Source: Cyanophora paradoxa CCMP329 (Eukaryota > Plantae > Glaucophyta). Taken from it: a stretch of DNA of 57,314 nucleotides. Where the stretch lies: contig QPMI01000052.1 in assembly GCA_004431415.1 (NCBI GenBank), positions 1 through 57,314 on the forward strand, read 5' to 3'. The first letter of the stretch is position 1, and the number at the start of each line of letters is the position of its first letter. Shown here in pieces: positions 1 through 57,314 of the stretch. The translations under genes were made by a program, and so were the position numbers. Below the pieces are notes generated by a model. That model was not told the DNA's origin. It did not search any database and was given only the letters and a program-made list of their open reading frames with translations.

Positions 1-822
1 TTATAACACTTTGTAGCAGTTCGAAAGTAACAGGATTTCGGGTTCAGTGTCTTTTTCAGCTTCTACCTTCTCAGTCTTCACTTTATCACTTTTGGCTCCT
101 TTTTAACTGGTTTTGGCTCAGGGTATAATTTGCAAATGCAGAAATATTCGATTCATCCACAAGTTTAGTAGTAGCTGAGAAGTAAGATACAAAGAAGTCC
201 TCATTTCGCATTAACACTTTGTCACAGTCAACGAATTTCTTAAAGCAAACGTTTTTATCAACATCTTTTCGACTTATTTTGAGCATCCAGAGTCTCACCT
301 TTGCAGCAATTGAGGCAGATTAGGTTCTGTGTGGAGCTGTAAACTCCACTGTCATAATCCTCATTTTTCACCAATCCCATCGCTTTGAAAAGCTTGGGAT
401 ATCTTCATGTTTGCATGCAAGCGATTTAATAATAAAGTGGGCTGAAATCTTGAACTTGGTGACATCCTCCTTGATCAAATAAACCCTTCTATGGCGAACT
501 GCAACAGCAATATCGTTAATAGAAGTGGTACCAGATCGCTTCCATAGCTTATCTCTCATCTCTCTTACAACAGTTTCCGCCTCAGCATAGTTATCAGCAA
601 TGTTCTCCTTCAAATCAGCGAATTTATCCAGGTCCAGGTAAACTCTGGTGACTTGTCAGGTTGAATGCATTCAGCCCAGGTCTTAACCTTGCTATTATCA
701 ATGGCTTCAAGGGCATCTTCGGCAGAATCAAATACATGGGTGACCTTGTTGCGATCACCAATGAGAGTACTAAGGAATGTAGCATTTTCAACAGGGGTGG
801 CGAATTTCTCGATTTTGTTCAT
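1..822 (-). CDS. Archaeo-eukaryotic primase (PrimPol-type) domain, probably the N-terminus of a primase-helicase; frameshifted, runs off the left edge
   Basis: Joining frames gives motif I RVYLDLD (~625-645), motif II KISAHFII (~430-455) and motif III YDSGVYSSTQNLICLNCCK (~300-356). Confidence 0.75.
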
Positions 823-1008
823 TTTCGATTTTGGGGACTTCTACCTTTAACGAAGAAAATAATTTCGGAAGGAGGAATTGTCTTTTATATATATCCTATT
901 ATTTGCCAAGTCCTTAAGTAGTTTTGGGTCGGGATACTGTCTCGATATATAGGTACAGTTTTTAAAAAGAGGAAGAAGCTGTCATTTTTTGCTCCGATCA
1001 ATCGATTT

Positions 1009-2698
1009 CTACAAAATTTGTTTCGATCGAGAATTTATTCTTCGATATATTTCGAGGTCTTCCAACGGTTTATGCTCTTTGGGTTTCTTGGGCTGTTCAT
1101 CTTCTTTTGTGGTAATTTCCAGCGCTTTTGCCTTTTTTTGCTCGCGATATTCTTCATTTTCCTGTATTTCACTGGTGTCTGAGGGCATCTTTTTGAGTTC
1201 TTCTGGTGTGTGAACTGTAGCGGTCCTTGGGATAATCGTTCCTGCTCTTTTTATGATAGGCTTCGCGTTTTCTTTGGGCATCTTGCTCCCTTTTCAGTCT
1301 CAGTTCTCTGCTTTTTCATCATCTGTGAGTATCTTGCGGATATTTGGCATTTCTCTTTAATAGTAGATACGAAAATTTTTTCCTCATACATCTATCTACT
1401 TTTTCCTTAAGTCATTTTTGTTGCGAAACCAGTTCCTGTCTGTAAACTTTATAGCTGCCTCAGTGCTACTGAGACCGCTTTTTCTCATTATCTTATAGAC
1501 CTGGGGGTCATTGCTACTTCAGTAGGCAAATAATATTTAATCGGTCTCCCTCTGGGTCTCTGCTCCTTTTTGGGCTTTTCTGCGATAATAGGATGCCAGG
1601 GCTTGCTCTTTTATACTTCTATTTCTGGGCCTCTCTATATCGTTTGTGCTTGCTAGAATGTGTCTAATAGAACCTCAGTAACAGGTTCATCACTGGTAAA
1701 CTCGATTAAACTAATAGTGTCCCCATTTATATTCCGAGAAAACGTTTTCTGCTGTAAAAGAACTTCTCCTTGGATATCCTGCTGCTATATGCATACTCAT
1801 TGGGGTCTGCTGGCTTGACTCCACAGAAATCGTAGACCTCTTCTCTCTCTTGCTTCTGAGGCTTATCTCAGTATCTGACATCTCAACTCTATTGTTGTGT
1901 CACAGCATCACTGTGGCATTGCTTACACATGCAGACTGAGCATCTCAATAAACTTTCGTATTATATCCATGTCTCTAATAAACAGAGAAATTAAAGCCAA
2001 TGTCTTTTATATTACTGTGGGAGCTACTCCCTTTCTACTTCAGCTTAGTGGCACCAGGTTCAATGGTTCCTTTTGGGTCTTTGTTTCATTCATCTACTGC
2101 TTGCTCATCGATTTGGTCTCTTTCTTAGCAATAAACTGTTTATCTGGACACAGTAATGCCATTTTATAAACTCCTTTCGAAGCATCTCCTTTAGCTTAGC
2201 CTCTCTTTCTTCTCAGTAACATATGCTCCAAGGCACTTGATTTGGCTTCCAGATCTTTGAGTTTAGCAGTCACCTCATCCCATTGAGCCTTGGGAATTCG
2301 ATGAATATTTGAGTGGGAGCAGTCTTATATGTGACTTCACCAGCCATAGACTGGATAACTTGTCTGATTCCTTACTTAGACCTTCACCTTTGCGAGCCAG
2401 TGAAGATCTTGCAAGCCTAACCTTTATCATCAGCAGCACCAATAATTCGCCTGGCTCCTCAGCAACAGCTTCATCTTTGAGGCTTCAGGTGAAATGTTGA
2501 GTTGGTCACTGGTTGAAGCCTGTGGGGCTTTGTCATCAAATGATTCCTCATAGCAGCATTGAGGGGGTCTTTTGTGTTGAGAGGGCTTCACTTCATTCAT
2601 ACATTGAATTTCAGTGGGTCTGTGTTAATGGATCCATTGTTTCCACCACCTGAATAGCCAACAGCCCAGCTGGGATCCCTATCTTTCGTTGGGAGCAT
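1009..2698 (-). pseudogene. Fragmented Lys/Glu-rich viral ORF(s), unknown function; contains an AT-hook-like RPRGRP motif
   Basis: Coding-like minus-strand fragments broken by frameshifts. An ATG at 2698 reads MLPTKDRDPSW; KKEQRPRGRPIKY is encoded near 1535-1575. Confidence 0.4.
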
Positions 2699-2739
2699 TG
2701 TATCTTTATTAGAATGAGAGATAATTTTATAAACCGCGT

Positions 2740-3499
2740 TTATATCGCATCAATTTATTGCTATGGACTTGGCTTTCACTTCTTTGGGGCTTCCTCTTTC
2801 TCTGGTGGTTTCAGTTCATCTTCTTTCTTTTTTGGCTTCCTGTGGAAGCGAGGAAATGGGAAATCTTTCACAAGCTCAGCTTTATCTACATAGTATTTAA
2901 CTGAGTAGTTTGCAGAGGACCAAATGATATACTGATAGAGTGAACATACTCTTCAAACATCTTGTAGAAATCCTCTTATTTCGCATTATATTGTATTCTT
3001 CCTCTATGGCTTCCAGTTCTTTGCGATTTGCAGCACTTAGAAACATTGCATAATCCGAATTTACTCGAATAGTCGAAGAGACTTTTCTTAGCTTTTGTGT
3101 GATGCAGATAATGGATATTTTCGAATGGCGACCTCTGGAATACAGAGATCCGATTATTTTATCCCTTGTGAGATCGACTATTCATTATCGATTAAATCAT
3201 CTAAAACCACACACAATTGGTTAACAGGTTCACCTTTCTCTATTTTCTTGCCTCTCATCTAGCAATTTAGCAATGTAAGGGGCATCCCATTTTCCCAGTT
3301 GCAGTGTTGCCACTTTATCCCAGAATGATTGAAGCTGGTTCCACTCACAACTAATACAACATCATCTTTTGGCATCATGTAATTGCTTTAACCAATACTT
3401 TACAGCTTCTGATTTACCAGTTGCTGATTTTCCTATTGCCAATACACGAAATGGTGGTTCTATCATTTCACCAGCCACAAATTCATCCAAATCAGTCAT
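2740..3499 (-). CDS. A32/FtsK-HerA family viral DNA packaging ATPase (frameshifted)
   Basis: MTDLDEFVAGEMIEPPFRVLAIGKSATGKS (Walker A), CVVLDD (Walker B), SRGRHSKISIICITQ (arginine-finger/sensor motif typical of A32 ATPases) and IRVNSDY. The 3' end is approximate. Confidence 0.9.
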
Positions 3500-3559
3500 T
3501 GTTGTATATCTTTCTTAATAAAGACATATAAAATAATGCAGGGAGACTGAATATCGTAA

Positions 3560-4925
3560 CAATCTATAATTAATTCTGCGTAAACCATCTTTGTCGACAA
3601 TAATAAAGCTATGCATGAGAGCGCGAACATTAACATCGATTACCTTATCTGAAGGCATGTAGAGGGTGAGGAATGAGAGGAGGAATTTGTTAAATCAACA
3701 TAACCAGACTGGGCAATATTTCGAATCGCCTTTTCTCCATCAAGGCAGAAAGGCAATCCTGAAAGGACATAGCGATCAGCAACCTTATCCATGTTAGAGC
3801 ATTTGAAGGCATCAGCAATTAGCTCAGCACCTTTGAGTAGGGAAATTGGCTCAGTGGCAAAAAGTCGCTGACCATTTATTTCAGTTGTAAATGTTATGTC
3901 TTTGGAGTTGGCATAGGTCTTAAGAACACTGTGGAGCCATTGGATTTGTCAACAGTTGCATTATCACGAACTGAAACAAGCAGAGCATATACAAGACCTG
4001 AGATTTGAGAGAGGTTAATTCGATTGGGTTGGGCATTGCCCTTAGCAGGGAAAGCAATAGCATCAACAAATCCAATATCAAGGGAGGAATAGCCATGCCA
4101 GTAGTCTTAACTTTTTCAATTACAGTAGCGAAAAGCTCATCAGAAACATTAATAGCATGCATATAAAGGCGAGGAGAAGTAATTGAAATTTCAGGAGTTG
4201 TTGCACCAAGAGTAAAGTCTGTGATGTTTTGACCAACATTTGCCAGAACAGTTTCAGCAGGGGCAGTTCCAAGACCATCATCTTTTGAATAATCTACATC
4301 AGCTGCTGCAACAGTAAGACCACGACCACATAGGATGTTTCAACATAGCCTTTTCCAACATCCTTAAACCAAACAGTAACAACCATTTCACCAGATAAAG
4401 CACCAAGGGGAAGGTAGTGATTTAGCCAAGGCACTGGAATTTCAACGAAAAATGAGCCACCAAGTCGGTTGGTTCCATGAGCAGGGATGCCATGAACCAT
4501 GCCATTGATCGTTTCTTTTTAGCTAGTTGATCCTCCGAATAATAGACCAGGGGAAATGAGCAAGGAAATCAGATGGAATATGGTAGGTGTAAGATCCATA
4601 GGTAATTTCAAGTCGCTGAACTAAAGCACCAACTGGGCGAGTGTATCCATTGCGAACTAGATCAGTATCACCAGCAAAAGTGATAGCTGGAAGGTCAAAA
4701 GCAAGTTCGAGTTTTCCACAGAAATTGTAGCGAGGTAGCTTGAAGGAAATGCGATTTCCTACATTATTTGTGAAAGTATTACTAGGATTCACAACAACTA
4801 GAACTGGCTTAGACTTGGATTCGAGACCAAGCATAAGGGAGTTATCCAGGAAAAGGCTTTCGCCTCCTCTGGGTTGTTAGGGCTTCTTTCAGCGAAAGTC
4901 TTTGAAGAGTGGAAGTGATATCCAT
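3560..4925 (-). CDS. Major capsid protein, double jelly-roll type (frameshifted, roughly 450 aa)
   Basis: Collinear beta-rich fragments from an ATG at 4925: NRISFKLPRYNFCGKLELAFDLP, VQRLEITYG, FFVEIPVPWLNHYLPLGAL...VTVWF, ending MHSFIIVDKDG. Size and position between the ATPase and penton genes fit an MCP. Confidence 0.75.
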
Positions 4926-5027
4926 TATATTCTCTTTTATTATACTGCAACATAAAAAATCTACCAATGATCCTTAATTTATGCGAAGTTTGTAATAACT
5001 GGATAGGAAGGTGAAGCTGCGACATTC

Positions 5028-5974
5028 TCATCTTATAGTATTCATAAACTGGGTCCCAGCTGGCTCATCACCATAGCGAATTTCAAAGGTAAGATGAACA
5101 GGTTGACCCTCGAAATCAATTGGTTCATTAACAGCATTCACAATATCAACCGAGAAAGTGGATAATCCAACCTTCTTATTATAGTATTTGTAAAGTGGAT
5201 GAGCCTCTGTCGAATTGTAAACTACATGCTCACCATAATCTTTGTCAGGGACCACTATTTTATGGAAGTAACCAGTCAGGAGACCATCCCACATTGCACC
5301 AGATCACCCAGCTCCTTTACTCTCACAACAAACACTGTCCTGTCATTTCAGGCTCAAATGAAGATATAATACCGTTTACTCGAGTTCCAGTAAAGATTCC
5401 ATCAGTGAGAGCATCATAGACTGTGATTTGATTGGGGAATTACCATATCTTCCAGGATCAAGACCAAAAGTCGAGCTGAGCTTAACAGCTTTTGGATTGT
5501 TTTCAGGTTTGGGTCTACAGCAAGTGAGAAAGCCAGGTAAAACTTTTTTCGGAATGGAATATAATTCGTTTCAGTGACTCATCCATTTGCAGCGAACAGA
5601 TGGTTTAGGATTTCTGTCATTAAACTTTTCATTTATAACATTCACCAGCTGTTGGTGGTTTTGAATGGGGTTTCGCGATTTACAATGAATTGTTTCCATT
5701 GTTCAAATCAGCAGCTGGGCGAGTTGTTGGAATTCCTGTAATTCCAGCTCCCGCAAGCTCTTCAGAATAATAAATACTAAAAGTGTTGTCAACTGTTATA
5801 TCTCCTGCTTTGGTTTCACCACTCACCATAGGGATGCTGTTATAAAATTCGGCTGAGACCAGTCTCACAGCCTCACATTCTCATAAGTACTGGGGAGTCT
5901 AGCCACAAAGCTTGATGTGGGACCATCACCAGAGATTGTATTAAATGAGCTAACTCGATGTAATCCACAGGCAT
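5028..5974 (-). CDS. Minor capsid (penton-like, single jelly-roll) protein 1 (frameshifted)
   Basis: N-terminal SSFVARLPSTYENV-AVRLVSAEFYNS and C-terminal FSVDIVNAVNEPIDFEGQPVHLTFEI match the terminal patterns of PLV/NCLDV pentons. Confidence 0.7.
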
Positions 5975-6003
5975 TCTTCTTTTATCTATATTTATATATT
6001 AAA

Positions 6004-6934
6004 ATGAACCGGCTCGTTAATATTGATAGCAGGGATAGAAGCCAAGGACAAAATGAAAACTCTTACAGGGTCACCCTCACAACTCCAGTAGAGAGACCAA
6101 GGGAATGCAGGGTTCTATATGCAGAGATTCCAAACAGCATCTATAACAGTGTGGGAACTGATCATCTAACAGTTCAGTTTAATTACCAAGATGGTTCATA
6201 TAACCAAGTGATCACACAACAAGTGTATCCCTTCCCAGTGGCTACATCAATCAGGGTCATTTTGGGGTAACACACCTTATAATTATGGGCTGAACTATTC
6301 AAGCTTCCAAACTATTGCAGGCAAAACAGTAGCTTTTGAGTTCAAGATATTCTACAACCCAACAACCTATAAAGTGGAGTTTTACAGTAACCATGAGTTT
6401 CGTTTTATTGCAAGCAACCAGAGAATAGGAAAGCTTTTGGGTGTAAGTTCTACTGAATACACCACTGGGTATTATAGCACTCCTCCTGTTGGTGGATCAC
6501 CCTATCGACCTGAGAACCTGTTAAAGTATGATGGCAAACCTATTACACCTGATCACCCAGCATGGGGAATCACCTTCTCAGGACCCAGACTCTCCTCTAA
6601 GCCCTTGCAATATTATTTTGACAGCAGGAAGATGTCTGATATGAATGCTGAGCAGTATCTGTACATGCATATTAAAGAGCTGTCCCCCTTTGCCAGCAGA
6701 CACAATATAATTCCAAAATCGCAACCACAAAATCAGGGAGCTATCCTTAGATTGCAATTGAGTAAAGATATAGGGGGCTATGTTTACCATAGTGGTGAAC
6801 ATGCAGAATTTATTCAAATCAATGACAGAAACCTGGTGATAAGGGAACTCACTGTGGAGTTTAAAGATTACTTTGGTGAACTGATTGATATGAATGGAAT
6901 CGATAATTCTTTTCAGTTGGAGTTTATCGAATAA
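6004..6934 (+). CDS. Minor capsid (penton-like) protein 2 (frameshifted near 6260)
   Basis: MNRLVNIDSRDR...YRVTL...VLYAEIPNSIYN at the N-terminus and LTVEFKDYFGELIDMNGIDNSFQLEF at the C-terminus are penton-type signatures. Confidence 0.75.
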
Positions 6935-8478
6935 AGGCACCTGTAAAGTCAACTCTCATTGTGGGAGCATTCACATACACAAGGGGATAAATGCGAATAT
7001 ACTTGATTCTCAGAGAATAACCTATGTAAAAAGCATCCTTGATGCTGAGAGGAAATCCACTCAATAGAGCCACATCACCTGAGTTGTGAGCATTGTTAAT
7101 GTTCTCACAGACATACATTTTGTTTTGCCCATCTGATCGAATAAAAGACCAGTTGATCCCATCAGTGGATGTTGCCACATTGAAAGTCTTAATAAAAGCA
7201 TTGGTGTCCCCTGAGCCATAGGCAATCACAGAGGAGAGTTCAAAAGTGTATGGGAAAGCAACTTGAAGGTATTCAGTGGGGGTTTCCCATATCTGCTCAG
7301 GAGCAAAGGCTCCAGCTTCCCAGCCAAATGCTGAAGGTCTTGCCATGAAAGGCTCTTTACCTGTCACAGAGGATGAGGCAGTAAAGGCATCATCTGCAAG
7401 CTGATACCAATTGGCATCCAAAGGAGGTGATGTAGTGAGAGTGGATGAAATGTAAGCCTTTGAAGGGTTCTTTAGTTCATAGTTTGCTACTAGAAGGCTG
7501 CAAAGCTTATTGATCATATCATTGTTTGCTGCAATGTATGTTTCAGTGAATGCAAGCATGTCTGGGATCTTAGATGTGTCATCCAGGGAGCTTACTATAT
7601 GATTTGGAAGAGGGACTGATAACCTATAGTATCTCCCATAATCCTGATCATAGTTGTAGGGTAACAACTCCTCCATCTTATCAAGGGCAGAAAGCTCACT
7701 TGCAGCCATGAGCATGTTAATCAATGGGCTTCCATCTGTTGAGGCAATCCATGAGAGAATGCCCCAGCTGTTTACAGTCTCATAAGCATAACCCACATAA
7801 TCAGACTCTAAATGTGGGTCTACCTCACCACAAGAGATGCTTATTACTATAATATCATCATCATCACTGTAAATCTTCTTTGCATGGCTGTAACCACACA
7901 CACTGGGATTATTGTTTCCCGAAATGGCACCATCAATGAGACAGACATATACTCCCCTATTGAAATCAACAATGCTTACAGGAGAGAAATATGTAGGAGC
8001 AGCAGAAGTAGCCCTAGCAGCAATCTTACAAGGCATAAAGTTGTAATTGTTGTCATTTGTGATAAATATTGGTTTCATATTCTGAGTATCAAAGGATGTG
8101 ATCACAATGTCCTTAAGGGAATCCTGTATTAGTGATTCACCAGTAACTGAATTGATTGCAGTCTCCAAGGGTCCCACATCATACTTTGTGTTAAATAGGG
8201 CATTTTCAATGATATTTCGAGGATTTGCGAAAATCAAGGGCAGTTGAGTTAGGTAAATATTGTGTAAATCGTTTGCTGTCAGTTTAGGTTCACCTGGTTT
8301 ATCAGGATGCCTGATGTTTAACCCAATAGCAATGATCCCACCAGTGGAAGTTCCACTCACAGATCCACAAGATCGATTATTCTCCTGCCAGTTCGATTTT
8401 CGATTTCTTTGAGCAGCCTGGTTATGATAATGCCCCTTGCACCTCCCCTGACAAACTGAGAACTACTTTGAGAGGCAT
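6924..8478 (-). CDS. Patatin-like phospholipase fused to a C-terminal discoidin (F5/8 type C) domain
   Basis: ATG at 8478 reads MPLKVVLSLS-GGARGII (glycine loop, one G missing from a G run), then GTSTG nucleophile elbow, ATSAAPTYF and DGA. The C-terminus EYLQV...STDGINW...KYIRIYP...MRVDF is discoidin-like. Confidence 0.9.
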
Positions 8479-8521
8479 CTTTTACTTATCAGGAATTTTA
8501 TAAATCCATATAGTAAAAGCC

Positions 8522-11500
8522 ATGAGCTTCAATTACCCACCCAATCTAGAAACCATTCAAGATGATAATGCAAGCAGCACCAAGCATGTGAACTTTGATA
8601 ATATTAAAGTAAAGGGTTCAGTTTCAATTGACCACAGCTCTGATAATTCATCAAAGACTCAATCAAGGGAGCATGCTTTATCTGTGAATCAAACTGATCC
8701 AGATAAAGAGGATGTCAGTGTAGCTTTTAGTTTGGGTAATGTGAAAGCAAACCAAGTGGCAGAGATCAAAGCCACCAGAAGGAGACCTAGGAAACTCAAA
8801 ACCAGTGGCACTCATCCAGATATACCTTCCAGGTTCGATAGTGGTCGATTGATTTTCAATGTTCAAGATGAGCAGGGCAAACAGAACACAGCTTTACGAA
8901 TTTACAATGAGGGCAGCACTGCAAAAGCTGAGGTCCCCCAAGTATTGCAAGTGGGTCCCATTGCCAATACAAATCAGGTCTCCTACACAAATGATGTCTA
9001 CCCCAAGGATATTACATATGACTTTGCAAGAAATGAGCCTTTTGGGTTCTTTACTCCAAAAGATGTCCATCAAAAAAAGCCATCAATTACAATCAACAGT
9101 AGCCCCAGTCAACCAGTAGCAATCCATTTGCATCCTGATTTAGTCGAAATGGATAGGCACCTTTTGCCTTTGTATAGCAATGTGAAAGACCTTGGAATTC
9201 GAACCAGGCAATGGCGAAATATCCATGGCAGCAATGTGTATGCAAATGGAGAGAAGCTTGTTAGTGAGAAAACTCTAAGGGAAATCATTGAGCATTATGG
9301 TCCCAATGGACCTACTGTCCCATTCCCTATTCCATTTCCCAATGGACCACCCGATCTAACACCAAAGAAGCAGCCTGGAAGAGAATACACAGCAACTGAA
9401 GATGTAGCCTTTGGGCAGCATATTGTGAGTTGGGAGCAAGTTCGCAATAAACCTATAATTGAACCCAGAAAGCAAATAGATGAGCAGTATTTACCTCCTG
9501 AAATCGATATATTAGAGCTTGAAGAATATCAATTCGTTCCAGATGAGGAGGAGTATTTACCAGATGGTTTTGACCCACAAGAGTATGAGTATGATCAATT
9601 TGACCCCAATGAGGAGGAGATACTACCAGATGGCTTAGATCCTCAAGAGTTTGAGTATGAGCAGAACTATGAACCTGATGAGGAGTATTTGCCAGATGGG
9701 CATGATCCACCAGTTGTTGATTATGAGCAACCTTATGAACCCCATGAGGAATTATTACCAGATGGATTTCGACCTGAGATCTGGGAGTTCTTTCCTGATT
9801 ATGAACAAATTAATAATAAACCTGCAAAGTATCCCCCAGAGGATCACAATCATGATTGGGATGAGATCTTAGGCAAACCTCAAAAGTATCCACCAGAGGA
9901 TCACAGGCATGATTGGGGTGAAATTGATGGGATACCTACTGAGTTCCCACCAAGCAAACATGAACATACTTGGGATGAGATAAATGACCAACCAGAATTC
10001 GCAAAGGTGGAGCCTCTTGATAACTTGGGGGTTTCTCTTTACCAGACTTGCAATGTCCCTGAAAGGATTTTTTTGAATGAACACTATGTTCATGTGAATG
10101 GGACACTTGCAAATTCAGCTATGAGAGGACCACTTCATATTAGGACATTACCAGGCTCTTATGATCCACCACCTGAACCAGGAGCAACCATACCAAATAT
10201 CTTTGTGTCAAGCTACATGGAGGCTGACATTCCCACAGATACATTCAGAGTCCCAACAGACCCAGCAACCTACCAAAATTTCAACTCTGCTATACAGGTT
10301 CATGTAGCAGATGTAAGCAGTTTAGATGGATCAAGACCAATGATAGTATTCAGTCGAGATAAATATTCCTACATTCCCATAGTGGGAACTGCAAATGATA
10401 ACTATGGGAGGGCAGAGCTTGCATGGATTAAAACAGATTATGGTGGGGTTCTGGAAGCCAATCAGAGGATGGCTGCAAAAAACATACACAATGAGAACAT
10501 TTCGAGAGTGGTCACAGAGGATTATTTAGAAGAGCAAGGATATATTGATGAAGGTGAATTAACAAACATTCTTTCTCTTTTTGTGATCAAAAATGACACA
10601 AACCTTACAGTCACAAGTAACATTTTCACCAGTAACCTTTATACAAGTAACATATGGGCAAGTAACATATGGGCAAGTAACATATGGGCAAGTAACCTAT
10701 GGGCAGATGATATTTACACAAGTAATCTTACAGTGTATCGAAATATAACAATTGGAACACAAAATACTATACAAATACTTTATAGACCTTACTATGCTGT
10801 TACTACTGTCATTGATCCAGCCCCAATTATTCCAAATTGTATATTTGCATGGAAAGCATCAGGTCAACATGGTGAGTTGATATATTTCGAAGGTCAGTTA
10901 TATAACAGAGTTACTACACAGATACCATACATTACAAATAATTCGAAGTGGGAAAGTGTTTATTATTATTTGAATGCAACCCTGAACAATCAAATTTCGA
11001 TTGGGAAAGAATTAAACTTGGCTTATAGGAGTAGTGTTTCAATAGATTGGTCATCAGGTCTTACATTATTCTTTATAGGTAGGATCAATACAACAAATCC
11101 TTCTTATATGTTGAATATAAGGGATAGTTCTTATCAAAATTGGATTGGATATGGTTGTAAAAATCAAAAGTTTGGGGTTTCACTTCAAATTCAAAACGAT
11201 GTAGAAAATGCAACTCCTCCATTATTCGATGCATCATATATATATAATTCGTGGAATTATTGGGATTTCACTGTTTCCTCAGAGAAAATTGTTGTAGGAA
11301 TGGGTGGTGTAGATATCGGAACTTCATCAGGTTATTTTCTTCCACCTTCTAATTTTGCATCATTTGGTTCTTCTGTTGCTAATGGAGATCTTGCCGAAAT
11401 TATCGTTTTCAATCGTGCGTTATCTATTGAAGAAAAGAACGCGGTTAGATATTATATACAATTATTGTATGGATTTCCAAATACGCAGCCCATATTGAAT

Positions 11501-14500
11501 AATGAAGATCTTAAAATTAATTCGAGCAATATATTTATTGAAAATCTCACAGTTACCAAAAATGCAACTCTACCACATCATCCAACATCGAATGTTGTTT
11601 TAGATTGGTTAGCAAAACAAAAACACACAAAAGCAGATATTACGGATTTCGCCCATACTCACACAAAAGATCAAATCACAGATTTCGCCCATACACACAC
11701 CAAAGATCAAATAACAGATTTTGCCCATACTCACACCAAAGATCAGATCACAGATTTCGCCCATACACATTTATGGGAGCATATCACAAATCCTCCATTA
11801 ACCTTCCCACCTGATTCACATACTCATGATTACTCAACAATAACCAATAGCAACCACAGACACCCTTGGAATCAAATAGATGAACAACCTACTTTTGCAT
11901 CATCAGGCAATATTTTGACAGACTTTACAAATGGTGTGAGTCTCTACCAGAGTAATACCATACCTGAAAGGCTACAACTAAATGATTATTATGTCAATCG
12001 AAAAGGCATTGATGCAGGGACCACAATGGAAGGTGAATTATACATCAAACAACCAACAAGAATCCAAATGATTTCAGCAGGTGGTGTTGGGGTGATTGAT
12101 ACCAAACCAGGCATCTTCTTAACAAGTTATTATAATGAGGACATCCCATTGACATCAGGATTACCACCTCTCCCATCTGATCCAGCAGCATATGATGATA
12201 AGGATGCCATTATGCAAGTAAATGTAACAGATGTCAGTGCAACTGATGGCTCCAGACCTAAAATAATATTCAGTCGATCCAAATTCAATTATGTCCCACT
12301 TGTGGGACAACCATCAGATAACTATGGGAAATGCGAAATGTCCTGGATTAAAACATTAGCAGGAGGAGCCTTAGAAGTCAATCAGAGGATGGCAGCAAAA
12401 AACTTACACAATGAGACCCTCTCTGGTGTTGTTACAGATGATTATTTAGAAAACAAAGATTATGTAACAAATACAGAATTACAATTAGCTCTTACAGATG
12501 TTGTAACAGATACCGAATTAACAGCAGCTCTTGGGAATTATTTACCTCTAACAGGTGGGACTGTCAATGGAACTGTGAATGCTACCACTCTACAAATTGG
12601 TGGAACCACAATACCAAAAGGTTATGATTTCGACCAATTAGATGTTATTTCGACAGACAGATCTCCAAATAACTGGACTGTTACTTGGGCATCAAGAACA
12701 GGGCAAAATGGATGTCATACCACACCACAAAATGATGAAGATTGCAGTGGTTGTTGGATGAGATGGCTCATTCCCACAGGTATGAAATCATTTTATATCC
12801 AGCACATGCCTTGGTATAATTGTAGATATTTTGATATCTATGGGCAAACAGTCAATGGATATCAACATTTCTTAAAACGAGTAAATGCCTATCAGGGAAT
12901 TCAACAGGTGAATCAGGATGGAACACATAATACAATCTTGTTTGTCTCTATCAATTGCGAGTTTTACAAATATATTTATGTTCAAGGTCGAAAAGGTCGC
13001 ATTCATCTCACAGGTGTTTTTGGGTGGAGCAGACAGAGAGCAACAGATAATGAATTGGGCATGATCTCTTGGGATAATGTATTTAGTAAACCTGATTTTG
13101 CAGGCACTTATGCAACAAAGGCAGAAGTCCCTAACGTTTTAGGTGATCTATTGACAGTGAACTCTGTGGACTGGCACAAATCAACAGATAATATTCCAAG
13201 GTTTTGGTTTGGTAGTGGTAATACAACATATATTCGAGGGTATGGGAATGGTGAAGGTGTCTCTATCGAATTTAGAAATTCAGGAGATACAGCCATTTTG
13301 AAGTCTTATGACAATGGTAACCTTTGGGTAAATAATACCATTACAGCAACCACTATAAATGCTACTACAAATCTCCAAATAAATGGTAATGCTGTTCCAA
13401 AGTTTCACACAGGAGATGCCTCAGTTGCAGGTAGTTCTCCATATAATTATTCTTCTGGTTGGAATTTCGGGTATGGATCATCATGGGATCCATATTATAA
13501 TTATGGTGGGTATGCATTTAATAATGAAGTTGATGACCAAACTTCTTCCGCTTGGATAGAATACAATATACCCGATGGTTTACACACAGGAACAGCATAT
13601 TTAACATATTTACCTTGGGGAAACTGTCGATTGTTTGAGATTTGGGGAATTAATCGACAAGGAAATGGTATTTATATTACAACTGTCAACAGTTACAACC
13701 CATATAGCACCTCAGCAGATGGTAACCATAGTGGTGTAAATAATGTTCAAATCCATCTTGGAAATCGTTTTATTCGCATTCGGATTTATGCAAAAGTTGG
13801 AAGGGTTCACATTATGGGTATTAGTTTTATGAAAGTATGGAATGGATCCAGTTATGGTGGTCACACAGGTTTTATCCACTGGGATAATGTTTATAGTAAA
13901 CCTTCTATGCTTACATTAACAAATGTGACTAATTCGATAGGAAACATTACAGGTTTTGATACTTGGAGTGGAACAGGTTCTTACAGCTTATCATTTAGTG
14001 GATCTTGGACAACAGGTTGGACACCAACCTACACAAATCCAGTCGATGGATTTTATAGTAACATTTCAGGCGATGAAACAGATGGTGGTTGGGCGCAAAT
14101 TGAAGTCCCAGCCAATATGAAAACATGTCATGTTCAGTATATGTGTTGGACAAATTGCAGATATTTCGATATTGGAGGCTATCGAAATGGGAGGTGGCAT
14201 CACATTATGAGGGTGAATTGCTACCAAGCCGTTTCAAATAATTACGATTCAGATTGGCATGATGGCTTAACATGGACTTCTTTCCATTGTGATACATTCT
14301 CTCATGTAAGATTTGTTGCAAGGAAAGGGAGATGTCACATTGGAATGATTGGATGGACAAAAGAAAAAGGAAGAACAGCCCCAGCAAATGGTTTTATAAG
14401 TTGGGATAATGTATATAGTAAAGATGCTCGCACAACTTGGGCAACCGGAACTTGGATTACTTCAAGTGAAGGTTATTCAAGAATATATTTCGGTTCAGCA

Positions 14501-14947
14501 TCAACTACATATATTAGAGGACATGCAACAACAGTAGTAGAATTTAGAAATACGTGGGATACACATGTAGCATTTATAAATGATGATGGATACATGTGGG
14601 TTAGAAACTATCTCGGACAAGGTAGCGATAGAAGATACAAAACCGATATTAAAAAGATAACTGGCGCTCTTTCAGCAATAGAGAAATTAGAAGGAGTGAG
14701 TTTTAAACGAATCGGAAGTGAAAAAGATGGAACAAGATTAGGTTTAATTGCGCAAGATGTGCAACAGGTAATACCAGAAGTTGTGAGAGCAAAACAAGAC
14801 GATGGCTACTTAGCTCTCGAATACACAGGTTTAATTCCAGTTCTCATAGAAGCCGTTAAAGAATTATCCCAGAAATGCAAAGATTTAACACAAACATGTC
14901 AGAATCTCCAAAGTCAAATAGATCAAATTAAAAATATCTCAGTATAA
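8522..14947 (+). CDS. 2141-aa modular fibre/adhesin with C-terminal peptidase S74 intramolecular chaperone
   Basis: Intact ORF with acidic EEYLPDG repeats, PP-H-H-W and HTHTKDQITDFA phage-tail repeats, a LamG-like GDLAEIIVFNRALS segment, YLPLTGGT, three copies of a ~110-aa domain, and SDRRYK...GLIAQDVQQVIPEVV...LIEAVKEL from 14624. Confidence 0.9.
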   Translation: MSFNYPPNLETIQDDNASSTKHVNFDNIKVKGSVSIDHSSDNSSKTQSREHALSVNQTDPDKEDVSVAFSLGNVKANQVAEIKATRRRPRKLKTSGTHPDIPSRFDSGRLIFNVQDEQGKQNTALRIYNEGSTAKAEVPQVLQVGPIANTNQVSYTNDVYPKDITYDFARNEPFGFFTPKDVHQKKPSITINSSPSQPVAIHLHPDLVEMDRHLLPLYSNVKDLGIRTRQWRNIHGSNVYANGEKLVSEKTLREIIEHYGPNGPTVPFPIPFPNGPPDLTPKKQPGREYTATEDVAFGQHIVSWEQVRNKPIIEPRKQIDEQYLPPEIDILELEEYQFVPDEEEYLPDGFDPQEYEYDQFDPNEEEILPDGLDPQEFEYEQNYEPDEEYLPDGHDPPVVDYEQPYEPHEELLPDGFRPEIWEFFPDYEQINNKPAKYPPEDHNHDWDEILGKPQKYPPEDHRHDWGEIDGIPTEFPPSKHEHTWDEINDQPEFAKVEPLDNLGVSLYQTCNVPERIFLNEHYVHVNGTLANSAMRGPLHIRTLPGSYDPPPEPGATIPNIFVSSYMEADIPTDTFRVPTDPATYQNFNSAIQVHVADVSSLDGSRPMIVFSRDKYSYIPIVGTANDNYGRAELAWIKTDYGGVLEANQRMAAKNIHNENISRVVTEDYLEEQGYIDEGELTNILSLFVIKNDTNLTVTSNIFTSNLYTSNIWASNIWASNIWASNLWADDIYTSNLTVYRNITIGTQNTIQILYRPYYAVTTVIDPAPIIPNCIFAWKASGQHGELIYFEGQLYNRVTTQIPYITNNSKWESVYYYLNATLNNQISIGKELNLAYRSSVSIDWSSGLTLFFIGRINTTNPSYMLNIRDSSYQNWIGYGCKNQKFGVSLQIQNDVENATPPLFDASYIYNSWNYWDFTVSSEKIVVGMGGVDIGTSSGYFLPPSNFASFGSSVANGDLAEIIVFNRALSIEEKNAVRYYIQLLYGFPNTQPILNNEDLKINSSNIFIENLTVTKNATLPHHPTSNVVLDWLAKQKHTKADITDFAHTHTKDQITDFAHTHTKDQITDFAHTHTKDQITDFAHTHLWEHITNPPLTFPPDSHTHDYSTITNSNHRHPWNQIDEQPTFASSGNILTDFTNGVSLYQSNTIPERLQLNDYYVNRKGIDAGTTMEGELYIKQPTRIQMISAGGVGVIDTKPGIFLTSYYNEDIPLTSGLPPLPSDPAAYDDKDAIMQVNVTDVSATDGSRPKIIFSRSKFNYVPLVGQPSDNYGKCEMSWIKTLAGGALEVNQRMAAKNLHNETLSGVVTDDYLENKDYVTNTELQLALTDVVTDTELTAALGNYLPLTGGTVNGTVNATTLQIGGTTIPKGYDFDQLDVISTDRSPNNWTVTWASRTGQNGCHTTPQNDEDCSGCWMRWLIPTGMKSFYIQHMPWYNCRYFDIYGQTVNGYQHFLKRVNAYQGIQQVNQDGTHNTILFVSINCEFYKYIYVQGRKGRIHLTGVFGWSRQRATDNELGMISWDNVFSKPDFAGTYATKAEVPNVLGDLLTVNSVDWHKSTDNIPRFWFGSGNTTYIRGYGNGEGVSIEFRNSGDTAILKSYDNGNLWVNNTITATTINATTNLQINGNAVPKFHTGDASVAGSSPYNYSSGWNFGYGSSWDPYYNYGGYAFNNEVDDQTSSAWIEYNIPDGLHTGTAYLTYLPWGNCRLFEIWGINRQGNGIYITTVNSYNPYSTSADGNHSGVNNVQIHLGNRFIRIRIYAKVGRVHIMGISFMKVWNGSSYGGHTGFIHWDNVYSKPSMLTLTNVTNSIGNITGFDTWSGTGSYSLSFSGSWTTGWTPTYTNPVDGFYSNISGDETDGGWAQIEVPANMKTCHVQYMCWTNCRYFDIGGYRNGRWHHIMRVNCYQAVSNNYDSDWHDGLTWTSFHCDTFSHVRFVARKGRCHIGMIGWTKEKGRTAPANGFISWDNVYSKDARTTWATGTWITSSEGYSRIYFGSASTTYIRGHATTVVEFRNTWDTHVAFINDDGYMWVRNYLGQGSDRRYKTDIKKITGALSAIEKLEGVSFKRIGSEKDGTRLGLIAQDVQQVIPEVVRAKQDDGYLALEYTGLIPVLIEAVKELSQKCKDLTQTCQNLQSQIDQIKNISV
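9480..9990 (+). repeat. Coding repeats: acidic (E)EYLPDG-DP units followed by His-x-His-x-Trp units
   Basis: About 5-6 degenerate EE(Y/I/L)LPDG units, then three K(Y/F)PP-xH-H-W units. Confidence 0.85.
10644..10703 (+). repeat. 15-bp tandem repeat encoding SNIWA
   Basis: caagtaacatatggg occurs three times exactly, plus one copy with a single mismatch. Confidence 0.95.
11621..11770 (+). repeat. 36-bp tandem repeat encoding HTHTKDQITDFA
   Basis: Four units with synonymous differences. Confidence 0.95.
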
Positions 14948-14950
14948 TAA

Positions 14951-15256
14951 ATGGCAACCTATCCACTTGGTGGAACCACCTATTCTACTGAGCCTGTTGC
15001 GCTTTCTTTCGATACAATCACCCTTGTAAACGCATTACAAACAGTTGAAAAAACGATTCAGCAAACCAATAAGCTCTCACCAGTTGTCAATGAGTATAAA
15101 AACCTCTTGGTTAATGTCCTTGCCAAATCTGCATATGGTGACCCTGTTGCTAAATACAATGAGTGTGATAACAACATTAAAGCAATGACGTCCAACCTGC
15201 AAGTTCTTTCAACTGTTTACCAATCCCTTGGATCGAATTTAATCACTTTGGCTTGA
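14951..15256 (+). CDS. Small helical viral protein (101 aa), unknown function
   Basis: Intact ATG ORF starting 3 bp after the fibre stop codon. Confidence 0.7.
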   Translation: MATYPLGGTTYSTEPVALSFDTITLVNALQTVEKTIQQTNKLSPVVNEYKNLLVNVLAKSAYGDPVAKYNECDNNIKAMTSNLQVLSTVYQSLGSNLITLA

Positions 15257-15295
15257 TTGCAGTTTATTTTTCTTTCCTTCTTAGTAAAAGAAGCA

Positions 15296-16141
15296 ATGGG
15301 TGAATATAATCGAGTTCAACTGCCTATATACTCCCTTGGATCCCCTGCAATGCATTTTCGCCAGCATGAAGTAAATGATGAGGTTCGTGGTTTAGAATCC
15401 ACAGAGAGACCCAACTCCAATGGCAACTCCTTTGATAAAAATTCGATTATTCGAGTTAAAGAGCTGAGAGCTGATAAGAATTCTGGTGTGGTTAAAACAA
15501 CTCGACTTCTTGTCACCAATGCTAACTTCTTCCAGCCTACAAATGGAGGTCCTGATGCTTACAGTGTTGCCCTGAAAGCCCTAGATTTCGACAAGAATAC
15601 TGCTGCTGTTACTGTGAGATCAGGAGGAGCATTTATTGGGGGAGGTTGCAGAGTTTCAGGTCAACTCTCATCCTCAATTTCGTATAATGATGTCCCAGAT
15701 ACTCTAGAGCAAAATGTGGAAGACCCCCAACGAATTCGATTATATACTCCTGTCGCACAGCAGCCATTAATTCAATTTTACATTGGATATACTGTTACTC
15801 TTGAAAACTCGGAATTAATTGAAGGAACCAAAAGAGTACTGAGAGGTCTTGCGATTCCATCTGCAATGCTTTCCCTTTGTAGAGCCAACAACAATCAAGT
15901 AGGTCATAAATACTATTTCAATGTTCAGGGATATAATCATTTCGGTTATGGCTACTGTGTTTATAATAATAATTTCACCTTTGACTTGTTTGTTACAGAT
16001 ATTGGGTTATATACTATAACTCTTATCGGTTTGAGAACAGATATAGCTGCTGTCTCAGCTCTTAGAGGTGTAACTCCTGATACTCTTTCAGTTACAGGGT
16101 TTTATTCGGAACCAGATATTATTGATGACCCAACCCCATAA
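15296..16141 (+). CDS. Short fibre-like viral protein, paralog A
   Basis: ATG at 15296. Shares GL-STE...ELR-DKN-G-VKTT-LLVTNANF...SGGA-IG and a terminal RTD with the next ORF. Confidence 0.75.
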   Translation: MGEYNRVQLPIYSLGSPAMHFRQHEVNDEVRGLESTERPNSNGNSFDKNSIIRVKELRADKNSGVVKTTRLLVTNANFFQPTNGGPDAYSVALKALDFDKNTAAVTVRSGGAFIGGGCRVSGQLSSSISYNDVPDTLEQNVEDPQRIRLYTPVAQQPLIQFYIGYTVTLENSELIEGTKRVLRGLAIPSAMLSLCRANNNQVGHKYYFNVQGYNHFGYGYCVYNNNFTFDLFVTDIGLYTITLIGLRTDIAAVSALRGVTPDTLSVTGFYSEPDIIDDPTP

Positions 16142-16164
16142 AAGATATATCCCTTTAATGTAAA

Positions 16165-17001
16165 ATGGCAGAGGCACCCACACCAATAGAGCGAATTATA
16201 ACACCACAGCTATCATTAGCTGCCCCAGCAAACCATGTTCTGCAGCATGCTACATTTGATGATGTGGAAGGTCTCCAATCCACAGAGGTCCAACCTACAA
16301 TGAACACCTTTGGTTCCACCCACAAACTGAGATTACAGGAACTCAGATGTGATAAAAATAATGGAATAGTTAAGACAACTAAGCTACTTGTCACAAATGC
16401 AAACTTTTCTGCTCATTATGGAGACCCAGATAGCTATGGAGATCCTCTGTCTACTTATTCTTTTGAATCTAGGTCGGGAGCTATTAACTGCAAATCGGGG
16501 GGAGCTTATATTGGTGATGGTCTTAGGGTTGGTGGGGCTGTTGGAGCGCCTTTATTTGTGAATGATCAACCCAATCCCATTGATCCCAACACAAGAATTC
16601 GAACCTATGTCCCCAGCATGAATGCCCCCTATATAATCAAGATATTCCCCATTGTTGTGAATGAACAAACAGCAGTAGTAGATTCTCTTGTTGAAATTGG
16701 TGACCACTACAAGGTAGTTGTGGATATCCCACCAGATGTTTATGCTCTTTGTCAAGTAGAGGGTGGAACTCCTAATTTTGCTGTTGTGATCACCCCATAT
16801 GATAATTTCGGAATTGCTTATCATGGAGTCAATTTTGGTTTGGAAGATTATCAGTTCCTGGTTAGAGCCACCAAGTTTGGTATCTACAAGTGTGTATTAT
16901 ATGCTGAGAGAACCGATTTTATTGCAAGGCAGAATACCTATGCTGAATACTATGGCACAAATCGATATTTCCCCATTTTTGGGCAGGATACTGCTCCATA
17001 A
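16165..17001 (+). CDS. Short fibre-like viral protein, paralog B
   Basis: Intact 278-aa ORF; clear tandem paralog of 15296-16141. Confidence 0.75.
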   Translation: MAEAPTPIERIITPQLSLAAPANHVLQHATFDDVEGLQSTEVQPTMNTFGSTHKLRLQELRCDKNNGIVKTTKLLVTNANFSAHYGDPDSYGDPLSTYSFESRSGAINCKSGGAYIGDGLRVGGAVGAPLFVNDQPNPIDPNTRIRTYVPSMNAPYIIKIFPIVVNEQTAVVDSLVEIGDHYKVVVDIPPDVYALCQVEGGTPNFAVVITPYDNFGIAYHGVNFGLEDYQFLVRATKFGIYKCVLYAERTDFIARQNTYAEYYGTNRYFPIFGQDTAP

Positions 17002-17023
17002 GAATATTGGTTATATATAGAGT

Positions 17024-17296
17024 ATGGATAGTAAAACAAAAAAGTTTATTGATGCTGCTATGACAGTTCATGGTAAAGATAAATTCGATTACAGTGAGAC
17101 ACATTACATCAAAGCTCAAGAGAAAGTATCTGTTAGATGTTTGCAGTGTAATAAGGTGATCCTTACATATCCCTTTAATCATGTGAAGGGATCAGGGTGT
17201 AGGGAATGCAACAAAAAGCACTCTCAGGCTTACAGGAAAAGGGCTACTTCATCAATTAGAGTAGAGTATAGGGATATTTGCATTAGGTTCGATTAG
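17024..17296 (+). CDS. Stand-alone zinc-ribbon repeat unit (DUF723-like, homing-endonuclease-associated type)
   Basis: KFI-AA--VHG--FDYS---Y-----KV-V-C--C......HV-GSGC--C pattern; no nuclease domain follows. Confidence 0.7.
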   Translation: MDSKTKKFIDAAMTVHGKDKFDYSETHYIKAQEKVSVRCLQCNKVILTYPFNHVKGSGCRECNKKHSQAYRKRATSSIRVEYRDICIRFD

Positions 17297-17325
17297 GTTT
17301 AATTAATTTTTCTAAGGTATTCTTA

Positions 17326-17724
17326 ATGGAGACTCAATACAGAGGCTTTCATGTTATGCTTGATTACAAGGCTAAATCAGCTATTGCAACAGGACATGAG
17401 CATGTTAGCTTCCTAGGTAATTGGATTATGGGAACCCTTGAACAAGCTATATTAAGACAAGGCATAAGAATTGTTCATAAACACTGTGAGATATTTGATG
17501 GGAAACTATCACCTCCTGGTTTTGCATTGGTTCTGCTATTAGATGAAAGCCATTGCACAGCTCATTGTTATTCCAATGAAGGCATGTTAGCAATTGATAT
17601 ATTCAGTTGTGGTAAAGAAGCTCAGCATAAAACACAAGCAGTAGCAGATGAGATCGATAAAACAATGAATTTCTTAACATTTGAGAAGACTGAGAGACAT
17701 AAACATGATAGATTCCCGTTTTAA
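17326..17724 (+). CDS. speD: Pyruvoyl-dependent S-adenosylmethionine decarboxylase proenzyme family (short prokaryotic type)
   Basis: G-HVMLD, F---PPGFALVLLLDESHCTAH-Y--EG-LAIDIFSCG: intact E-S-H autocleavage site and the conserved DxFxCG. Confidence 0.9.
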   Translation: METQYRGFHVMLDYKAKSAIATGHEHVSFLGNWIMGTLEQAILRQGIRIVHKHCEIFDGKLSPPGFALVLLLDESHCTAHCYSNEGMLAIDIFSCGKEAQHKTQAVADEIDKTMNFLTFEKTERHKHDRFPF

Positions 17725-17939
17725 TGGGTTTCTATAATGATAAACAGGGTAATTTATCTTTTTTATTACAATAGCTTTCTACAATGATTATTTTCCGGAT
17801 TCCGGACATTGTTTACAATAGAATTCTACTGTATGATGTAGCCAAAATATGAATGCATCCTAAACCTACAAGTGTAAGATTTCGAATACTATTCGATTTC
17901 ATTACAGTAAAACTCAACATTCCCCCTATTATATAATAT

Positions 17940-18660
17940 TTATATTAAAGTGGACTCAAGGTTGACTCATATTAATCGTAAAAGTAGTAATAGTATATGG
18001 ATTTTGTTACGAATTCAATGCAAGGGTTGACTAAGTGGGTTGAGTTGACTCAAATTTCACAGGAAATATTTGGGACCTAAAGTTTTCTAAAAAGGATTTG
18101 AAAAAATGTGTCAACTCCCCCCACTTAGTCAACCCTGACCATAAACAGTAAGGATTTGAGCTAACATGTATCACAAAGTGAACATTTTGAGTCCACTTAG
18201 AAGATCCACTTTTGAAATCAAAGTTGATTTTGCTTGAAATTTCAAAGTTGATCTAAAAGTGAGTCCACCCTGATTGATTATGGTAACAAAGTTGACTAAG
18301 TTGACTAAGTTGAGTCATCTTAAGAAATTCAAGGAGACTAAGAGTTCAAAATGTTTATGAAAAGTGAGTCAACTTAGACCACTTATGGTAACAAACTTAA
18401 ATATTTAATTGATTTAATCGGAAAAGAACATGATTTAATCGAATTTATTGATATAATTCCGATTAGATTCATTTAGGATTCAATTAAGATCAATCGAAGT
18501 TATAGATATAATTCCGATTAACTACAATTAAGATACAATATCGATTAATCGAGTTTATCGATATAAAATCGATTAAATTAATTGAAAATGCATTTAAAAA
18601 TATGAAAATTCATGTGAAAATTCAAATAAATTAATCGATTTTATTGATATAACATCGAAT
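17940..18660. repeat. Non-coding subterminal arm with direct and inverted short repeats (candidate origin/TIR)
   Basis: 30-bp imperfect inverted repeat at 18023-18052 / 18107-18136, many GTTGACT/AGTCAAC units, ttatggtaacaaa twice, and AATCGA/TCGATT-rich repeats at 18400-18660. Confidence 0.75.
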
Positions 18661-18661
18661 C

Positions 18662-18740
18662 ACACATATGAATATTCATATTTTAATCCTGAGGCGGAAC
18701 GGTTCCGCCTCAGGATTAAAATATGAATATTCATATGTGT
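18662..18740. repeat. Perfect 79-bp terminal palindrome (39-bp arms, 1-nt centre)
   Basis: acacatatgaatattcatattttaatcctgaggcggaac-G-gttccgcctcaggattaaaatatgaatattcatatgtgt; ends exactly at the AT-to-GC switch. Confidence 0.98.
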
Positions 18741-21700
18741 AAGGCTGTCGACGCCATGTTCGCGGAACGGTTGGCGTACTTCTGGGACGTGCAGGACGAC
18801 GAGATCGAGGACGGACACGGCGAGAACGACCTCGCACGAGCACTTCGACGACGCCTCACGGCTATTTGGCCGGACACTCTCGGGCTCACCACGACACCGT
18901 TATCTCGTCCCGACCCTGAATTCTACCCGAATCCCGTAGCAGACGGATACTACGAGATCGCGGGAAGGGGGGGCAAGCGCTTCCGCGATCACGCCCTTGT
19001 CCCCAAGGAACGCGATTTTCTCCCGGATTACGGGTCTCTCGAACCCCCACTTCCCCCTGAGCTTTACGGTACGGAGGCGGGCGACGCGATCCTGGAAGAC
19101 ACGACACGCGACGACCTTGTCTCGTACTCCCAGCCACCGATGCCGTTCCTTCAGCAGCGACGGATGCTGGCCAGCTTATACTCGCTTTCCGAGGAGTATC
19201 AGCTTCGGGGGCCGTGGTTGACGGGAGCTATCTCGGAAATCTTCACGCGTCCTGAGCGCCCCGTGGAGAGGACCAACAACCCAGATCCACAGGAGGGCGA
19301 CCTTCCCCTGGATCGCACTCAGGGCGGTCTCCATGCGATTCGACTCATGCATGGTGACGCCGACATCGACAACTTCTTCCGCAAGTTTTATCCGCTGCGA
19401 CCTCTTTACGGTCTCTTCTACGCGGGAACGAAGAATCTCATTCGGGCGTGCGATCGGGCCATCCGCTTCCGTAGCGATCCGGAACTCAACGCGTACGGCG
19501 CGGGCCTTCGTACAGACGGACCCCGCCTACGCAACCGTGGAACGACATGGTTCAAGCAGTTTTCCATTACGACCTCCAACGAGGCCTCTCCGTCCAACCC
19601 CTACAGGTCGTATCTCACGGCTGCAACGAACCCGACCTTGCAGCCTAGCTTTGTTCCGGAGCTGCGTCTCTCGGAAGAGGCGGGTGACCCGACCACTCCG
19701 CTCTTCCCCGACCCCGTCAACACTCCGACTCAGACCCCTCCATTCCGCACCTTCTTTCACGTACCTGCGGACTTCAGCGGCAACGCCAACGGGCCTCTTC
19801 TTGCAGCCCTCGACCCCACGCCGAACCGAGGGGTGCGCAAGCTCACCATGTACGATCCAAACCACACGGACACGTGGACACTACTCACGAATGGCATTCG
19901 CCCGTCTCGCGAAGACGCGCGGACCATCGATTACGTACGGCTGGGGATCAGTGCAAGCAACATGCTTCTTCCGGGCGGCATCATTCACGAGACTCACGAA
20001 CGCCTCGCGGGTACGGATTGGCAACACGTCGTCATTGCCTTCCCGCTCGACGTCCACCTCTACATCGCGGGCATTGCCTTTTTCGTCGCACAGTGGGGAA
20101 TTCTTTCCAGCTCCTTCCCCACGCACGTCGTCGATCTCCACCCGGCGTTGCACCGCATGCTGTCAGATTACGTGCACCGGATGCGGGAAACATTGGGTTT
20201 TACTGTCAATGAAACCGGCATCGCCAGCTTGACAGATTACTGGACGAGCGAGTCCAGCACGTGGTCGCCGGCATACCGTATTCCGGCGGGCTCTCTACAA
20301 TCGGCGTTGTCGGCACTTCTCCTCAAGTACATCATCGCTCACAACGCGCGCCTCGTAGTCCCTCGTGACGTGCATCGGAGGGTGAACCGCAACGGCCCCA
20401 ACTACAACACCCTGCGGCAGCAGCTGAACGAGTTCAAATCGGCACGCCTGCAGCGCTGGTGGCCGAACGCGTTCACTCTCACGGACGAGCTGCGGGAGCT
20501 ATTCAAATCCGAGACGGTCACTGCGGAGCAGGCTGAGAACCTCACGCCAACAGCAGGCTTCGTTGAAGTGGACCGCAACATTATCACGGCCCAAATCCGC
20601 GACTTCATCGACGTGATGCGCCCTCATGTCGAGAACGCCATGGCGGACGAACTTGACCCGGACACGGACGCCTGGGATCCATTCCTCATTCGCCTCGGCG
20701 CAGTCCTCTACGAGCCGGACCTGCGACTGGAGCTGTCGAACTGGATCACACGGGTCTTTAATTGGCCGAGCTCTCCCTCGACGGAGAACTACGACTACAG
20801 CAACTCGCTGTACTACACTTACGAGGCGATTCCCCCGCTCCGCTACTCAGACTCCCGACCCGATGATGAGGACTATCGGCGACACTTCCCGCACGTGTAC
20901 TACGAGTGCTCGCCCGGTCCTGGTCGCTGGACTTCTCCATTCGATGGTCTAGCCGACGACCACAAGGTCTTCAATCCGCTCAAGTTCGCCCTCCGCCACA
21001 ACCCCGCTACTCCTCGAGTGTATGCCATCTACGAGGCGCCGTACGCGGACCGGCTCCCATCCGAGCAGCGGACGGCCGATCTCCCGGCGACGCCGACGCG
21101 GTGGTCCATGTCCCCGAGCCTCGGGCCCGCGGACGTTGACGGCGCCCCTGCTTCGCCGCCTCTTCATCCGCGTGGCTATCGCATCCTGCGAACCCGTCGC
21201 CGCACTCTGAAGCCTGTGCGCTCGCGGGTGGAAGGCTGGAACGCTACGCGGCGCCTCTACTACGCCCACTCGATCGCCGACGCTCTGCGACAGCACACGA
21301 GCTCCACGCCCCCGGACTCGACTTCGGCGGGGTTGACGGCGACGGGTGCGGCAGCGGTCCCCACTGCAACGGTGACGGTCAAGATGGCAACCGTGACGGC
21401 AGCCGTCGCGCCTGACGACGAGATGTCCAACGCCGACGCAATCTGGGGTTCGGATGACGAGATGCCGACGGCGCCCACGTCTGCGGCAGAGGACCCGCCT
21501 CCGCCTGACGACACTGGCGTGCCTTCCGACCGCCCCACCTCGCCTTTCCCGTGGTACTGCGGTCCTCTCCCGATCCCGCGCAACGGACTTCTCTTCGTGG
21601 AGACCGCCGACTTCGCGTACTCTCCCTACTCGGCCCAGGGCACGCCGTACTGCTGGATCGAGTTCGCCCTGACGTCACCGGCTCACCAGACGATCATCGT

Positions 21701-22195
21701 GCCACGAGCGTCGCTGTTTGACGACGTGTCCTTCGCTCAGTCCTTCCACATGTACGACTGGAGCCGCCTTTCGCCCTCGCACTGCGTCAACGCTCAGTAC
21801 CTGGCCCGTCTCGCTGACGAACTACGCGACACTCCGGTCGTTCTCAACACCAGCGCGGGCTTGGCTTTGGAGCTGGCACGCTCGCAAGTCATCCTCACAC
21901 GCCTGGCGTTTGTCATGAACACGCTCGGTCGCCCGGCGTACGACGCGCTCCTGTACTCGTCGCTCGACTGTGTTCACGCTCAGCGTTCGCGTTACTACGT
22001 CGACATCATCCTACGCGGCGACCGTGGGCTGACCCAGGCCTGGCCGATCCTCATTCAGTACCTGCGGAAAACGGCCCCGTTCTTCCGTTCGAGCCTGGCG
22101 TACGAGACTCTGGGACCGTACATGGACCCTCGAGAGATCACGGTGGCCCAGCTGACGTTGGACCCTGGACTCGAGACGGACGAGGGTGCGGGTGG
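18741..22195 (+). CDS. Large retrotransposon ORF1 region (gag position; no recognisable motif), 5'-truncated
   Basis: More than 1100 open codons directly upstream of the protease; the frame is already open at the junction. Confidence 0.6.
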
Positions 22196-23202
22196 TGTCA
22201 CTTTTGGGACCTTCACGACGGCGCACATCACCTCCTGCAGCAAGCGGAATGGTGCGAGGGTATTCGCGGCGATCTCTACACCCAGGGCCTGGGCTACACG
22301 GACACCGGCACCGACTCTGCACGCCCGTCGCCCGCGACAAGCCCGTTCTTCTGGGTGGCGGCTGGACGCCTCCCGCGGACGCACCCACCGAGGCTTGCCC
22401 TCGCTGGCGCGCGCGTCAAGCGTCCCTTCACGCCGGAGTGGCTCCTCAAGCCCGCTCCCTCTTTGGTGAAGGCGATGTGCCGCAAGAAGGTGAACACGGC
22501 GAATCTCCAAGCTCCTGACTTACACCCGATGGCAACAGTCTTCAAGGCCACGTCCACGGTCGATCCCCCTCACTTCGCTGCCCTGCAACTCGCGACGCAC
22601 TCTCTCCTGGCGCGACCAGGCGAGCAGTTCGACCCGCACGAGGCGGACTTGTTTCCTTCTTCACCCTCTGGCCTTGCGGTCCGACTGGTCGATCCGAAGA
22701 AGGCTCTTGACAAGCGCCTCGCCGACGCAAGAATCTGCGTTCGTCTTCAAGTTGGCGCGCTCATTCCCGGCCAACGCGTGAAGACGATGCGTACGGTTCT
22801 CGCACTGGTCGATACGGGTGCGGCAGCGGACGTCATGGACGGCAGCATCGCGGACACGATTGAGGGGCTCCAGTACTCGAATCAGGCTCCAGTACTTCTG
22901 ACGGGCTTCGGCGACAACATGAACGCGTACGCACGCGTCGCCTTCGTCACGTTCAAGATCGGCAACGTCTACATAGCCCGCAAGATCCTTGTAGTCGCCA
23001 AGGGCCTCATGGGCGACACGCCGATGCTTCTCGGTCTCTCAACGCTGACGGCTCTTCGGGCGAGCATCAGTCTGGACACGGCCAACTCGGGCATGACGAT
23101 TCTGCCGCCAGGCGATCACACTGCGACGCCGTACTTCGTTCCTTTTACGCAACGGGCCAGCCCGACGGGGGCACGCTGGTCCGTCTTGCGCAAACGGTTA
23201 CG
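22196..23202 (+). CDS. Retropepsin-type aspartic protease segment
   Basis: ALVDTGA at ~22802-22822 and MLLGL downstream. Confidence 0.85.
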
Positions 23203-26126
23203 TTGCCCCCTGGCGAGGCCCTGGTACGATGCCACGTCCCCACGTATGATAAGACGGCGAGTGCGCACGCGCCTCACATGGAGGTCTCACCGCCGCCGGT
23301 CTTCATCTCGGAAACCGGAGATGATAACACTGACGAAGTCGACTTTCTTACACCTTATCAACTCCATCTCAACCCTCACCGACGAACTTGCCTCGTGGCG
23401 GTCCGGAACCCTCACCGCACAGACGTCCGCTTGAAAGCGGGCACCATTGTCGGCGAGGCGGCGTACGGTGACTGGCCGGAGAGCGAGTACGACCCGCATC
23501 CCGACGTCTCGCAGTACCCGCAGGGACGGTACAAGAACTGGAGTCTGGAAGCCCAGCAGACGTTTCCCATCAGGCGTGTCGTCCAGCAGATCTTCGAGAC
23601 GGCTCGCCCCGTCACCTTGCTGCGAAGCTGCCAGCCGCGGCGGTTCGCCTCCGTGGCACGCGCCACGTACCCGGAAGCCTTCAGCCATGGCGACAACCCT
23701 CAGCCCCAACCACATCTCGATCACTCACGCCCCGCCACCGAACGGGATCGGGAAGACGCAGCGTCGTTCGTCGAGTCGCTTCTCGCCTATGACGCGTTCA
23801 TACGCGACCGCAACTTCATGACCGACGACTACACAGACGAGGAGGTCGAAAGACTGATCGATTTCTTCCTCCCGTACTTCACCGACCCCCAACGGTTCCG
23901 TGGGAGCTTCCGTGAGACTCTCCTACGAATCCGCATCGGACAAGCGTCGATGGCCGATGCAAACGCCATGGATCCCCCCTCCACGTTGATGGCGGGTCCT
24001 GCGGCAATGACAGAAGCCGAAATCGACGCTATGGTCGACGGGTTCTGCAAACCCTCTGAGGCTGACCCCGACATTACATCGGACCAACGCTTGACGTTCC
24101 GGAACCTTGTGCGCGAACAAGCCCGATGCTTCGCAAAAGTCCTTGATCCTCGTGACCTCCTCAAGTACACGAACTCGATTCGTCTACTGCCAGGTGTCAA
24201 CCCCAAGCGGCTGCCCCTCTACACAGTCCCTCGGCGGCTCTCTCCCCCGGCGGAGAAGGCGGCCAAGGCGACTATCGAACAGCTGCTCAAGGACGGCCTC
24301 ATCGAGCCCTCACAGGCTGGATATGGCAGTCCCGTGGTGCTGGCGCCCAAGAAGGACGGCACGATGCGCTTCTGTGTCGACTACCGACGGCTCAACAACT
24401 TGATCGAAGGCGACGTCTTCCCTCTTCCCCGCATTGATGATCAACTTGAACGTTTGCAAGGCTCCTCCATCTTCAGCGTTGGCGACTGCCTGAGCGGATT
24501 CTGGCAACTCGGCCTCGAAGAAGCCTCTCGGGACTACACCACCTTTCTCCTGCCATGGGGAGCCTGGAAATGGGTGTGCACCCCCTTCGGTCTCAAGTCT
24601 GCTCCGTCAGCATTCTGCCGGGCGGTCAGTTCAGTGCTCGGGGACCTTCTCTCCACGTGTGTTGTGGCCTACGTCGACGACTTGACTCTGCATTCGCCGA
24701 CCGTGGCTCAGCACCTCATCGATCTCGAGGCCTTCTTCGCGGCGCTCGCTCGGGGCAACCTCAAATTGAAACCGAGCAAGTGTCACTTCATGGTCCGCGA
24801 GATCGACCTTCTCGGTCACCGTGTCAGCGCTCAAGGCGTCCGCATGGACACGAAGAAGGTGGAGGTGATCTCCAAGATTACTGAACGAGAACTGCAGACC
24901 GTCGAGCACATGCGCAGCTTCCTCGGCATGACGGGCTTCTACAGGCGCTTCATCCGCAACTACACGCGACGCGAGCTTCCGCTCCGTGACCTGATTCACG
25001 CAGCGAAGCTAGCGGACACGACGCAGCTTCAGTGGACGCCAGAAGCCAGCGAAGCACTCGCAGACCTCAAAAAGGTCATGTGCGACGACATCGTGCTCAT
25101 GCTCCCCGACTTTTCCAAGCCGTTTATCATCTACACGGATTGGAGCTTGCGAGCAATGGGCGCGGCGCTCATGCAGACCGACTCTGACGGTCGAGAACGA
25201 CCAATCGCCTTCATCAGCCGAACCCTGACGGCCACGGAGGCGAGGTACAGCTCCCCGACGGAAGGCGAATGCATCGCGGTCATGTGGGCCGTCAAGACGT
25301 GGCGACACTACTTCGACTGCGGGCACCCGTTTACCATCCGCACGGACCACTCGCCTCTGCAGTGGTTGAAGTCGCAGGAACTCCTGGCGAACAAGGCGCT
25401 TTCACGCGCGGCACTCGTCATGCAAGGCTTCAACTACACGATCGAGTACAGGCCGGGCTCGACCAACGTTGTCGCCGACTTCGAGTCGCGCATGGCTCGT
25501 ACGCATCCGATCTACGAGCCTGGAGCGGCGGACGGATCGGACCTCACTACCGACCTGCCCAACGGGGCTCACGGACACTCGGTACCCCGCAGCGGCGATC
25601 CCGACGACCCGACGGAGATCTACGGCACGCTCGTCCCCGTGACGACCGAGCCTACGACATCTATCGCGGCCGCTGGCCTCGACGGACGTGCATGGGCACC
25701 ACCAGCACCTGGAACAAAGCGACGCCGACCAGTGACATTGGCCGAGCCTCGTAGCTCGCCCAACTCGCCACCACAGCGCGCCCGCCACGATCCAGAGGAG
25801 CAGGTGACAGAAGACGCCGAGGACGTGACTTCGGAAGTGGATCCCGCAGAGTACTCCGACGCTGACGACGACGAACTCTCGTCTGAGGAACAGCGGAGCT
25901 CGCCCTCGCGCGCCGAGGCCGATCTCCTTGGACGGACGGGACCTCACTCTGAGGAACAGCGGAGCTCGCCCGCGCACGGCAACACCACGCGCGACGGGAC
26001 TCGCGACTCAGGAGATCGAGGGAGGGGAGGGGTACACTGCGCGGGCGACCTCGTGGACGACCGCGTGGACGACCTCGCCTGCACCACCCCAGAAACCGCC
26101 CTTCAGCAACCGAGCCTCGCAAGCCG
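23203..26126 (+). CDS. Reverse transcriptase and RNase H segment
   Basis: SPVVLAPKKDGTMRFCVDYRRLN, PLPRID, PFGL, YVDD (24670), SFLG-GFYRRFI, YTDWS, TDHSPL, VVAD. Confidence 0.97.
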
Positions 26127-28580
26127 GTGCTGCCTGACGCGGATCCGATCGGGAACCTTCTCCCACCTCCCCAACTCCCCGGCGGCATTCAGCATGAGAT
26201 CGAGAACTACTGGCGGCAGGAGGCACAACGCCATCTTGACGGACGCCAACACGAACTCGCCTTGCCGGAGCCCGACGGCGAGGCTGACCCGCAGCTCTCG
26301 CCGAACAGCTCGGTTGGGGAACCGATGGACGTGACGGATGGAGAACCTGCTCAGGCGACCCCTCCCACGCCCTCAGCAACACCTGCCTATGCGGGGCAGC
26401 AGGGCAACAAGCAGCCTCGACGCAGGGCGGAAGATCGCCATCGAGCCTCGAAGCAGGCCCAACACCGTTTGCTCAAGCAACAAGCGCAACAACGACACGA
26501 GGAGAATGTGCGCAACAACGCAGATCCTGACGGAGCCGAGGCGCGTCCTCGCCTCTCGAAGGAACAGCGTAAGCAGCGCCGTGACACTCGTCGTCAAGAA
26601 CTCGAGGCACAAGCACCACGCCCCCCGAACCTTATCCTCACGCGAGGTGCAGGGTCTCGCAAGGGTCGGTACGCCATCGCGCCTCCCAACGTGATGGACG
26701 TACTCGACGAAGTTCTCCTCCCGATACCGACTCCACCCGAGACGTTGGGCAACGAACGCGAACTTCCACCTGCGGAGCCGCTTACGACAGACGGCGTCGC
26801 TCCGTTGGATGACCGTACCGGCGGGCGCAACGCTCCGAAGCCGGTCTACTTACCGCCAGAGACCACTGTTGCCGACTGCTGGATGCAGGGGCCTCAGCCG
26901 CTGGTTGAAGTCCCTGTACCACCTGCTCTCCAGCCTCTGACGGTCGACGGAGCCTCTATGGTGGAAGATCAGAAGACAGATCCACTCTGTCAGATGATCA
27001 TCGCGTTCAAGCTGCGGAAGGAGAACCTTGCTCGTTGCTACGGCCACACTCACGGCGCTGACGCCCTGAGCCGTGATCCCGACGTCTACAAGACCTGCTT
27101 CGGCTGCGGGCAGGCGCGGGAACGCTTTGCGAAGGAGGCGGGACGCTACTGTCTCTCTCGCTCCGGTGTGGTCCTCCGCGCGCCCCTCTTCCCAACGATG
27201 GGCTCGCCGGTGGTAGTGCCCCAACGCTGGAGAGCTGCGGTGATGGAAGCGTATCACGATGACTGGGCCCACCGAGGCGCGTCCATCGTCGCCCGGCGCA
27301 TCGCGACTCGCTTCTGGTGGCCTGGCATGACGAACATGGTGCACCGCTACGTTCGCACCTGCCATCACTGCCAGTTGGCGAAGGCCAAACACCGGCCTCG
27401 AGTGCAGCACATGATCATCGAATCGCGGCACCCTGGCGACCTGCGCCAAGCTGATCTCTGTCCGATGCCTCACGCCAAAGATGCCCCTCACCGCTTCACG
27501 CAAGTGCTGATTGACATCGACGCGTACACCAAGTATCCGGAGATCATCATGCTCACGGAAGCTGACGGCACGGCCATGGAGTGGGCTGCGCAGAGCATTC
27601 AGTCCTCAAACGGCACGCCCAAACGTTACCTCACTGACAACGGCACGGTGTTCAAGCCGAACACGCCCTGGGGCAAGTTCTGGACCAAGCAGGGCGTGCG
27701 GCTCATCTACACTGGTGTCTCTCACCAGTCGACCAACGGCGGTGCCGAACGACTTGTCGGGGTGTACAAGCGGCTTATCTTCGCGCTCTGTGCCGAAGAC
27801 AAGCGTGACAACGTCTACTGGCCTTACTACCACTACCGTGTGCTCTTCGCGCTGCGCACTACGATCCACGCGGCAACCGGCTTCTCCCCGGCTACGCTTC
27901 ACCATGGACGCGAGCTGGTGCTGCCCGGGGACCTCCGTTTGGATCTTGTTCAGCGTGAACCCTTCGGCGAGCCTTACACGTATGCGGAGTATGCGCTGGC
28001 TGTCGCGCGGGCGGCTTCAAGTGTCGCTGAGGCGGTCAAGGCTCATCGGAAGATGTACAATCACAAGCTCCTTCGCTACGGCACCGGCAACGAACCTCGT
28101 CAGATTTTCGTGCCGGGTGACAAGGTACTCTGCTGGAGCGAGAGCGCGAAGGCGACCAACGTCATGAAGCACGGTACACGTAACGGCTGGACCGGCCCGT
28201 ACGTGGTCGTGGAGGTCTTCTCTCGCGGCTACCTCTACACCGTACGCGGCGACCCGTCGTCTCGAATGCATCGTTCGACGGACGTTGTGGTGCACGTCGA
28301 CAACATCATTCCGTACTATGACCGCCCCGATAACTTTGCCGAGGATCCGAAGCCTGGCCGGCCCCAACGGCGCGCCCCTGAACCTGTTCCCCCGCCTCCG
28401 GTGCATCTGGACGCGGATGGTGATCAGCCAATGGAGGATCCGCCGATCCTGCACGACGACGAGCCTCACTCGGAGGGCCGCTTGGCCGAGGAGGGCAGTG
28501 ACGACGACTCCGTGGAGTCCGAGCAGGAAGAGAGTGTGCAGCTCCATGTTGTGGGCTGGCCGAAGCACGACTTCGCCTAG
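26127..28580 (+). CDS. Retroviral-type integrase segment
   Basis: HHCC finger (YHDDWAH...CHHC), D-D-E (ADL, TDNG, GAER) and GPY/F motif WTGPY; stop at 28580. Confidence 0.95.
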   Translation: MLPDADPIGNLLPPPQLPGGIQHEIENYWRQEAQRHLDGRQHELALPEPDGEADPQLSPNSSVGEPMDVTDGEPAQATPPTPSATPAYAGQQGNKQPRRRAEDRHRASKQAQHRLLKQQAQQRHEENVRNNADPDGAEARPRLSKEQRKQRRDTRRQELEAQAPRPPNLILTRGAGSRKGRYAIAPPNVMDVLDEVLLPIPTPPETLGNERELPPAEPLTTDGVAPLDDRTGGRNAPKPVYLPPETTVADCWMQGPQPLVEVPVPPALQPLTVDGASMVEDQKTDPLCQMIIAFKLRKENLARCYGHTHGADALSRDPDVYKTCFGCGQARERFAKEAGRYCLSRSGVVLRAPLFPTMGSPVVVPQRWRAAVMEAYHDDWAHRGASIVARRIATRFWWPGMTNMVHRYVRTCHHCQLAKAKHRPRVQHMIIESRHPGDLRQADLCPMPHAKDAPHRFTQVLIDIDAYTKYPEIIMLTEADGTAMEWAAQSIQSSNGTPKRYLTDNGTVFKPNTPWGKFWTKQGVRLIYTGVSHQSTNGGAERLVGVYKRLIFALCAEDKRDNVYWPYYHYRVLFALRTTIHAATGFSPATLHHGRELVLPGDLRLDLVQREPFGEPYTYAEYALAVARAASSVAEAVKAHRKMYNHKLLRYGTGNEPRQIFVPGDKVLCWSESAKATNVMKHGTRNGWTGPYVVVEVFSRGYLYTVRGDPSSRMHRSTDVVVHVDNIIPYYDRPDNFAEDPKPGRPQRRAPEPVPPPPVHLDADGDQPMEDPPILHDDEPHSEGRLAEEGSDDDSVESEQEESVQLHVVGWPKHDFA

Positions 28581-29430
28581 CTATAACTCTGGGGTTGGTG
28601 GCGTTCGCTTCTATGACGGATGCGGAACTCGGGTTCCTGAGCTTCACTTGAGTCACCTTGGTGGTTGATGTGATGACCGTGAGGGCACTGCATCCGGCAG
28701 TGGACCCTGAGGGCTGCCGCACCAGCGGCAGGCTCTGTTCAGTGGTTGGCCGCTGCTCATGGCAGCGGAGGGCCACTGCACCCGACAGTGGGCCCTGTGG
28801 TTGGTTGGCCGTCGCTCCAGCGACGGAGGGTCCTCATGGGACCTATTCCCCCGGCTTTCCCGTTGCTCAGCCGGAGCAACGGGCTGGGAACCTTTTCTTG
28901 TAGCTGTTCCATTCAGTGCGTCCGATCCGCGTTGATCGCACGCCTCCTGAATTGCTCCGCCTTCCTTGGGCGCTGATCAGGTTGCGCAGTTCAGGCCGCG
29001 GGCTGATCACCCGTCCGGCCCTGGACCCTGCCACTTCCTGCTATCACCCTCTACGCCCCCCTGGCCGGCCCCTTCCGGCTGCTTCCTGGCCTCCCTCGGG
29101 CGGCACGGGGACGTGCCGACGAGGAACACGCGGAGCTATTGCCTCACGGCTTTATGCCGTCAGGAGCCGGCGCCCCGAGTCTCTCCGCTTGCAGTGCTTG
29201 GCCTTAGTCTCCGCAGCGCTCACATTGAGTGCGCCGATTGGACCCCCACTACTTTTCATGTACCCTTCCCGGGCTCACACCCCGGGTGATACACTTGTAC
29301 CCTGTACTTGTGCTTGCTCCTGGAATACCAGCTCTGCTCGCTCTCGCCGCCAGCTTGCTAGAACTGCACAGCACGCATGGCTAAGCCTAGCCGCACCATA
29401 AACTAGGCTCTTCTGACTACCGCACTGAGG

Positions 29431-29654
29431 TGTCAGATCTATATAGCTAGAGGCTACTTCGCAACCGTTGAACGAAATCTGCTTTCTCCCCCGGGAGTCC
29501 CCCCACCCCGACCCACGGCCATCGATATCGATCGCGAGTCGACGTCGCGAGTCTCGCGACTCGCCGCGAGCGTTTCACGCGTCTCGAATTCGTTCTCTAT
29601 CGACATCGACGAGTTGATCATGAGTCATTGATGACTGGCTGACAGCGGCTGACA
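29431..29654 (+). repeat. Candidate 3' LTR
   Basis: TGTCAG at 29431 and CTGACA at 29639-29644 or 29649-29654, with TATATA near the start. There is no clear polypurine tract and no second copy in the window. Confidence 0.3.
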
Positions 29655-30125
29655 ACCCTACCCCGGGTACCCCCCCCGGGACTGCGGGAGTTTGCGCTCC
29701 AATCCGGCCGCAGGCCGCGGGCTGCACAATTACAAGCAGCACAGCACAGCACCTAGACGTCGACTACTAGCTGTAGCTACGGTAGCTGCGACCGTCGGAC
29801 AGCCTCGGGGCTGCGACCACCGGGTACCGCTGGATCCGCGGGATCGCTGTTCTTCGGCGAGTTGACGGTCACTGGAACGACGGCCGTCACCGGGCCGTGC
29901 ACTTGCGCGGTCGGCCGCGGATCCGGACCCAAGTCATCCGCCGCAGCGTGCGCCGCGTTGCCGCCAGCCGGCCGCGAACGCTGGAGCGCGTCGCACCAGC
30001 AAGGCACACCCAGCCGCGCTCGAAAGGCCGCCGGGCCTTCTCTGGTCGTCCGCGGCCGACGGCGGCGACGGGTCATCGACATCGTGTGGTGACGGCGTGG
30101 GCCCGCCGCGGTTGCAACTGACGGG

Positions 30126-33100
30126 ATGGGAAACGGGTGCGCGAGGCCGGCGGGGCCGGTGGAGTCGCCGATCTCGTGGAGCTCGGGCCCCTTGAACCCG
30201 GCCCGCCGCCGCAAGGCCTCCGTCGACCACGGCGGCGGCGCCTCGGAGGCTGGGTCGGGCACCTCCAACTACGGCGACTCGCGCCCGGGGACGGCGCCCC
30301 ACCAGTCCACCGCCCGCTCGGGCCACCTCCTCCTCGACATCGCCGACGCCGCCACCGCGCCCGCCTCCGCCTCGTCGCTGCACGCCGCGCGCGGGCGCGC
30401 GGCCGCAGACGTCGCCCGCGCCCTCCTCCCCGCCCTCGCGGCGCCCCTCGCCTTCCCGGCCCGCGCCGCCGCCGCCCTGGCCGGCGCCCTCGGCGCCGCC
30501 TGCGTCGAGATCCACGCGGCGGACGCGTGCGGCGGCGCCGGGGCCGACGCCGCGGGGCCCGGCCTGCGCCTCCTGGGGGCCCACCCGGAGCCCTCGCCCC
30601 TCCTCCGCCAGCGCCTCTCCTCCCCGGCCGACGCCGCCCGCGCCCTCTCCGGCCGCGCCTCCGCCCCCGCGCCCCTCGGCCCGGCGCCTCCCCCACCGCT
30701 TCGTTCGCCGTGCCGCTGCCTCCGCCGGAGGGCGCCGGGCCCCCGGGGGGCCTCCTCGCGGTCCGGCCCCTCCCGCCGCCCCGGCCGCGCCGCTCGCGTT
30801 CGATCCTCGGAGCCGGCGCAGGTCGTCTTTGAGCGGGAGCGGGCGGCGCTGTGGCCCGAGGAGCGCGAGGCCCTCGCCGAGGCCGCCCGTTTCGTCGCCG
30901 TCGGCCTCGCCGGTGCCCGCACCCCCGCCCCGCTCCGTCGCCGCCCCCGCCCGCTGAAGCCGCCCCTGGCGCCGCCGCAGCGCTCGGCGCCTGCCCCGCG
31001 GAAGCGATCGCCGGCGCTATCTGCGAGGGGCCGGCGACCTGGCCGCCGCCGCCCGCATTGCCGCCTCCGCCCTCGGCGCCGAACGGTGCGGGGATGCGCG
31101 GGCGGCGCCGCGCTCGCCTCCCGCGTTCCGAGGCGGCGGGGCGCGGGGCGCAGGTGCCTGGTGCTGGGCGGCGAGGGCCCATCGGACGTGCGGGCGTGCT
31201 GGCCGCCCTCGGCCCGCGATCCGCCCCTGCCCCGCGAGGCCCGCATCGCCCCGCCCACCCCAACTCTCCAGAGAAGAGCCTCTGAGCGCGCCCGCTGCAG
31301 GTGTGGGAGCAGCTTGCGGCGGGGCGGCCCGTCGGCGGGCGGAGGCGGCGGCCGGGGCGGAGCCGCTCATGGCGCGGCCCATCCTGCTCGGCGGGCGCTT
31401 CGCCGGCGCCGTCGCGGTCGCCGGCGGCGGCGGCGGGCGCCGCGAGTGGTGCGAGGCCGACGCGGCGCTCCTGGCGCGCTGCGCGTGGGCCCTCGCCCCG
31501 GCCCTCGCCGCCGGGGCGGGCGGGGGCCGAGCGCCTCGCCGGAGCCGACGCCCTCCGCGACGGCGAGCCTCCGCCGCGAGGTGCGCCCCCGCCCGCCGCC
31601 CCGCCGCCCCGGGGCGGGGCCGAGGGGCTCGGCGCCAGGCGCGGACAACTCGTACCAGCAGATCGTCGACGCTACACGGACAACTCGTACCAGCAGATCG
31701 TCGACGCGCCCCAGGCGAGCCGCGCCGGGGCCCGCGCCGCCGGCTCCTCCGCGCCGCCCTATCCTCACGCCGCGCCGCGCCCCAGGTGCTCTGGACGGAG
31801 GGGACGGGCGTCAAGACGGTGCGCGCGCCATCCCGAATCCCCGCCGCCGCCGCCGGCCGCCCCCTGCCCCCCGCGCCGATGCGAGGCGGAGCGCAGAACC
31901 CGGGGGGCCGGGGCCTGGGGCAGGCCTCCGCGCGCGTCCTCTCCATGATGCTCGCCAGGTCGGCCCGCCCCCGCCGGCCCCGCCCCTCCACGTCCGAAAT
32001 TCCGAATTCCCGCCGGGACAGCGCAAACGGCGTGCTGGTGATCGACGACGTCCGCAAGCTCGCCCGCACCGCCCTCCGGGTCCGCCCCCCGCGCGCCTGC
32101 TCTCGTCGCCCACGGCTCCGTTCCTGGGACCACTTCGGGGCGAGGCGGCGGGGGGGCTGACGGGCGGGGCGGCTCGGGGGCGGCAGGACGTGCCGGGGGC
32201 GCAGCAGGCGGCGGAGGCGCTCCCCCGCAAGGCCACCATGACCTGCTTCGGGAGTGCGCGCCCCCCGCCCCGCCCTCCCGCCCCAGGGGCCAGGGGCCCC
32301 CGGCCGTCGTTTCGGCCCTGACGCGCGGCGCGGCAGCTTTCCGAGGGGAGGTCCAGCTGATCGTCTCGGGTGCGCCGCCGCCCCCGCCCCGCCCGCCCCG
32401 CCCCGCCCGCCCCGCCCGCCCCGCCCCGCCCCGCCCCGCCCCGCCCGCGCCGCCTCGGAGCGCCGAGGGCGCCGCGGGGGCAGTGGACGTGCTGGAGCGG
32501 GAGCCGGAGTGGGGCCCCGAGGAGCAGCTCCTCCTCCGCCAGGCCGCCGACCAGCTCGCCGTCGTCCGCCCCGCCCGCCCCTCCACGCCCGCCGCCCCGC
32601 CTGAGGGGCGCGGGGCAGGCGATCGCGCACGGGCGGCTGCTGGAGCAGCAGCGGACGCACGCCGCGCAGCTCGAGCGGCAGCTCATGCACTCGGGCCTCC
32701 TCGAGGCCGTCCGCCCCGCCCGCCCCGCCCCGCCCCGCCCCGCCCCGCCCCGCCTCCCAGCGCCCCGACTGACGTGCGGAGCGGCGCGCCTCCCCCTCAG
32801 ATGACGAAAGAGGTGCGCGGGATCGCAGCCCCGCCGGGGCGCCCCGCGCGCCCCCGCGCCGGGCGCCTCACGGGGTGGGGCGGGCAGATCCACCAGGTGC
32901 TGGGGGTGCAGGAGGTGTTCCGGCGGAGCGCGCGGCTCGTCCGCGAGGCCTTCCGCGCCTCCCGCGTCCGCCTCTCCTCCATGGAGGAGGCCCGCCCCCG
33001 CCCCCGCCCCCGCCCCGTGCTCTCGCGCAGCCTCCGCGCCCGCGTCTTACTCGCGTTTGCTCCCCCGCGCAGGTCGGCCTCGAGGCCGTCGACGTCGACC

Positions 33101-36100
33101 CCGAGGTCGAGGGCAGGTTCCCCCTGCAGATCCGCTCCTCGGGTGCGCCCCCGGGTCCCGAGTCCCGCGCCGCGCCCCCCGCACCCCGGCTGAGCGGCGC
33201 TCGCGCCAGTGGATCCGGTGCCGCTGCAGGGCCCCGGCCCGGCCGCCCTCGGCGCCTTCAACCTGCAGGAGCTTTACAGGCGCCTCAGCTCGAGTGCGGC
33301 GGAATTGCGCCCCCCCTCCAGTGGGGCCGCGCTGGCGCTTGACCCCCGCCGCAGCGGGGCGGAAGGTCTTTGCGATCCGCGACATGGCGGACGACGCCGA
33401 GGTGCCCCCCCCCCTTCCCCCCCCCCCCCCCCCCGCTCCGGGGCGACACGCTGCGCGCAGCTGGCGACGATCGGGATCGGCACGGGGATCTTCGCCAAGG
33501 AGTTCGGGCGCCTGCAGGTGCCCGCCGCGCCCCCCGCGCCCCGCTCGCGGCGGCGCGGCCGGCTGACTCGGGCCCCCGCCCGCGCGCCAGAACATCCGCT
33601 CCATCTGCGTCGCGGTCCGCGGCTCCTCCCGGCGCGGGCGCCCCGCGGGAGCGCGGGGCCTCACGCCCGGGCCCCGCCCCCCGCAGCTGACCTCGTTCCG
33701 AGGCGAGGTGAACGGCATCGTAGGGGTGAGCCGCCCGCCACCGGGCCCCGCCGAGGTCGCGCCGGCCGAGGGCGGGGCGCGGCAGGTGGCGATGGTGGGG
33801 CAGCTGCGGGAGTGGCAGGAGGACGAGCTCCGCCTCCTCGAGACCGTCGCCGAGCAGGCCCGCCCCCGCCCCCGCCCGCCCCGCCCCGCCTCCCCCCGCC
33901 CGCCCGAGCGCGCGGGGTCGGGCAGATCGGCGTGGCGATCAAGCAGTCGCGGCTGCTGCGGGCGGAGACCGAGCAGCGCGAGCTCCTCGCCCGCCAGGTC
34001 GCCCCCGGCCCCCTGGCGCGCCTCGAACCCCGCGCCTGAGCGGCACCGGGCCGGCAGAACGCGGAACTGGAGGAGGCGCGGCGGGAGGCGGACGCGGCGA
34101 GCACCGCCAAGAGCCAGTTCCTCGCCATGGCCCGCCCCGCCGGCCCCCGCCTCCCCTCCGCTCGCGTCTCACCCTGCCCCGCCCCCCGCAGGTCTCCCAC
34201 GAGATCCGCACGCCGTGCGCCCCTGGCGCGGCCGTCTCTCGGCGCGCGCCCCGGCGGCCCGACCCCGCCTCCCCGCCCCGCACAGGATGAACGCGCTGTG
34301 CAACATGAGCGAGTTCCTGCTCGACACGGAGCTGACCCCGCAGCAGCGCGACTTCTGCACCACCATCCACGCGCGCCCCGCCCCGCCCCGCCCCGCCCCG
34401 CGCCCGGGCTCCAGCTCTGAGGCGCGCCGCGCAGAACTCCTCGCTCGCCCTGCTGAACATTCTGAAGGACATCCTCGACACGAGCAGGTGCCCCAGAGCC
34501 GCCGGCGGGGCCGGGGCCGGGGTCGGGGCCGGGGCGCGACGGGGGCGGGCGGGCAGGCTGGAGTTCAACAAGGTGGAGATCCAGCGCGGGCCCGTTCTCC
34601 TCCGCGAGCTCTTCGAGCAGGTCCCTCCGCCCCGAGGCGAGGCGCCGCGGGGGGCGGGGGCCGAGGCGGGGCGGGGCGCAGGTGGCGGAGCTGATGTCGC
34701 CCTCGGCGGAGCAGAAGGGCGTCGACCTCGCCTGGCACGTCGCCCGCGCCTGCCCCCGCACCCTCCACACCGACGGCCCCCGCCTCGTCCGCCCCGCCCG
34801 CCCCCGCCCGCGCGAGGCCGCTCGGGCCCCCAGAGGCCTCGGGGGAGCTCACGTGCGCCCCCGCAGAACCAGATCCTGGTCAACCTGCTGGGGAACGGTT
34901 CGCTCGCGCCGGCGCCGGTGTCGTGGGCCGCGCGGCGTTCTCCCGCGCGATGCCGATCGGCTGGGCGCCGGCGCACGCGCAGGGATCAAGTTCACGAGCC
35001 GGGGCGAGGTGTCGCTTACGGCGCGGGTGGAGGGCGACCAGCTCTGCATCGCCATCCGGGATACGGGGATCGGCATCCCCGCCGAGGCCCAGCAGAAGCT
35101 CTTCTCCTGGTTCTACCAGGTGCCGCCCCCGGCCCCCGCCCCGGCGCCCAGCGCGCCCGAGCGAGCGCCGACCGCCCGCCCGCCAGGCCGACTCGTCCCA
35201 CTCGCGGGAGTACGGCGGCACGGGGTGCGCTGCCCGCCGGCCCCGCCGATCGAGCCGGCGGGGCGGGCGTCGTTTAAGGGGCCGGGCCGGGGGCAGGCTG
35301 GGCCTCTTCATCTCGCGGAAGCTGGCGGGACTGATGGGCGGCGAGATGCGCGTCGAGTCGGAGCCCGGCCGCGGCTCCACCTTCTGCCTCTCCTTCCCCT
35401 CCACGCCCTCGCCCCCCGCAGGCCGACCCCGCCCCCGCCCCGCCCCCCGACCGGCACGGACCTGCCGCTCGCGGGCCTGCGCGTGGCGGCGTGGAGCCCG
35501 TCGCCGGCCACCCGCGTGCGCCCCCGCCTCCGCCGCCGCCGCCGCCGCCTTCCTCGTCCCCGGGCCCCGACGCGCCGCCTCTCGCGCAGGCGCTGCTGGC
35601 GGACGCGCTCGAGGAGGCCGGCGCCGCCCCCGATCTCCTCGAGGAGCTCGAGGGGTGCAGGCCCCGCCGCCCCCGCCTGCCTCCTCCTCGACGCCGCCGG
35701 CGGGCCCCTGCCGCCCCGCTGGGCGGCCGCGCTGGCGGGGTGCCCCGCGTGGTGCTCGCCCCGCTGGGCGCCGCCGGCCTGGGCGCCGAGCGCCAGGCGG
35801 CGGCCGCCGTCGTGGCGAAGCCCGTCAAGCCCGCACCGTCGTCGACGCCATCGCCGCGGCGCTCGGGCGGCCCCGCCCGGCGCCGGCGGCGGGCCGGGGG
35901 AGGGCCGGCGGGGCTCGGGGCCCGAGGCGGACGGCCCCGCCCCCGCCGCCCTCCGCATCCTCGTCGCCGAGGACGTCGAGGCGAGCGCAGCCGCGCAGCC
36001 CTCCGCGCCCTTCCCCGCCCCGCCCCGCTGACGACGATCCGGCTCGGGCGCGCGCAGGTCAACAAGAAGGTGGGAGCAGCGGCCCGCGGCCGCCCTCGGC

Positions 36101-36828
36101 GCGCGCCCGCCACCCGCCGCGCGGCCGACACGCGCGCGCCGCCGCCGCAGATCCTGCTGCTGATGCTGCGGAAGAAGGGGTACGGGACGTGGAGGCGGTC
36201 TCGAACGGGGCGGAGGCGCTGGCGGCGCTAGCGGCGGCGCGCAATGCCGGCCGCCCCTTCCACTGCCTCCTCCTCGACGTCATGTGCGCCCCCGCCCCCG
36301 CCGAGCGCGGTGCCCCCGCCGCCCTCTCCCGTCTCACGCGCGCCGCAGGATGCCCGTGATGGACGGCGCGCCGCCCCCCGCCCCCCGCCGCTGGCCGCGC
36401 GGCCCCGCCTCATGCCCGGGGCGCAGGGCTGACGGCGGCGAAGCGCATCCGGGCGGACTTCGCGGAGGGGGAGCGCCCCTACACCGTCGCCCTCGTCCGC
36501 CCCGCCCGCACCCGCCCCACCCGGCCCCGCCCAGCGCGGCCCTGCTGAGCGCCGGGGCGGGGTGGCGGGGTCTGCAGACGGCGAACGCGATGGCGGGGGA
36601 CCGCGAGCAGTGCCTCCTCCTCATGGACGACTACCTCCCCAGTGCGCCGCCCCCCGCCCCCCCAGGAACAGGCGCATCGAGGGCGTCCCTCCCCTCTGAC
36701 CCCTCTGACCGGAGCGCTCTCGGGGCCCAGAGCCGGTGCGGGCGGAGGGGCTCGTCGCAGCCCTCCAGAAGTGCGAGGCCGCTCTCTTGGGGAAAAACCC
36801 CGTCCCGGGCCTGGGCCCGGCCCCCTAG
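30126..36828 (+). CDS. Multi-exon hybrid sensor histidine kinase (GAF-like domains, HisKA, HATPase, receiver)
   Basis: Spliced motifs AKSQFLAM|VSHEIRTP|[27 protein letters not shown]|LGL-ISRKL--LMGG, ILVAED, LLDVM|[21 protein letters not shown]; stop TAG at 36826-36828. The start (MGNGCA) is tentative. Confidence 0.92.
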
Positions 36829-38341
36829 CCCCGCCCCAAGCCGGACCCCCGACTCGCGATTGCGAGCTCGGCCCCCGGGGCCCACTTTCGTCCGCTTTGC
36901 CAGCGCTGGCGCGCCGATTCTGCTTGCCACGGTGTCCCAGTGTTGTGATGGCGAGTGCTCTTGTCTGCTATTTTACAGTGGTTTCCCTCATTACTTTGCA
37001 TCAGTCGTACGATTTCTTGCATGCGCAGCTTCATATTTGCAGTATGTTTCAACCGTACTGGTTTGCAGCCGCGCGCGTTCTGCGTGACAATGTGTGTGTG
37101 TTCGAGCCCGACTCGCCATCCGTCGTGGTTATAGTTTTTCTTGGCCAGCTATGTATGTACTTTTAGCCAGTTTCGTTCGCTTTGCTAGTGCTCAGCGGCT
37201 CGCACGCCGATTCAAAATGATTTGAAGCTCTAGATTTCTAGTGTCGTGATCATGATCAGTGAGGTTGCCTGCTTCTTCGTACACACAAATGTCACAGTGT
37301 TCTCCTCAGACTCTGAGATTCGCATAATAATTAGTCGTGTGATTTCTGGCTCGGCCAGCTATATATGTAGATTTCTTTGGCCAGCTGTGTATGTACCTGA
37401 AGCTATCATAGTATTGCAGTACTAAGGTTTTATACAAAGCTATGGCAGTGAGTTTATTCTCAACTTTACTTATTCGCAACCGCATTCTGCATGTGTATTT
37501 GAGGCAATTTTGAGCCCGCCCCTTCAACGCAAGTTCCGGGCAGCACGCCGCCGGGCCGTGACGTGTTACATGATCACGACTTGTGGGCTTGAAGAAAAAG
37601 CCTTGAATGCCAATTGCAATGAATACTACGGGGGGGATCGTGATCTTAAGAAACGCTTAGCTGATCATGAGAAGCGCGTGGGGGAGGAGGGCTAGCGCTA
37701 GAGCTCGCGCGATGAGAATTATCTATACTATGATAGCCGGAGGAGGAGAGCGAGGAGAGGAGATCTATAGCCGGATTGAGCCAGAGGAGACGAAGATGAA
37801 GAGGAAACGTTGAAGGGGGATCCCGGCCGCGGAAGAGCCGCCGGGCCGGGATCCGAAGAAAAAGAGAAAGTGCATGCGCATGCGCGCAAAGTTCCTTTAA
37901 TTTTGATCATGATTCATGATCCTGCGACGTTGTACAAATCATGAAAACTAAAGCCTAAGCTGTGCACAAATTCAGAACTACACTGAACTTCGGAATAGGA
38001 ATTCGACGAATCTAATCTGTGGACAAGTATTTAAAGAGTGCGACGCGAAGAGGAATTTAACGAGGGGGTCTCTCGCAACGCTGCCGAGCTTTAAGATGAT
38101 CAGAATCATATCCGAGCTACACATCAAACTTGAGCTCCGCTGCAGGGCTGCGCGACAGATTAATTAGATCGGTTGACTTTTGACGCCAACATTAATTGAT
38201 ATCAGAGGACTCCTTGATCACCTCGGGGCGGGGCGGTGCGCTTCAGCTGCAGACACAGAGGCATCCTTCATGCTGTGGCTGTAGTCGACCTGCGCAAATC
38301 GAAGAATATCGATGTCAGTCCCAAGCTCAGCAGGGCCGAAT

Positions 38342-39577
38342 TCACGTAAACGGATCGAAACCCGCACCTTCACGTCGACCAGGCCGGGGACGGGCACGGG
38401 CGCCTGCACGCCCTGTGGGTGGCCGAGGCGCGACGACGGGCGGGCGACTTCGAGCTCCCGCCGCATCGCCAGCCTCCACAGGCCCCAGCACGCGAAGCTG
38501 TTGAGCCCCAACGTTCAGTAAAGCTGCAATCAATTTTATAATTAGCTTAGCAAAATATGTCAATCGCACATGGCGAGGAAGTTGACGACGACTGCGGCGA
38601 CGTCGACGCCGAAGGACCAGCCGAGGGAGAGCGCGCTCGAGCCAAACATGTCCTTGAGGGGAACGTGCATGCCCTGTAGAACATCGATTTTATGATCAAC
38701 TAGAAGCTTCAATTTTTATAGATATTGTAGCGCTGGTATCGATAAAACGCACCGCGCCGAAGACGATGATGCCGATGATCATGAAGCAGGCAGAGACGCA
38801 GACGGAGGCCGTGATACAGATCCAAAGGCCGCGGGCCGAGTGCCAAGCGCGCCACGCGAGGGCGCAGGCGGTGAAGCCAGTGAATCCGTTGACAACGATG
38901 GCGATCAGGTGCATCGCGAAGGCAGCCTGAGGGAAAGGTCGAGAAATGCGATTAATATTAAAATTGATATATACACTAGATCTAGATCTAGAGCTCGAGA
39001 ATCCGATCGACTTGCAATTGGCGAACCTTCCCAGATGCGACGGCGCGGTCACACTTGTCGCGGACGGCGGCCGCCGCGTCGACAATAGCAGACGGGTCCA
39101 TCCCGGCTGCTTGCGCAGCCGCAGCTGCAGCCGCAGCGGCGGCAGCATTCGCCGCGCAGATGTCGTCCGTTTTCTGTTGCCAAAGCGAAGTCATGATCAG
39201 CCTGCAGCTGCAGCCTGGCAGGGCTCGCTCGGAGCCACGAGCGAGGCGTTCTAGCTTCGAATTCTGCGAGCGCACGGCTTCCACGGTCGTCGAGGTGCCT
39301 AACGCCGTCACCATCGCCTTGAGTCGCAGGAGCCCGATCTCGCTCGTGGGCGTTGTCGACCTGCGCAAGCATGCGGGCGCGCGGTCAATCGGAGGTCATG
39401 ATCAGATCTAGAAACCGCCCCGAGAGCTCGAGAATTCGAAGATGCGATATGCATGCGCGCCGCGGGGGGAATTTTAGCGCACCAGGCGATGGAGCCGATG
39501 GAAACGGCGGTGAGGACGACGATGACGAGCTCGAAGAGCGCAAGAACGATTCCAGGAGTTCGGGAGTGGGCCGGCAT
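38342..39577 (-). CDS. Four-TM claudin/PMP22-like membrane protein (spliced)
   Basis: TM1 ending in W, then GLLR, two Cys in the loop, two further hydrophobic helices, and LGWSF before TM4. Confidence 0.6.
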
Positions 39578-40973
39578 GCTTGAGCTTCTGTTTATTCTAC
39601 GAGTGCGCGTGCAGGTGCCGAAGTGCTGCCAGCTGCAGGCTCGCGTACGCGTGTTTCAGTTTTCTGCGTGCGGCGTACGCGCGTTTAGATCTAGATCTGC
39701 TGCAGTGCCACGGTTCAGCTGGGCGGCTTCTGGGATGCACGTTTGCACTGCGGCAATTGGCGATGCGCGTTCGGTCGTCTAGATCTGCTGTGCACGTCCG
39801 ATCGATAGTGCGCATGCGATGCTAGCGCTGTGGGGCGATATATCGACAGCGCAGCGCTAGCCTGTGCCAGCTGGAGTACTAGTGACGTCGACGTGGTGCG
39901 GCGTACGCTGTGGCTCCGCGGCCGTACGCGTACGCGTGGCACACTGCCAGCGCTACCGGTAGCCGCTGAGCCACGATCGAGCGAATAGAGTGAAGGGCTA
40001 GCCCGGCTCAGCGGCCGCGGCGCCCGGCTACGGTAGCGCCAGCCGCCGTGCACGTGGCACCTGCAGCCTGCAGGCTGCAGCTGGCTGAGCCTGGCTCAGT
40101 GGCCATGGCCGGTCACTGGTGACCGCATGACGCACTGCGCATGCAGCTGTGACGCGGCACTTGCAAAAAAAATCCCTTCACTTGATCCCGGAGCTTATAA
40201 GCTTCGATTGCTCGATATCGCGAAATAGCCCCGGGCCCGTGCACGTACGTGGCGCCGCGGCCACTGGGCAGGCCCATCACGATCACATGTACGTATATAT
40301 ATTTATAAGAGTCAAGCGTACTCAAGGGAATCCCTTAAATCCCTTCACCGAGCCAAGATTATATTACTTGCCCAGCGGGACTTCTCATCGATATCTTAAG
40401 CTTGGCCCCGCGGGCTACCGTACTACGGTATGCATGTACGTACCGTAGTACTAGGCTAGGCCTAGGAAGCTCACTGGCCAGCTCACACGATCATGGTTTA
40501 TTGACGTCATGCTCGCAGCGCTAGTGCTAGTGCTAGTGCTAGCCGCATATACGGTGGCATGCACAGCTGGCCTGGGTCATGGTACCGGTACGTAGCGAGC
40601 GGTCGTGCTGCCAGCCGGCGCCATATGCATGCGCATGCATATGCAGCTGCGTCAGACGGTCAGGTCTCTCGCATCTAGATCTGGCTCTGCTAGTTCACAA
40701 CTAGCTGAGCCTTGAGCTCAATGTCATAATCGAGGGACCTCCCACGGGCCCTCATCTAATATCAGTGCAAGTCGCGATCGCATGAAAACCTGTAATAGCA
40801 ACGCACGCGAAAATCGGAATCAACGCAACACACTGCAAAACTAGCGGAGTGACAATGAGCATGAAGTGAATTCGATCGCGAAATGACAAAGCAAAGTGCG
40901 CATTGCGAAGTGCACAGAGGAAGACAACCAAAGGGGTGGAATCGCTGGGGGCTTCTGGGCGTGCCCACTAGGA

Positions 40974-43557
40974 CTAGGCGAGGTTCTGGGCGTGCTCGGT
41001 GGCGGCCGCCGCGAGTGCGTCGGACAAGTCCACCGCGCCCTCCGCCCCGGCCCCAGAGCCGTCCGCCTCCTGCGCGCCCGGACCGGGGCCTTCAGAGGAG
41101 GCGGGGCGCGCTGGGGGGTCGGGGGGCGGGCGCGGGGGCGCACGTCGAAGTCGAAGACGGCGGGGGCCTCCTGCGCGCGCCGGGCGGTCAGGGGCCCAGG
41201 CCGCGCGTGGAGAGAGGCAGGGCCGCGGCGGGCGCGGGGGCCGGGGCGGGGCGGGCCGGGGAGCGGTGGGGTGGAGTGCGGGGGGCACCTGGGCGTCGGC
41301 GAGGTCGGCGGCGGTGTAGGGCGCCGCGTCCACCCTCCACATCGAGATCATGTCGTGCGGCTGCGCACGCGCGGCGGGGCGGGAGGCGCGCCCCGTCAGC
41401 GGCGGGGCGGAGGGTCGAGGGGCGGGCGGGCGGGCCTGGAATTTGGCGAGGGCGGTGGCGGTGCTCGTGAGACCGGCCGTGAAAATCTTCTCCATCTCCG
41501 CCTTCACGTCCGCCGGCCTGCGCGCCGCCCTCTCAAAGAGGCGCCGACCGGGGGCCGGCGGGGCGGGGCGGGACGGGGCGCGGCGGCGCGCGCCTGCACT
41601 GGTCCGAGTCGGCGGCGCCGAGGTCCGCCTTGTTGCTGCACACGAACTTGGCCAGCAGCTGCGGCCCCGCAGCCCTCAGCGCCCACCGCCTCCCGCAGCA
41701 TGCCGCGCGGGGCGACCTCGCGGGCCGGCTTGAGGGCGTTGGCGTGGAAGACGAAGACCTGCGCACGCGCGCGGCGCCGCCTCAGCCTCCAGCGCGGGCT
41801 CCCGGAGGCAGCGGGCGGGGCGGGGCGGGCCTGGCCGTCGCCCGGGACGAAGGGCTTGAAGGTGAGGACGCGGTTCTTCCCGCACTCCGCCGCCCCGATC
41901 TTCGCCAGGTCCCTGCCCCCGGTCCCGGACCCGGCCCGTCACGCCCCAGCGACGCGGAGGAGAAGGTCCGGCGGCTCCCCTAGCCGCCCGCGCAGAGGGG
42001 CGGGGCGGGCGCACCCCTCCTCGTGCTCGCCCTTGAGGACGTCCAGCTTGACCGCGCCTGCGCCCCCCGCCCCCGCCCCCGCTCGGCCCCGCTCGGCCCC
42101 CCCGCAGGGGCGACCGCCGCCGGCCTGCCGCACCGTTGCCCTCCTCCGCGTCCTCCCAGAGGTTCTTGTAGAAGGCCTTGATCGTCGCCTTCGTCAGCTT
42201 CGCCGGCGTCTGCCCCGCCCCCCTGCCCGTCACCCGCCGCGCGCCCTCTCTGGAGTGCGGCGGCGGCCGGCCCGGCTACCTTGTACTCGTCCGGCTTGAG
42301 CAGCGTGCGCTTGAGGTGCCCGCAGCCTGGAGGGGGCGACCGCTGAGCGGGGCCCCCACGTGCATCGGGGGCCGTTGAGGAGGGGGGTACCGAGGTTCTT
42401 GGGGTCGCTGGCAATCCTGCGCGGCGGCTCAGTACCCCTCCCGCACGCTCGGAGGGGTACGCGCACTTCTCCGCCATTGCGTCGCGCTGGTCGGCGGCGG
42501 GTATGTCCGTCGTGTGCGCGCCGTGGTCGCCGGCCTGTACCCCCATCAGGACGGGGAGAATGAACCGGAGCGGGGTGCGGCTGCCTTCTCCGCGAAGTGG
42601 TGTTCGCCGTGGGTGTCCGTGTGGGCGCTGCGCGGCCGCCGTTCGGACAGGGCCGCGTGGAGACACGGCGCCGGGCGGGGCGGGGGGTACGCACTAGAAG
42701 GGCTTGTAACCCGGGATCGCATACTTGTCGATGTACTTCTTCATGACCTACGACGCACCCCGTCGGCCTCGGCCTCGGGCGGCCTCGCGCGGGCGGGGCG
42801 GGGCGGGGCGGGGCGGGGCCGACCTTGTAGACCCTCTCCTCAGAGATGTCCTTGCCGCCCAGCACGAGCTTCTGAAAGGCGGCGAGGGAGAGCAGGAACT
42901 CCCTGCGCGCCCCGCCCCGCGCCCCCACGCGTCGGCAGCGGCTGCGGGGCCCCCCGGGGCGGCGGCCGGCGGGCGGGCGGCGCACGAGATCTCTCCGCCC
43001 GGCGTGTGGATGCCGGCCGTGGTCCCGCGCCCTGTATGGAGCCCCCGAGCGCGTCAGGCCAGCGTCCGAGCGAGCCGGCGGTCGCGCCCGGCCGCCCGGG
43101 CCGCGCGGAAGTGCGCGACGGGCCGGCGCACCGTCGATGCAGACCTTGGTCGTGTAGCGGACGTCTTTGAACTCCGGCTTGCCCAGCTCAATGTGCTTCT
43201 CGAGCTGCGCCGCTGCCGGCTCAGCGGGGCCCAGCACCGGGCTAGCCGGCGCGGCGCGGCGCGGCGGTGAGCCGAAGGCGCACGGCCTTGATGCTGAGGT
43301 TGCCGGGCTTCTGCTCGGAGTCTCCGGCGGCCTCGCGGTCGATCCGGATCGTCTTGTCCGCCCGCCCGCACTTCAGGAAGTTGTCTGCGGCCCCGGGCAC
43401 ACGCCGCCCGCCGTCACCGCACCGCAGACGGGAGCCGCCGTCGCCACGCACCGACGGTCATGTCCTTGGCGCGCGGAGCATCTGTGGTGTCCTTGGGCGC
43501 ATCCTCGGTCGCCTGGGCCTCGTCCGTGGTTTCCCTAGTCTCTTCTTCGAAATTCAT
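40974..43557 (-). CDS. Multi-exon hypothetical protein
   Basis: Short codon-biased exons (MNFEEETRE, KHIELGKPEFKDVRYTTK, TKATIKAFYKNLWED, KAEMEKIFTAG) separated by typical host introns; no family recognised. Confidence 0.6.
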
Positions 43558-44041
43558 GGCACTAGGTGGCTACGGAATCGAACGCCCGACGGCCGAGTGC
43601 AGCCGTGAGCTCCGCGGAGATGAGCTCCGAAGCAGCTAGGGGGGTACCCGCGAGGCGACCAGCTGATAAATTTGATCCGCCGAGGCTTGGCCAAAATTGG
43701 CGGTTCTCGAGCTCGTTCCTTCGTCACTGCGCAGCCGCGCATGCACACACTTTCGAAATTTCCGCCGTGCTTCCTTCTTCTTCTTGCGCCGCACTTCCCG
43801 GGAGTCCCGCTCTGCTGCTCCGGCCGCGCGCACTGCCGGCGCCTAGGCCTTCACCGGCATCGCAAACGTACGCGTTAACTTCGCGATCGGCCCGGCGGCC
43901 AGCAGTGCGGAACCTCGGCGGCGCTTCATGGCGCCGTGCATTCCGAAAGTTCTGCGCACGCGCGGTGCGCTTTCTGCCCTGCGCTCCCTTGGAGGCGGGA
44001 TCCGAGCACCAGCGGGGCGCCGGCTGGTGCTGGCCATAGCC

Positions 44042-44094
44042 CATGGGACGCCCTCTGATCATTGTACATGGGACGCCCACTGATCATTGTACAT
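44042..44094. repeat. 25-bp tandem duplication in intergenic DNA
   Basis: catgggacgccc(t/a)ctgatcattgta occurs twice. Confidence 0.85.
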
Positions 44095-44246
44095 ACACGG
44101 GACGCTTCGCTGCTATAGAAATCCCTACCTACACTTCGTAATGCCTACCTGGAGCCCCTTGAAATCCCCAACCGTGCGGAGCGGAGAGGCGGGGGCCGGG
44201 CGGCGTCGCAGCGCCGCCAGACCGCCCGCGCGAGGCGCGGCCCGCT

Positions 44247-47200
44247 CTACACCTGCGGCCGCGTCTGGACCACGAAGAACTTGCCCTTGCTGAAGGCGCC
44301 TGCGCCCCGGCCCGCCCGTCAGCGGCGCGCGTGCGAGCGGGCGGGGCGGGGCGGGGCGGGGCGGGGGCGGCGGACCCTCGATGTCCTGCGGGCTCCCGAG
44401 CGTCTTCTCGATGGTGAGGCCGATCTCGACGACCTTGCACATGAACTCGTGCCGGAACGCGTCGTCCCACACCATCTGCGCGCGCCGCGGCTCGCCGGGG
44501 GCGCGGCCCGCCAGGGCGGGGGGCACGCCGCACCTTCTCGTCGCGGTACTCCACGGTGACCTCCCGCGGCGGCTGCGCGGGCGGGGGCGGTGGGCGGGGG
44601 TACGGCGCCGCGGGGCGAGCGCGGAGGGGGGTACCACGGCGAGGATGGAGTCGTAGAGGCCGGCGCCGGCGTACCCCTCGAGGTCCTCGCCGTTGGAATC
44701 GGAGCGGAAGATGATGCCCCCGCCGAAAAGCGCCGCCCCCTTGCTCGGGAACGCCAGCACCCGCGGGCTCTGCGTCCCCACGCCCCGCCCCATCAGCCAG
44801 CGGCCCGGCCCCGGTCCGGCGAGCCGGCGCGCCTTGGGCGTGTCCTTGCGGCAGGAGAAGGAGAAGGCGCGGCCGGGGTAGGCCCCCACCAGGGTCTCCC
44901 CCAGGCCCACCACGCACTCGGCGTAGATCTCGCCCCTGCCGGGCCCCCGCCGGTCGGTCGGGCGCGCGAGCGGGGGAGGGCCGGCGCAGCCGCCGGACGG
45001 ACCGATCCTGGGTGAAGGGGTTGACGGTGTGGATGACGTACGCGTACTCCGCCTCCACCACCTGCGAGGGGGACGAAGGAGGTGAGGCGCGGGGGGCGGC
45101 GGGCCGGCGCGGGGGGGGGGGGGGGGGGGGGGGGGGGGGCGGGGGCGGGCCTCCTGGACGAGGACGGCCATGATGACCTCGGTCATGTCGATGCCGGCCT
45201 TCTTCGTCGACATGTACGCCCGGTCGTTCCACTTCGACGCCCACACCTGCCCCCACGCCCTCAGCGGGAGAGGGGGGCGGGGGCGGGGGCGGGGGCGGGG
45301 GCGGGCCCGCTTGATGGAGGACCAGCCGTCGTCCCAGGAGGAGAGGCGGCCCCAGAGGCCGGCCTTCTCCATCACCCCCCGCACCGTCGGCGTCAGCTCC
45401 GCCGGCGCCCGCAGCGCCGTCGTCAGCTGCTTCAGCTTCGGCAGCACCTGCGGGGGGAGGGGGGAGCGTCGGCGCCGGCGGGCGGCGGGGCGGGGCGGGT
45501 GCGGGGAGCGGAGGGCGCGCCTCGCCGCGGTTGGCGTCGATCTGGGGGAGGAGCCTCCGGTACTCGGCGTGGATGTCCGCGTTCTCGGGGCTCTCCAGTA
45601 CCCTGCCGCCCCCCGCCTCACGCCGGCCCCAGCGCAGCGGCGGCGCGCGCCGCCCCGCGCACTTCTCGCAGACCCCGAAGGGCAGCGCGGCCGAGGCCGG
45701 CAGGTGGATCCAGTCCGGCAGCTGCCAGAGGCTCACGGGGGCCTTCCGGAGCGAGGCGAGAAGAAGGCGGGGAGGGGAGCCGCGCACCCGCCCGCGGAGG
45801 CCGTTGAGGTTGTTGGACTTGCCGCCGACGACGCCGTGCCCGAACTCGGTGGCGGGAATGGCGTACTTGGAGAACTTGGGCGCCGTGATCTTCTTGCGGG
45901 TCGAGTGGGGCGCGGGGCCGCCGTCGCCGGCGGGGCCGCCGTTCGCCGTGGAGCCGGCCGGCGCCTCGGCGACCTTGACGTCGCCGCCCTTGTCCTGCAT
46001 GATCACCCAGCGGCCCTGCAGCCGCTTCAGCGCCTCCAGCTCCTCTGCGCCCCGCCCCGCCCGGGCCCGTCAGCGCCTTGCAAACGGCGGCGAGGCGGGC
46101 GGGCCCCGGGGCCCCGCGCACCCTCGGAGAAGCAGGTGGCGAAGAGTACGTGCTGGTTGCGCGCCCGCACGGCGCAGTGGGAGAGGATGTCCGGCTGCCC
46201 CCGCCGCCCCGCTCGAGGCGCGCCGCGGGCAGAGGGGGCGCGGGGAGGGGACCTGGTCCGGGGTGATGCAGGCGTTGACCGAGTCGGGGATCTCCTCCTC
46301 GCCCGTGATGCGCCCCGCGATGAGCACCTGCGCCCCGCGCCCGCCCCCTCACCCCGGCCCCGCCCGCCGCGCGGGGCGCGCGGGGCGCGGGGCGGCGCAC
46401 GGTCGCCCGCTCGTAGACCTTCTCCTGCACCTCCGCCAGCGTCGGAACGTACTGCGGCTCCCGGTGAGCGCCGCGCGGCGGCCCCGCGGCGCGGCGGGGG
46501 GCCCCGCGGCACCTCGAGGAAGCCGGCGCCGGAGCCGGGGCTGATGATCTGCCAGTTGCCCATGTCTGCCTTCTTGCGGAGGATGGGGTCGAACTTGCCG
46601 AGGAGCGCCGAGAGGGAGAAGAGCGGGCTCCCGCGGATGATCTCCTCCGTGAAGAGCTTGACGACCCAGCGCTCCAGCCCGAAGCCGGCCCCCAGGTACT
46701 CCGCCTTGGGCTGGATGTGCGACTGGTAGCGCTCCACGAAGAGCCCGAGCACGCGCTTCACGCGGTCCAGCACGGCGCGCAGGTGCAGCAGGCCCGTCCC
46801 CGTCTCGAAGCTGGTCTTCGAGAGGCGCTGCAGCTCCGCCAGGCAGTCCCAGAAGTCCGCCCGGTCCATCGAGATCCTGCCCCCGCCCCCGATCAGGGTT
46901 GGGCGAGGGGGCCGGCGGGGCCGGCGGGGGGCGCACGCGACGTTCTCGAGGACGAGGTTGATGAGGTGCAGCAGCGTCCGAAAGTCCTTCCCGTCCAGCC
47001 GCATCCCTGCGTCCCGCCCGCGGGCCCCGCTGAGCGCGCGCAGGCCAGGAGGGCGGGGGCGGGGGCGGGGCGCGGGGCGGCACCCTCGATGATGACGCGC
47101 AGGTGCTCCTCGATGGAGAGGTCCAGGAACAGCAGGTCGCGCAGCCTGCGCCGCCGCCGCGTTAGCTGCCGGCCGGCCTCCGCGGGCGCCCCCGGGGAGG

Positions 47201-50200
47201 AACGGTTTGGGGGGCGGCGGCGGCGGCTCGGCCGGCCCCTGCGCCTGCTTGCGGGCGTCCCTGCCCTTCTCCCGCCCCTTCTCCTTCTCCTGGCTCTTAG
47301 GGCCCCGATGCGGCTGATCGGAGGGCGCGCTGTCCCCGCCGACGGCGGAGCCGGGCTCCGGCGGGCCCGACGCCTCCCGAGGCGCCTCTGCTGGCGCCGC
47401 GCCGTCCTCGGCCGCGGGCGGGGAGGGCGCGGGGCCGGCCGGGTCGGCGCCGAACGCGCAGGGCCGGCTCATCTCCTTCCCATAGCGGTGGCCCCGCGGG
47501 CGCCCGGCCGGCCCCGGGGGCGGCGGCCCGTAGAGCGGGATTCTGGAGAAGGGCCGCCGCAGTTAAACCCGCCGCCGGCCTCCATTCCGAACAGCACCGC
47601 GGGGCCTAGCCCGCCCCGCCCCGCCCGCCCCGCCCGCCGCCGGCCCGGCCCCGGTGCCCGGACGCCCTATCGCGGGCGGGGCCAGGGGGGCGCACGGTCC
47701 GGAGGCGGCCTTCTTAAGGAGGCCGGAGAGGTTCCTGCGGAACTCCGCCACGCGGCCCAGCTGCGCGACCTGCGGGGGAGGGCGCGTCACGGGCCCCGGG
47801 GCGCGGGGGCGGTAGCGGGGCGGGGCGGGGCGGGGCGGGGCGGGCCTGGTCGGAGGAGTTGCGCTGGGAGAGGATGCCGTCGAGCTGCTTCTGCAGGCCC
47901 CCGTCCAGCGCGTACCTGCCCCGCCGCCCCGCCGCCTCGGCCAGGGGCGCGGGCGGAGGCGGGGCGGCGGGGCGCACCGGCTACTGCCGGCGACGGTGTC
48001 CATGTCCGTGCCCGAGTGCACGGACTTGAGGACGCGCAGGTACTCCTCGAACTCCCTGCCCCGCCCCCCGTCGGCCCCGGCCGCCGCGGCGCGCCCGGGT
48101 GCGGCGCACCGGATCAGGTTGTCCTTCTTGTCGCCGAAGAACTCGGGCGGGGTGCGGATCGCGCGCTCGTAGCTCGCCTGAGAGCGGCGGGTCGGCGGTG
48201 GATGGCACGCGGGTGGGCGGGGGAGGCCCAGGCAGGCGCGGCGCACCATGCGCTCCTTGGAGACGCCGTTCTTCTCGAGGTAGCCGTAGAACTCGCCGAG
48301 GTTCCCGTTAGTGCGCAAAAAGACCAGGTACGCCTCGCAGATCGGCACGTCGTCCGGCGTCGCTGCCGGCCCCGTCAGCCGCCGCTCGGGGGGTCGCGGG
48401 GCGGGCGGGCAGGGGGGCGGGGCCCACTGTTGTTGTGCAGCTTCTGGTGCCACTCCTCCATGAAGGTGCCCCCCCGCTCGGGCAGGTCTGCCGGCGCGCC
48501 TCAGCCCGGGGCCCCGGGGCGGGCGGGGCGGCGCCGGCGCACGGTTCCTGTGCATGATGTGGAGGATGTCGTCGCGGATGCGCTGCCCGTTGCCGCCGCC
48601 CTTCGCCAGCGTCGTGTACATCAGGCGCACCCACTGCGCCGGCCCCGTCAGGCCCGCCCTGGGCAGGAAGCGGGCGGGAGGGGGCGGCGGCGTGCCTCGC
48701 GGTTGACGGGGTTCTGCGCGTACAGGTCCGCGAGGCGGCCCGTGAGCGAGTCCTGCGACGCCGCCAGCTCCCTGCCAGCCCCGTCAGAGGCGGCGCGGCG
48801 GGAGGAAGGGGCGGGCGGCCGGGCGCACCGGGGCTTGGTGTTGTAGCGGCGCTGCCAGTCGAGCTGGCGGATGTACGAGAAGCGGAGCCAGGTGAAGAGC
48901 ATAGCCAGCCGGTGCGGGTCCCCCTGGCACCTGCACGCCCCCGCCGGCGCCTCAGCGGGGCGGCGGCCCATGCGGGGCGGGGCGGGGCGGGGCGGGGCGG
49001 GGCGGCGGGCCTGTCGAGGAGGCCGTTACACATATTGAAGCGGTGCATGAGGGTCCAGGAGCTGTAGTTGACCTCGGCGTTGATGATCTCGTCCGCGACC
49101 TCCCGGTCGATCCCGTCCGCCTCGTTCACCGCCTTGGCCGGCTCCGGCGTCTTCACCGCGATCAGGAAGTTGGCGCCCTTGTTCTTCAGCCACCGGTTGC
49201 CCTGCCCCGCCCCGGCCGCGCCGCCTCAGCGCCGCTGCGAGAAGAAAGGAAGGAAAGGAAGGCGGGGAGCGCGGCGCGCCTTCTCCTCCTTGACGACGAA
49301 GCACATCGCGGCGGGCGCGGCGTCCTCGGGGATGTCGAACGTGATCGTCGACACGCCGATGCGATCGTCTGGAGGAATGTCAGGGAGGTCGAGAAGAGGC
49401 AGAGAGGAGAACAAAAAGGACGGACCGCGGGCCGGGAAGGCCGTCTGGCACGCCTTGTCGTCGAACTGGCGGGTCTTGGGCGGGCGGATCGGCTCGGGGG
49501 CCAGGACCCAGTCGCTTTTCCTCTTTGGCGCAATGCCCCAGTGCAGCACTGTCGCTCCCGGTCAGCGCGCAGCGCGAGGGGCGCGCAGCAGCGGGGCGCG
49601 CCAAGCTCGGCCTCCGAATCTGTGGCCGCCACGATGCGGATCGAGTTCTCGTTCTGCGCGAAGCAATTTCAGCACCGGAGAAATGACGCCCGTCCGCGAG
49701 GCGCTGGCTGCAGCCGCGAGGAGCGAAGCGGTGGGCGGGGCGGCCCTGCGCACCCTCCGCACGTACACGTCGAGGTTGCCGAGCTCGTCGTCGAGCACGA
49801 ACGAAGAAATCTCGCAGTCCTCCGTCTTGAAGTTCTCGCGGTACGCGGGCAGCTTGGACTGCGGGCGGGACGGCTCAGCTCGCGGCCGATTCGAACAGCG
49901 GGCACGAAGGCCGGCGCGCACCTTCTTTGGCGGTTGGAACTTCACAACGAAGTTGTTCCCGCGGTTCTTGAGCCAGCTGTTGCCCCTGGACTGCAAGTCA
50001 GGGCGCGCGGCCGGAGACGGACAGCGTAGCGCGCCTCTTCACGACAAAAGTGATTCCGAGCGGCGCATCGCGCTGCTTCACTTGGAAAGTCAGTGAGTAC
50101 TGTTTTCCTCGCTCTGCGCGTACGCGCAGTGTGAGCCGAGAGCGAGGGACCGAGCGACGGGGACGTCAGATCAAAGGGCACTTGCCGTCCTTCGTGAACG

Positions 50201-50526
50201 GTGTCTGGCACGCGAGCTTGTCGAATACAACCGATCCAGGGGGCCGGATGCTCTCCGGCGATTGCTGCCAGTCTTGCGGAGACTTCAGCGCGACGCCCCA
50301 GTGGCAGACTGCGGGGGCCGATCGGATGAACCCCCGCGTACTGGAGGCGATCGTACGAACCGCAGTTGTCGAGATCTGTGCGCAGCAGAACCTGGAGCAC
50401 GTCCTCGCGTTGCCGCAGGGTTGTGTCCAGCTTGGAGTTCTCGAGCGGGTAGGAGACCGTTCCGAACTCCTCCCAGTCTTCTTCCTCTGCAAGATCGAGC
50501 CGACTGCCATTAAGGAGACTGCCCAT
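44247..50526 (-). CDS. GWD: Alpha-glucan, water dikinase (multi-exon)
   Basis: Two CBM45-like HWG-W-P-PP domains, SSWTLMHRFN, WLRFS-IRQLDWQRRYNTKP, GQRIRDDILHIMH, phosphohistidine PDILSHCAVRARN, VWASKWNDRAY, IFRSDSNGEDLEGYAGAGLYDS, QDIEG, VVQTRPQV-stop. Confidence 0.97.
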
Positions 50527-50747
50527 GATCGCTGCGGCGCTCCCTAGGCTCTCCGCTGCGTTGCCTCTCGCTCCTCGACCTCACGACAGCTGCGCGCCCG
50601 CGGTTGATCAAGCGGTCGCCTGCGCGACGCGAGGCGATCTCTCGCACCTCTTCCGTCCTGCTGACGCCGGCTCCGGCTCTGGGTACGGCGGTAAGTGTGC
50701 AAAGGGGGTACTCGTTCGCGCAGAAGGGCAGGTGGGACTTCTGCAGT

Positions 50748-53700
50748 ATGGCGTTCGCAGGCCTTGGAGTGCCCTGTTTGGGACACGGGCTAGCACCGCA
50801 GACGCGCCCCGCCGACCCTCCTGCGTGCTGCGTGCCTCCCGCCGAGCGCCCATCGAGCGGCGCGGAGCACGTCAGGGGGCAGCGCATTGCGACCGTCTTT
50901 GGCACCAGCGTCGGTCATCGGCCCGTCTTCGGGCGTCAGATTAGGCTAGGCAGGTCGCAGCAAGACGCTGACCGCGAATCCGATGCCGGCTTGCAGCCTC
51001 GCTGCGAGGCGCAGCGCCCCCCCTGCGGTAGCTATGTGGTCGCGGGAGCGATATCAATCAGCAGAGCCGAAGTAGCTGAGACGCCTGCGCCGGAGCCGCC
51101 GAACCGCGAAGGTACGCACGCACGCCTAGATTCGTCTCCGAATCCGCCGGCGCGCGCCTCCGATCCATCCTAAATCTCCCGCAGTTTCGCTGCGTCAGCT
51201 CGTTGCCCTCCTTCTTCTGGCCCAGAGCGATGCCGAACGCGTCTCAATCCTGGAGGCGCAGCCGGCCGTGCGGGGGTTCCTCGCGCGGGCGCGGCGTCAG
51301 GCAGTCCGGGACTTCGCGCAACAGCTGGACGTGCAGCACAAGCTCATATTCTATAGCGTCATCGCGCTGGGCCAGGGCGCGAACATGCTGGCCGGTTCGC
51401 ACCGGCTGCGGCGGGGGGAGCTGATGGCGCGCCTGGGGGACCTCGTGCGGGCGCTGGAGCCGGTGCAGAACTTCTACGCGGACATCGGCGGCGTGGCGGG
51501 GTACCACCTGAAGGTCCTCGACCTCATCGCCGCGCACGAGGGCGGCGTGAGCCACGGCGGCGAGGACATCGCCGCCTGCCCCGTCCAGCACGGCGAGGAG
51601 GTCGCCGCCGCCGCCGCGCTCCTCTCCGCCAGCGGCGCTGGCAGCGGTCTCCTCGGCCGCACCAGCAGCACCTCGGCCGCCGGCGTCGAGGAGACCGTCC
51701 GCTTTGACGCCCCGCCCCTCGTCGACCTCCGCAGCGGCGCTGCCGCCGCCCGCCTCTCTCCCTCGTGGGGTATCGAGCACATGTCCGAAATCTGCGAGCT
51801 GTACCCCCTCGGCGGCGCCGGCGACCGCCTCGGCCTGGTCGACCCCGTCACCGGTACCCCGCCCCGCTCCGCCCCGCCCGGGTCACCGCGCCGCTGACGC
51901 GGCGGGGGTCAGGGGCGTCCCTCCCGGCGGCGTGCCTGCCCATGCAGGGCCGCTCGATGCTCGAGATTATGCTCCGCGACCTGACGGTACCCCGCCCCTC
52001 CCCATTCCTTTTCCCTCCTTTCCGGCGCGAGCCCCGCGCCCAGGGCCGCGAATACCTCTACTACAAGTGCTTCGGCGAGATAACGCCGACCCCCGTGGCC
52101 GTGCGCGCGTACCCCCCGCCCCCGAAGGCCCCGCCGAGGCCCCCCCGCAGATCATGACCTCTCACGAGAAGGACAACCACGCGCACGTGACCCGCATGTG
52201 CGAGGTGCGGCACAGGGTGGGCGGGCGGAGGGACGGGAAGGCGCCGAGCCGCCGGCGTCTGACCCGAGCGCCCCGGCGCCCCGCCTCGCTCGCAGGAGGC
52301 CGACTACTTCGGGCGGCCGCGGGAATCGTTCTTCTTCTTCACGCAGCCGTCCGTCCCCGCCGTCACCAGGTCCGCCGCGGCCCCGCCAGGCGGGGGCGAG
52401 GGCGCCGGCCGGGCCTCACGGGCGGGCAGGGAGGGGGCGTGGCTCTTCCAGCGGCCGGTCTCGCTGGTGACGAAGCCGGGGGGGCACGGCGTGGTGTGGC
52501 GCCTGGCGCAGCAGGCCGGCCTCTTCGAGTGGCTCGCCGCCCAGGAGCGCACCAAGGCCCTCATTCGCCAGGCGAGCCGGCCCCCGCCCCGGCCCCCCGC
52601 GCCCCTGACGGCGGCCGCAGATCAACAACCCCATCGCCGGCGTCGACGCGCTCCTCCTCTCCCTCGCCGGGGTGCGCCCCCGGCCGGGCTCCTTCGTCTC
52701 GCACCCCTCCCACTCGGCCGGGCCTGACGGCCGCCCGGCTCGCGGTGCAGGTGGGGTGCCGGCTGAACAAGTCGTTCGGGTTCGCGGCGACGGAGCGGGC
52801 CAAGGGCGCCTCGGAGGGCGTCAACGTCCTCGTCGAGCGCCGCGTCGTGCGCCGCCCCGCCCCGCCCCCGCCTTGCCCGGCTGCAGGCCTGCCTAACGCC
52901 TCGTCCTCCCCCGCCCGCCCGCCCGGCAGGTGGACGAGGAGGGGTCGGAGCGGCACGAGTACGCGGTGACCTGCGTCGAATACACAGACTTCGCCAAGTT
53001 CGGCATGGCCGACGGCGCGCCGGCCCCGCCCCGCCCCGCCCGCGCCCTCTGACGCCGCCGCCGGCTCGTCCGTCGCGCAGACGCGGAGAGCCTTGAGCTG
53101 CCCTCCAACGCGAACCTGCTCTTCGCGGACCTGGGCGTGGTGGAGCAGCTGCTGCGGCGCCCCGGGGCGGGGCACCCGGGCCTCACAGTGAACCTCTCGA
53201 AGCCGCTGAAGTACACGGACGAGGCGGGGCGCGCCGCCGAGGCCGCCGCCTGCCGCCTCGAGTCCACCATGCAGGCGAGCCCGGCCCCGGGCTCCGCCCC
53301 CGCCCCCCGCCCCCGCCCCAGCTCACGTTTCGTGCGCGGGCAGAGTATCGCGGACTACATCGTGGAGGAGAGCGAGGGGCCGCTGCCGGCGGGGGCGGAG
53401 CGGGACGAGCGCGTGCCGACCTTCGTCCTCTTCGACGAGCGCCGCCGCGTCACCTCCTCCGCCAAGAAGAGGCCCGCCGCCCTCCCCCGCTCCGCCCCAG
53501 GGCTCCAGGCTGAGAGAGGGCGCCCCGACAGGTTCGCGCCGGAGAAGGGGGCCGTGATGCAGACGCCGGAGCGCTCGTTCTACGACTCGCTCCGCAACGC
53601 CCGCGAGCTCCTCGCCGACCGCTGCGGCGTGGACATGCCCGAGGTCCGCCCCCCTCCTCGCCTGCCGGCCGGGCCCCCCCCCGGGCCGATGCGGCGCCTC

Positions 53701-54668
53701 AGGTACCGCCCTTCGACGAGTACGTGGCCGGCGGACTCCGGCCCCCGTTCCTCGTCTGGTACCACCCGGCCCTCGGCCCCACCTACGAGGTCCCGCCCCC
53801 GCGCCCCTCTCCCCGGCGTCGCCGCCGGCGTCCGAGGCGCGGGGCCGGGGGCAGGTGATCGGGCAGAAGGTGCGCGGGGGCCGGCTGGCGCCCGGGGCGG
53901 AGCTGCGGCTGGAGGTGGCGGAGCTGGAGGCGCGGGGCCTCGACCTGGAGGGCTCCTTGCTCGTCGAGGCGGAGAACGTCGTGGGGGCCCCCGAGCGCCC
54001 CGGCGGGCCCGTCCGCATGGACGACGCCCGCGCCGGCCGCTGCACCCTCCGCAACGTCCGCGTCCGCAACGCCGGCGTGCGTTACGACGCCCCCGAGAGC
54101 TGCTTCTGGCAGGTGCCGCCTGCCCCCGCCCCGCCCCGCCCCGCCCCGCGCTGTGCCCCGCGCGCCCCCGCCGCCTTGGCCCGAGCGGGCGCCCGGGCAG
54201 GCGCGGGTCACGCGGGGCGAGCGGGCGCTGGTCCGCATCCGCGGCAACGGCGAGTTCCACGCCGAGGACGTCACCCTCTCCGGCGACGTGGTGCGCCCCT
54301 GTACCCCCTCCGCGCCCTGTACCCCGGCGCGCCGCCTGAGGCGCGGGGCGCGGCAGGTCTACCAGGTGCCGGACGGGTGCAGGGTGTCGGTGACGGCGGG
54401 GCCCGACGGGCGGCCGGCGGTCACCACGGAGCGCCTCGCGGGGGGCCCGACCTGGCGCTGGGGGTACTGGATCGAGCGGGGCCACGTGCGGGTGGCGCGG
54501 GAGGAGAGGGGCAGCCCGGCCTTCTCCGCGGCCGAGGAGCTGCGGGCGCTGACCGCCTCGCTCGTCGCCCGCGCGCGCCCGCCCCGGCGCGAGCCGGCGG
54601 CATCGGCCCTCGGGGGCCGCCTTCGCTCCCGCGGCGCCGAGCTGAGCCTAGCCTCTGCCGCCCTGTGA
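50748..54668 (+). CDS. UGP3: UGP3-like UTP--glucose-1-phosphate uridylyltransferase with a predicted plastid transit peptide (multi-exon)
   Basis: FYADIGGVAGYH, ELYPLGGAGDRLGLVD, LPAA-L---GR---E--LRDL|QGREYLYYK, IMTSHEKDNH, KPGGHGVVW-LA, IRQ|INNP, RLESTMQ, TSSAKK, QTPE-SFYD. The N-terminus is MAFAG. Confidence 0.9.
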
Positions 54669-55195
54669 CGGGCTGCGTCCTCGCCACGGCCGCCCCACTT
54701 TTCCTTAGCAACTGCCCTCGTCCCTCCCTCAGCGTCTCTGCATCATTCTTTTTGACTCTGTTCGGCTCCGCAGCTCAGCGGCTTTGAGCCATGTATTTTA
54801 GGTTTGTAGAATCGTAGCCATGTTCTCTAGCTCTTGGATAGCTGATGCTATGAGCTTGACATCGTAATTTAACTTCGTAATTCTGAAATCTGGATTCGGA
54901 ATTTGCAGCCGCTGATCATGAGCGCGCTGTATCTCTTGCGCTCGCGCTCGCGCAGCGGCCTTGTGCATGCAACATGCGGCCCGGCGCCGCGGCGCGCGCG
55001 GCCGCGCCAGGCGCCAAACAAGTGCAAGCACGACCAAATTTAAAATCGGACCAAACCTAGCTAGGGGGCGTACACGATTACAGCACAAGGCCGGCATCCA
55101 GCCTGGCACTGCGGCAGCGTGTAAGCTACTGAGCTTCCAGCTTGTAAACGTATACCGCGGGAATAGCTGCGAAGACGAGCTGCAGCTGCAGGGCG

Positions 55196-56400
55196 ATGAG
55201 GGACGCCGATATCGATCGGCCCATCGGGGGCGCAGCAACGACCGGCCAACACGTCGCTGATCGTGGCAAGTCGACGCACAAACGCGGCGAAAACGATGAA
55301 GCTGATGAGGACGCGGTGCTTGAGAGCCCGCGGAAGCGGCCTGCCCGCGGATCGGCCGAGGATAGCGCCGGCAAGAAGCGGACGCGCGGCCAGACGCGAA
55401 GAAGCGAGGCTGCACAAGAGCGTGAGGTTCACAGCTTTCATTTAACCGTCGCCTCTCTGGGTTTCTTGGCATTTACACTGGAGCGCATGCGCAGCACCTC
55501 GGACTGGAACAGCCGCTGGAAGGACGAGAATCAGAGGAGACCATGCCATCTAACGTAGAGCTTAGCTATGACGTGCGCCACGCCATGCCGCCTGGCGCTT
55601 CCCTAGAGGGCGGCCGGCCGCGCTTGATCGTTCGAGGCGCCCCCGCGACGCGCGCAGGTCGGGGCGATAGGCGAGGAAGACCCGGCCACCAGGCCCCGGG
55701 CAGGCCCGCCGCCCTCCGCTGACGACGTCGCGACGGCCCACGCCGGAGAGGTGCGCTGACCCCGCGGGGCCCGTCGAGCCCCGCCCGCACCTGAGAATTT
55801 GATCCGGCGGGGGTGGGCGGCAGCACCTGGGCCTGGAGCAGCCGATCGAGGGGCGGGAGGCGGACGAAACTGTCCCCGCGCCCCTCGACGACTACGCTGA
55901 AGAAGAGGAGGAGGAGGGGAGCGAGGCGGGGCGCGCGCCGGCCGCCCCCGAGCAGAAGCCGCGCCGCCTCCGCCACGAGGAGCCCGACGGGCGCCCCGGG
56001 GACGGGCAGCACGGGCGCCGGCACGAGGAGCGGGGGCAGGGGCCCGAGGAACACCGCCCGGCCCCGGAGACCTCCTCCGCGCGGCGGCCGCCCACGAGTC
56101 CGAGGTGCCCGCCGCGCCGCCCGGCCCGGCCTCCGCGGCCCCGGGGCGGCTGGCTGAGGGGCGGGGCCAGCACCTGGGGCTGCAGCAGCCGCTGGAGGGG
56201 GTCGAGGCGGACGAGGCGGCGCTCTCCGACGTCGAGCGCGCCTATGACGTGCCCCGCCCCCCGCCCCGCCCCCCGCCCCGCCGCACGCGGCACGAGACGC
56301 CCCGCAGGAGTCCGAGGCGCTGCGGGAGTGACTCGGGTGGAGGCCTCTGCGGGACTCACCGAGGCGGCGTTCGCCCGCCTTGGTCAACTTTCTTGTTCAA
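55196..56400 (+). CDS. Possible low-complexity charged hypothetical protein, possibly degraded
   Basis: Open charged segments with NLS-like PRKRP/KKR and a twice-repeated QHLGL-QP-EG-EADE motif; exon structure unresolved. Confidence 0.3.
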
Positions 56401-56865
56401 AATCATCAAATCAGATCACCTTGTGTTGGCAAGCTTAAGGCGCGCGGCCAGTGCATTGGTGCACGCGGCAAGTTGACTGGCAATTGCAATGCGTGAGGCT
56501 CCGTGAGCAATGCGGTACCACGGTAATTCACATTCGCTATAGCTAAATCTACCGCGGCCCGCGCACAGTTATCGTGGCACGGCCCCCAGGCCTGGCCCAG
56601 ATCTAGATTTTCGGTCCTTCTCAAGTTTTCCGAGATTAAGCAGCAGCAACTTCAAATGCAGAATCGGAATTGACTGAGTGATGATCAGTTCCAATTTTCA
56701 GGACTCGGGACGATCGATATCCTAATCGAGTATTCTGATTTCGCATGTGCATGCTCATGATCAAGTCTTCAAGTGACTCATCCGTGGCGTCGGCATCTCC
56801 GAATAGAATGCGACCTTTCCCGGGAACCTGCCGCGGACTGGCGCCGGCCCGGCGCGCGCCGGCCG

Positions 56866-57110
56866 TCGAAGCTTTAATTATAAAATTTTAAGCCTCTAGT
56901 TAAGCCTTGAATTCAAGTTCGAATTCGATCAAGGCTTACTAAAGTTCACGTCTTCGAATCCCGCCCGTTCCACATAATTCCGATCGATCATGCCCCACCT
57001 TTCCTGTACACGCCCCCACAGTGCTGGAGTAGACTAGAGGCTGTGGCCGGTAATTCACCAAAAAACAAATTACTAAAGTTAACTTGAGGCTTAAAATTTT
57101 AAAGCTTCGA
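56866..57110. mobile_element. Candidate MITE / inverted-repeat element
   Basis: 56866-56903 and 57079-57110 are inverted copies (one mismatch plus a 6-bp indel) around about 175 bp of non-coding DNA. Confidence 0.45.
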
Positions 57111-57314
57111 TCGATCGACCGTCGGACCCGGCCCGGCGGCCCCCCGGCCCCCGGCCCCTACTACCCGGGGGTACGGGTATAGGCAATAGGCTATAGCTAC
57201 TAGGCTAGCGCTAGCGAGGCGCCGGCGCCGGCGCCGGCGCCGGCTCAGAGCTCGCGAGGAATCGAGGCAAGTTGAAGTGCAAGCACGGTGGAAGTACCCG
57301 GGACGCTTTTGCTT

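Follow-up and report, generated by a model that had tools for sequence, protein, structure and literature searches.

Why has one insert in the genome of the glaucophyte Cyanophora paradoxa CCMP329 lost most of its CG dinucleotides, and above all those with neither a 5' T nor a 3' A? The window that we analysed is a 57,314-nucleotide stretch of contig QPMI01000052.1 (positions 1 to 57,314, forward strand). The insert (1..18740) is the right-hand portion of an endogenous Polinton-like virus, whose left end lies beyond the window. Its GC content is 39% in an otherwise GC-rich genome, with a GC step at about 18.7 kb, and the genes that back the virus call encode a capsid protein, a packaging ATPase and a fibre. 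Polinton-like viruses typically span 14-40 kb, with terminal inverted repeats, an integrase, and a pPolB or primase-helicase. A motif scan of the visible 18.7 kb, which includes one end, found no integrase or pPolB motif.

The A32-like packaging ATPase lies in frameshifted pieces on the minus strand (2900..3514), with a Pox_A32 match above the cut-off (E = 3e-5 on 2900-3181) and a Walker A motif near 3433. The frameshifts are probably assembly indels. The putative major capsid protein (3923..4876, minus strand) is also frameshifted. Its N-terminal piece (4526-4876) resembles NCLDV-type Capsid_N in language-model features (ESM Atlas score of 0.97 with 207/256 features shared; 0.96-0.97 for Capsid_N clusters), which is how we recognise a likely double jelly-roll capsid; searches of Pfam and PDB with this piece gave no match. 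The downstream pieces were inferred to belong to the capsid protein from their position. Candidates for the minor capsid (penton) protein at 5887-6931 had no match in Pfam or NCBIfam. A patatin-like phospholipase fused to an F5/8 (discoidin) domain follows at 6924..8462 on the minus strand (PF01734, E = 5e-12; PF00754, E = 2.5e-6), and its patatin search returned bacterial-type matches only, at 25-37%. On the plus strand are a 2,141-amino-acid fibre-like protein with a C-terminal Peptidase_S74 chaperone (8522..14947; PF13884, E = 3e-16), two paralogous ORFs of 281 and 278 amino acids that are 37% identical and have no assigned family (15296..17001), and an S-adenosylmethionine decarboxylase-family ORF with a conserved DESH motif (17326..17724; PF02675, E = 4e-11), which scores under the TIGR03330 equivalog cut-off.

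The virus ends in an AT-rich non-coding terminus (17801..18740) with 13 AATCG/CGATT words, where CG is not depleted (observed/expected, o/e, of 0.92). The last 79 bp (18662..18740) form a terminal palindrome that marks the element's end (-41.9 kcal/mol, z = -15.9). A contig from run X16 follows the element up to 18740 and then continues into other GC-rich sequence, so this end is common to an independent insertion. Next to it is a CpG-rich Ty3/gypsy-type retroelement (18741..28580, plus strand; protease, reverse transcriptase, RNase H and integrase zinc domain), which the virus insertion has interrupted on its 5' side and which serves as an internal control. In contigs of 957 nt, the match begins at 18741 and the upstream 465 letters differ from the window. 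Further along are host alpha-glucan water dikinase exons (44250..49177, minus strand; PDB 9qvi/9ha9, E = 3e-11 and 0.002) separated by short GC-rich introns, which indicates a starch-making host.

The virus is multi-copy: thousands of short-read contigs align to it at 80-100% identity, although we do not take contig depth as a copy number, and the motif analysis at length covers one copy. Contigs from runs that we can only guess to be RNA overlap parts of the virus; we do not count these as expression. Searches of viral contigs (with the ORF at 15296, the capsid and ATPase pieces, an alignment and the terminal pattern) and of metagenome contigs found no virus relative with DNA. With the capsid piece as the query, 0 of 124 candidates matched, and 0 of 10 window proteins were present in the protein collection that we checked. 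One relative (P0001, 63% identity) is on a 1.3-kb contig.

An earlier note had described scarce CGs at 6900..17800, surviving mainly as TCG or CGA, beside CpG-rich host and retrotransposon DNA. The counts bear this out. CpG o/e is 0.31 in 6900-17800. In host DNA and the retroelement it is 1.05-1.15, and TCG and CGA there make up a share of CGs that is at or near the first-order expectation. Surviving CGs have a 5' T or a 3' A in 23/23 cases at 6960-10700 and in 26/27 cases at 15260-17700. ACGT, CCGG and GCGC are nearly absent from 6900-17800 (3, 2 and 5 occurrences), while TCGA occurs 49 times. In the same region, 104 of 124 CGs (84%) are TCG or CGA, and the share in 500 dinucleotide-preserving shuffles averaged 54% and never exceeded 65%. 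The limits that the note gave were too narrow, since the whole visible body of the virus (1-17800) is affected: 209 of its 245 CGs are TCG or CGA, instead of the ~54% expected, and CpG o/e for the virus is 0.36.

Neither AT content nor codon usage accounts for this pattern. We permuted synonymous codons across 11,325 nt of intact ORFs and counted VCGB, that is, CG with neither flank. There were 19 VCGB sites instead of 99.0±7.6, and 0 of 600 shuffles were as low. The 55 CGs that span codon junctions include 47 in TCG or CGA, as compared to 56% in shuffles. In 11 control loci from unrelated viruses (found by a search with the SAM decarboxylase), the TCG/CGA share was 0.50-0.75, as compared to 0.85 here. 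One 5.4-kb stretch (6011..11417) has 0 VCGB sites where 105 were expected, and 40 TCG/CGA CGs. The distal part of the fibre gene (11400-14947) is the least purged, with 14 VCGB sites instead of 58; the proximal part has 0 instead of 53. Contig cover of the distal part is lower too, which would fit a more recent exchange.

The earlier note attributed the pattern to a context-restricted CpG methyltransferase or restriction-like system that spares TCG and CGA. The idea of a context-dependent CpG methyltransferase is supported in part, in that the loss has the graded, flank-by-flank form expected from flanking preferences; the sharp sparing is not supported, and the long coevolution with one host lineage that the note inferred is conjecture. 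Per-strand CG survival was 1.17 with T as the flank, 0.56 with G, 0.34 with C and 0.23 with A. Only TCGA is at its expectation (o/e of 1.28, followed by TCGC at 0.74, TCGG at 0.42 and TCGT at 0.27). When CGs are grouped into ten strand-folded classes, a model in which each flank acts independently and multiplicatively fits, with a deviance of 3.9 (df 6), and a binary division into spared and not spared is rejected, with a deviance of 80.5 (df 8). Model fits also rejected uniform, palindrome-only and additive-rate models of CG loss, and a TCGA-only model, in which TCGA would be specifically protected, such as by an adenine methylase. The non-palindromic words ACGG/CCGT and ACGC/GCGT are depleted like ACGT (o/e of 0.07-0.09), so losses of palindromic 4-cutter sites do not add up to the CG deficit.

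Alongside the CG loss is a purge of four palindromes that the earlier note overlooked. The virus has 1 GGCC (21 expected), 6 GTAC (38 expected), 0 GDGCHC (15 expected) and 4 CTRYAG (19.5 expected). Codon shuffles gave the same result: 0 vs 13.8 for GGCC, 2 vs 28.3 for GTAC, 0 vs 10.2 for GDGCHC and 2 vs 12.3 for CTRYAG, with 0 of 600 shuffles equally low for any of them. The depletion exceeds what follows from shorter words and codon usage. All of the avoided motifs drop jointly along the virus, and host DNA has no comparable depletion. Several of the 11 unrelated control viruses also lack GTAC. Each of the four palindromes is a known type II site (GGCC for HaeIII and GTAC for PabI, besides GDGCHC and CTRYAG). 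Among 788 degenerate hexamer palindromes, the two most depleted are type II sites, and 19 enzymes are given for each in the portion of the PMC4687349 supplement that was available. TCGA, AGCT, GATC, TGCA and CATG are untouched (AGCT o/e of 1.25). Because the loss of GGCC, GTAC, GDGCHC and CTRYAG is equally strong, it points to prokaryote-type enzymes, and eukaryotic DNMT1/3 do not account for it. Together with the absence of VCGB from 5.4 kb, these deficits look more like purging than drift.

GCAC/GTGC depletion is explained only in part, and there is no GYRC entry among the type II sites. The orientation of this pair is skewed (28 vs 5), which is one of several strand asymmetries in 114 pairs. 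We dropped the idea of a type III-like orientation bias because other pairs among the 114 are also asymmetric.

We propose, with a probability of roughly 45%, that selection in the replicating virus lineage worked against sites recognised by two sets of DNA enzymes, giving the graded CG loss and the loss of four palindromes. One set would be a CpG methyltransferase by which integrated copies are silenced, most likely DNMT1/DNMT3 of the host. Each flank would independently set how efficiently this enzyme methylates CG, with TCG/CGA as the poorest contexts. Copies that offer fewer favourable methylation sites would reactivate and spread more often, and if each strand's CG site is lost with its own hazard, a multiplicative pattern would result. 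In C. paradoxa, DNMT1/3 are present, mCG stands at 32% and there are methylated genes of viral origin (PMC12344493), and CpG methyltransferases have flank preferences of up to 100-400-fold. The other set would be prokaryote-type restriction-modification enzymes that cut or modify GGCC, GTAC, GDGCHC and CTRYAG, and their most likely source would be giant viruses that share the infected cell. Giant-virus restriction-modification systems degrade the DNA of competing viruses (PMC7253447). Defence of this kind against virophage-like parasites has been proposed but has no support in Acanthamoeba systems (PMC7253447), and the work of Jeudy et al. on Mimiviridae-virophage systems found no role for methylation, which counts against the analogy. 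So does economy against the proposal as a whole, since two causes are less parsimonious than one.

A single cause would suffice if a helper or competing giant virus had an arsenal of methyltransferases and nucleases that included a CG-directed enzyme, with the host DNMTs uninvolved. The motifs are depleted together along the virus, host DNA has no comparable deficit of any of them, giant viruses can encode as many as five methyltransferases and complete restriction-modification systems (PMC7253447), and giant endogenous viral elements (GEVEs) exist in C. paradoxa. However, the CG loss is graded across at least two flanking positions, which is not site-like, and a helper for this element is an assumption, so we consider this account unlikely. 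A more improbable source is the element itself, through enzymes encoded in sister elements or in its left portion outside the window, or through a bias of its polymerase. Polinton-like viruses in some hosts do encode methyltransferases, and the signature is limited to the virus. But a motif scan of the visible 18.7 kb found no methyltransferase motif (frameshifts could mask one), and five specificities are unlikely from one small genome.

The pattern might instead reflect mutation. If 5-methylcytosine on the virus, placed by host or viral enzymes, deaminated and was fixed without T:G repair, no selection on sites would be needed. TpG/CpA o/e is 1.27 in the virus and 0.86-1.08 elsewhere, which suits such deamination and counts against selection, but this excess is confounded by a TpA deficit (0.75), as TpA avoidance also raises TG and CA. 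The plus strand has 1,473 CA and 1,227 TG across both gene orientations, as for strand-biased deamination, and GGTC and GGCT, the products of GGCC, are mildly elevated (1.24 and 1.22). For GTAC, a C-to-T change would yield GTAT, which shows no such rise (0.90). Nor does the TpG/CpA excess follow the contexts in which CG is depleted (Spearman -0.14 across 16 contexts, with noise from protein constraints). An additive-rate equilibrium model is rejected (p = 0.005), and a 5.4-kb stretch with 0 sites where 105 were expected is a very deep deficit for mutation to reach unaided. We regard passive erosion as improbable.

Decay of this copy after insertion, or AT content and codon usage alone, is largely refuted already, and we give it very little credence. 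The left part of the virus is frameshifted, and between the window and contigs T>C plus A>G slightly exceed C>T plus G>A (369 vs 315, 422 vs 348 and 455 vs 406). But the 12 indels listed are single bases that are present in short-read contigs and absent from the window; among the best 40 supported differences, 2 would create a CG that the window lacks and 2 would abolish one; and neither codon nor dinucleotide shuffles ever attained the observed values. The retroelement that hosts the insertion has a CpG o/e of 1.15 and flank ratios of 0.93-1.10. Since it is older than the insertion and keeps its CGs, the virus must have lost its CGs before this insertion, and erosion in place, as the earlier note had allowed, is not supported. 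Co-resident repeats did not decay alike, although methylation of the retroelement is assumed from PMC12344493. A variant haplotype with 33 changes over 190 bases gained no avoided motif, which is too small a sample to count.

Mammalian enzymes give a partial fit to the proposed DNMT preference. The -1 preferences of DNMT3A and DNMT3C rank inversely with CG survival in the virus (rho = -0.85 and -0.93). With both flanks, rho is -0.61 for DNMT3A, +0.07 for DNMT3C and +0.48 for DNMT3B (these rank tests comprise six comparisons with non-independent classes). For mouse DNMT1, C at -2 is unfavourable, yet the virus lost CGs with C at -2 (o/e of 0.69). In Amoebidium, as far as the available text of PMC11244446 goes, mCG is likewise flank-dependent and viral inserts are methylated and silenced, but the hot context is CGC/GCG, and here GCG is the second least depleted. 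In their available portions, that paper and those on DNMT flanks (PMC7381644, PMC11099192) measure methylation, whereas we see an imprint of depletion in a virus.

From the available text of PMC10120064 and PMC12220804, endogenous Polinton-like viruses of protists share many features with this one: low-GC inserts on the scale of 15-30 kb, capsid and A32 ATPase genes, an S74-ended fibre, the patatin-discoidin fusion (from rhizarian and glaucophyte viruses), Ty3/gypsy neighbours, and frameshifts that are probably long-read errors. Those viruses have an integrase, a polymerase and both ends, whereas here one end and 18.7 kb are visible. CpG or restriction-site depletion and a terminal hairpin are unreported in those portions; the available text of PMC12220804 lacks "CpG", "hairpin" and "palindrom", and that of PMC10120064 lacks "hairpin".

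Restriction-site avoidance in phages and bacteria, as presented in the available part of PMC4687349, likewise makes palindromic type II sites scarce beyond codon usage, but here the virus is eukaryotic and there is a graded CG component as well. Among protist DNA viruses, A-clade pandoraviruses have stringently eliminated a short palindrome. According to the accessible portion of bioRxiv 10.1101/712018, they lost one motif (AGCT), and restriction-modification was tested and rejected as the cause, which also weighs against our proposal; here, at least five classes are lost and AGCT is normal. Papillomaviruses have flank-dependent CpG depletion that the available text of PMC9040848 reads as the imprint of a host sensor, TLR9, but a vertebrate immune receptor is inapplicable to a protist host.

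It is tempting, though doubtful, to read this genome as the negative print of a three-way epigenetic conflict. If so, it would make quantitative predictions: a four-step flank order for host mCG, with the glaucophyte DNA methyltransferase preferring ACG > CCG > GCG >> TCG, and a restriction arsenal of four sites (GGCC, GTAC, GDGCHC and CTRYAG) in a giant virus that has not been isolated. In the available text of PMC12344493, C. paradoxa methylation is given by dinucleotide context only. The same reading would provide sequence evidence for giant-virus restriction-modification against virophage-like parasites, and it bears on how integrated protist viruses escape silencing by 5-methylcytosine. 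If the pattern is general, k-mer holes in thousands of endogenous Polinton-like viruses could tie viruses to their hosts and helpers. The viral S-adenosylmethionine decarboxylase, as annotated from its sequence, might act as a counter-defence by draining the methyl donor.

GC content in the window is 34-42% up to ~18.7 kb, 59-67% from there to 30 kb, and 65-82% over most of the remainder, except at 37-41 kb (48-62%). The AT-rich zone, the right part of an endogenous Polinton-like virus (1-18740), encodes an A32-like ATPase, a capsid piece resembling NCLDV-type Capsid_N, a patatin-discoidin fusion, a fibre of 2141 amino acids with Peptidase_S74 at its end (8522-14947), and, adjoining the terminus, a SAM decarboxylase-family protein (17326-17724). 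The genes are in keeping with the description of Polinton-like viruses in the available sections of PMC12220804, where discoidin-patatin fusions are noted for those of rhizarians and glaucophytes. A Ty3/gypsy-type retroelement occupies the middle zone (18741-28580, plus strand), and in the GC-rich zone lie host genes whose introns look short and GC-rich by eye; one of these genes encodes an alpha-glucan water dikinase. The Cyanophora paradoxa genome is reported to have 67.6% GC and a mean intron of 86 bp (PMC6704402, in excerpt); the host part of the window, with its starch metabolism, numerous short introns, and very high GC, appears to agree with this species.

CpG is scarce in the virus. 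Within 6900-17800, the observed/expected ratio is 0.31, and 104 of 124 CGs have a 5' T or a 3' A, which confirms what the earlier note had seen by eye in 6960-10700 and 15260-17700; the pattern extends to all of 1-17800 (ratio 0.36; 209/245). This share averaged 54%, with a maximum of 65%, in 500 dinucleotide shuffles, and was 0.50-0.75 in 11 unrelated viral contigs. Codon-aware shuffling, which the earlier note had proposed as a check, leaves the bias in place. Synonymous permutation of eight intact viral ORFs (11,325 nt) predicts 99.0 CGs with neither a 5' T nor a 3' A (VCGB), and 19 are observed; one-sided sites (TCGB or VCGA) number 57 vs. 120.9 and TCGA 51 vs. 41.5. CCG encodes 1/207 prolines, ACG 5/286 threonines, GCG 7/214 alanines, and TCG 18/277 serines, and all 11 CGB arginine codons are preceded by T. 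Between 6010 and 11418, there are 0 VCGB sites (105 expected), and 40 CGs are left in TCG/CGA context. The neighboring retroelement and host segments are indeed CpG-rich (1.05-1.15), and their first-order flank ratios (0.86-1.21) have no common order. Codon shuffles of the retroelement ORFs gave small deficits (VCGB, 637 vs. 684; GGCC, 56 vs. 72), and ACG is not reduced in the retroelement (1.06).

With the strands folded together, observed/expected ratios descend from TCGA (1.28) through TCGC (0.74), TCGG (0.42), TCGT (0.27), and GCGC (0.27) to the lowest five, GCGG (0.15), CCGG (0.12), ACGC (0.09), ACGT (0.08), and ACGG (0.07), which bears out the scarcity of ACGT, CCGG, and GCGC noted by eye. 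These ratios are fitted by a model with one factor per strand (T, 1.17; G, 0.56; C, 0.34; A, 0.23), at a deviance of 3.9 with 6 degrees of freedom. Uniform CG loss (deviance 204.7), loss at palindromes only (179.0), a TCGA-only model (98.4), binary sparing (80.5), three classes (30.6), and additive rates (18.5) all fit poorly. The -2 base also matters for survival (C, 0.69; T, 1.18). Hence the viral CG pattern is a gradient, not a recognition site, and protection of the affected cytosine may come from its 5' T or from its 3' A.

Several motifs without CG, which the earlier note had overlooked, are also purged from the virus. Under a second-order Markov model, GGCC occurs 1 time vs. 21.1 expected, GTAC 6 vs. 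37.6, GCAC/GTGC 33 vs. 83.6, and CTAG 15 vs. 29.4. A third-order model ranks GDGCHC (0 vs. 15.0, p = 3e-7) and CTRYAG (4 vs. 19.5, p = 3e-5) as the most depleted among 788 degenerate hexamer palindromes; these p values concern depletion, not coincidence with known type II sites among the 788 patterns. GGCC and GTAC are the sites of HaeIII and PabI (excerpts of PMC4081073), and 19 enzymes are listed for each of the type II sites GDGCHC and CTRYAG (part of PMC4687349, supplement file 1). All of these depletions persist in codon shuffles; AGCT, GATC, TGCA, and CATG are at expectation or higher.

Eukaryotic DNMT1/3 are not known to act on sharply defined palindromes that lack CG, and the purging of these palindromes points to prokaryote-type enzymes. 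Giant viruses would be the known carriers of such enzymes in a protist cell. Their restriction-modification systems are reported to degrade the DNA of competing viruses, and no role for methylation was found in the Mimiviridae-virophage systems tested (PMC7253447, in the part available). For CG, the earlier note had proposed a context-restricted methyltransferase or restriction-like system that spares TCG/CGA, a reading that is supported in part. The graded loss would suit a CpG methyltransferase with flank preference, but sharp sparing does not hold, given the poor fit of the binary model. From partial accounts, C. paradoxa has DNMT1, DNMT3, and 32% mCG, with repeats and virus-derived genes methylated (PMC12344493), and host mCG is tied to the silencing of integrated viruses in Amoebidium (PMC11244446), Acanthamoeba (PMC12210455), and Chlamydomonas (bioRxiv 10.64898/2026.10.09.758095).

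Comparing viral CG survival with measured DNMT preferences gave mixed results. Its correlation with preference at -1 is rho = -0.85 for DNMT3A, -0.93 for DNMT3C, and a weak -0.38 for DNMT3B; when both flanks are used, the values become -0.61, +0.07, and +0.48, respectively (source data of PMC11099192). For mouse DNMT1, we assumed that the table in the source data of PMC7381644 runs in order of preference, since it ends with the sites ranked 2 and 1 in Table 1 of that paper. Counted by eye, the top 30 sites have T at +1 in 14 and A in 2, which fits the virus, and the bottom 30 have C at -2 in 25, which is opposite to the virus. As we read them, the DNMT3A/3B/3C and DNMT1 data demonstrate only that such gradients exist.

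TpG/CpA is raised and strand-biased in the virus, and this excess of product does not track the depleted CG contexts. The depth of purging in the viral core would favor selection over mutation. Whatever the gene direction, the plus strand of 1-17800 is asymmetric (CA 1473 vs. TG 1227, CAG 394 vs. CTG 231, GCAC 28 vs. GTGC 5, CTTA 80 vs. TAAG 32), which may stem from strand-displacement replication from one end.

Motif avoidance as such has precedents, namely restriction-site avoidance, the loss of CpG from DNA viruses, and AGCT loss in pandoraviruses, which is unexplained in the portion available of bioRxiv 10.1101/712018. In the literature covered, which included few subscription papers, we did not find flank-graded CpG loss or restriction-site avoidance reported for Polinton-like viruses or virophages. 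Our viral analysis covers one copy of one element, minus its left arm; searches of viral and metagenomic contigs yielded no relative with DNA.

The stretch is wholly or partly present in 20 of the 24 sequencing runs listed, which share a single organism label, and at least half of its words are present in 14. Contigs that match 1-19800 number 7997, 4763, and 3123 in three DNA-type runs, and 850, 733, and 624 of them, respectively, are below 90% identity, so the viral element is a family with many copies that have diverged. Of 229 indels, the 12 listed are single bases, between 2116 and 5870, that occur in contigs and are lacking in the window. The frameshifts in the virus are therefore probably assembly errors, as reported for such elements (PMC10120064, in excerpt).

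A near-perfect 79-bp palindrome (18662-18740), which resembles a resolved hairpin telomere, closes the element; two 3-base pieces near its loop are absent in most other copies. A contig from run X16 departs from the element at 18740 into a different GC-rich sequence, and retroelement contigs match from 18741 onward, preceded by 465 letters of other sequence. Therefore, 18740 is the true end of the element, and this copy inserted into a retroelement already in place. Because the older retroelement retained its CpGs at the same locus, this order of insertion shows that CG loss is a property of the viral lineage rather than of the present insertion.

Alone among the parts of the virus, the terminus (17801-18740) shows no CG loss. 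It is non-coding and AT-rich, carries an internal inverted repeat (18023-18136) along with 13 AATCG/CGATT words and 10 TCGA, and may contain origin or promoter iterons. The fibre contains 22-aa acidic units near 9530-9770, 12-aa units at 11618-11797, and a duplicated module (10291-10541 and 12211-12460). Its distal half is purged less and has fewer contigs over it, as if exchangeable. The closest relatives of the SAM decarboxylase-family protein are 44-57% identical; speculatively, its gene could supply polyamines or reduce the methyl-donor pool. Unrelated viral contigs from the search with this family (L003, L006-L008, and L010) carry palindrome holes of their own, and L010 lacks TCGA, ACGT, and GTAC throughout its 14.6 kb. 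On the host side, the intron-rich gene at 30100-36830 has histidine-kinase and receiver-like motifs by eye, making it a candidate hybrid sensor kinase. At 37100-41000 (~55% GC), 4- and 6-base palindromes are frequent (CATG, GTAC, CTAG, AGATCT, and TCTAGA are over-represented), which is the opposite of the virus.

Follow-up and report, generated by a model that had tools for sequence, protein, structure and literature searches.

How are the ends of a linear Polinton-like virus (PLV) or virophage genome copied without a protein-primed polymerase? This is an open question, and the locus described here bears on it. The window, that is, the whole stretch of 57,314 nt of Cyanophora paradoxa CCMP329 DNA that was analyzed (contig QPMI01000052.1), carries at its left an element that we regard as a Polinton-like virus in the broad sense, multicopy and integrated, and the right end of this element is a long palindrome. 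A first-pass annotation had seen in it a perfect 79-bp hairpin end and, from this, a hairpin-based mode of replication and integration. Is the palindrome the true tip of the element, is the perfect hairpin the form carried by the other copies, and could such an end prime its own copying?

We found that the sequence from 18662 to 18740 equals its own reverse complement save for the central G at 18701 (39 + 1 + 39, 79 bp). This comparison confirmed the annotated 39-bp arms around a single G, as well as the nested 16-bp palindromes, of which one lies in the inner arm (18666–18681) and its mirror copy in the outer arm (18721–18736). When all 57 kb were compared, the runner-up perfect inverted repeats had arms of 12 bp and lay within a GCC repeat. 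Furthermore, the longest chance arm in 200 Markov shuffles of 17700–18900 was 11 bp compared with the 39 bp observed, and the predicted fold of the palindrome region had a z of −14.3. The 79-bp palindrome is not a product of chance. Its edge also coincides, as had been annotated, with a change in composition: the GC fraction shifts from 0.386 (1–18740) to 0.623 (18741–29500), and retrotransposon contigs diverge exactly upstream of 18741. The ~900 bp upstream of the palindrome hold no long ORF; the direct repeats found there (Table 1) resemble iterons and may be origin-like, and the nested 16-bp palindrome is a possible site for a dimeric protein.

The right flank is a retrotransposon rather than ordinary host DNA, a point missing from the first-pass annotation. 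A profile search identified protease, RT, RNase H and integrase zinc finger domains downstream. The protease, the RT-RNase H and the integrase are encoded in three frames of the pol region (22355–28580) that overlap one another, the integrase being preceded by a long acidic linker; the 5′ LTR lies outside this copy. The outer arm of the palindrome supplies in-frame ATGs (18723 and 18735) to the interrupted retrotransposon ORF, and the resulting open frame of 1248 aa (18723–22469) had no Pfam or PHROGs match. The remaining host DNA in the window has a GC content of 73–80%. A second low-GC island (36900–41000, GC 0.39–0.71) with short perfect inverted repeats at 40061–40080, 40420–40451 and 40622–40643 is possibly another mobile element.

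Is 18740 the end of the element elsewhere as well? At least 20 sequencing runs of one organism contain all or part of the stretch, 14 of them with half its words or more. Five of 24 runs (X1, X2, X3, X5 and X8) were compared as contigs built from short reads, not as reads; such contigs lose rare variants and joins, and all of the contig results below hold among the matches listed. In all four of X1, X3, X5 and X8, retrotransposon contigs carry an identical, unrelated stretch of 30 letters upstream of 18741, which represents the empty site. These letters are open in the retrotransposon reading frame, indicating that the virus inserted into the first ORF at a codon boundary. Three further GC-rich flanks join the palindrome end, one in X1 and two common to X5 and X8, with no obvious common target motif among the joined flanks; in X1, a 4506-nt contig (record 3) has 4432 unrelated letters joined exactly at 18662. 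Because these three other flanks meet the same end, the element is multicopy and has the palindrome as its true tip; it ends at 18740 and is adjoined there by at least four different flanks. The expectation that the palindrome would be present in other copies was thus borne out.

Several other readings of the boundary were set aside. Flanks joining at 18659 and 18660 were not taken as variable opening sites; the 2–3 letters that match in addition probably reflect ascertainment, as the contigs with junctions on the other arm match only 28 letters and seem to be unaligned. A protelomerase-type cut at the axis was rejected, as the host junction lies at the outer edge of the palindrome, 35–39 nt past the axis. 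Nor was the loose end at 18686 in X5, which resembles an adapter, taken as a genome end. The ratios of interior to retrotransposon depth (9, 18, 32 and 18 in X1, X3, X5 and X8) were not read as copy numbers, being subject to GC bias and summed contigs.

The contigs also bear on the other end of the element. Subterminal contigs are no deeper than those of the S-adenosylmethionine decarboxylase (AdoMetDC) gene (167 vs. 162–254 in X1; 1950 vs. 1845 in X5), so the other end has either a shared repeat of more than 1.4 kb or a different tip. Sister copies diverge at 17000, 17216–17232, 17833–17884 and 18099–18134, with loose ends and a 50-nt replacement, which points to subfamilies that differ in their subterminal regions. 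In the AdoMetDC gene, the sequence of the window departs from that of the run contigs at many sites. A break at 18666, where the nested 16-bp palindrome begins, is common to contigs of X3, X5 and X8; it suggests a recurrent alternative join or fold-back.

The apex of the palindrome turned out to be different in the other copies. All nine listed contigs aligned across 18702 lack 6 bases (one, four, two and two in X1, X3, X5 and X8), and in each of these four runs the gap-bearing depth at 18702 equals the total depth. The main apex contigs (X1 record 3, X5 record 19 and X8 record 27) have their six gaps in two blocks, together with two other letters. A plain 6-nt deletion would give one gap and no mismatch; therefore, the second arm differs. 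In X3, the deep contig stops at 18701 and the apex is crossed by low-depth variants only. One and the same core lies a single substitution away from record 8 and from record 9 of this run, and it also yields the two mismatches of the main apex contigs. From these gap and mismatch patterns, we reconstructed the family core by hand. The family end would be 73 nt long, with a 28-bp stem, a 3 × 3 bubble (TGA opposite GAG), a 4-bp stem (GGCG/CGCC) and a GAA loop. The depth of the arms agrees independently with this imperfect form: three arm contigs had 0.96–1.10 times the interior depth, where 1.67–2.0 times would be expected for perfect arms.

The T·G pair, tandem G·A/A·G pairs and GNA-type loops are stable DNA motifs. 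Our literature search found no relevant paper on the stability of tandem G·A pairs. The bubble would form a T·G pair followed by tandem G·A/A·G pairs, and on the opposite strand the mismatches would be C/T-rich and the loop TTC. The 79-bp perfect form may belong to this one locus and not to the family. The perfect hairpin end of the first-pass annotation stands for the sequence of the window but not for the form of the element, as all nine listed apex contigs are 6 bases shorter. The same holds for the G/C flip-flop at the central base that had been proposed as a sign of hairpin replication: the family has no such centre, and the marker of orientation would be the inversion of a core of ~17 nt (the bubble and the GAA/TTC loop). 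The central base was also unsuitable as an orientation marker because contigs of 31-mers cannot orient it.

Could the whole palindrome be an assembly fold-back at a repeat boundary, the danger that had been raised for it? The left 6.3 kb are heavily frameshifted, and the exact apex of the window and its own virus–retrotransposon junction are bridged by none of the contigs listed, both of which favor this explanation. On the other hand, short-read contigs cross the apex with at least 29 letters of the second arm in four of four runs, with nearly the full depth in both X5 and X8, and X1 record 3 spans a different host flank and both arms. We consider a fold-back origin of the whole palindrome to be extremely improbable; that an artefact is confined to its perfect centre has about even odds.

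The imperfect core makes the orientation of the hairpin visible, and the palindrome likely occurs in two mirror-image orientations, which are unequal. Orientation A (interior, TGA arm, GAA) is carried in X8 by record 23 at a depth of 4617, compared with 4316–4500 for the interior, and in X5 by records 15–16, with 2250 for record 15 compared with 2300. A 50:50 mix would predict a ratio of ~0.83 in X8 by hand calculation, and orientation A is near 100% in both runs. These results exclude an equal mix and give no support to symmetric hairpin transfer of the AAV type in every round. Signs of orientation B come from one run (X1), from graph-simplified contigs and partly from one terminal letter: a 668-nt interior contig (record 1) departs with its last letter at 18690, the first base of the bubble, and record 3 runs from the host into the TGA arm, GAA and the other arm. 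The outer half of the window palindrome also places the TGA arm outermost. X1 also has a variant at 18588 that is rare in X2, a run of the same sample, and missing from X3 and X5, so orientation B may belong to a single haplotype.

How, then, did the window come to have a perfect palindrome? Its copy reads as orientation A up to 18701 and would be orientation B outward from there. A switch at the shared CG would yield 78 nt; the window has one extra G. The perfect 79-mer is likely secondary, either an atypical copy that arose here through template switching or an assembly or consensus error, the two being about equally likely. The run contigs show only one minor indel in 16500–21000, which was set against consensus error. 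Quasi-palindrome correction, in which template switching makes imperfect inverted repeats perfect, is described in the accessible text of PMC3820800. An 11-mer across the apex of the window recurs 21 bp inside the retrotransposon (18762–18772), a match that none of 97 control stretches reached (maximum 10), and it is possible that this 11-mer templated the perfect centre by local repair.

What kind of virus carries this end? The features are collected in Table 1. The packaging ATPase matched PF04665 with E = 3e-5 for the piece in the window and 3e-11 for its relative P0001, which is 87% identical over the aligned part and against which the window copy shifts frame about seven times. Three close relatives, all Logan proteins, are 39–49% identical and the next ten are at 33% or less; the ATPase belongs to a small clade, and these relatives assign it to no particular PLV group. 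The N-terminal piece of the major capsid protein scored 0.97 to Capsid_N clusters (207 of 256 features, with all 10 best named matches in agreement), its recognition value being below the threshold, and the capsid resembles a double jelly roll of the NCLDV type. For this piece, there was no Pfam match, the PDB sequence search was blank and none of 128 homologue candidates was confirmed. We take the product of 5887–6934 to be a probable minor capsid protein from its N-terminal motif; profile and homologue searches gave no family match. The first-pass annotation had also labelled an AEP primase. We read AEP-like motifs by eye at 86–840, yet searches of Pfam, NCBIfam, homologues (60 candidates) and the PDB and fold attempts lent the label no support, with an AlphaFold pLDDT of 42.5 and Atlas matches of at most 0.84.

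Table 1. Features of the viral element, its terminal palindrome and the flanking retrotransposon, with positions in the window.
Feature	Position	Strand	Remarks
AEP-primase-like gene, in pieces	86..840	−	AEP-like motifs in three frames, by eye; probably truncated at the window start
A32-like packaging ATPase	2733..3499	−	PF04665; several frameshifts
Major capsid protein	3640..4876	−	Several frames; N-terminal piece similar to Capsid_N, other pieces by position
Probable minor capsid protein	5887..6934	+	Two frames; label from an N-terminal motif
Patatin-like phospholipase with F5/8 domain	6924..8360	−	Profile match
Fibre-like protein, 2141 aa, with C-terminal S74 chaperone domain	8522..14947	+	PF13884, E = 2.9e-16
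S-adenosylmethionine decarboxylase	17326..17724	+	PF02675, E = 3.8e-11; last gene before the non-coding end
Subterminal imperfect inverted repeat	18023..18136		35-nt arms, 86%
AT-rich subterminal direct repeats	18434..18679		5 × 50 nt; spacing 55, 55, 20 and 66
Terminal palindrome	18662..18740		Perfect in the window; family form probably a 73-nt imperfect hairpin
Nested 16-bp palindrome, inner arm	18666..18681		Degenerate copy at 18597–18616
Core differing from the family	18690..18712		Run contigs 6 nt shorter, with another triplet opposite 18690–18692
Ty3/Gypsy-type retrotransposon	18741..28580	+	First ORF interrupted at 18740/18741; 3′ end probably at ~29.5 kb

The first 6.3 kb of the element are frameshifted, the longest stop-free frame being 139 aa compared with 2147 aa to the right, where the genes are intact. 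The genes for the capsid protein, the ATPase and the primase-like protein, all in 1–6300, may have decayed or may suffer from a poor consensus near the contig end. Two adjoining proteins of 294 and 278 aa (15257–17001) have a block of motifs in common as judged by eye; they look like paralogues and had no family match. Among the 21 viral ORFs and pieces of the element, which is cut by the window start, there was no polymerase (including pPolB), integrase, HUH protein, nickase, resolvase or protelomerase, and the 18.7 kb of the element within the window held no Mriya48, VLTF2/3 or RuvC-like gene. DNA pattern scans gave no match in viral contigs or metagenome contigs, and scans for related loci confirmed none of 5, 77, 602 and 595 pattern matches.

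Could the palindrome serve as a primer for copying the genome? We see an even chance that it acts as a 3′ self-priming hairpin, resolved with a bias, which copies the genome after excision. A nick at the junction would free an outward-pointing 3′ end, which would fold back into the hairpin and prime inward synthesis. The closed end would then be reopened and filled to an extended duplex, and this duplex would be the form that integrates, with a retroviral-type integrase as the probable enzyme. Reopening would be biased by the bubble, leaving one orientation dominant and the inverted one rare, a pattern described for autonomous parvoviruses at their left end; in the dominant orientation, the more stable GAA face would lie on the strand with the outward 3′ end. 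The exact end, the multiple sites and the unequal arms on which this reading builds were observed, and the core letters, the second orientation and all of the enzymatic steps are deduced. In its favor, we counted the absence of pPolB from the 18.7 kb within the window; against it, we counted the absence of a nickase, HUH protein, resolvase, polymerase or integrase from the same part and of any free genome from the data, as well as rare accidental inversion between the 28-bp arms, which explains the same orientation data. True rolling-hairpin replication, in which the bubble-bearing, GAA-capped hairpin would prime, asymmetric resolution would give mostly flip and some flop, and the extended duplex would be the substrate of the integrase, is a possible but doubtful reading for a small jelly-roll dsDNA clade. 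The hairpin-based mode of the first-pass annotation is the best reading here too, and there are signs of two orientations, but the family end on which it would operate is imperfect and 6 nt shorter than the one annotated.

Alternatively, the palindrome might be a protein-binding site in duplex or cruciform form, such as an integrase attachment site or an origin, with the orientations arising from rare inherited inversions and the perfect form from quasi-palindrome correction. The strong bias toward a single orientation in X5 and X8 would fit this explanation, the nested 16-bp palindrome and the iteron-like repeats resemble protein sites, and imperfect inverted repeats are known to be made perfect by template switching (PMC3820800, accessible text). 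The accessible text of a preprint on Halocafeteria (10.64898/2026.07.28.741278) also offers accidental annealing as an explanation. However, the hairpin ends exactly at the junction, both in the window and in X1 record 3, and the face that would be the more stable lies on the 3′-terminal strand in the dominant orientation. Palindromic ends also recur in several non-pPolB subtypes of another protist, according to the same preprint text. Taken together, we regard a mere binding site as unlikely, though it deserves to be taken seriously.

Another alternative is that the free form of the virus is linear duplex DNA whose ends are covalently closed as mismatched flip/flop hairpin telomeres, as in poxviruses, asfarviruses or chloroviruses. 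Such telomeres would arise by resolution of concatemers and would be opened, at a fixed site, only when the virus integrates. The N-terminal capsid piece is similar to the NCLDV Capsid_N and the ATPase is A32-like, as this would suggest. A mismatched hairpin in two inverted forms is also the poxvirus pattern (PMC8956199, accessible text). The depths of the arm, loop and interior are similar, with no sign of the long mirror-image dimers, and no resolvase or protelomerase is present in the part of the element within the window, all of which speaks against closed telomeres. Concatemer resolution should yield both telomere forms about equally, whereas X5 and X8 show one form. We therefore consider this alternative to be quite improbable.

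Why does an imperfect hairpin matter? The Halocafeteria preprint (10.64898/2026.07.28.741278), in its accessible text, proposed hairpin priming from palindromes alone and called for tests. An imperfect hairpin supplies a marker of orientation, which a perfect hairpin cannot. Given the bubble and the second orientation, hairpin priming becomes a proposal that can be tested by counting. Cyanophora paradoxa is a cultured organism with many copies of the element and many public runs, and counts of flip and flop ends can tell accidental inversion from asymmetric resolution and from hairpin transfer. If rolling-hairpin replication were true, flip and flop in integrated copies would be the first sequence evidence of hairpin transfer in a Polinton-like virus, and would mean that parvovirus-like end replication is coupled to integration in Bamfordvirae. 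There is also a warning in these results: the "perfect" terminal palindromes of long-read assemblies may be hybrids of two orientations.

The closest known systems are the elements of Halocafeteria seosinensis, whose virophage subtypes 1, 2, 5 and 6 and PLV subtype 4 have palindromes at their tips, beside TSDs and tied to non-pPolB genes, with hairpin priming proposed (bioRxiv 10.64898/2026.07.28.741278, accessible text). The novelty that the first-pass annotation saw in hairpin ends was therefore overstated. In those elements as in ours, the tip of a small integrated jelly-roll virus consists of a short palindrome, and no pPolB was seen; the palindrome of subtype 5 has 52 nt, whereas that of our family would have 73 nt, and a TIR, TSD and RVE integrase were shown there, whereas one end lies in our window. 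The palindrome screen in the preprint permitted 4 mismatches and a 10-nt gap; its main text, as far as accessible, does not use "flip", "imperfect", "mismatch" or "rolling", and its figures and supplements may show imperfect palindromes.

Parvoviruses have ~5-kb ssDNA genomes, an HUH nickase-helicase and Y- or T-shaped ends. Like their termini (the MVM/LuIII left end and the AAV ITR), the end described here would be an imperfect terminal hairpin with a small bubble, with an extended duplex that contains the whole palindrome and with the flip form alone or both flip and flop; unlike parvoviruses, the element is at least 18.7 kb long, has an A32 ATPase and a simple stem, and carries no HUH gene within the window. 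For a parvovirus, flip only is reported at the left end and both flip and flop at the right (PMC1185569, accessible text). With the telomeres of poxviruses, asfarviruses and phycodnaviruses, our element would share a mismatched hairpin in two inverted complementary forms, as described for large viruses in the accessible text of PMC8956199 and PMC11788076; in poxviruses, the mismatches matter for packaging (PMC8956199, likewise). Those telomeres are covalently closed and belong to large, non-integrating genomes, whereas our palindrome sits unclosed within duplex host DNA, with an apex rich in GC and one form dominant.

Like Polintons/Mavericks, the element is integrated and multicopy, has a capsid protein and a packaging ATPase, and is AT-rich against its host. 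Polintons have pPolB, an RVE integrase and TIRs, and their ends are of the AG...CT type; unlike them, our element has no pPolB in the part within the window, and its end, ...TGTGT-3′, is a fold-back palindrome. An NCLDV-type capsid and an A32 ATPase are shared with the NCLDV-like PLV groups (Zora VC102, VC134, VC218 and Zephyr) and with Mriyaviricetes. The latter have HUH, VLTF2/3 and RuvC-like genes and no integration genes, whereas our element is integrated and has no such genes within the window. Primase-helicase or HUH replication modules and lipase ORFs are described for these groups in the accessible text of 10.64898/2026.06.19.733378 and PMC11253617. The strings "palindrom" and "hairpin" are absent from the accessible text of these two sources and of PMC12220804, PMC10945749 and 10.1101/2025.04.19.649669, and that of PMC11296320 and PMC11788076 mentions hairpins for large viruses only. 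In the literature searched, which covered few subscription papers, we found among the papers listed no report of flip/flop ends in a PLV or virophage. The type of end is already published; the new part is the bubble and the two orientations.
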